The position numbers and the translations under genes were made by a program. From the NCBI GenBank assembly GCA_001552015.1, contig CP010514.1:450001-482000 (forward strand): 32,000 bases of DNA, in the 5' to 3' direction. This document shows positions 1 through 32,000 of the stretch, piece after piece (positions within the stretch are counted from its first letter, which is position 1; each line of letters starts with the position of its first letter). The stretch comes from Candidatus Nanopusillus acidilobi (lineage in GTDB: Archaea; Nanobdellota; Nanobdellia; Nanobdellales; Nanobdellaceae). Under the pieces are notes generated by a model. The model worked only from the letters and a program-made list of their open reading frames with translations, had not been told where the DNA came from and did no database searches.

Positions 1-908
1 AAGTTTTACATACTTACCACACATGTATATATTAACTTCATCATTACTATTCTCAAGAGAGTTTACAAAATTTACCCAATCATCTAGTTTAGGCTCCCTA
101 GGTTTCTAATCCCAATTTTGTTACTAAATATTTTCCAAGACCTTGTTCTTCTAAGATGAGTGGCACTTTATAGATTGTATCTACATCAGGTGATGTAAAT
201 ACAGCATTAACTGGTACATTTGTAAATAAAGATATTTTCCTTCTTGTTGATTCATCAAGAATCTTTGGTGCCCTTGCAATTATTATATCAGGTTGAATAC
301 CAACTCTTCTAAGCTCAGCAACACTATGCTGCAATGGTTTTGTTTTAAGTTCACCTGTTGTTGATAGCAAAGGAACTAAAGCAACATGAACAAACAATAC
401 ATCATTGGGCATCTCGAGCTTCATTTGTCTTGCAGCTTCAAGGAATGGTAATCCTTCATAATCACCAACAGTACCTCCAATCTCAATTAAAATTATATCT
501 GGTTTTTCGCGTTTTCGTTACCAACATTATTCTTCTCTTTATTTCTTCAGTAACATGAGGTATTAATTGAACTGTTTGACCTAAGTATTCTCCTTTACGC
601 TCCCTTCGAATTACTTTATAATAAACATGACCACTAGTTATATTATGATATTTAGGAATCTCAACATCAAGAAATCTTTCATAATGTCCTAAATCTAAAT
701 CTGTTTCACCGCCATCAAAAGTTACAAACACCTCACCATGCTGGAATGGGTTCATTGTACCAGCATCCACATTTAAATATGGATCTATTTTAACTGCTGT
801 TACATTATAACCTCGAGCTTGAAGTATTTTGCCAATAGAAGATGTTGTTATACCCTTACCCAACCCAGACAACACACCTCCCGTAATAAATATATATTTG
901 GTCCTCAT
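1..908 (-). pseudogene. pyrG: CTP synthase (PyrG), first ~300 codons; reading frame broken twice; gene runs past the window start
   Basis: ORF 483..908 begins [20 protein letters not shown]...[22 protein letters not shown]...[12 protein letters not shown], which is the synthetase domain. My hand translation upstream of ORF 98..424 in its own frame gives [32 protein letters not shown]. Positions 1..97 in a third frame give REPKLDDWVNFV..EVNIYMCGKYVKL, the start of the amidotransferase domain. One protein therefore occupies three frames, with breaks near 503-507 (A5 run on the coding strand) and at the in-frame TAG at 98-100. Confidence 0.8.
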
Positions 909-1117
909 TAAGATAGTATTTAATTAAGTTTAATAAGCCTTGACTACTAGATATTACAATACTTTTTTAACAGCACAAAGCTATTACTCGACAATTGTCA
1001 CTAACTCTTTATAAACCTCCCACAAATTTATGCCTTAAATCAATCCAAATCAAAACATTATTTTATAAATTTTGAGAAGTTAGATATTTTTAAAACTTAC
1101 TACTACCATATGGCAAT

Positions 1118-1531
1118 ATGGACAATAAATATTCATATAACATTTTAAAAAAGTTTTTAGATGGTATATTAATTAAAAGCAATGAAAATGAAATTAATAG
1201 AGAGCCTATTGAAAATATAATGTATATAATATCTACTATCATAAGAGATAGGACCTTAAATTGTATTGATCAGAATACAAACACAGGATCTTCAACAAAA
1301 GACTCCATAGAATACTGCATTGGTAAATATAATACAATAAGAAATATTACAAAATGTTATTTAAAGAGTGAATATAAATTAGAAGATTGCATCGATATAT
1401 ATACTCCTGAATTACCTAAAGGTATTGATCGAGATATCATTAAACATACAGTTATAAGCATATTAGATAAAACAAACAAAGTAATCAGAGAATATATGGC
1501 ATGGGAATATGAAGATTATTCTTTAGAATAA
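1118..1531 (+). CDS. hypothetical protein, 137 aa, no family recognised
   Basis: It is the only long ORF between pyrG and the cysteine desulfurase gene. I can name no motif in it. Coding status rests on ORF length alone in an AT-rich genome. Confidence 0.4.
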   Translation: MDNKYSYNILKKFLDGILIKSNENEINREPIENIMYIISTIIRDRTLNCIDQNTNTGSSTKDSIEYCIGKYNTIRNITKCYLKSEYKLEDCIDIYTPELPKGIDRDIIKHTVISILDKTNKVIREYMAWEYEDYSLE

Positions 1532-1708
1532 TATCGATGTTAACTTTATATCTAAGGCCATATTTAATGTCGCATAACCAAGATTATCCGACATTTTTAT
1601 GCATATCATATGTAATGTCTAAAATTTGATATAATTGTATAATAAGTTAACCTTGGTTATACTATAAAATTTTTTATAGAAAAATATTTTCCTTATATAA
1701 TCGAAAAA

Positions 1709-2935
1709 CTAAAATCTTTTAACAATTTCTTCTAATTTTTCAAAGAAGAAATCAATTTCTTCTTTTGTATTATAAATATACAATGAAGCCCTAATAGATC
1801 CTTTATACTTATATAGATCCAAATGTCTAAATAATATGTAACAACAATGATATCCAGTTCTAACAGTAATATTATAAGAATCTAACATTTTTCCAATTAT
1901 ATGAGGATTTATTTTAAATAATAATGAAAATATTGCTTCTCTATCTTTATAATCTTTTAATCCCATTAATATTACATCTTTATATTTATTTGAAAATTCT
2001 TCAAATCTTTCTAAGAAATATTTTGTTAATTCTTGTTCATATTTTTCAATATTTTCCATTCCTAATTTATTTAAATATTTAATTGCTTCTCCAAATGCAA
2101 TTCCATCCGCAATATTTGGTGTTCCAGCTTCAAATTTCCATGGTAAATCATTTAAATATTCTTTATCAAAATCAATATCTGTAATCATGTCTCCACCCCA
2201 TAAAAATGGTTCCATATTTTCTAATAATTCTTTTTTTCCATATAATACACCGATTCCAGAAGGTCCCAACATTTTATGAGAACTAAATACTAAAAAATCT
2301 ACATCTAATTTTTTAACATCTATAGGTAAATGTCCTGAACTTTGTGCAGCATCAATCAAAACTAAAGCACCTTTTTCATGAGCAATTTTTATTATTTCTT
2401 CTATAGGATTTATTGTACCCAAAACATTTGATACATGAGTTATAGAAACAATTTTTGTTTTTTCATCTATCTTTTTTTCTAAATCATCCAAATCTAATTT
2501 ATAATCTTTAACATTAATATATTCTAATTTTGCTCCAGTTTTTCTACATACAAATCTCCATGGTAATAAATTTGAACTATGTTCCATAGAAGATATCAGA
2601 ATTTTATCATCTTTCTTTATATTATTTAAACCATAAGAATATGCAACAAGATTTATAGATTCTGTAGTATTTCTTGTAAAAATTATTTCTCTCCAATCTT
2701 TACATTTTATAAAATCTGCAACCAATTTATGAGAATTTTCATATTCTTCAGAAGATATTTCACTTATTTTATATACACCTCTATGAATATTTGCATAATA
2801 TTTTTCATAAACTTCTTTTATTTTTTCAATAACTTGTCTAGGCTTTTGAGTTGTTGCAGTATTATCAAAATATATTAAATTTGGATTATTTTCAAAAATT
2901 GGAAAATCTTTTCTTATTTCTTTTGGATTTATCAT
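1709..2935 (-). CDS. sufS: cysteine desulfurase, class V aminotransferase (SufS/CsdA-like)
   Basis: The length (408 aa) fits the family. The PLP-lysine context is FSSHKMLGPSGIGVLYG. A C-terminal RTGYHCC motif matches the catalytic-Cys loop (RxGHHCA) of group II desulfurases. The N-terminal FDNTATTQKP is typical. Confidence 0.85.
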   Translation of the reverse strand: MINPKEIRKDFPIFENNPNLIYFDNTATTQKPRQVIEKIKEVYEKYYANIHRGVYKISEISSEEYENSHKLVADFIKCKDWREIIFTRNTTESINLVAYSYGLNNIKKDDKILISSMEHSSNLLPWRFVCRKTGAKLEYINVKDYKLDLDDLEKKIDEKTKIVSITHVSNVLGTINPIEEIIKIAHEKGALVLIDAAQSSGHLPIDVKKLDVDFLVFSSHKMLGPSGIGVLYGKKELLENMEPFLWGGDMITDIDFDKEYLNDLPWKFEAGTPNIADGIAFGEAIKYLNKLGMENIEKYEQELTKYFLERFEEFSNKYKDVILMGLKDYKDREAIFSLLFKINPHIIGKMLDSYNITVRTGYHCCYILFRHLDLYKYKGSIRASLYIYNTKEEIDFFFEKLEEIVKRF

Positions 2936-2985
2936 AAACTAAATTTATACAAAACTCTTATATTTTTTATTTATATTCTATCATA

Positions 2986-3240
2986 ATGAAATATAGTATA
3001 AATAAACTTTGCGGAATGAATAATTTATCTGTAAAGTTTGATAAAGAACTTAATAATGAATTTATTGATAAATTAATAAAAATATTAAATAATTTTGAAA
3101 TAAAGGAAAGAAATGAAAATTCTGTTTGGTTAAAGTTAGAAGAAAAAGATGTATTAATATATAAATATGGAGAAATTATACTTTTAGGCTTTTCTGAAGA
3201 AGAAGTTAAAAATATTTTAGATAAAGCTTTAAATGAATAA
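2986..3240 (+). CDS. small hypothetical protein, 84 aa (weak resemblance to a single TBP-type repeat)
   Basis: It is divergent from sufS across a 50-nt AT-rich spacer. The segment DVLIYKYGEIILLGFSEEEVKNILDKAL resembles the TBP repeat core (xLLIFxSGKxVxTGAKSxxD). This is a weak by-eye similarity only. Confidence 0.4.
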   Translation: MKYSINKLCGMNNLSVKFDKELNNEFIDKLIKILNNFEIKERNENSVWLKLEEKDVLIYKYGEIILLGFSEEEVKNILDKALNE

Positions 3241-3295
3241 AAATTATCTAATATTATAAAATAAAGAGAAAAACTTTAAGCTTGTGACTTTAAAT

Positions 3296-3778
3296 CTAAT
3301 GAGCAGCTAATGTTGCCTGAACAGATATACCATTATATGTAAATGTAAATATATAATAGTAATTTCCTGTATTCCAATCATTAACTATAGTGACTGGACC
3401 TGAACATGATAATAATAATGTTGCTTGTTGACCTGATGGAACTGGTGAATTCCCATTTACTACTGATGCTGTACATGAATCCGTATTACCATCATATGTT
3501 GCATTTGAAGCATAATATTCTGCAGCTGTTATAATTAAAGTATTATTATTAATTGGTACATTTCCATTATTGTATATTATTGCATATATATTACCACTAG
3601 AAACATATATTTGAGGTACATTAAAGGATGTTATTTGTGTAGCTTGAGCAACCTGACTTGAAGTAGCTCCAGTTAATGAAGAAAACATTCCAGATAACCA
3701 TGCATACATTAATCCTGCTATTGCTACTGTCATTACAATTAATAGTATTGTTGCAATAATTGGAGATATACCCTTCAT
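3296..3778 (-). CDS. archaeal type IV pilin-like protein with class III signal peptide
   Basis: The N-terminus MKG/ISPIIATILLIVMTVAIAGLMYAW matches the archaeal prepilin signature: K/R-G, then a cleavage site, then SP(I/V)IATILL plus a hydrophobic helix. The remainder is a Ser/Thr/Asn-rich beta-type domain with N-x-S/T sequons. Confidence 0.7.
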   Translation of the reverse strand: MKGISPIIATILLIVMTVAIAGLMYAWLSGMFSSLTGATSSQVAQATQITSFNVPQIYVSSGNIYAIIYNNGNVPINNNTLIITAAEYYASNATYDGNTDSCTASVVNGNSPVPSGQQATLLLSCSGPVTIVNDWNTGNYYYIFTFTYNGISVQATLAAH

Positions 3779-3880
3779 AAATAATTTAGTAGAATATTGA
3801 TATTTATAAATTTTTGGACTTTAAAAGGTTCATTTACTATAATCAAAATTTAATAAAAGATAATTAAATTAAATTAAAAA

Positions 3881-3955
3881 GGACCCGTAGCTCAGCATGG
3901 ATAGAGCGACGGCCTCCTAAGCCGTAGGTCGGGGGTTCGAATCCCCCCGGGTCCG
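3881..3955 (+). tRNA. tRNA-Arg (anticodon CCT)
   Basis: Hand-folded cloverleaf: acceptor GGACCCG/CGGGTCC, D arm GCTC..GAGC, anticodon stem ACGGC/GCCGT with loop CTCCTAA, and T arm GGGGG-TTCGAAT-CCCCC. The discriminator is G and no CCA is encoded. It is about two-thirds G+C by my count. Confidence 0.9.
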
Positions 3956-3965
3956 CTTAATTAAC

Positions 3966-5162
3966 TTAAGTATTACTTTTTTTATAATATCTTAATCCTA
4001 GCAAAAATAGAGAAGAAATTATATATACATAAACCATCGGCATGAAATCTACAACATAATATGTAAATAATGTTGTATTACCTAGAAAATATACTAAGAA
4101 AAATCCTAAATAAATTGATAATGGATATAAATAAGAAACTGTAACTTTTTTATCTTTTAATATAAATATTAAAGGTGTTAAAATTAGCCAGAGTATCATA
4201 ATATAATTATTTACTAATGCATGAAAACTATTTAAATAAAGATTATTTCCAGAATAAGTTCCCAAATAAAATGGATGAATATTTAATAACCATTGCCATG
4301 GTGAAGAAATTTGATTTGGAGCATTTACAATATGTCCAGATGTAATATCCCATTCTAATGCACCTAAAAAACTTTGATTGAACCAACTAGAGAATCCAAA
4401 ATATATAATTAATGGAAGATTTAAAGATAAATATATTAATAATGGTAATAAAATTACATAAAGAAATCTTTTTATTCTACTTATATTAATTCCTTTAATA
4501 TAATATAAAAGAGGAAATATTAAAAATGCTCCAGGAAATTTTGAAGAAAAAGCTAGTCCAAAAGATATTGATGATTTTAGTATATCGTCTTTTATTAAAT
4601 AATACAATGATAGTAAAGAAAAGAATGATACATATATATCTAACATAGCTATTCCATGCATTACCCATATATTTGGATCTGAAATAATTAAAACTGAAGT
4701 AATTATTCCTGCAATATTTCCAAATATATTATTACCAACAATTTTTCTAGTTATTAAAAATGATAGAATTATCATTAAATCTCCTAATATCCAGCTAGGA
4801 ATTCTCCAAACCCAATAATTATATCCTAAAAAATATATAAAGATGCCAATTATATATTTTGCTAAAGGTGGATGTTCAAGATTAAAATAATTTGTTAAAT
4901 CTTTTCCAGAAGGAAATGGAACAGTTTGATTTATATTTAAATGAAATATTTTTGTCATAATATTATATGAAGCTGGAGCATACCATACTTCATCTGAAAT
5001 ATATGAATTTATGGGATAAAATACAGAAACTGTTTGATAAGTATAAATTAATAATAAAATACCTAAAATTATATAAAAGGTGTATTTCTTTATAAATCCA
5101 TATAATTTATTTATTATCCTATTTTTCTTTAAAACATCAATAATCCTAAATAAATTTTTCAT
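3966..5162 (-). CDS. GT-C fold glycosyltransferase, PMT/GT39-like (dolichyl-phosphate-mannose protein mannosyltransferase family)
   Basis: It is a polytopic membrane protein of 398 aa. The first-loop acidic motif YISDEVWYAPASY (D57-E58, nt 4989-4994) resembles the PMT DE motif. NLEHPPLAKYIIG (nt 4857-4877) closely resembles the PMT signature DVHPPLAKML. Confidence 0.7.
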   Translation of the reverse strand: MKNLFRIIDVLKKNRIINKLYGFIKKYTFYIILGILLLIYTYQTVSVFYPINSYISDEVWYAPASYNIMTKIFHLNINQTVPFPSGKDLTNYFNLEHPPLAKYIIGIFIYFLGYNYWVWRIPSWILGDLMIILSFLITRKIVGNNIFGNIAGIITSVLIISDPNIWVMHGIAMLDIYVSFFSLLSLYYLIKDDILKSSISFGLAFSSKFPGAFLIFPLLYYIKGINISRIKRFLYVILLPLLIYLSLNLPLIIYFGFSSWFNQSFLGALEWDITSGHIVNAPNQISSPWQWLLNIHPFYLGTYSGNNLYLNSFHALVNNYIMILWLILTPLIFILKDKKVTVSYLYPLSIYLGFFLVYFLGNTTLFTYYVVDFMPMVYVYIISSLFLLGLRYYKKSNT

Positions 5163-5201
5163 TATTGATCTATCTTAAAAAAATTTAAAAAGCTAGATTA
5201 T

Positions 5202-6395
5202 TTATGATAAACTTTCTATATAAACTTCTGGCATAATTCCATCTGGTGGATATGTTCTTCCAACAACCCAGTATATAGATTGTGAAGATGTTGATTGAGA
5301 ACCATCTCCAGCACCAATGGCAAAGTAATCTCCTGATAACATATTTTTATTAATTTCTATTTCTGGAGTCTGATTTGTATTTTCTAATGTTCCTAATAAA
5401 GAAATTGGTGGAATATTATTTAATACAAGGTATCCTGCTTGTACATATGTATTATTACAGAAATCAGCTAAGAAATATGAATAAATATATGAATGATTTT
5501 CTTTTATAAATGGTCCTTTATATAATTGAATATTACCAAGATTTCCTATATATGAAACATATATTGCAGGTTGTAAATTATAATATTCATATTGAACAAA
5601 TATAGAATTATATAATGTTGGTGTATATCCGCCAAACATATTTGCTCCTGCTGCATATACAGGAACTTTTCCACCATACATTGAAATTAAATTTGCATCA
5701 GCTTCCCCATTATAATACCATCCTTCTTCAATAATTATTGGTATATTTGATATATTTCCATTGTTTGGAGGTTCTATATATGATCCTTGTGATGATGTAT
5801 TATTTAACATTTCAATTCCATCAATAGTTGGAGTTGGGAAATAACTTCCATTTTCAACATTTAAAATCCAGTTATCTTTTGTATCATAAAACCAACCATA
5901 AAAATCAAAGACAAGTTGTCCATTATCATAAATACTTAGAGGTCCCCAACTATAATTATCATATACATAAGATGACATACCAACATAAGGAGAATATTCT
6001 TCATAATAATTTTCTCCTGCAGGTCCTATATACATATAAATTGTAATATTTGAATATGGAGGAATTGAACTTGGCAATCTTACCCACCAAATAGAATAAT
6101 TACCATAATATCCTGCAAACCATGAATATAAAATTGATCCTGTAATATTACTTAAATTTGTAAAGAAGAAAACATTTGATCCATTTTCGTTTATTCCATA
6201 TTCATTCATTATAGAACTATTTATATATATTTCTTGCTGAAATGGTGAAAAGACTACGCAATTTGTTGGATTATATATTGATAACTCTAATATTTTTCCG
6301 CTACTATATGTTTTAGTTTGATAACCCAAATAATATATTACTCCAAAAATTACAACAACAAGAGCTAATAATATAAATAGATTTCTCATATTCAT
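5202..6395 (-). CDS. secreted or anchored DUF2341-like protein, N-glycosylation sequon-rich
   Basis: It has an N-terminal signal anchor, MNMRNLFILLALVVVIFGVIYYLGY. The segment NVFFFTNLSNITGSILYSWFAGYYGNYSIWWVRLPSSIPPYSNITIYMYIGPAG matches the DUF2341 pattern (..vWVkvPsi.a..tttIYmYYGn). It contains many N-x-S/T sites. Confidence 0.55.
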   Translation of the reverse strand: MNMRNLFILLALVVVIFGVIYYLGYQTKTYSSGKILELSIYNPTNCVVFSPFQQEIYINSSIMNEYGINENGSNVFFFTNLSNITGSILYSWFAGYYGNYSIWWVRLPSSIPPYSNITIYMYIGPAGENYYEEYSPYVGMSSYVYDNYSWGPLSIYDNGQLVFDFYGWFYDTKDNWILNVENGSYFPTPTIDGIEMLNNTSSQGSYIEPPNNGNISNIPIIIEEGWYYNGEADANLISMYGGKVPVYAAGANMFGGYTPTLYNSIFVQYEYYNLQPAIYVSYIGNLGNIQLYKGPFIKENHSYIYSYFLADFCNNTYVQAGYLVLNNIPPISLLGTLENTNQTPEIEINKNMLSGDYFAIGAGDGSQSTSSQSIYWVVGRTYPPDGIMPEVYIESLS

Positions 6396-6436
6396 AAACT
6401 AATATTGATAACAATTTTTTTAAATAATTTGTTATT

Positions 6437-7630
6437 TTATATTAATAGTAACAGACCTAAAATTCCTGCTATAGATATCAATACATAATTTATATTTTCA
6501 GAAACTACTAAAGTAGGTGAAGAAGATCCCATTTCGACATCAAATTGATAGTTTCCATATCCTATGTATTGTCCGTTTACATAAACATCTATATCAACAT
6601 CTGTTAAACCTGGAGATAATACAAGCATTTTAAATGGTATTACTAATGAACTATTTGGCTGTAAAGGAGAAGATATGGTAATATTGTTTAATGTTGTTAT
6701 TGGTAAATTATTATATAATAAAATTACACTATTTCCAATAACTGAAAAAGTTAAAGTTATATTATTAATTGTTGCATTACCAGAATTTGTTATATTTAAA
6801 TAAAATACTGGATTTTCAGACTGTACGGGGAAACTAATTGATCTATAGAAAGTTTGATTAATAGAATTAATACTCAAAATACCATGCAAATATATGATAG
6901 AATTATATATAAGAGTAGTGGTTGTTGTAGTAGTTGCATAATTTGTGACCGTAGATGTTAATGTAGTAGTAGTTGTAGTAGTTATAGTAGAGGTTGCTGT
7001 ACTGGTGATTGTTGATGTAGTTGTATTTGTTACATTTGTAGTATATGTTTGAGTAGTAGTTACTGTTGAAGTATTAGTAACTGTTGCGGTTAATGTAGAA
7101 TATGTTGTACTAGTGACTGTTGACGTAGAAGTTAATGTTGAAGTAACTGTGGTATAAACTGTACTCCATATAGTGTTTGTAGAAGTTGCTGTACTAGTAA
7201 CTGTTGTATATGCTGTATTAGTAACTACTGATGTATAAGTTAATGTTGTTGCAACTGTGGTATAAACTGTTGAGGTAACTGTTGTATATATGGTATTAGT
7301 GATAGTCTGCGTATTTGTAACTGTTGTATAAACTGTGGAAGTAGATGTTGATGTTGTATATGCTGTACTAGTAACTGTTGAGGTACTAGTTAATGTTGTT
7401 GCAACTGTAGTGGTAACGGTTGTCGTGGTAACTGTTGTATATACAGTATGAGTGGTTGTATATGTACATTCTAGTAAGCAATCTCCTGCCACACTACAAT
7501 ATGTGCATATACTGCTTGCACCACTAAAAGTAGTACAAATGCTACCATAAGCAACATTAAATATTTTTATAAATAATATTAAAATGAGCATAAATTTTAG
7601 AATCGTTTTTATTTTATTAATAGCACCCAT
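6437..7630 (-). CDS. Thr-rich surface protein: signal peptide, Cys-rich cap, ~180-aa Thr/Ser/Val/Tyr tract, CARDB-like beta-sandwich, C-terminal TM anchor
   Basis: The signal peptide is MGAINKIKTILKFMLILILFIKIFNVAYG. Six Cys follow within ~25 aa, then the long tract (..TVYTTVTSTVYTTVATTLTYTSVVTNTAYTTVTSTATSTNTIW..). FYLNITNSGNATINNITLTFSV resembles CARDB/NEW3-type domains. The C-terminal helix is NYVLISIAGILGLLLLI. Confidence 0.7.
   Translation of the reverse strand: MGAINKIKTILKFMLILILFIKIFNVAYGSICTTFSGASSICTYCSVAGDCLLECTYTTTHTVYTTVTTTTVTTTVATTLTSTSTVTSTAYTTSTSTSTVYTTVTNTQTITNTIYTTVTSTVYTTVATTLTYTSVVTNTAYTTVTSTATSTNTIWSTVYTTVTSTLTSTSTVTSTTYSTLTATVTNTSTVTTTQTYTTNVTNTTTSTITSTATSTITTTTTTTLTSTVTNYATTTTTTTLIYNSIIYLHGILSINSINQTFYRSISFPVQSENPVFYLNITNSGNATINNITLTFSVIGNSVILLYNNLPITTLNNITISSPLQPNSSLVIPFKMLVLSPGLTDVDIDVYVNGQYIGYGNYQFDVEMGSSSPTLVVSENINYVLISIAGILGLLLLI
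6912..7465 (-). repeat. in-frame degenerate Thr-codon repeat tract inside CDS 6437..7630
   Basis: The plus strand reads as reiterated gta/agt/tgt/ggt units, which are ACN, GTN and TAT codons on the minus strand. It contains blocks 7116-7148 and 7152-7198, which are identical to blocks in the neighbouring gene. Confidence 0.8.
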
Positions 7631-7631
7631 T

Positions 7632-8378
7632 TTATGATTGTATTAAAGTATAATAAGTTTGATTGGCCGTAACAGTCGAAGTTAAAGTAGATGTAGTAGT
7701 TGTATAAACTGTTGATGTACTAGTAACTGTAGATGTAGAAGTTAATGTAGTAGTAGTTGTTGTATAAACTGTACTCCATATAGTGTTTGTAGAAGTTGCT
7801 GTACTAGTTACTGTTGTTGTAACTGTTGTATATGCTGTATTAGTAACTGTTGATGTACTAGTAACTGTATTTGTAACTGTAGTATAAACTGTGGAAGTAG
7901 ATGTTGATGTTGTTGTAACTGTTGTATATGCTGTATTAGTAACTGTTGACGTAGAAGTTAATGTTGAAGTAACTACTTTAGTAACTATTGCAACAGCTGT
8001 ATTAGTAACTGTTGAGGTAACAGTAGCTGTAGCTGTTGAGGCAACATTTGTTATGACAGTAGTAGTTGTATAAACTGTTGATGTACTAGTAACTGTGGTA
8101 TAAACTGTGGAAGTAGATGTTGATGTTGTAGTAACTGTTGTATATACAGTACTAGTGGTTGTAGATGTAGAAGTAGCTGTAACTGAAGATATAACAGCTA
8201 ATGTGACTTTAGTAGTAGAAGAAGCTAAAGTAGTACAGATTGCATAGATGGGAGTAGATAAGCGAACAAAGATAATTATAAATATAATCAATATAATCAG
8301 AATCTTATACAACTTATACACAATACTTCCTTTACTTCTGCCCTTATCAAACATTATAAAATATTTTTTATATAGCAT
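7632..8378 (-). CDS. Thr-rich secreted protein, shorter paralog of 6437..7630 (no CARDB-like domain or C-terminal anchor)
   Basis: The N-terminal signal anchor is KILIILIIFIIIFVRLSTPIYA, followed by ICTT as in the neighbour. The rest is almost entirely T/S/V/Y/A/N, and it shares the peptide TSTATSTNTIWSTVYTT with the neighbour. Its stop lies 1 nt from the next ATG, in a different frame. Confidence 0.6.
   Translation of the reverse strand: MLYKKYFIMFDKGRSKGSIVYKLYKILIILIIFIIIFVRLSTPIYAICTTLASSTTKVTLAVISSVTATSTSTTTSTVYTTVTTTSTSTSTVYTTVTSTSTVYTTTTVITNVASTATATVTSTVTNTAVAIVTKVVTSTLTSTSTVTNTAYTTVTTTSTSTSTVYTTVTNTVTSTSTVTNTAYTTVTTTVTSTATSTNTIWSTVYTTTTTTLTSTSTVTSTSTVYTTTTSTLTSTVTANQTYYTLIQS
7647..8234 (-). 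repeat. in-frame degenerate Thr-codon repeat tract inside CDS 7632..8378
   Basis: It has the same unit composition as 6912-7465. Blocks 7762-7808 (47 nt) and 7942-7974 (33 nt) are identical to 7152-7198 and 7116-7148 respectively. Confidence 0.8.
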
Positions 8379-8397
8379 AATTTATAAAGCTTTTTCA

Positions 8398-9603
8398 TTA
8401 TTTTCTCATAAGCAAATAAATAACTAAACCTAAAACTATTACTAAAACTATTACAACTTTTATTTCTGTATTATAATTAGAAGAAGAACTTATTGTTTGA
8501 TTTGTTAAATAATATGTATAACATATATTTGAAAGATATGTTAATCCATTTAATTCTTTTTGATATGTTAAGTTAAAACATAAATCTTCTCCATTTATCA
8601 TTGGAACATTATCATAAATATATATATATTCTGTAGAATTGTACAATAAATTTCCTATATTAATTGAATCTTGGAAATTCTGATTATCAGAATATATTGT
8701 CAATCCAACATTATATAAAACATGATTCCTATTATCATTTGGATATGTAGATAAAATTACTAATAAAGTTCCATTATTATTTAAGTATATCCCATTAAAA
8801 GATAATGACTCTCCATAAACATAGTAAGGTATAATGTATAGATCTTGTAATAGATTATCAGAATATACTTCAATTAAAATATAATATATCCCTGGATATA
8901 GATTTGATACATTAATATTATCATAAATATAATTATATCCTTTATTTAATTCTACATTAAAAGAATTATTATATATTGCTCCATATAATATAGCATCCCA
9001 ACTGGCTAGTTTGATATTTATTGTTGCATTAGTATTATATAATGAATATAAACTTAAGTTTAAATTTAATATCCCATTATTATTTATTAATTCTGTTTGA
9101 TTCCTTACAATACCAATCCATGGATAATTACCAATACTAGGATTATTTATGTAAATATTTTCAAATACTGGTGTAGAAAAATTGTTCGGATTACCAATTA
9201 TATGCTTTGTAGCAGTATATAGATAATATAATAATTCATAATTTCCTGAAGATATGTTTTCTGGAATTTGATATGAAAAGTTTACTGTATAATTTTCATA
9301 TGGAAATAAATTTGATATACTATTTAATTCTGCAAATAATACTTGAGTACCAAATGATGAATTTTCATTAACTAGCATTATTCCTAAAAATATTTGTGGA
9401 TAATAATATGGATCATTATTTTGTATCAAAACATATCCTGTAATATTTTGTCCAGCCAAAAATTCTTGATTATATAAATATGGAGTAATTGTAATATTTG
9501 GAATATAACTTTGATTATAATAATTAATTTGATAAGAGAAAATATTCCTAGTTGATAAAAATATAAGGAAAGATAATAAAATTAATAATACTTTCTTTTT
9601 CAT
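8398..9603 (-). CDS. surface glycoprotein candidate: signal peptide, beta-rich sequon-dense ectodomain, C-terminal TM anchor
   Basis: The signal peptide is MKKKVLLILLSFLIFLSTRNIFS and the C-terminal anchor is KVVIVLVIVLGLVIYLLMRK. There are more than 15 N-x-S/T sequons by eye. Motifs SGNYELLYYLY and PGIYYILIEVYS are typical of Ig-like/CARDB-type adhesin domains. Confidence 0.6.
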   Translation of the reverse strand: MKKKVLLILLSFLIFLSTRNIFSYQINYYNQSYIPNITITPYLYNQEFLAGQNITGYVLIQNNDPYYYPQIFLGIMLVNENSSFGTQVLFAELNSISNLFPYENYTVNFSYQIPENISSGNYELLYYLYTATKHIIGNPNNFSTPVFENIYINNPSIGNYPWIGIVRNQTELINNNGILNLNLSLYSLYNTNATINIKLASWDAILYGAIYNNSFNVELNKGYNYIYDNINVSNLYPGIYYILIEVYSDNLLQDLYIIPYYVYGESLSFNGIYLNNNGTLLVILSTYPNDNRNHVLYNVGLTIYSDNQNFQDSINIGNLLYNSTEYIYIYDNVPMINGEDLCFNLTYQKELNGLTYLSNICYTYYLTNQTISSSSNYNTEIKVVIVLVIVLGLVIYLLMRK

Positions 9604-9635
9604 ATATTATCCTTAAAGAAAATATTTATAAAAAT

Positions 9636-10100
9636 TTATATCCAATTATTTCTCTTTAATCTTAATAAAAAGGATAATGCTTTAGCAGCCTCTTCTGGAG
9701 ATTCAAATACTGGTAAATATTCCTCAACAGATATTTTTATTTGTTCTGTAAATCCTCCCCCATATATTAAAAATACTAAAGGAACTTTTTTATTAATTAT
9801 TTTTGATAATTTTTCAGGAAATTTTTCTGTAAAAAAAGGTAATTGAGGTAATAATATTGCAATTATTCCTTCAGTTCTTGAATCATTTAATAAAATCTTT
9901 AATCCTTCTATATATTGATCTTCACTTGCCTGAGCTGTAGTATCTATTGGATTATGAAATGAAGCAAAGGAAGGTAAAATATTTTTTAATTTTTCTTTAA
10001 TATCATCTGGTGTTTCTTCTATTTTAATATTATTTTCTTCTAAAGCATCTGTTGTTAAAACACCCTCACCCCCTCCATTTGTATATATGTAAATAACCAT
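9636..10100 (-). CDS. acetyl-CoA synthetase (ADP-forming) alpha subunit, C-terminal part (domain 5-like) encoded as a separate ORF
   Basis: MVIYIYTNGGGEGVLTTDALEE...LPSFASFHNPIDTTAQAS aligns with the ACD alpha pattern RVAIITNAGGPGVLAAD...LPxxASxxNPVDxxA. The ATG lies 2 nt after the stop of 10103..10978. Confidence 0.7.
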   Translation of the reverse strand: MVIYIYTNGGGEGVLTTDALEENNIKIEETPDDIKEKLKNILPSFASFHNPIDTTAQASEDQYIEGLKILLNDSRTEGIIAILLPQLPFFTEKFPEKLSKIINKKVPLVFLIYGGGFTEQIKISVEEYLPVFESPEEAAKALSFLLRLKRNNWI

Positions 10101-10102
10101 TA

Positions 10103-10978
10103 TTATAAATAGAATGCTAGAGTTTTTAAATAGATCATAAAATCTCCCATACTTTTTGCTTCAATTATATTATGTTGTTTAAATAAATTTCTATATACTT
10201 CATAATCTCCTGCCATAGATGCTGTATGAGAAGAAACTGCAACAGAACCCCTTTTTGTTTTTCCAGATTTTAATACTATTATTGGTCTATTTAATTGACT
10301 TGCAACTTCTAAAAATTCTTTACCTCTTCCTTCTCTTAATCCTTCCATATATATAAATATTGCCTTGGAATTTTGATCATCCTTTAATTCTTTTAATATT
10401 TCAACCTCATCTAAATCAATTTTATTTCCATAAGAAATTATCTTTGATACACCAATATTTTTACTTGATAACCATTCCATAACCGCTAAGGCAATTGCAC
10501 CAGATTGGGACAATAGAACAATTTTTCCTTTCTTTGGTCTTATTAATCTTTTATCATCAACAAAAAATGTATCTATACCATTATATGGATCATATACTCC
10601 CATACCATTTGGTCCCAATATTCTTATTCCATATTTTTTTGAATATTCTAATATTTTTTCTTCAAGATCTTTTCTTCCAACTTCAGAAAAACCAGCAGAA
10701 ACTATTATTGCCAATTTTACTCCCTTTTCTCCAGCTTGTTTTATAACTTCAGGAACACCTTCTGCAGGTATTGCTACTACAACAGCATCTATATTTTCAT
10801 TTATTTCAAGAATATTTTTATAGCATTTTAGATTATATAAATTATCGTAATTTGGATTTATTGGATATATTTTTCCAGGAAATCTTTTAATAAAATTCTT
10901 TAATATTATATTTCCAACCTTTCCTTCTTTATTACTTGCTCCTACAATTGCAACAGATTTTATATCAAATATACTCAT
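10103..10978 (-). CDS. acetyl-CoA synthetase (ADP-forming) alpha subunit, N-terminal part (CoA-binding domain and phosphohistidine loop)
   Basis: SVAIVGASNKEGKVGNIILKNF is a CoA-binding Rossmann motif. QSGAIALA is present. SSHTASMAG matches the phosphohistidine loop (SHTGA/SLAG). Only 291 aa are encoded, versus about 450-460 aa for usual alpha subunits. Confidence 0.8.
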   Translation of the reverse strand: MSIFDIKSVAIVGASNKEGKVGNIILKNFIKRFPGKIYPINPNYDNLYNLKCYKNILEINENIDAVVVAIPAEGVPEVIKQAGEKGVKLAIIVSAGFSEVGRKDLEEKILEYSKKYGIRILGPNGMGVYDPYNGIDTFFVDDKRLIRPKKGKIVLLSQSGAIALAVMEWLSSKNIGVSKIISYGNKIDLDEVEILKELKDDQNSKAIFIYMEGLREGRGKEFLEVASQLNRPIIVLKSGKTKRGSVAVSSHTASMAGDYEVYRNLFKQHNIIEAKSMGDFMIYLKTLAFYL

Positions 10979-11301
10979 ACTTTAATATAGCATTTTACAT
11001 ATTTATATTTTTTTTCACATAATTGGCATAACATAGATTGTAGATCTAATAATTTGATATTTTTATCATTTTTTAATAATTCTGCCATTTTAATTAATAT
11101 AATTTTATCTTCTTTATCAAATTCAAAATAAGATTTCCCTCTTATACCCTTTAAATATTGAGAAACTGCAGATTGAGTTATTGATAATTTATCTGCAATT
11201 TCTTCTTGAGACATTTTATAATCATCATACAATATTTTTGACAATTCCTTTCTAATTGAAGGAAGCAATTCTTTTACGAATAGCTCACATCTCAATGTCA
11301 T
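10975..11301 (-). CDS. HTH transcriptional regulator (small archaeal HTH plus C-terminal Cys pair)
   Basis: MSQEEIADKLSITQSAVSQYLKGIRG is a clear helix-turn-helix, and the C-terminus carries CQLCEKK. Its TGA overlaps the ACD ATG as ATGA (10975-10978), which implies co-transcription. Confidence 0.65.
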   Translation of the reverse strand: MTLRCELFVKELLPSIRKELSKILYDDYKMSQEEIADKLSITQSAVSQYLKGIRGKSYFEFDKEDKIILIKMAELLKNDKNIKLLDLQSMLCQLCEKKYKYVKCYIKV

Positions 11302-11377
11302 ATAATGATGTTATATAAAAAATTTTAAAAATAGCTTACCAACCTAGTTAGGTATAATCTTTCTAATAATTATTAAA

Positions 11378-12625
11378 CTATTCAATTAAGACACTTTTTA
11401 TACTATCGTTTGTTTCAACATCTTTAAAGAACCTTTTATATAGATATATATTTGCAATATTAACTATAAATGCCAATAAGAAGGGAATTTGTAAAGCTAA
11501 ATAATCTATCATAAATCCACTAAATATTGCTGCAATAGCAGATGGAAATAACCTGGCAGCTTGATTCATGCCGGTTGCCGTAGACCTTGAATCTTGACTA
11601 ACTAAACTCATCATTAAAGATGATTGAGTTGGCAATGAAATAACTCTAAACATAATATAGGTTAAATATAGTACTAATGCTATTATTAGATCATAAATTA
11701 AGATTTGAGAGAACCTATTCACAAATGGTAGTAATACTAGAGCTACAGTAGATATAGATCTAGTTAACACAACAGTCCTAACAAAACCAAGCTTATCAGT
11801 TATTATAGGAGTTAAAAGCGATGCAAATGCGGCTACTATACCACCAAGGAAAAATATATTACCTATCTCACCCTTAGGAACTTTAAGTAATACTTCAAAA
11901 ATCAAGGGTAGAAATGGTGTTACCAGCCCTTGTCCAAGACCATTTAAAGTTCCAGTAGCTACAAAAATTTTGATGATTTTCTTATCTGATTCATGCTTAT
12001 TATTTGAATTAAAGGAATGTCTACTGAGACTTTCACTATATCTATCACTAACCGGTAATATTGCAATTAGTGAAGCTAATGAAAAGATTAAAGCTATTAT
12101 AAATTCCTCCCTATAACTTAAGTGAGATAATAATGCCCCAAATGCTCCAGCCAGACTTAAAGATAAGAAAAATAGAGAATAAATCTTTGTCCTGTTCTTT
12201 TCATTTGTTTTATCTGCTAGTAAAGCATTCATTATTGGAGCTGCCACCGCACCTGCACTACCACTTGCCAATGCACCAGCTGTACCAAAACCACCCAGTG
12301 CAGCAGCTACCAAAAGGAAAGGATAGCTTGAAGCTAAAAGGAGAATTAGTATTGATAATGGTAAAAAAGGTAAGATAACCATAAGTACTCTCTTCCTACC
12401 ATAATAATCTCCTAATCTACCAAAATAAATGCTCATTAATGGAGCTGAAAATGCTCCAACACCAAAGAAAATTCCTATCAACATGAAAGATAGGTGAAGT
12501 ACATTATAAAGATACAATCCAATAATAACTCCAAGAGCACCAGTTGCAATACTTCTAAAAATTCCAGATAAGAGTATAAGAATAATATCATTTTTATCAT
12601 CCATTAACCAATCTACAACGATCAC
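11378..12625 (-). CDS. MFS transporter
   Basis: It is 415 aa with about 12 hydrophobic segments. The MFS motif A-like GRLGDYYGRKRVLM lies between TM2 and TM3, and Gly/Ala-rich helices are present. Confidence 0.8.
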   Translation of the reverse strand: MIVVDWLMDDKNDIILILLSGIFRSIATGALGVIIGLYLYNVLHLSFMLIGIFFGVGAFSAPLMSIYFGRLGDYYGRKRVLMVILPFLPLSILILLLASSYPFLLVAAALGGFGTAGALASGSAGAVAAPIMNALLADKTNEKNRTKIYSLFFLSLSLAGAFGALLSHLSYREEFIIALIFSLASLIAILPVSDRYSESLSRHSFNSNNKHESDKKIIKIFVATGTLNGLGQGLVTPFLPLIFEVLLKVPKGEIGNIFFLGGIVAAFASLLTPIITDKLGFVRTVVLTRSISTVALVLLPFVNRFSQILIYDLIIALVLYLTYIMFRVISLPTQSSLMMSLVSQDSRSTATGMNQAARLFPSAIAAIFSGFMIDYLALQIPFLLAFIVNIANIYLYKRFFKDVETNDSIKSVLIE

Positions 12626-12732
12626 CTTTATAAACTAAATTAAGTTTACAATAAAAAATAGAATCTTTTTTAGCTTTTATCAAATTTAAGATTAATAAAA
12701 TTACCCAAAACATTTATAATCTTCATTAATTG

Positions 12733-12805
12733 TAGGCCCGCCGGGATTTGAACCCGGGACCTCCGGATAGTGAGTCCGGCATCATACCCCCTAGACTACG
12801 GGCCT
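12733..12805 (-). tRNA. tRNA, anticodon CAC by standard numbering (Val); A1:U72 and U37
   Basis: Hand fold of the minus strand: acceptor AGGCCCG/CGGGCCT, D arm GTCT-AGGGGGTA-TGAT, anticodon stem CCGGA/TCCGG with loop CTCACTA (anticodon at 12770-12772), and T arm CCGGG-TTCAAAT-CCCGG. The discriminator is A, the length is 73 nt, and no CCA is encoded. Confidence 0.75.
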
Positions 12806-12833
12806 TAAAATATTTTTATAAAAAATATTTTTT
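12806..12833. promoter_or_regulatory. 28-nt divergent promoter region shared by the tRNA (12805) and the CDS starting at 12834
   Basis: The whole spacer is ttaaaatatttttataaaaaatattttt, a near-palindromic A/T tract. TATA-like elements for both directions must overlap within it. Assignment is by position only. Confidence 0.3.
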
Positions 12834-13592
12834 ATGATATTGGAAAAAATTACCTCAAAATATATTAATTATATAACTGTAAGAAATTATGATAAAAACA
12901 AAAAATATATTGGGCAAGATTGCATTGTAAAATATTTATTAAATAGGAAAAAATTATATAAAGATGATGGAGAAATTATATACAAAAATTTTATTGAAGT
13001 AAAATATAATAAAGATGCAAAAGAAGAAATAGATATACAAAAAGAAAAAATATTAAAAGATATTGAAAATGAAAAGAAATTCCTAATAGATAATTCATTA
13101 TATAATTTATTACCAAATAAGGGAAAAATTAGTTTAAAAATACAGATTTCTCAATCATTAAGAGTTATAAGAGAATATTTATTTGATAGTAATTTAATAT
13201 TAATTGGGGATATCGATTATTCCTTTTTAGGTAAAAATCTTGTAAATATATATAAAAAACAGGAAGATTTTGATTTCTATAAATATAAAGCAATAATATT
13301 AGATCCTTATGGAGATGAAATATTAAACAACGAAGATTTAAATAAATATAACTTATTCATTCTAGGAGGAATTGTTGATATTGATCTAAATTGGCAATAT
13401 GCAACACAATATTTATTTAGAAATATTGATTTACCACATAAAAGAATAGAATTATATGGGTCTATAAAGAATGTTCCAGATAGAATAAATATATTAATAA
13501 AGATTTTATTAGACTCTATTTATTTAAATATTCCATTAGAAAAATCTATAGTAATTAATTCACCAAAAAAATTTAGTAAACGCGTTCAATAA
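12834..13592 (+). CDS. putative tRNA methyltransferase, Trm10-like SPOUT domain
   Basis: AIILDPYGDEILNNEDLNKYNLFILGGIVD resembles the Trm10 core (vyLTaDS..L...d..vYIIGGLVD). The downstream LPHKRIELYGSIKNVPDRINILIKILL resembles the Trm10 C-terminal knot region. The similarity is moderate and by eye. Confidence 0.5.
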   Translation: MILEKITSKYINYITVRNYDKNKKYIGQDCIVKYLLNRKKLYKDDGEIIYKNFIEVKYNKDAKEEIDIQKEKILKDIENEKKFLIDNSLYNLLPNKGKISLKIQISQSLRVIREYLFDSNLILIGDIDYSFLGKNLVNIYKKQEDFDFYKYKAIILDPYGDEILNNEDLNKYNLFILGGIVDIDLNWQYATQYLFRNIDLPHKRIELYGSIKNVPDRINILIKILLDSIYLNIPLEKSIVINSPKKFSKRVQ

Positions 13593-14406
13593 TATTATAT
13601 AAATTTTCATAAACAGAATCTGGATGTTTTTCAATATATCTATCTAAGTTTCTTGTTATTTTATCAATATCTATTTCATTAAATACCTTTCTTAAATTAT
13701 TTAAGTCCCTTTCATTAAATCCCTTACTTATTATTTCTTTAATTTTATCTCTATATCTATTTTCATATTCTTCTAAATCTTTTATATCCCTATCTTTATA
13801 TCTAAAGAATTTATAAAATAAAGAAAATAATCCAAAATTATAAAAATATAATGTATGCTCCAAACCACTTTTTTTAATTAATAGATTTCCTTCTGTATCG
13901 ATCATTATATATAATTTTAAATTCAATAAATCTGCTTTTATATAAGAATATATTCCATATAAGTTTGGAATTATTAATTCTTCTCCATTTAAACTTAACC
14001 CAAATCCATAAACATTATTTGGTAGAAATTCATATTTATATCCTCTCATTTCAATATATTTTGTTACAATATCTCTTTGTTCTATAGTTCTTTGTTGATC
14101 TATGCATACTATATCAATTACATTACTTACATCTTTTTCTCTAAATTTTAAGATTCTTGTTATTTCTATATTCCCAGTTGTAGAACAACCATCAATAATT
14201 ATACTATCTAAATTCATATATCTTTCTATTTCGGCAAACGGTACCCTTTTCCTTTTTATTCCTTCATGAAATCTTGCATTATATAAAAAGATCATATGTT
14301 GAATTTCTGAAACTATTGGAAGATAATATTGAGGATTTGACAATTTATTAGAATTATTTATTATATCTCTAGCATCCCAAATTGTTGATTCAAGATTATT
14401 AACCAT
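13573..14406 (-). CDS. hypothetical protein, 277 aa
   Basis: It is a long ORF filling the space between the Trm10-like gene and tRNA-Gln, with a convergent 20-nt overlap with 12834..13592. The only motif noticed is SIIIDGCSTTGN, which weakly recalls a PRPP-binding loop (hhhhDDhxTTGxT) but lacks the second Asp. Confidence 0.45.
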   Translation of the reverse strand: MVNNLESTIWDARDIINNSNKLSNPQYYLPIVSEIQHMIFLYNARFHEGIKRKRVPFAEIERYMNLDSIIIDGCSTTGNIEITRILKFREKDVSNVIDIVCIDQQRTIEQRDIVTKYIEMRGYKYEFLPNNVYGFGLSLNGEELIIPNLYGIYSYIKADLLNLKLYIMIDTEGNLLIKKSGLEHTLYFYNFGLFSLFYKFFRYKDRDIKDLEEYENRYRDKIKEIISKGFNERDLNNLRKVFNEIDIDKITRNLDRYIEKHPDSVYENLYNIIERVY

Positions 14407-14437
14407 AAAAATTATTAAATAATTAATTTTATAAGAA

Positions 14438-14510
14438 TAGCCCCGCGGGGATTCGAACCCCGGTCTCAGGGACCAGAGCCCTGAATCCTAGACCACTAGA
14501 CGACGGGGCT
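14438..14510 (-). tRNA. tRNA-Gln (anticodon CTG), A1:U72
   Basis: Hand fold: acceptor AGCCCCG/CGGGGCT, D arm GTCT-AGTGGTCTA-GGAT, anticodon stem CAGGG/CCCTG with loop CTCTGGT, and T arm CGGGG-TTCGAAT-CCCCG. The discriminator is A, the length is 73 nt, and no CCA is encoded. An A1:U72 pair is typical of archaeal tRNA-Gln. Confidence 0.9.
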
Positions 14511-14559
14511 TTCCTAAATATAAATTTATAAAAATAAAAATATATAGATTTATTCATAA

Positions 14560-14967
14560 ATGAATAAGGAATATAAAAGAATATCCATTAAGGACGTAAA
14601 GAGATTAATAGCAATAGTAAAGATAAATAAAAATGAGAGTTTTATAGATATTATTAGAGAATTTTCTAATGATTTTGCAAAAATTTTAAATAGTAGATTA
14701 TTATATTATAAAATTTATCTATTTCCAGCAGATTTTGAGGGAAATAAAGATATAACATTTACAGGAATCTTAGCAACATCCCATATAGTAATAAGTAGCT
14801 ATACTGAAGAAGACGGAATTTATATAGACATAGATGCTGCATGGTGCAGTGGAGAAAAATTAAATAAAGAAAAATTAGAAGAATTACTTAAAAAATATTT
14901 TAAAAATTATGAAATAAAATCTTTTAAGATATATGATTATCTTGGTGAGGAAAGCCTTCTCAGCTGA
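14560..14967 (+). CDS. pyruvoyl-dependent decarboxylase-like protein (S-adenosylmethionine decarboxylase SpeH/SpeD family, divergent)
   Basis: GILATSHIVISSYTEEDGIYIDIDAAWCSGE aligns with the family core (v)isESHltIHTwPE.gyaaiDlftCG. The self-cleavage serine context is T-S-H instead of E-S-H. The size (135 aa) fits. Confidence 0.45.
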   Translation: MNKEYKRISIKDVKRLIAIVKINKNESFIDIIREFSNDFAKILNSRLLYYKIYLFPADFEGNKDITFTGILATSHIVISSYTEEDGIYIDIDAAWCSGEKLNKEKLEELLKKYFKNYEIKSFKIYDYLGEESLLS

Positions 14968-14998
14968 TAAATGATGAATGCCAAGTTCACTGATAGAT
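14939..14998 (+). ncRNA. C/D box sRNA candidate (2'-O-methylation guide)
   Basis: The layout is canonical. C box GTGAGGA is at 14945-14951, followed by a 12-nt guide aagccttctcag and D' box CTGA at 14964-14967. A 3-nt loop taa follows, then C' box ATGATGA at 14971-14977, a 12-nt guide atgccaagttca, and D box CTGA at 14990-14993. Short flanks atct (14939-14942) and agat (14995-14998) can pair. An L7Ae gene is present in the window. Of about 30 TGATGA hexamers I scanned on both strands, this was the only one followed by CTGA at exactly +12. Confidence 0.6.
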
Positions 14999-15028
14999 TT
15001 ATAATGGTGTTATATAATATATTATTCA

Positions 15029-16057
15029 ATGCCTGAAAATATTGAAAAATGGAGAGTACATGATTTAAATACTTCAAAACAATTAGAAAAAGCCGGATAT
15101 GGAATTTACAATCATTCTGCTGTTGAAATTTGTCATTGGACAAAAGAATCAATTATAAATGGAAGAACATGCTATAAAAATAAATTCTATGGAATAGATA
15201 CTGCAGGATGTATGGAAATGTCTCAATCCGTTGTTTGGTGTACAAATAGATGTATATTTTGCTGGAGACCAAATACAAAATTTGAACCTTATTATAATAT
15301 ATTACCAGAAGATAAAGTAGATAAACCTGAAGAAATAATGGAAAAACTAAGAGAATTAAGAAAGAAATTATTAATTGGATATTATGGAAATCCAAAAGCA
15401 AATAAAGAATTATTAGATAAATTTATTGATAAACCAACACATGTTACATTCTCATTATCTGGAGAACCATTATTATATCCATATGTTGCAGAAAGTATAT
15501 TATATATTAAGAAAAATTGGCCATGGATAAAATCAATATTTATAGTAACATCTGGACAAGTTCCAGAAGCATTGAAAAGATTAATTGAAAAGAATGCATT
15601 ACCAACGCAATTATATATATCATTTACAGCTCCAAATAAAGAAATGTATAAAAAAATATCTGCACCTTTATATAAAGATTATTGGGAAAGATTTCTAAAA
15701 TCATTAGAAATTGCTTCAAAAATGAAAACAAGAAGAGTTGCAAGAATAACATTAATTAAAGGAATAAATGATGATCCAAAATATTTTGATGAATGGGCAA
15801 AATTAATTGAAATATATAATCCTCATTTTATAGAAGTAAAGTCTTATTCATTATTAGGATACTCAAGATCAAGATTAAAATTTGAAAATGTTCCAAGTAT
15901 GGAAGATATAAGAAATTTTGCAAAAGGATTAGTAGAAAAATTACCTGGTTATGAAATATTTAAAGAAGATATTGATTCAAGAATTGTATTAATAAAAAAT
16001 AGAAGAGAAGGAATGGATATAGATCCTATAATAAAAAATGTAGAACCTAATGTATAA
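15029..16057 (+). CDS. taw1: tRNA 4-demethylwyosine synthase (radical SAM, Taw1/TYW1)
   Basis: CYKNKFYGIDTAGCMEMSQSVVWCTNRCIFCWR contains the TYW1-type second cluster Cys and the radical-SAM CxxxCxFCWR motif. SLSGEPLLYPY is present, and the length (342 aa) fits. Confidence 0.85.
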   Translation: MPENIEKWRVHDLNTSKQLEKAGYGIYNHSAVEICHWTKESIINGRTCYKNKFYGIDTAGCMEMSQSVVWCTNRCIFCWRPNTKFEPYYNILPEDKVDKPEEIMEKLRELRKKLLIGYYGNPKANKELLDKFIDKPTHVTFSLSGEPLLYPYVAESILYIKKNWPWIKSIFIVTSGQVPEALKRLIEKNALPTQLYISFTAPNKEMYKKISAPLYKDYWERFLKSLEIASKMKTRRVARITLIKGINDDPKYFDEWAKLIEIYNPHFIEVKSYSLLGYSRSRLKFENVPSMEDIRNFAKGLVEKLPGYEIFKEDIDSRIVLIKNRREGMDIDPIIKNVEPNV

Positions 16058-16183
16058 TTATTTTAATCTATAAGGTGAAACTATCCTACCAAATTTTCTA
16101 ATTGCTGCCCAAAAAGGTGGTCTCATAAATTTTCTTATTTCCCTGATTTTTCTTATTTTAACATTATAGTTCTTGAATACCAT
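16058..16183 (-). CDS. rpl39e: ribosomal protein L39e-like small ORF (41 aa), below the ORF-track cutoff
   Basis: My hand translation of the minus strand gives MVFKNYNVKIRKIREIRKFMRPPFWAAIRKFGRIVSPYRLK*. The basic N-terminus followed by RP-P-x-W...K.GR-V matches L39e (..LAKALKQNRRVPVWVIVKTRGRV..). It fills an otherwise empty 156-nt gap. Confidence 0.5.
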   Translation of the reverse strand: MVFKNYNVKIRKIREIRKFMRPPFWAAIRKFGRIVSPYRLK

Positions 16184-16213
16184 TATAATTCCTTAAATGA
16201 AAAAATTTTAAAA

Positions 16214-17005
16214 TTATAACAAAAAGAAAAAGCCTATAGATATAATTGTTAAAATTATGCTATGAATTATACCAGACTTTATAGTTCCCTTTGCAAGTTT
16301 TCCAATAACCAAACCTGTAAAAATTGCGTTAATTAATAATAGTAAAAAAGATAAGAACCTATATATATTTATTAATTCATAATATGATTCTTTATTAAAT
16401 GAGAAACCCAATGATTTTATATTAATTATTAAATAATATACTGCAATAATAGATAATAAAACTCCAAGATATAATCCATAATATGTATAGGTAGTAAGCT
16501 TTAGTTGAGATAATCTATCCTTTTTAATCATTTCTAAATTTCTTATACTTTCTGATAATGTATCTAATAAGTTACTTAAATCCCCACCACTTCTTAAAAC
16601 ATTATTTATATTTGATAAAACTTCAGATATTTCTAAATTATTTATCCTTTTTGCAGAATCATTTAATGCATCATAGAAAGTTTTTCCATATTCCATTTCA
16701 GAAATTATATACTTAATTTCTCTATTCAATCTTTTTCCATAATAATTATTTGATACACTCTTTAAAGCAACTGGCAATGGTTGTCCTATTTTTAAATAAT
16801 GTGATAGATCTCTTAAAAATAATGGAAAATTATTTACCATCTCTTCATACTCTAAATATTCTTGAAGATATTTTAATGAATAAATTAAATATAATAATAC
16901 AATTATTCCAATTTTAACAAATATATTAATATTTATTGGTAAGAATATGAAAAATATTGAAAAAACAGTTATTAAAGATATATATAATATGTCCTTTTTA
17001 TTCAT
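16214..17005 (-). CDS. type II secretion system F-domain membrane protein (FlaJ/TadC/PilC-like platform), single domain
   Basis: FPLFLRDLSHYLKIGQPLPVALKSVS...EMEYGKTFYDALNDSAKRI...LRSGGDLSNLLDTLSESIRN is a T2SSF domain flanked by TM helices. At 263 aa it is about half the size of archaeal FlaJ/PilC. Confidence 0.7.
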   Translation of the reverse strand: MNKKDILYISLITVFSIFFIFLPININIFVKIGIIVLLYLIYSLKYLQEYLEYEEMVNNFPLFLRDLSHYLKIGQPLPVALKSVSNNYYGKRLNREIKYIISEMEYGKTFYDALNDSAKRINNLEISEVLSNINNVLRSGGDLSNLLDTLSESIRNLEMIKKDRLSQLKLTTYTYYGLYLGVLLSIIAVYYLIINIKSLGFSFNKESYYELINIYRFLSFLLLLINAIFTGLVIGKLAKGTIKSGIIHSIILTIISIGFFFLL

Positions 17006-19288
17006 TTATAATTTTCTTATTTTGTCCAATAAAAGCTTTTTCTCCATCCTTGTTACTGTTTCTCTTACCAATTCTATTGCATCAACATTTACTGATATAG
17101 AATCTATACCGAGTTTTACCAATAGTTCTGCATAATCTGGTCTAGAACCAGCTTGTCCACATAATGATGTATATACTCCATATTTTCTACATATTTTTAT
17201 TACCCTTGATATTAATTTAACAACAGCAGGATGTCCCTCATCCATTAATTTTTGTACCATTTCATTATTCCTATCTACTCCTAATGTTAATTGAGTTAAA
17301 TCATTTGTTCCAAATGATATAAAATCTATACCAGCATTCTTAATTATATCTTCAATTGTTAATGCAGCAGCAGGTGTTTCTACCATTATTCCAAACTTTA
17401 TATCTTTTCCAGGTATTAATCCTTCACTTTTAATTATTTCTTTTGCTCTATATACCTCTTCCCATGATATTACAAATGGTAACATTACCCATAAATTATT
17501 TAATCCTTTTTCTTTTACTAATATTTTAAAAGCCTTTACTTGAGCTCTAAATAATTGTTCCTGATCTAAATCTCTCCTAATACCATGCCATCCCATCATT
17601 GGATTTGCCTCCTTTGGTTCTTTTTCTCCTCCCTCTAAATTCCTATATTCATCAGTCCTCATATCTAATGTCCTAACTATTACTGGTTTTGGATACATAA
17701 TTCTTAATATTTCTTCTAATCTCTCTACTAACATATTTGTAAATTCATCTAACTTATTATTATCTAAATACCATCTTGGATGCTTTCTATTTCTTAATAC
17801 CAAGAATTCCATCCTTAACAATCCTATACCATCTACCAAATCTTTTACTTTACTTACAGTTTCCGGATAATCAGCAATTGCCATAATTTTTGTAGCTGTA
17901 ATTTCTAATGGAGTAGATTTTACTATTTTCTTTGCAATTTCCTTTTTAGTTAATTCTCCCAATTTTACTTCTCCTTCATATACAACACCATGTGTTCCAT
18001 CTACAGTTATAACCATTCCATCTTTTAATATTTTGGTTGCATCTTTTGTTCCAACAACCGCAGGTTTACCCAATTCTCTTGAAACAATTGCAGCATGCGA
18101 TAAATGTCCACCTTCATCTGTAACTATTGCAGAAGCCTTTGCCATTAATGGTTCATAATCTGGATTTGTCATTACAGTGACTAATACATCCCCTTCTTCA
18201 AATTTATCAAATTCTTCTGGAGATAATATTATTTTTACTTTTCCAGTACCAACACCAGGAGATGCAGCAATACCTCTTAATAATACTTTTTCACCTTTTA
18301 CTTCTAATTCTTCCTTCTTTGTTTTCTTAATTGTTGTTATATTTCTTGTTTGTACAATATATACGCCACTATCATCAATTGCAAATTCTATATCCTGTGG
18401 ATTTCCATAATGTTGTTCTAATATTTTTCCATAATTTGCCAATTTTTTCACTTCATCATCAGATAATACTCTTGCATTCTTTAATTCATTTGGAACCTCT
18501 ACTTCTTTTGTAAATGAATCTGGATCATATACTGTCATAACTTTCTTTTCATTTATTTTTACTTCTAATATATTTAATGTATTCTTATCTACAATATATT
18601 CATCTGGTATTACTTCTCCAGAAACAATTGCTTCTCCTAAGCCCCAGGAAGATTCAATTACTATTTTTGATAAATCATTTTTAATTGGATCTGCAGTAAA
18701 CATAACACCAGATTTTTTTGAGAATATCTGTTTTTGTATTACAACACATAAAGCTACTTTAGTTTGCTCAAATCCCATAGTTTCTCTATAATTAATTGCT
18801 CTTGCTGTCCATAAAGATGCCCAGCATTTTTTAACAGCATCCAATAATTTATCTTCGCCTTTTACATTTAGATATGTAGCCTGTTGACCTGCAAAAGAAG
18901 CATTTGGCAAATCTTCTGCAGTCGCTGATGATCTTACAGCAACAAATATTGGTTCATTTCCAAACATGCTTGATAATTTTCTATAATTTTCTAATATTTC
19001 ATTCTTTAAATCATCTGGAATATTTCCTTTTATAAATAATTCTTGTATTTGGCTGGCTGCTTTTCTCAATTGTGTTGGATTATTTACATCAATTGATTTT
19101 AATATTTCTTCCATTTTATTTTTTATTCCATTGTACTCAACAAATTTCCAATAACCTTCTGCAGTTATAGCAAATCCCGGAGGAACTGGAATACCTATTT
19201 TTGTCATTTCTCCCAAATTTGCAGCTTTTCCACCAACAATATTTACATCATTTTTAGATAGTTCATTAAACCACTTTATATATACCAT
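17006..19288 (-). CDS. ppsA: phosphoenolpyruvate synthase (pyruvate, water dikinase)
   Basis: The N-terminus reads WFNELSKNDVNIVGGKAANLGEM. The phosphohistidine loop is TDEGGHLSHAAIVSRELGKPAVVG. The C-terminal PEP-utilising TIM barrel carries GTNDLTQ and CGQAGS. The length is 760 aa. Confidence 0.95.
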   Translation of the reverse strand: MVYIKWFNELSKNDVNIVGGKAANLGEMTKIGIPVPPGFAITAEGYWKFVEYNGIKNKMEEILKSIDVNNPTQLRKAASQIQELFIKGNIPDDLKNEILENYRKLSSMFGNEPIFVAVRSSATAEDLPNASFAGQQATYLNVKGEDKLLDAVKKCWASLWTARAINYRETMGFEQTKVALCVVIQKQIFSKKSGVMFTADPIKNDLSKIVIESSWGLGEAIVSGEVIPDEYIVDKNTLNILEVKINEKKVMTVYDPDSFTKEVEVPNELKNARVLSDDEVKKLANYGKILEQHYGNPQDIEFAIDDSGVYIVQTRNITTIKKTKKEELEVKGEKVLLRGIAASPGVGTGKVKIILSPEEFDKFEEGDVLVTVMTNPDYEPLMAKASAIVTDEGGHLSHAAIVSRELGKPAVVGTKDATKILKDGMVITVDGTHGVVYEGEVKLGELTKKEIAKKIVKSTPLEITATKIMAIADYPETVSKVKDLVDGIGLLRMEFLVLRNRKHPRWYLDNNKLDEFTNMLVERLEEILRIMYPKPVIVRTLDMRTDEYRNLEGGEKEPKEANPMMGWHGIRRDLDQEQLFRAQVKAFKILVKEKGLNNLWVMLPFVISWEEVYRAKEIIKSEGLIPGKDIKFGIMVETPAAALTIEDIIKNAGIDFISFGTNDLTQLTLGVDRNNEMVQKLMDEGHPAVVKLISRVIKICRKYGVYTSLCGQAGSRPDYAELLVKLGIDSISVNVDAIELVRETVTRMEKKLLLDKIRKL

Positions 19289-19346
19289 AAAAAATTAGAG
19301 AAATGTTGATCTTTATAAAAATTAAAGGACCACTAAAAAATAAAGA

Positions 19347-20951
19347 CTACGAAACTACTTCAATTTCTTCACTTTGAGCTTCTAAATTATTATTATATTT
19401 TGATTCTGATTCATTATGTCTTATTTTTCCATATTCCTTTGCAAGATATATTATTTCTGCATATTTCTCTGCAAGCTCTTCTGGATCAACTTCCTTTTCT
19501 AGCATTTCTATTGCTTTCTTATTTACATATTCATCATACTTTCCATTCTTAATTTCTTCAATAATTCTCTTAGTTAGATTAACGAGATCCTCATATGTTC
19601 TAAATGCTGTTTGATCATTTAGATATCCCTCTTCTTTTAATTCTTTTAATCCATCAACATCTCTATATATTGCTAAGAGTTTTCCAAATATAATAGCCTC
19701 TAAAGTAGAGAGACCATATGATTCTAAATATGTTGGATTAATATATATTGTTGAGTTTAATTCTCCGAGCGCTTTTAATAATCCTATATAATATAAAGGA
19801 TATTCATGCAAAGAATTACCCAAAGCCTTGCTATATATATCAACTTCCCCTCTTCCATATTTATTTACAATTTCTTCTAATTTTTTATATTCTTCAGTAT
19901 CTTCTCCAAAATCTGGAGAAATAATTATTAATCTTACATCTTCACCTTCTTTAACTAAATCTTCAAACAGCCTTATTATATCATCAATTCCTTTCTCTTT
20001 TGATCTTCTCCCTACATAAAGCAAATTTATATTATTGCCTTTGTTATACAGATTCAAATAATATTTTTTATATTCTTCTATCTCATTTCTATAATACTTA
20101 TCTAATGTTATCATGTACATAGGCTCATGTAAAGCTATTCTTTTCTTAATATTTGATCCACTAACATTTTTTATGAATCTACTATTAGAATCACTAACAA
20201 TATATGTAGGAAACATACTAATTACATTTTCTGATTCAGTAAGCTTAGTAAATGTATATATATACTTCTTTACTTCATCTAACCACCAAGAATATTTTTC
20301 TCTAAATTCTATGGCTTCTTCAGTATTAGAATTCGATAAATATTCTATTATATCTATTAATTCTTTTTGATCTCTATCATCCATATAGCTTCTAATTAAT
20401 TTTCTATTAAGTAATGAATATATTTTATTCTTGGTTCTTTCACTTATATTTTTTAATCTACCAGAATTCATAAATTCCACAAGATTATATAAGAAATTAC
20501 CAGGATAATCAGTATGAAACATTATCATATAAGCTCCATTATTAGATAATATTTTATCTAAATCTTCTTTCTTTTCAAAACTATCATTATAAATACCAAA
20601 ACCAACACTAGTAATAAATTTAAAATCTGAACTAGATAACTCATTTAATATATCGTCCAATCCAATTCTTTCAGATATACCATCATAATTTTTATTAGCA
20701 AGCCCTATAATTCTCTTTATATCTTTATTTTTATATATTCCATATAATTCATTAAAATCAACTTTAAAATATTCTACTTTACCATAAGGATTATATACCA
20801 TTACGTAAAAATCTATTTCAACATCCCCTAATTTATTTTTAAATAATTCAAGTAATTCATATAATCTTAAAAAAGATAATGAAGCACCAATAGAAAAAAT
20901 TTTAACACCCGAATCCCACCTATGATCTAATAATACTGCTAATTTTTTCAT
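19347..20951 (-). CDS. GT-B glycosyltransferase (GT4-like C-terminal domain) with a long unassigned N-terminal region
   Basis: The C-terminal part has YINPTYLESYGLSTLEAIIFGKLLAIY, the E-x7-E motif of retaining GT4 enzymes. The N-terminal ~290 aa were not assigned. Confidence 0.65.
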   Translation of the reverse strand: MKKLAVLLDHRWDSGVKIFSIGASLSFLRLYELLELFKNKLGDVEIDFYVMVYNPYGKVEYFKVDFNELYGIYKNKDIKRIIGLANKNYDGISERIGLDDILNELSSSDFKFITSVGFGIYNDSFEKKEDLDKILSNNGAYMIMFHTDYPGNFLYNLVEFMNSGRLKNISERTKNKIYSLLNRKLIRSYMDDRDQKELIDIIEYLSNSNTEEAIEFREKYSWWLDEVKKYIYTFTKLTESENVISMFPTYIVSDSNSRFIKNVSGSNIKKRIALHEPMYMITLDKYYRNEIEEYKKYYLNLYNKGNNINLLYVGRRSKEKGIDDIIRLFEDLVKEGEDVRLIIISPDFGEDTEEYKKLEEIVNKYGRGEVDIYSKALGNSLHEYPLYYIGLLKALGELNSTIYINPTYLESYGLSTLEAIIFGKLLAIYRDVDGLKELKEEGYLNDQTAFRTYEDLVNLTKRIIEEIKNGKYDEYVNKKAIEMLEKEVDPEELAEKYAEIIYLAKEYGKIRHNESESKYNNNLEAQSEEIEVVS

Positions 20952-20966
20952 TTTTCAGTTTTTTAA

Positions 20967-21992
20967 CTATGGTGATATTTGAGTTGGTTGCTGACCTGGT
21001 TGTTGATTTTGAGGTATTATTACAAATGGTTGAGGTGGAGGTACCAATCGATTACCTTGTTGTGCTTGTTGTCCTAATGGATTACCTTGTCCTCCTGCTC
21101 CTAGAGGTGCTAATGGAAGATTTTGTCCTTGAGGCTGTCGAGGTTGATTACCTTGTCCTGCTGGTTGCTGGGCTGCTTGTTGAGGAGGTTGTTGCAATGC
21201 TTGACCTATGTAACTGCCAATTTTTTTGTACATTTCATTAAATGTATTATTGTATAATCCTATTTGACCCAATTTATTCAATATTAATGCTACTGCTTCT
21301 GGAATTTGTACTTTTGAATACATTGAATATATTGATCCTTCCATAGTAGATAAGAATGTTTCATTCAATGTAGACATTAATCTAGTTGAAGATTCTAATA
21401 ATGATATATTTGGAGTCTTAGATATTATATATGATCCTATTAGATTTGTTACCCCACTATATGCACCATACAATGTTGAAGCATATTTATCTAGATTTGC
21501 CATAATTTCTGACTTTGTTACATTCTTTCCTATTGAATTATAATATTGAGATAATGATTCTGGTAATAATTCTGCAATTATATTTGCAATATTTTGTGCA
21601 TTCTCTCTTTCTTGTCTAGTAGCATATTCTCTTTTACCAGTAATTGGATCTGGATATCCTAATTTTTTAAGGCCTCTTATATACAATGTTGATAGTAAAG
21701 ATATATTAGAAAATGTACTGTTTCCAAATATATTTTGTTTATATATATTTCCCATATCCTTATATAATTGTGAAGGATCAATACCATCTTTAGTAGAATT
21801 AATATTAAATCCTTCAATTGTATATTTTAATGATTTATTTACTTTTGGGTCTAATTGCATCTCTATTTGTTTTGCAGTAGCTTGTAAAGTATCACTAAGA
21901 GAACTTATTACTGCATTGTATACGTCCTTACGTAAATTGTCATCTGTACTTAATTGATTAAATGCACTTTTAACAACATCGTCTAACGCCAT
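20967..21992 (-). CDS. hypothetical protein with a Gln/Pro/Gly-rich low-complexity C-terminal tail
   Basis: It is 341 aa with no signal peptide. The first ~260 aa are of ordinary composition. The last 78 aa contain about 24 Q, 16 P and 10 G (hand count), encoded by a locally G+C-rich stretch. Confidence 0.6.
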   Translation of the reverse strand: MALDDVVKSAFNQLSTDDNLRKDVYNAVISSLSDTLQATAKQIEMQLDPKVNKSLKYTIEGFNINSTKDGIDPSQLYKDMGNIYKQNIFGNSTFSNISLLSTLYIRGLKKLGYPDPITGKREYATRQERENAQNIANIIAELLPESLSQYYNSIGKNVTKSEIMANLDKYASTLYGAYSGVTNLIGSYIISKTPNISLLESSTRLMSTLNETFLSTMEGSIYSMYSKVQIPEAVALILNKLGQIGLYNNTFNEMYKKIGSYIGQALQQPPQQAAQQPAGQGNQPRQPQGQNLPLAPLGAGGQGNPLGQQAQQGNRLVPPPQPFVIIPQNQQPGQQPTQISP

Positions 21993-22074
21993 AGTATATA
22001 TATGTACATAAAGTTTTATAAACCTTTCACTATTTATATTAACTTACATATAATATTAAAAAAATTTATAAAGA

Positions 22075-22467
22075 TTACTTCTTTAACAATGTATCAAGTG
22101 CCTTTACTATTTCATCCATAATTTGCTTCCCTTCACCAGGTTCTATTATAGCAGCAGCAGATGCTTGTGTATTTATACCACAAGCCTGTCCCAATTTTTG
22201 TTTTGAAGAAACATATACATAAATTACTCCCTTTTCTTCACATAATGCTGGTATATGCATTACTATTTCTGGAGGATCTACATCTAATGCAATTGCTACC
22301 AATTTTGCCTGTCCTCTATCTATTGCCTTTGTGGTTTCATTTACTCCCTTTCTAACTTTTCCACTTTGTTTTGCTTTTTCAAATAATTCATATACCTTTG
22401 CTTCATAATTTTGTATAAATGTATTCAATACATCTTCAGGCCATTTTACATATGGAGCTGTCATCAT
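22075..22467 (-). CDS. rpl7ae: ribosomal protein L7Ae (K-turn binding)
   Basis: [62 protein letters not shown] is the L7Ae/L30e core. Confidence 0.9.
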
Positions 22468-22517
22468 GATATCATCATTTGGATAAAAAATATCTTAAAA
22501 AAATATTTTATAAATCT

Positions 22518-22745
22518 TTAAAAATCACTCTGGTCCGAATCTTCAGATTCTCCAGTTGCAGCGGGTTCAGCAACTACATAAGTAGGACCAACTTTAACAA
22601 CTTTTACATTACCTTTCCAACCAACACTTACATTCTTTACAAAAGCTGCAACCCCCTTTATCCTAGCAAATCCATCTCCCCTTTGTGTCAAACTCTTTAT
22701 CTCTACCTCATATACATCTCCAACTTTTATTCCCCTAACAGCCAT
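22518..22745 (-). CDS. stand-alone TRAM domain protein
   Basis: VGDVYEVEIKSLTQRGDGFARIKGVAAFVKNVSVGWKGNVKVVKV is a TRAM fold signature. It has an acidic C-terminal tail. Confidence 0.8.
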   Translation of the reverse strand: MAVRGIKVGDVYEVEIKSLTQRGDGFARIKGVAAFVKNVSVGWKGNVKVVKVGPTYVVAEPAATGESEDSDQSDF

Positions 22746-22776
22746 TAATTAATATTAAAATAACTTATATATAAGT

Positions 22777-24681
22777 TTATTCTTTTTGTATATTTCTTCC
22801 TTTTTCAATTATCATATTTGTCTCATTATATATACTTTCAAGTACTTTCCTATAATCCTCTTTATTTTCAGAAATTCTATCCATAGTGTCTTCTAAATCT
22901 CTTGTTCTTTTCTCAGAAACAAAATTTCCAAAATTTTTTTCTAAAAAGTTATATACATCTATTCCTAATTTTGTTGGTATTAGATTATTGCTTTTATTTA
23001 TTACATAACCCCTCCCCATTACTTTCTTTACTATTATAGCATATGTTGATGGCCTTCCTATATCCTTTTCCTTCATTAAATTAATAATATCTGCTTGAGA
23101 ATATAATCTAACCTTTGGTACTTTTTTACCTACAGCTTCAATAATTTTTATTCCATTTTGTATTGGTTGTATTTTCATAATATTAATTCTAAATGGGAAT
23201 ATTAAATCCCATCCGTGATCTATTACATCCTTTACACCACTTAATTCAATTTCTTTATTTATTTCTGGTATTTTTATCTTTTCTGTATATTTAATTACAG
23301 AAACAGGTTTCATTTGCGATTGAATAAATCTAGTAAATATTAAATCATAAATTATATAATGATATTTTGTCATATTAATATATATATCAATTTCTCCATT
23401 TTCTATTGAATTTCTTAACATATCTACATCCAAAGGTCTTGTAGGTCTAATTGCTTCATGTGCTCCACCCTCTCCCCAAGACCTTGCTATAAAATAATTT
23501 TCCCCAAATTTTTGACTTATATAATCCTTTGCAATTGATATACCCAAAGGAGATATTCTTGTAGAATCTGTTCTATGATAAGTTATTAATGCAGATTCAA
23601 ATAGTTCTTGTAATATTTGCATTATTCTATCCACACCAATTTTTAATATATTATTTGCATCCTGTAAAATTGTACTAGTAATATATGGAGGTAAAGGTTG
23701 CATTTCTTCTTTTTCCTCTTTATAATCAACTATATTTATTTCTTTATCCTTTATATTCTTTATAATTTTGTTTATTTCTCTTCTATTTTTTACTTCAGTA
23801 TCAATATATAATTTTCTATCATTTTCCAATTTTAATTCTAAAATATATGATTTAGATTTATTTCTTTCATCAAATCTATTGATTATCCAACCAAGAACAG
23901 GAGTCTGTACTCTTCCAGCAGATAACCAATTTTTATTAAAATATTTTTGAACAATTTGAGATAAGCTAAATCCCAACCATCTATCTTCAATTCTTCTAAC
24001 AACCTGGGATTTTACTAAATTTAAATCTATATCTCTTAAATTTTCTAAAGCATTTAATATTGCTGTTTTTGTAACTTCATGAAATTCTGCTCTTTTAATA
24101 TTCCTATTAAATGGATATAATACTAAATATAAAGAATATGCAATCATTTCACCCTCTGTATCTGGATCTGTTCCAATTATAATTTGATCAACCTCCATGG
24201 CTAATTCTTGTAAAGCTTTTATCCTATTTATTGAATCATCAATATTAGTAGAACCACAATATGGGCATTTTCCATCTTTATATTCAGTAAATTGGTTTCC
24301 ACAGGATAAACATTTTTTAATTGTATTATAATATGGATAGAATACACCATCCTTTCTTTCTATACCAAATAAACCAATATTATCTGTTGTTAATTCTAAA
24401 ATATGACCCTTTGATGCTGTAATTAATAAATACATATTTCCTAAAGAAACTTCATAAACCTTTAATCCACCAATATTTCTTATTGATGGCCTTCCAAAAA
24501 ATGAAGAAATTGTTTTTACTTTATTTGGTGATTCTACAATAAATAAAACAACCTTCATTAATTCTTTTTGTTCCTTATATATTTTTCCAGCTTTTATATC
24601 CTTAATTAATTGTCTTTCCTTTTCTATTTCATTTTTTAACTCTTTTATATTTAGTTCTGAAAATTCTTTAAAAATATACAT
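22777..24681 (-). CDS. rgy: reverse gyrase, topoisomerase IA subunit encoded without the helicase domain
   Basis: The TOPRIM motif is VLFIVESPNKVKTISSFFGRPS, with GHILEL nearby. An inserted Zn finger reads CLSCGNQF..CPYCGS. Also present are IIGTDPDTEGEMIAYS, RAEFHEVTKTAI, SAGRVQTPVLGWI, the active-site Tyr in ITYHRTDSTRIS, and AHEAIRPT. Only ~44 aa precede TOPRIM. The upstream neighbours are aEF-1beta and a Zn-ribbon gene, not a helicase. Confidence 0.85.
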   Translation of the reverse strand: MYIFKEFSELNIKELKNEIEKERQLIKDIKAGKIYKEQKELMKVVLFIVESPNKVKTISSFFGRPSIRNIGGLKVYEVSLGNMYLLITASKGHILELTTDNIGLFGIERKDGVFYPYYNTIKKCLSCGNQFTEYKDGKCPYCGSTNIDDSINRIKALQELAMEVDQIIIGTDPDTEGEMIAYSLYLVLYPFNRNIKRAEFHEVTKTAILNALENLRDIDLNLVKSQVVRRIEDRWLGFSLSQIVQKYFNKNWLSAGRVQTPVLGWIINRFDERNKSKSYILELKLENDRKLYIDTEVKNRREINKIIKNIKDKEINIVDYKEEKEEMQPLPPYITSTILQDANNILKIGVDRIMQILQELFESALITYHRTDSTRISPLGISIAKDYISQKFGENYFIARSWGEGGAHEAIRPTRPLDVDMLRNSIENGEIDIYINMTKYHYIIYDLIFTRFIQSQMKPVSVIKYTEKIKIPEINKEIELSGVKDVIDHGWDLIFPFRINIMKIQPIQNGIKIIEAVGKKVPKVRLYSQADIINLMKEKDIGRPSTYAIIVKKVMGRGYVINKSNNLIPTKLGIDVYNFLEKNFGNFVSEKRTRDLEDTMDRISENKEDYRKVLESIYNETNMIIEKGRNIQKE

Positions 24682-24959
24682 TATAATTGGGCCAGAGATA
24701 CAGAAATAACTTCAGAACTACTTACTCCTTCTATACTATTTATTTGATTTAATAATTCTTCCTCTTTAAATTCCTGATCTGGATATAAAAATTTAACATT
24801 TAAAGAATTTAATCCAAATGCTATTGGCTGTATTTCATGAGATAAATATTGGCCCCCAAAATTTTTTATTATATCCTTTACTTTTTCATTTATTTTTTCT
24901 AAATCTACATCAACATCACTTGGAGATATTTTTAATGTTATAACTACATATCTTACCAT
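24681..24959 (-). CDS. ef1b: translation elongation factor aEF-1 beta
   Basis: MVRYVVITLKISPSDVDVDLEKINEKVKDII...IQPIAFGLNSLNVKFLY...IEGVSSSEVISVSL matches aEF-1beta. I prefer the ATG at 24959 (92 aa, no overlap with the upstream gene) over the ORF-track start at 24980. Its stop overlaps the rgy ATG as TAATG. Confidence 0.85.
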   Translation of the reverse strand: MVRYVVITLKISPSDVDVDLEKINEKVKDIIKNFGGQYLSHEIQPIAFGLNSLNVKFLYPDQEFKEEELLNQINSIEGVSSSEVISVSLAQL

Positions 24960-24960
24960 T

Positions 24961-25146
24961 TTATGGTCCAGTATAACCACAAACTGGGCATTTCCATTCC
25001 AAACCCCATTTCTTTTCTTTATTGCTCCTTATTATTATTCCCTGACCACAATTTGGACATGTAAATTTTACTACTGTATCGCTTACTATTAAGTTTTTCA
25101 ATACATTTGTTTTTTCTAATTCAGTTATATCCATAATAAAATTCAT
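24961..25146 (-). CDS. Zn-ribbon RNA-binding protein commonly found next to aEF-1beta in archaea
   Basis: VKFTCPNCGQGIIIRSNKEKKWGLEWKCPVCGYTGP has two CxxC pairs and ends in the conserved CPxCGxxGP. The conserved gene neighbourhood with ef1b supports the call. Confidence 0.75.
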   Translation of the reverse strand: MNFIMDITELEKTNVLKNLIVSDTVVKFTCPNCGQGIIIRSNKEKKWGLEWKCPVCGYTGP

Positions 25147-25159
25147 AAGTAAATCATTT

Positions 25160-26116
25160 TTAAATTTTTTCTAATATAATTAAAAGTAACCTTTTATTAT
25201 AATTATATAAATAGAATGAATTAACATATCTTAGAGAATACTTTTTAATATAATTTATTATATTATCTAGGATTTTTTTATAATCATAACTATATAATAA
25301 AAGATATAATTTTCCATTATCTTTTAATAATTTGTTTGAATGATAGAAAATATATTTATCTTTTATATTTAATTCTGGATTTTTCTTTATTCTAAAGGTA
25401 AATATTTTATCAATTGATTCTTCTTTAAATTTTAAATCAATCCATTCTATATCTAATCTTCTAAAAAATATTATATCATTTACCAAAGCATTTTCAGAAT
25501 TTCTTTCTATTAATAATAATTTATTTTTATCTTTATTAACACAATATATCTTAATATTAACTTTTTTCTTTATATTTATGTATTTTTCAAAATAATCCAT
25601 ATATTTAGAAATTTCCTTTCTCCTCCAAAATATTGGTAATATATTCTTTATATATATAGCTTGTTCTATAGAAAAAGAACCATCATCCATTATATTCAAT
25701 ATTTCTTCATTTTCCCTTATATCTGAATAATATATAATTTTATTTACCAATGTTGATTTTAATTTTTCAATTTTTTTCAATTGATAACCCCTTTCATATA
25801 GATTTTTTAATAAAAAGTATTTATATTCATCTTTTTCCATATATAATATATTATCTATTGTTCTAGAATTAAATAATAATTTTAATCTTTCTTCAAAATC
25901 CAAATTTGAATAGATTAAAATTTTATTTTTCTTTTCAATCATATTATAATCAATATTTCTATTTAATATTTTTTCTATTTCTTCAATTGTAATATTTTCC
26001 AAACCTTTTTCAGTTATAAGCAAAGTATTATAATTATTATCCATAGAATATAATATAAATGGAAAATTACATAATTCCATCATTAAGTCAAATATTGGCA
26101 TTCCTAATATTATCAT
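25160..26116 (-). CDS. hypothetical protein; possibly a divergent THUMP-type RNA methyltransferase
   Basis: NTLLITEKGLENITIEEIEKIL resembles THUMP N-termini (LLATcxxGLEdllaxEl). MDDGSFSIEQAI weakly matches SAM motif I (LDPxCGSGTIxIEA). IKKNPEL sits where NPPY would be. An internal start at 26044 (MDNNYN..) is possible. Confidence 0.4.
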   Translation of the reverse strand: MIILGMPIFDLMMELCNFPFILYSMDNNYNTLLITEKGLENITIEEIEKILNRNIDYNMIEKKNKILIYSNLDFEERLKLLFNSRTIDNILYMEKDEYKYFLLKNLYERGYQLKKIEKLKSTLVNKIIYYSDIRENEEILNIMDDGSFSIEQAIYIKNILPIFWRRKEISKYMDYFEKYINIKKKVNIKIYCVNKDKNKLLLIERNSENALVNDIIFFRRLDIEWIDLKFKEESIDKIFTFRIKKNPELNIKDKYIFYHSNKLLKDNGKLYLLLYSYDYKKILDNIINYIKKYSLRYVNSFYLYNYNKRLLLIILEKI

Positions 26117-26418
26117 TTGCTTTAATAATATCTACATATACAAGAAGATATATAGAAGACGATATTGAGAAATATTATAAAAAAATACAGATTATTTCAT
26201 TGATATTGTTAATTTCTCTTATTTATTTCAATTATTATATAATAATATTTGTTTTTATTTATCTATTAATTTATAGAAAAAATTATAGGAGTTTTATTAT
26301 TGCACTACAGACTTCTATAATAATATTTTTATCATTATTAAATATTATAAATAGTTATTATGAGTTTTCAATACTTTTACTCTTCATAATATTTTCTTCA
26401 TTTTCATATAAAAAATAA
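26059..26418 (+). CDS. small hydrophobic membrane protein, 119 aa (uncertain)
   Basis: It has three to four Ile/Leu/Phe-rich helices and fills an otherwise 335-nt gap upstream of the nitroreductase gene on the same strand. It overlaps the annotated 5' end of 25160..26116 by 58 nt. Its composition could also arise by chance in AT-rich DNA. Confidence 0.3.
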   Translation: MENYIIPSLSQILAFLILSFALIISTYTRRYIEDDIEKYYKKIQIISLILLISLIYFNYYIIIFVFIYLLIYRKNYRSFIIALQTSIIIFLSLLNIINSYYEFSILLLFIIFSSFSYKK

Positions 26419-26451
26419 AATCTTTTATAAAACAAAAAATAAAAAAATATT

Positions 26452-27057
26452 ATGGAATTAAAAGATTCTATAAGAAATAGAAGAAGTATTAGAAAATATT
26501 TAGATGATGACATTTCATATGAAGATATATTAGAAATATTATCTCTAGGAATATTAGCACCAATAGCTGGAAATGTATCACATTATTATTTTATTATTGT
26601 AAAAGATCCTGAAAAAATAGAAAAAATTTCCGAATTTGCAGGTCAAGATTTTATAAAAGATGCGAATACATTAATAGTTATTGTATCTGATGATAATAAA
26701 TTGAAAGCATTATATGGAGAAAAGGGAAAAATATTTGCAATACAGGATACTGCTGCAATAACAGAAAATATATTATTAGCTGCTACTGATAAAAATATCG
26801 GAACCTGCTGGATAGGATCTTTTGATGAAGAAAGTATAAAAAATCTATTAGAAATACCAAAAGATAAAAATATACATATTATAATTTCAATGGGATATCC
26901 AAATGAAAAACCAAAAGAGTCTATTAGACCAAATTTATATGATATAACATTCTTTGAAAAGTGGGGAAACAAATTATATAAGCCTCAGTTTTATCCTTTG
27001 TTCAAAAATATAAAAAGTATAACAGATTACTTTAAGAAGGTATTTGAAAAAATATAA
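26452..27057 (+). CDS. nitroreductase family protein
   Basis: IRNRRSIRKYLDDDISYEDILEILSLGILAPIAGNVSHYYFIIV is the family N-terminal signature. QDTAAITENILLAATDKNIGTCWIG is also present. Confidence 0.85.
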   Translation: MELKDSIRNRRSIRKYLDDDISYEDILEILSLGILAPIAGNVSHYYFIIVKDPEKIEKISEFAGQDFIKDANTLIVIVSDDNKLKALYGEKGKIFAIQDTAAITENILLAATDKNIGTCWIGSFDEESIKNLLEIPKDKNIHIIISMGYPNEKPKESIRPNLYDITFFEKWGNKLYKPQFYPLFKNIKSITDYFKKVFEKI

Positions 27058-27058
27058 T

Positions 27059-27895
27059 CTATATTATTAATTTCTTTTCAACTAAAGTTTGTTGTGCTGG
27101 TTTTAATTTTGGTAATAATACTTCAATCATTTCATCTATGAATTTTGCTAAGGCTGGTGCATACAACCAAACAGCAACATCCATTGAGGATGGAACCTCT
27201 TTTTCATCAAATAACATCATTAATATTTCTTCAGAATCAACTGTAACAATTCTTCCTCTATAATCTCCAGCATCATATATTTCAACTACATTCATCAGCT
27301 CTTGAACATATTTTGCATTTCCCTCATCTATTGGTGTTATAATCCTAACTGGTATTTGTCTTTCTCTTAATTCATAAAATATTGGTTTTAATGCAATTGC
27401 ATCTCTAACAAATGTTAATTGAGTTGTAACAATATTTACGTTCTTTTGAGCTTCTTTTAACATTGATTCTAAATGACTTATTATATTTTGTTGCCCTCTT
27501 ATTGCTCCAGATTTTTCAGAAACATCTATTGATCCAACACCAGATTTATGCAATGCATCTAATTCTTTTATTAAATCAGAAGTTTTTACTTTTTCCAATT
27601 CATTAATTCTTCTTGACATAGATTCTTCATATCTTCTTTTTACCCTTTCAACAACCTCATTAGGTGGAACGGCAAGATATTTTATCGGTTTACCAAGTTT
27701 CATGATTACAAATCCTTTCTTCTCTAATGATTCCAAAACATCATATGCCCTTGATCTTGGTATATCTGCAATATCTGCTAATTCTCCAGCTGTTGCAATA
27801 CCCTTCATTAATAAGGCCAACCATATCCTGGCTTCATAAGTATTCAAATTAAAAGATGACTTTATCTTTTCTACTAACTCTTCACTTATAACCAT
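27059..27895 (-). CDS. TrmB family transcriptional regulator
   Basis: NLNTYEARIWLALLMKGIATAGELADIADIPRSRAYDVLESLEKKGFV is the TrmB winged-helix domain. A coiled linker and a C-terminal effector-type domain follow. Confidence 0.85.
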   Translation of the reverse strand: MVISEELVEKIKSSFNLNTYEARIWLALLMKGIATAGELADIADIPRSRAYDVLESLEKKGFVIMKLGKPIKYLAVPPNEVVERVKRRYEESMSRRINELEKVKTSDLIKELDALHKSGVGSIDVSEKSGAIRGQQNIISHLESMLKEAQKNVNIVTTQLTFVRDAIALKPIFYELRERQIPVRIITPIDEGNAKYVQELMNVVEIYDAGDYRGRIVTVDSEEILMMLFDEKEVPSSMDVAVWLYAPALAKFIDEMIEVLLPKLKPAQQTLVEKKLII

Positions 27896-27930
27896 AATTT
27901 ATCTATATAATAAAAAGCTTAAAAATAGAA

Positions 27931-29625
27931 TTACTTTTTTTGGCTTTTGTATATTTCTATCAACCTATCAATAGTGTCAGCGTCCTCAACGGATTTATCA
28001 GGTCTTAGTCTAATAAACCTAGGAAACCTTAGTGCATAACCTGAAGAATATTTAGGACTTTTTTCTATTTCATCATACAACACTTCTATTACAATTTTTG
28101 GTTTAATTTTTACGTATTTTCCATTCTGTTCCTCTATATAATCCTTTAACATTTCTGTCATTTCTTCAAATGTTATATCATCTGGACTTTCTTTTTTCTC
28201 TTTAAATCCACTTCCAACTTCCCCTACTTCCAATAATTTCCCTGTTTTTTCATCTCTAACAGCAACTATAAAAGATGTTAGCCATCCACTTCTCTTTCCC
28301 TCTCCCCACTCAGCACCAACTATTACAACATCTAAAGATTCTTTTACAGGTTTTAATTTAACCATATAACCGACCCTTCTTCCAGGATGATATGGTGCAT
28401 CTAATTTTTTAAACATAACACCCTCTAAACCATTACTAATTGCCTCTTCAAAGAATTTTTGTGCTTCATCATCTGAAGATGTTATTATGCTTTCTGATAA
28501 TGATATTTTATTCATATCTTGCTTTACTATTGATTCTAATATTTTTCTTCTCTCCCTAAATGGAGTATTTATTAAAGATTTTCCATCATAATAAATTATA
28601 TCAAAGATTCTAACAACAACAGGTATTTCTTTAACCATTTTTTCTATATCATATTTTCTTTTTATTCTTCTTGAAATTCTCTGAAATGGTAAGTATTTTT
28701 TGTTTTCTCTATCATATCCAACAATTTCTCCCTCCACTAAAAAATCCTTATCATTTGGAAAACACTCTTTAATATATTCTATTACATCTGGAAATTGTTT
28801 TGTTACATTTTCCAATCTTCTAGTCCATAAAGATATTTGATCTCCTTTCTTATGTATTTGAACCCTAAATCCATCATACTTATATTCAACTTGCGCAGGT
28901 CTTCCAACAACATCTAAAGCTTCTTTAGCACTCTCTGCCTTTATTGCTAACATTACCCTAATTGGATTTCCTAGTATTGGTTCTAATTTAAATACAATAT
29001 CTTTTCCCTTTTCTAAAATTTGTCTTACCAATTCACCAAAATCATTCAAAATTGAATACGCCATTTCTACATTTTCTGATGGTAAACCAAAGGCCATAGC
29101 TATAGAATCTATTATAATTCCTTCTCCAACACCTATTTTCAAATCTTCTAATGTTAATCTTGCAATATATTTTGCTTCTATTGGTGATGATGAAATAAAT
29201 AAATTAGCCAGATATTTAATCTTTTTATCTTGTGTTCCTTCCCCTTCTAATTCTCCTATAGTTCTAAAGGTATTATATACGTCCTTTACAGTTAATTTCT
29301 TTGTAAATATTGATTTTTGTTTTCTTTCTGTTACTAATTTCTCTGCAACTACACCAAGATCTCCTGTTTTTACAAATAAACTTTCAATATAATCTTTATC
29401 ATAACCTGTAGCCAAAGATAAAGCTCTAATAGTAAATTTTTCAGCTATTCCTATATCTTTATCTTCCCATGGATAAAAAATCATCCCCTGTAATAACATA
29501 AATGTCTCTTTTAAAGAATCTTTATCTATTTCTTTAATAAATCTTGCCAATATTTCTGTTTTTTGGTTTTTTTCAGAAACAGATTCCAATTTCCTAAACA
29601 CCTCAGCAAGCTTCGCAAACTCCAT
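27931..29625 (-). CDS. lig: ATP-dependent DNA ligase
   Basis: Motif I is EYKYDGFRVQIHK, which carries the adenylated Lys. LVEGEIV, EGVMFK and MVKLK motifs are present. The length (564 aa) fits archaeal Lig1-type enzymes. Confidence 0.95.
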   Translation of the reverse strand: MEFAKLAEVFRKLESVSEKNQKTEILARFIKEIDKDSLKETFMLLQGMIFYPWEDKDIGIAEKFTIRALSLATGYDKDYIESLFVKTGDLGVVAEKLVTERKQKSIFTKKLTVKDVYNTFRTIGELEGEGTQDKKIKYLANLFISSSPIEAKYIARLTLEDLKIGVGEGIIIDSIAMAFGLPSENVEMAYSILNDFGELVRQILEKGKDIVFKLEPILGNPIRVMLAIKAESAKEALDVVGRPAQVEYKYDGFRVQIHKKGDQISLWTRRLENVTKQFPDVIEYIKECFPNDKDFLVEGEIVGYDRENKKYLPFQRISRRIKRKYDIEKMVKEIPVVVRIFDIIYYDGKSLINTPFRERRKILESIVKQDMNKISLSESIITSSDDEAQKFFEEAISNGLEGVMFKKLDAPYHPGRRVGYMVKLKPVKESLDVVIVGAEWGEGKRSGWLTSFIVAVRDEKTGKLLEVGEVGSGFKEKKESPDDITFEEMTEMLKDYIEEQNGKYVKIKPKIVIEVLYDEIEKSPKYSSGYALRFPRFIRLRPDKSVEDADTIDRLIEIYKSQKK

Positions 29626-29655
29626 AAAAAATATATAAAATTAAATTAAAAAAAT

Positions 29656-30741
29656 CTATTGTAGTACATCAATACCTAGATTTACATCTTTTCTTACTTT
29701 TGTTAATTCTCCAGATTCCCATTCTTCCTTCCATTTTCCTAATATATATGGACTCTTGACTCCAGATATAATTACTGTAACCTTAATCTTTCCCTTCATA
29801 TCTTCAGATTGCCTTGCACCCATTATTGTTAATGCATCTTCTCCAAGATGTTGTTTTATATATTCCATTGCTTCATTTATTTCATTTAATGTCATATCTG
29901 GTCCTCCTTCAACATGTACCAAAGCACCAGCTGCACCATTATAATCAACATCCAATAATGGTAATTCTAATGCTCTTTTTGCTGCGGTTACTGATCTCTT
30001 TTCATCATCTGCAATTCCAATACCTACTATTGAAGCTCCTCCGACACCTAATACAGTTTTTACATCTGCGAAATCTAAGTTAATATATGAAGCTTTATCA
30101 AATGTTTCTACCAAACCTTTTATCATTTGTCCTATTAAGTTATTTGCATATCCAAATGCTTGTGTAAATGGTAAATTACCAGCATATTGTAATATTTTGT
30201 TGTTATCAATTAATATAACATTGTCTGCATATTTTCTTAATTGAGCTAAACCTTCTTCTGCTTTTTCTCTTCTTACTACACCTTCATTATAGAAAGGCAA
30301 TGTTGCAACTGCTACTACAAGTGGTACTCCAACTTCTTTTGCTATTTGTGCAATAACTGGTGCTCCTCCTGTACCAGTTCCTCCGCCTAGACCTAATAAT
30401 ATCCAAACCATATCTGCACCTTCTAATAATTTCCTTATATCTGATTGTGAAGATCTTGCAGCATCCATTCCTTTTGATGGTAATCCTCCAGCACCCAATC
30501 CTCTTGTAACTTCCTTACCCAATAGAATCTTTTTATGAGCTTTAACTATCTTTAAATGAGCATAATCTGTATTTGCTGCAATTACTTCTGCACCTTTTAT
30601 ATTCATCCTATATAACCAATCTGCCATGTTACTTCCAGCCCCACCAACACCTATTATTTTTATTGTTGGCAACAATTTAAACTCCTCCCCTGGCGATACT
30701 CCTATTATTTCATCTTCTATTTTATTATTAATCTCTGCCAT
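29656..30741 (-). CDS. ftsZ: cell division GTPase FtsZ
   Basis: IKIIGVGGAGSNM, GLGAGGLPSKG, GGGTGTGGAPVIAQIAKE and NLDFADVKTVL are the tubulin/FtsZ signatures. Confidence 0.95.
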   Translation of the reverse strand: MAEINNKIEDEIIGVSPGEEFKLLPTIKIIGVGGAGSNMADWLYRMNIKGAEVIAANTDYAHLKIVKAHKKILLGKEVTRGLGAGGLPSKGMDAARSSQSDIRKLLEGADMVWILLGLGGGTGTGGAPVIAQIAKEVGVPLVVAVATLPFYNEGVVRREKAEEGLAQLRKYADNVILIDNNKILQYAGNLPFTQAFGYANNLIGQMIKGLVETFDKASYINLDFADVKTVLGVGGASIVGIGIADDEKRSVTAAKRALELPLLDVDYNGAAGALVHVEGGPDMTLNEINEAMEYIKQHLGEDALTIMGARQSEDMKGKIKVTVIISGVKSPYILGKWKEEWESGELTKVRKDVNLGIDVLQ

Positions 30742-31025
30742 TTATAGTTATGGCATTTCATATATTAAAAATATTTCTATAAAAAAATAATGTTTTTTGA
30801 AGATCTTAGTAAATTTCCATAAATTTAAGATAGCTTTTAACATAAAAAAATAAATTATTAAAATATATAAATATCTAACAAATTTTTCTGAATAGATAAA
30901 AAATCATGTTAAGATAATCATTAATAGATAAGTTTTTAAATATTATATAGACCATTGCTATTAAATAATTTATAAGATAAACAAAAAATGTAAAATTTAT
31001 AAAAATTACTATAACTATTATTATT

Positions 31026-31319
31026 ATGAAGTCAGAATCTACCCTACCAATGTTTATATTACCAGCATTAATTATAGCAGCATCAATAGTAGCCACCACT
31101 CAATATTTATCAACAGATATTATTCACATGAACTCAAATATTATAGCATATGCTGATTGTGCACAAAATATGATGAATTATGCATTTCTTGGACAGGTTT
31201 ATAATTTCTCTCAATGTTATTTAAATAGTATAAATCAAACATATGTAAATTGCTATTATAATTCAACAGATATTATATGCAATATAAATGGAACCAATTA
31301 TATTTACTCATTAGGGTAA
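31026..31319 (+). CDS. small hypothetical secreted or membrane protein, 97 aa
   Basis: The N-terminal hydrophobic segment is MFILPALIIAASIVATT. The mature part has 4 Cys and 4 N-x-S/T sequons (NFS, NQT, NST, NGT). It is on the same strand as, and upstream of, gatD. It competes with antisense ORF 30875..31099. Confidence 0.35.
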   Translation: MKSESTLPMFILPALIIAASIVATTQYLSTDIIHMNSNIIAYADCAQNMMNYAFLGQVYNFSQCYLNSINQTYVNCYYNSTDIICNINGTNYIYSLG

Positions 31320-31377
31320 TTTTGTTAAATATTATTTTTTATAAAAAGTTAAAATATTTTTTTATATAAAATCTTTT

Positions 31378-32000
31378 ATGAAATACGCAAAGATAAAAAC
31401 AAAAGATAACAAGGTATTTGAAGGATATTTAGTAAACGAAACATCGGAATTTATTATAATAAAATTAAAGAATGGCTATAATATTGGGATAAGAAATGAT
31501 GATATTTTGGAATTAAATAAAGAGGAAATAGAATCAAAATATGAAAATAGAGAATATAAAAAGCTAGAAAGTAGAAATAATAAAATATCAATATTAGCCA
31601 CTGGTGGTACAATATTATCAAAAATAGATTATAGAACTGGAGGAGTACATATGTTAACTAAACCAGAAGAATTAATTGATCTTGCACCAGATCTATTAGA
31701 TTATGTTGAAATTAAAAATATAGAAATACCATTTTCAATTGCTTCAGAAGATATGTTACCAGATAATTGGATAGAAATTGGAAAAATATTAGTAAGATTA
31801 CTAAATGATGACGTAAATGGAGTAACAATATTACATGGAACTGATACAATGCACTATACATCTTCAGCATTATCTTTTATTGTAAAAAATTTAAACAAAC
31901 CAGTTTCAATTACAGGATCTCAGAGATCTTCAGATAGACCGTCTTCAGATGCATTTTTTAATTTATTATCCTCTGCAGTATATGATAATTCTGATATAGC
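31378..32000 (+). CDS. gatD: Glu-tRNA(Gln) amidotransferase subunit D (GatD), N-terminal part; continues past the window end
   Basis: My hand translation from the ATG at 31378 gives MKYAKIKTKDNKVFEGYLVNETSEFIIIKLKNGYNIGI.., the GatD N-domain. Next comes the asparaginase-type core ISILATGGTILSKIDYRTGG...ILHGTDTMHYTSSALSF...ITGSQRSSDRPSSDA. The frame is open to the window edge, so it is absent from the ORF track. Confidence 0.9.
   Translation, partial: MKYAKIKTKDNKVFEGYLVNETSEFIIIKLKNGYNIGIRNDDILELNKEEIESKYENREYKKLESRNNKISILATGGTILSKIDYRTGGVHMLTKPEELIDLAPDLLDYVEIKNIEIPFSIASEDMLPDNWIEIGKILVRLLNDDVNGVTILHGTDTMHYTSSALSFIVKNLNKPVSITGSQRSSDRPSSDAFFNLLSSAVYDNSDI

Follow-up and report, generated by a model that had tools for sequence, protein, structure and literature searches.

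Among the closest known counterparts of the enzyme described here are the PMTs of family GT39, which include yeast Pmt1, Pmt2 and Pmt4, M. tuberculosis Rv1002c and the GT39 protein of Caldicellulosiruptor bescii. These enzymes share the GT-C fold, their first outward-facing loop bears a DE motif, and their classical clients are Ser/Thr-rich secreted proteins. In fungi, for instance, the Thr-rich stalks of the Als and Flo11 adhesins are O-mannosylated by PMTs. In the bacterium C. bescii, deletion of a GT39 gene is reported to abolish protein glycosylation (PMC6151902). In archaea, the O-glycan of Sulfolobus is a single mannose whose responsible transferase has been called "elusive" (PMC11607397), in line with an earlier statement, made in a first-pass annotation of the present DNA, that the enzyme of archaeal protein O-glycosylation had yet to be identified.

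That PMT-domain proteins of archaea could act in O-mannosylation has been suggested before (Lombard 2016), and the PMT domain of Agl1 (saci0421) of S. acidocaldarius was noted already in 2016 (PMC4973528). Agl1 has been tentatively assigned to N-glycan synthesis as a sulfoquinovose transferase. A second archaeal protein, AglS of Haloferax volcanii, is reportedly a distant PMT relative and, by published description, a membrane enzyme that uses Dol-P-Man on the outer face; its acceptor, however, is an Asn-linked tetrasaccharide rather than Ser/Thr, and its gene lies in an agl cluster. The same fold also serves ArnT (GT83), which acts on lipid A. Against this background, a gene cluster within a 32,000-nucleotide window offers a testable candidate for an archaeal O-glycosylation enzyme, as a PMT-like glycosyltransferase (GT) is encoded beside two half-threonine surface proteins (Table 1).

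Table 1. Features of the locus, in window coordinates
Feature	Position	Strand	Description	Basis or remark
UpsA-like type IV pilin	3296..3778	-	class III signal peptide	separate transcription unit, neighbour of the GT
tRNA-Arg(CCT)	3881..3956	+	opposite strand, between pilin and GT; downstream boundary of the five-gene unit	ARAGORN
GT-C glycosyltransferase	3966..5162	-	GT39/PMT_2-type, 398 aa, ~10 TM	Pfam, NCBIfam, homologs, AF2, Foldseek
Asp57-Glu58 (DE motif)	4989..4994	-	YISDEVWY	just after TM1, predicted first extracytoplasmic loop
p397	5202..6395	-	N-terminal TM anchor, beta domain, predicted L-type (ConA-like) lectin-fold domain	AF2, Foldseek
T1	6437..7630	-	signal peptide, short Cys-rich segment, Thr tract, ~130-aa globular C-terminal domain, C-terminal TM anchor
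T1 Thr tract	6893..7480	-	residues 51-246	52% Thr, 63% Ser+Thr, 0 Pro, 0 Gly, 1 charged, period-2
T2	7632..8378	-	Thr-rich secreted protein, 248 aa, N-terminal hydrophobic segment, lacks C-terminal anchor
T2 Thr tract	7635..8237	-	residues 48-248	47% Thr, 63% Ser+Thr, 0 Pro, 0 Gly, 2 charged
p401	8398..9603	-	signal peptide, C-terminal TM anchor; first of the five operon genes	hydrophobic segments 4-24 and 376-401

A conserved five-gene surface operon

Six minus-strand open reading frames lie in a row, and their coordinates, as well as the gaps of 39, 41, 1 and 19 nt between the last five, are exactly those first annotated. Every product has a hydrophobic N-terminal segment, in accord with the description of all six as exported or membrane proteins; T1 and p401 carry a hydrophobic segment at the C-terminus too, and the GT is polytopic. 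These frames are not fortuitous, as they are long, lie in DNA of 25% GC and stay in frame, with length changes, across five related loci. Judged by its GT, which is 95% identical to that of Nst1, the DNA belongs to a tiny, symbiotic nanoarchaeon of Nanopusillus/Nanobsidianus type.

The conserved unit, however, comprises five genes rather than the six proposed as one co-directional module, and the first-pass annotation is in this respect confirmed only in part. Transcribed in the order p401, T2, T1, p397 and GT, it is a cell-surface operon. The same order is seen in the published N. acidilobi gene table and in the loci L009, L010, L012 and L001/L013, with GT identities as low as 63%. The pilin is set apart from the GT by the tRNA gene on the opposite strand. 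Both the pilin and the tRNA, the latter in the same position and orientation, adjoin the GT in L009, L005, L011 and L012, all of them nearer relatives with GT identities of 86% or more; the pilin is not beside the GT in L001/L013, and the most distant relative, that of 63% GT identity, lacks it there. It is therefore a separate unit.

The pilin itself was correctly named, as it exceeds the cutoff of NCBIfam TIGR02537 (37.8 bits, cutoff 20) and matches the UpsA model over its whole length (E=8.6e-35) at 119.8 bits, below the equivalog cutoff of 130. It is 69% identical to its Nst1 ortholog. In the comparable Ups pili of Sulfolobales, regions of UpsA and S-layer N-glycans mediate species-specific recognition (PMC7064770), and Sulfolobales adhesive pilins bear O-glycans on Ser and Thr (PMC7347861). 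Here, in contrast, the pilin gene has no adjacent upsE/F/B genes.

Beyond this operon, Ser/Thr-rich class-III-signal or secreted proteins lie next to related GTs in two other DPANN lineages (L029 and L006), as they do in the Desulfurococcales locus L087. Such neighbours recur in three DPANN lineages and not in Crenarchaeota, and most archaeal genomes place the GT gene among uninformative housekeeping genes. The expectation of a conserved neighbourhood is borne out among relatives by the five-gene order. Across archaea, the enrichment of Ser/Thr-rich neighbours is not significant when independent lineages are counted (about 3 observed vs 1.5 expected).

Family and fold of the GT-C enzyme

The GT, an ortholog of Nst1_360 and Nps_02605 (arCOG00561), scores 34.5 bits against Pfam PMT_2 (gathering cutoff 26.1) and 22.1 bits against Pfam PMT, just under the cutoff of 22.7; its sole NCBIfam match is the bacterial Pmt model, at 49 bits, far short of the cutoff of 800. 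The latter two scores weaken the family assignment. Asp57-Glu58 is invariant across 43 aligned homologs, and HPPLAK, R120 and the LD175 motif vary little or not at all, these three aligning with HPPL[AG]K of Pmt1 and Pmt4, R138 of Pmt1 and LLD. The DE loop probably faces outward, as in GT39 enzymes, because a K/R-rich N-terminus precedes TM1 (positive-inside rule). The AF2 model (pLDDT 93.4) finds Pmt4 as its best Foldseek match (E=5.8e-7, TMq 0.66), followed by ArnT (E=2e-6, TMq 0.56-0.57).

Pfam PMT/PMT_2 matches and fold fail to separate GT39 from ArnT-type enzymes; the two Pfam families also include those of GT83 type. The profile of the window GT family, however, matches only PMTs among PDB sequences, and neither this search nor NCBIfam yields a sequence match to ArnT or STT3. 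An ArnT- or AglB-type identity, which the first-pass annotation had weighed against a PMT, is thus disfavoured at the sequence level, while by fold ArnT stays close. Motifs and predicted structure support a GT-C enzyme of GT39/PMT_2 type with PMT hallmarks, and the PMT-signature label stands. The protein differs from the GT39 PMTs in its small size and in lacking MIR domains and a PMT_4TMC C-terminal domain detectable by Pfam, and it is only 15-18% identical to solved PMTs.

Threonine tracts and the choice of acceptor

Two tracts of about 200 residues, roughly half threonine as first described (47-52% Thr), mark the paralogs T1 and T2, compared with 0-11% Thr in other window proteins. In the T1 tract the autocorrelation of Thr, negative at lag 1 (-0.38) and positive at lag 2 (+0.32), persists to lag 24; the T2 tract follows a period-2 T-x-T-x pattern in repeats of 18 aa (54 nt), and the two share repeat families. 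Syntenic orthologs of T1 span 362-428 aa, and those of T2, which occupy its place in L009, L010, L012 and L013, 206-253 aa. The C-terminal anchor annotated on T1 was recovered as a hydrophobic segment; its supposed CARDB-like domain lacks profile support, as the C-terminal domain has no Pfam match and the only homologs found are orthologs of 80-99% identity.

The reading we tentatively favour, without regarding it as probable, is that the GT-C enzyme O-glycosylates these co-encoded tracts. A compact GT-C enzyme with its DE loop outside the membrane would transfer one hexose unit, probably mannose, from dolichyl-phosphate-hexose to Ser/Thr hydroxyls of proteins leaving the Sec channel, in the way of bacterial and fungal PMTs. 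T1 and T2 would be the main clients. With Thr at every second position, sugar would cover one side of an extended or beta structure, giving an uncharged, glycan-covered stalk or fibre resistant to heat, acid and protease, anchored in the case of T1 and not in that of T2. The earlier interpretation finds partial support in the PMT-type family, the five-gene synteny and the Ser/Thr-rich neighbours in other DPANN lineages. Any glycan on the tracts should be O-linked, since T1 holds no excess of N-x-S/T sequons (9 vs 11.5 expected) and T2 tends to have fewer than chance would give (1 in the whole protein vs 3.7 expected). A conserved GT alongside fast-diverging T1, T2 and pilin (66% and 56% identity to Nst1 for the Thr-rich pair) also fits a housekeeping modifier with exposed clients. 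Fungal Als and Flo11 stalks offer an analogy, as anchored surface proteins with Thr-rich repeats paired with a PMT-type enzyme, although there is no homology and a membrane anchor replaces GPI. Several points weaken this reading: the enrichment of Ser/Thr-rich neighbours falls short of significance by lineage, the Pro-free, period-2 tracts are unlike the clients of GT39 PMTs and classical O-glycosylated mucin-type linkers, and the published N. acidilobi proteome gives no values for any of Nps_02595-02625. The latter is weak evidence because the tracts offer trypsin no sites and standard searches miss glycopeptides.

A rather unlikely alternative is that the enzyme finishes N-glycans, as AglS does and as tentatively proposed for Agl1, adding one sugar from a dolichyl-phosphate-sugar donor on the outer face to Asn-linked glycans of surface proteins. 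Its clients would be p397 and p401, both significantly enriched in sequons (14 vs 5.4 expected, P<0.0005, and 17 vs 7.7, P=0.0005), with the Thr-rich proteins merely co-expressed; a divergent STT3 homolog has been reported for Nst1. The window GT and Agl1 belong to the same subfamily. The Sulfolobales ortholog is 47-50% identical over about 90% of the length and sits, in S. acidocaldarius, at the agl1 position beside sulfoquinovose genes, co-located in overlapping frames with agl2-agl4 (UDP-glucose/UDP-sulfoquinovose, N-glycan pathway) and with no Ser/Thr-rich genes. GT and NTP-transferase genes are adjacent in most sampled Sulfolobales loci, and a neighbour-joining tree groups the window GT with a Sulfolobales/Thermoproteus clade. 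This context, together with the ability of AglS to act on an N-glycan, counts against O-glycosylation. Yet the donor proposed for Agl1, UDP-sulfoquinovose, is a nucleotide sugar, and we know of no GT-C enzyme that uses one. In addition, the glycan of the agl3 mutant loses mannose and glucose as well, and the glucose is added by Agl16, a soluble cytoplasmic enzyme, which suggests that sulfoquinovose is added on the cytoplasmic side. Nor does N-glycan finishing explain the Ser/Thr-rich secreted proteins beside the GT in three DPANN lineages, and no agl2-4 genes lie near the GT in the window.

It is improbable that the tracts, rather than being glycosylation substrates, are self-assembling beta structures whose period-2 Thr/Val/Tyr strands form a beta-solenoid or cross-beta fibre, a structural stalk or fibril regardless of any action of the GT. 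Strict period-2 alternation, the absence of Pro and Gly, a composition in which T, V, Y and I, all strong beta-formers, dominate and the 18-residue repeats all suit such a structure, and T1 and T2 could co-assemble through their common repeats; the conserved linkage of the Thr-rich genes to the GT is left unaccounted for, and the two views are not exclusive, since outward-facing Ser/Thr on beta structures are O-glycosylated in Sulfolobales pilins (PMC7347861). Least probable is an ArnT-like action on a lipid or other non-protein acceptor such as a membrane glycolipid or lipoglycan, with the operon reflecting only shared envelope biogenesis: the nearly equal ArnT fold match, the breadth of the Pfam families and the housekeeping neighbours in most genomes agree with it, and the fold match also counts against O-glycosylation, but the sequence matches in PDB and NCBIfam searches are to PMTs, the HPPLAK motif is that of PMTs where ArnT has an EKPP form, and in DPANN lineages the GT stays linked to secreted proteins.

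Lectin-fold and sequon-rich partners

If the GT does O-glycosylate the tracts, p397 and p401 would be binding modules displayed alongside them, themselves probably N-glycosylated in view of their sequons; together the products might serve attachment to a host. The annotation of p401 as a sequon-dense protein with signal peptide and anchor holds. It has a syntenic ortholog in L009, L010 and L001/L013 and no more than 26 homologs in a set of 1.84 billion representatives; in some, it forms the N-terminal module of a protein of 1100-1400 aa. Pfam gives only weak Ig-like hints on these homologs, and p401 probably folds as tandem beta-sandwiches.

For p397 (90 homologs), the predicted fold is that of a ConA/L-type lectin. 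In the AF2 model (pLDDT 84.7), the C-terminal ~250 residues form a jelly-roll that matches ERGIC-53 (E=1.5e-7), legume lectins, VIP36, Emp46/47 and YwfG, although identity to L-type lectins is only 6-15%. Its earlier description as DUF2341-like applies to the family, in which 4 of 44 members match PF10102, rather than to p397 itself, which has no Pfam match. The protein belongs to a large Nanopusillus paralog family in which many members fuse the same domain to a UpsA-like pilin (P0116, P0125, P0177 and P0184), an arrangement not known to us from Ups pili. Such fusions, in which a predicted lectin-fold domain is mounted on a pilin, suggest that recognition of glycans by pili is a recurrent trait of this lineage.

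A conserved five-gene unit

The gene cluster is real and conserved, and its conserved part comprises five minus-strand genes in the order p401, T2, T1, p397 and GT, which encode an anchored sequon-rich protein, two threonine-rich paralogs, a lectin-fold protein and a GT-C glycosyltransferase, respectively. The first-pass annotation had described a train of six genes including the UpsA-like pilin gene. All six minus-strand ORFs are found where they had been placed, with gaps of 39, 41, 1 and 19 nt among the last five, but the pilin does not belong to the unit because a tRNA-Arg(CCT) gene intervenes and because the most divergent relative (L001/L013, whose GT is 63% identical) carries other genes in place of the pilin while retaining the remaining five in order. 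The tRNA gene occurs at the equivalent place in four relatives (L009, L005, L011 and L012).

Coordinates of features in the window and at related loci
Feature	Position	Strand	Remark
CTP synthase, N-terminal domain, ORF 1	98-424	-	profile positions 165-265
CTP synthase, N-terminal domain, ORF 2	483-908	-	profile positions 1-130
Pilin	3296-3778	-	UpsA-like
tRNA-Arg(CCT)	3881-3956	+	between pilin and GT, opposite strand to both
GT	3966-5162	-	GT-C glycosyltransferase, 398 aa
p397	5202-6395	-	lectin-fold protein
T1	6437-7630	-	Thr-rich protein
Best T1-T2 repeat pair	7083-7204 and 7693-7814		81% identical
T2	7632-8378	-	Thr-rich paralog of T1
p401	8398-9603	-	anchored, sequon-rich
Acyl-CoA synthetase (ADP-forming) alpha subunit, ORF 1	9636-10100	-
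Acyl-CoA synthetase (ADP-forming) alpha subunit, ORF 2	10103-10978	-	different frame, 2 nt apart
T2SSF/FlaJ-TadC-like membrane platform gene	16214-17005	-	263 aa, adjoins PEP synthase
GT1-family glycosyltransferase	19347-20951
341-aa ORF	20967-21992	-	adjoins GT1-family gene
Proteins with S/T-rich tails flanking GT, Nanoarchaeota FK2.bin89 (L029)	6620-8494, 9049-9906, 12890-14981		class-III-signal or secreted
Pilin-like protein, Micrarchaeia-like contig (L006)	2949-5150		733 aa, poly-Ser tail
Thr-rich secreted protein, Desulfurococcales MAG (L087)	11450-12256		124 nt downstream of GT
p397 paralogs P0116, P0125, P0177, P0184			UpsA-like type IV pilin domain, 58 bits to UpsA model

The gene order in the window, whose GC content is 17-33%, is that of Nps_02575-02640 in the N. 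acidilobi table: CTP synthase, SufS, a secreted protein and a "Dol-P-Man-protein mannosyltransferase", followed by four uncharacterised proteins of 1-2 TM, acyl-CoA synthetase, a regulator and an MFS protein (Wurch 2016 Supplementary Data 1). Together with GT identities of 95% to Candidatus Nanobsidianus stetteri Nst1 and 86-94% to Candidatus Nanopusillus MAGs, this order places the window in an ectosymbiotic nanoarchaeon of the Nanopusillus/Nanobsidianus group. The other proteins are less similar to their Nst1 counterparts (p401 90%, p397 81%, pilin 69%, T1 66% and T2 56%) and the threonine tracts differ in length; the enzyme is conserved and its exposed neighbors are fast-evolving. The N. 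acidilobi proteome holds no values for any of Nps_02595-02625 (Wurch 2016 Supplementary Data 1), which weighs little against expression since the tracts have no tryptic sites and standard searches miss glycopeptides.

Two nearby metabolic genes are divided. The N-terminal domain of CTP synthase is spread over two ORFs, with ~34 profile positions absent over a 58-nt gap, and could represent a split gene, a frameshift or a pseudogene. The alpha subunit of acyl-CoA synthetase is likewise encoded by two ORFs; its 154-aa ORF is also present in Nst1 (97% identical), so this division is conserved and not an error of sequencing. Elsewhere in the window, the 341-aa ORF has no Pfam match and is enriched in sequons (8 vs 3.7 expected, P=0.017).

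The glycosyltransferase and its archaeal relatives

Built from 43 homologs, the AF2 model of GT (pLDDT 93.4) contains ~10 TM helices and, in agreement with Foldseek, adopts the polytopic GT-C fold characteristic of the PMT/GT39 family. The first structural match in the PDB is Pmt4 of C. thermophilum (E=5.8e-7, TMq 0.66) and the second is ArnT (E=2e-6, TMq 0.56), followed by Pmt1/Pmt2 and ALG12; AglB and PglB are weaker, with AglB ranking 11th or lower (E=2.8e-3). Judging from this predicted structure, PMT and ArnT are not separable by fold alone. By sequence, ArnT is absent among PDB matches (E<=10) and NCBIfam matches (E<=1), and GT matches no STT3 family in Pfam or NCBIfam. A clear assignment to ArnT or AglB, named in the first-pass annotation as an outcome that would speak against a PMT-like enzyme, does not emerge from these searches: the resemblance to ArnT is confined to the fold and that to AglB is weak.

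GT passes the Pfam PMT_2 model (PF13231; 34.5 bits, cutoff 26.1) and falls narrowly below the PMT model (PF02366; 22.1 bits, cutoff 22.7), matches that are not specific for protein acceptors as both models also take in GT83. The sole NCBIfam match, to the actinobacterial Pmt model, spans only residues 30-193 and at 49 bits does not reach the equivalog threshold of 800 for bacterial Pmt. Directly after TM1, in the context YISDEVWY, the acidic DE motif expected in the first luminal/extracytoplasmic loop of PMT/GT39 enzymes is present as Asp57-Glu58, invariant in the 43 homologs. A profile of the GT family run against all PDB sequences retrieved Pmt4 and Pmt1 only, at weak E-values (0.068 and 1.8), in alignments that match the family's HPPLAK motif, an Arg at the position of Pmt1 R138 and an LLD motif; the single GT sequence as query found nothing among PDB sequences. 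Whereas eukaryotic PMTs carry MIR domains in loop 5 and a C-terminal PMT_4TMC domain, GT has neither by Pfam (E<=1). Bacterial PMTs likewise do not have MIR. The earlier description of a GT-C enzyme with PMT signatures is correct at the GT-C/PMT_2 level; membership in GT39 proper is not established.

The nearest homologs outside the nanoarchaea are Sulfolobales proteins of the Agl1 (saci0421) group from Saccharolobus, Sulfolobus, Stygiolobus and Acidianus, similar over their full length (47-50% identity, 89-96% coverage). The S. acidocaldarius ortholog lies in the agl1-agl2-agl3-agl4 cluster: it overlaps the gene of an NTP-transferase, and next come genes for an SQD1-type epimerase and a BadF-type kinase. 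Genes of the agl2-agl4 type adjoin GT in L004 and most sampled Sulfolobales loci, and the window has no NTP-transferase, SQD1-like or kinase gene near GT. For Agl1, transfer of sulfoquinovose onto the N-glycan has been suggested tentatively (PMC4388408); Lombard remarked both that Agl1 "bears a PMT domain" and that O-mannosylation had not been described in archaea (2016, PMC4973528), and divergent homologs of Dol-P-Man protein mannosyltransferase and of STT3 were reported in Nst1 (Podar et al. 2013). The PMT-like annotation of GT is therefore not new. The part of the N. acidilobi table available to us (Wurch 2016 Supplementary Data 1) contains no annotation of STT3, oligosaccharyltransferase or dolichol-phosphate mannose synthase.

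In a neighbor-joining tree, the Nanopusillus enzymes group with a Sulfolobales/Thermoproteus clade, and a DPANN group (Nanoarchaeota FK2.bin89, Micrarchaeia and L006) branches next. Recent transfer from host to symbiont is a possible origin of GT; in the tree the Nanopusillus clade lies beside and not inside the Sulfolobaceae, and the group that comes next is made up of other DPANN sequences. A metagenome scan with the Micrarchaeia-like enzyme (P0029) returned only its own contig.

Threonine tracts, lectin folds and pilins

T1 and T2 are as rich in threonine as had been claimed: residues 51-246 of T1 are 52% Thr and residues 48-248 of T2 are 47% Thr. In each tract S+T make up 63%, Pro and Gly are absent, and 1-2 residues are charged. 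Thr recurs with a strict period of two (autocorrelation -0.38 at lag 1 and +0.32 at lag 2), a pattern that holds up to lag 24, and the tracts consist of 54-nt (18-aa) repeats whose families are common to both proteins. Such order points to an extended or beta conformation in which one face is all Thr. A classical mucin-type or PTS linker, expected to be Pro-rich and aperiodic, does not fit such tracts. Sequons (N-x-S/T) tend to be depleted in T2 (1 vs 3.7 expected), an apparent effect of the period-2 pattern, in which Asn takes the positions not used by Thr; any tract glycan should therefore be O-linked. The C-terminal domain of T1, earlier called CARDB-like, matches no Pfam family at E<=1, and a homolog search with it found only 7 near-identical orthologs. 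Among relatives, T1 varies from 362 to 428 aa and T2 from 206 to 253 aa, and the repeats shared between the two suggest duplication or gene conversion between the adjacent paralogs.

The p397 protein, previously labeled DUF2341-like, has no Pfam match of its own, but 4 of 44 sampled homologs match DUF2341 (PF10102; best E=1e-6); Pilin_N is also matched by 4 of the 44. The family numbers 90 proteins, almost all of them from Nanopusillus-type sources, with W- and Y-rich invariant positions including a YDNG motif. The AF2 model (pLDDT 84.7) gives 64 PDB matches at E<=0.001, and among those listed L-type lectins dominate the top: ERGIC-53 (E=1.5e-7), followed by legume lectins, VIP36, Emp46/47 and the mannose-binding YwfG; the fold is the jelly roll of this class, at TM-scores of 0.5-0.65 on the target. 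In many paralogs the lectin-fold domain is fused behind an UpsA-like pilin domain, making these proteins candidate glycan-binding pilins. The sequon density ascribed to p401 proved statistically significant, as did that of p397. Among 1.84 billion representatives 26 homologs of p401 were found, and this family has no informative Pfam domain.

The pilin itself carries the class-III signal assigned to it (TIGR02537, 37.8 bits, cutoff 20). It scores 22.4 bits against Pilin_N, under the 25.2 cutoff, and matches the UpsA model over its full length (E=8.6e-35), narrowly missing the cutoff of 130 with 119.8 bits. No UpsE, UpsF or UpsB gene adjoins it in the window. Lying 12 kb away, the T2SSF/FlaJ-TadC-like gene could encode a pilus assembly component. 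In Sulfolobales, UpsA and S-layer N-glycans mediate species-specific recognition (PMC7064770).

Possible roles in O-glycosylation

Single O-linked mannose residues occur in Sulfolobus, among others on cytochrome b558/566, and dense O-glycans decorate Sulfolobales pili; to our knowledge, no archaeal O-glycosyltransferase has been identified so far. Sulfolobales pilins are O-glycosylated on S/T (PMC7347861), and O-mannose was modeled on the Sulfolobus thread subunit in a 2024 cryo-EM study, whose authors describe the responsible transferase as "currently elusive" (PMC11607397). The best supported reading of the locus, still tentative, is that GT would take dolichyl-phosphate-hexose at the outer membrane face and O-glycosylate Ser/Thr of secreted proteins, with T1 and T2 as co-encoded principal clients that could form a sugar-coated stalk or fiber, and with p397 and p401 displayed alongside as putative N-glycoproteins.

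The pairing of enzyme and substrate was also examined at 80 genome loci, in which each ORF was scored by the S+T fraction of its richest 60-residue stretch. Of the 418 ORFs no more than three genes away from GT, 11 reach a fraction of at least 0.5, compared with 3 of 781 farther out, but eight of the 11 belong to one clade, Nanopusillus/Nanobsidianus, and counting independent lineages leaves ~3 S/T-rich neighbors against ~1.5 expected, which is not significant. Such neighbors are found in all three informative DPANN lineages and in none of the sampled crenarchaeal loci; in Nanoarchaeota FK2.bin89, class-III-signal proteins with Thr-rich tails flank GT on either side, and a Thr-tailed protein lies immediately upstream. 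More distant homologs (P0034 and Pyrobaculum P0048) lie in uninformative housekeeping neighborhoods. The proposed pairing of enzyme and substrate is a plausible hypothesis.

The main rival, rather unlikely by comparison, casts GT as an AglS-like finisher of N-glycans. It draws on the genomic context of agl1 and on the AglS precedent; against it, we know of no GT-C enzyme that uses UDP-sugars. Were it correct, GT would still account for a step of crenarchaeal N-glycosylation that has no enzyme assigned to it. That the tracts are a purely structural, unglycosylated beta-fiber is improbable as an account of its own and compatible with the other readings, and a lipid acceptor, to which the non-specific Pfam matches and ArnT-like fold would be open, is the least probable of all.

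The gene annotation and the notion of an archaeal PMT are already known; what is new is that a conserved pairing links the enzyme to period-2 poly-Thr proteins and recurs in DPANN lineages, together with the family of lectin-fold proteins and pilin fusions. A PMT-like enzyme directly beside half-threonine proteins makes a concrete prediction out of the vague arCOG00561 annotation ("predicted Dol-P-Man protein mannosyltransferase"), and its ortholog agl1/saci_0421 makes the identity of the archaeal O-glycosyltransferase testable in the genetically tractable S. acidocaldarius. Members of the large Nanopusillus lectin-fold family are candidate host-recognition proteins in what is an obligate symbiosis between two archaea. 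A broader and distinctly more doubtful proposal is that Agl1/arCOG00561 is the archaeal protein O-mannosyltransferase, that its operon clients are a new Pro-free, period-2 poly-Thr class forming sugar-coated beta fibers or stalks on the symbiont, and that surface glycans of the host (Sulfolobales-type) are read at attachment by lectin-fold proteins together with UpsA-like pili that bear lectin domains.

On the side of the putative host, two Sulfolobales loci of the Acd1 type (L026 and L027) have genes 6-7 kb upstream of the GT ortholog whose secreted products, 603-618 aa long, contain S/T-rich tracts (maximum 0.62-0.65).
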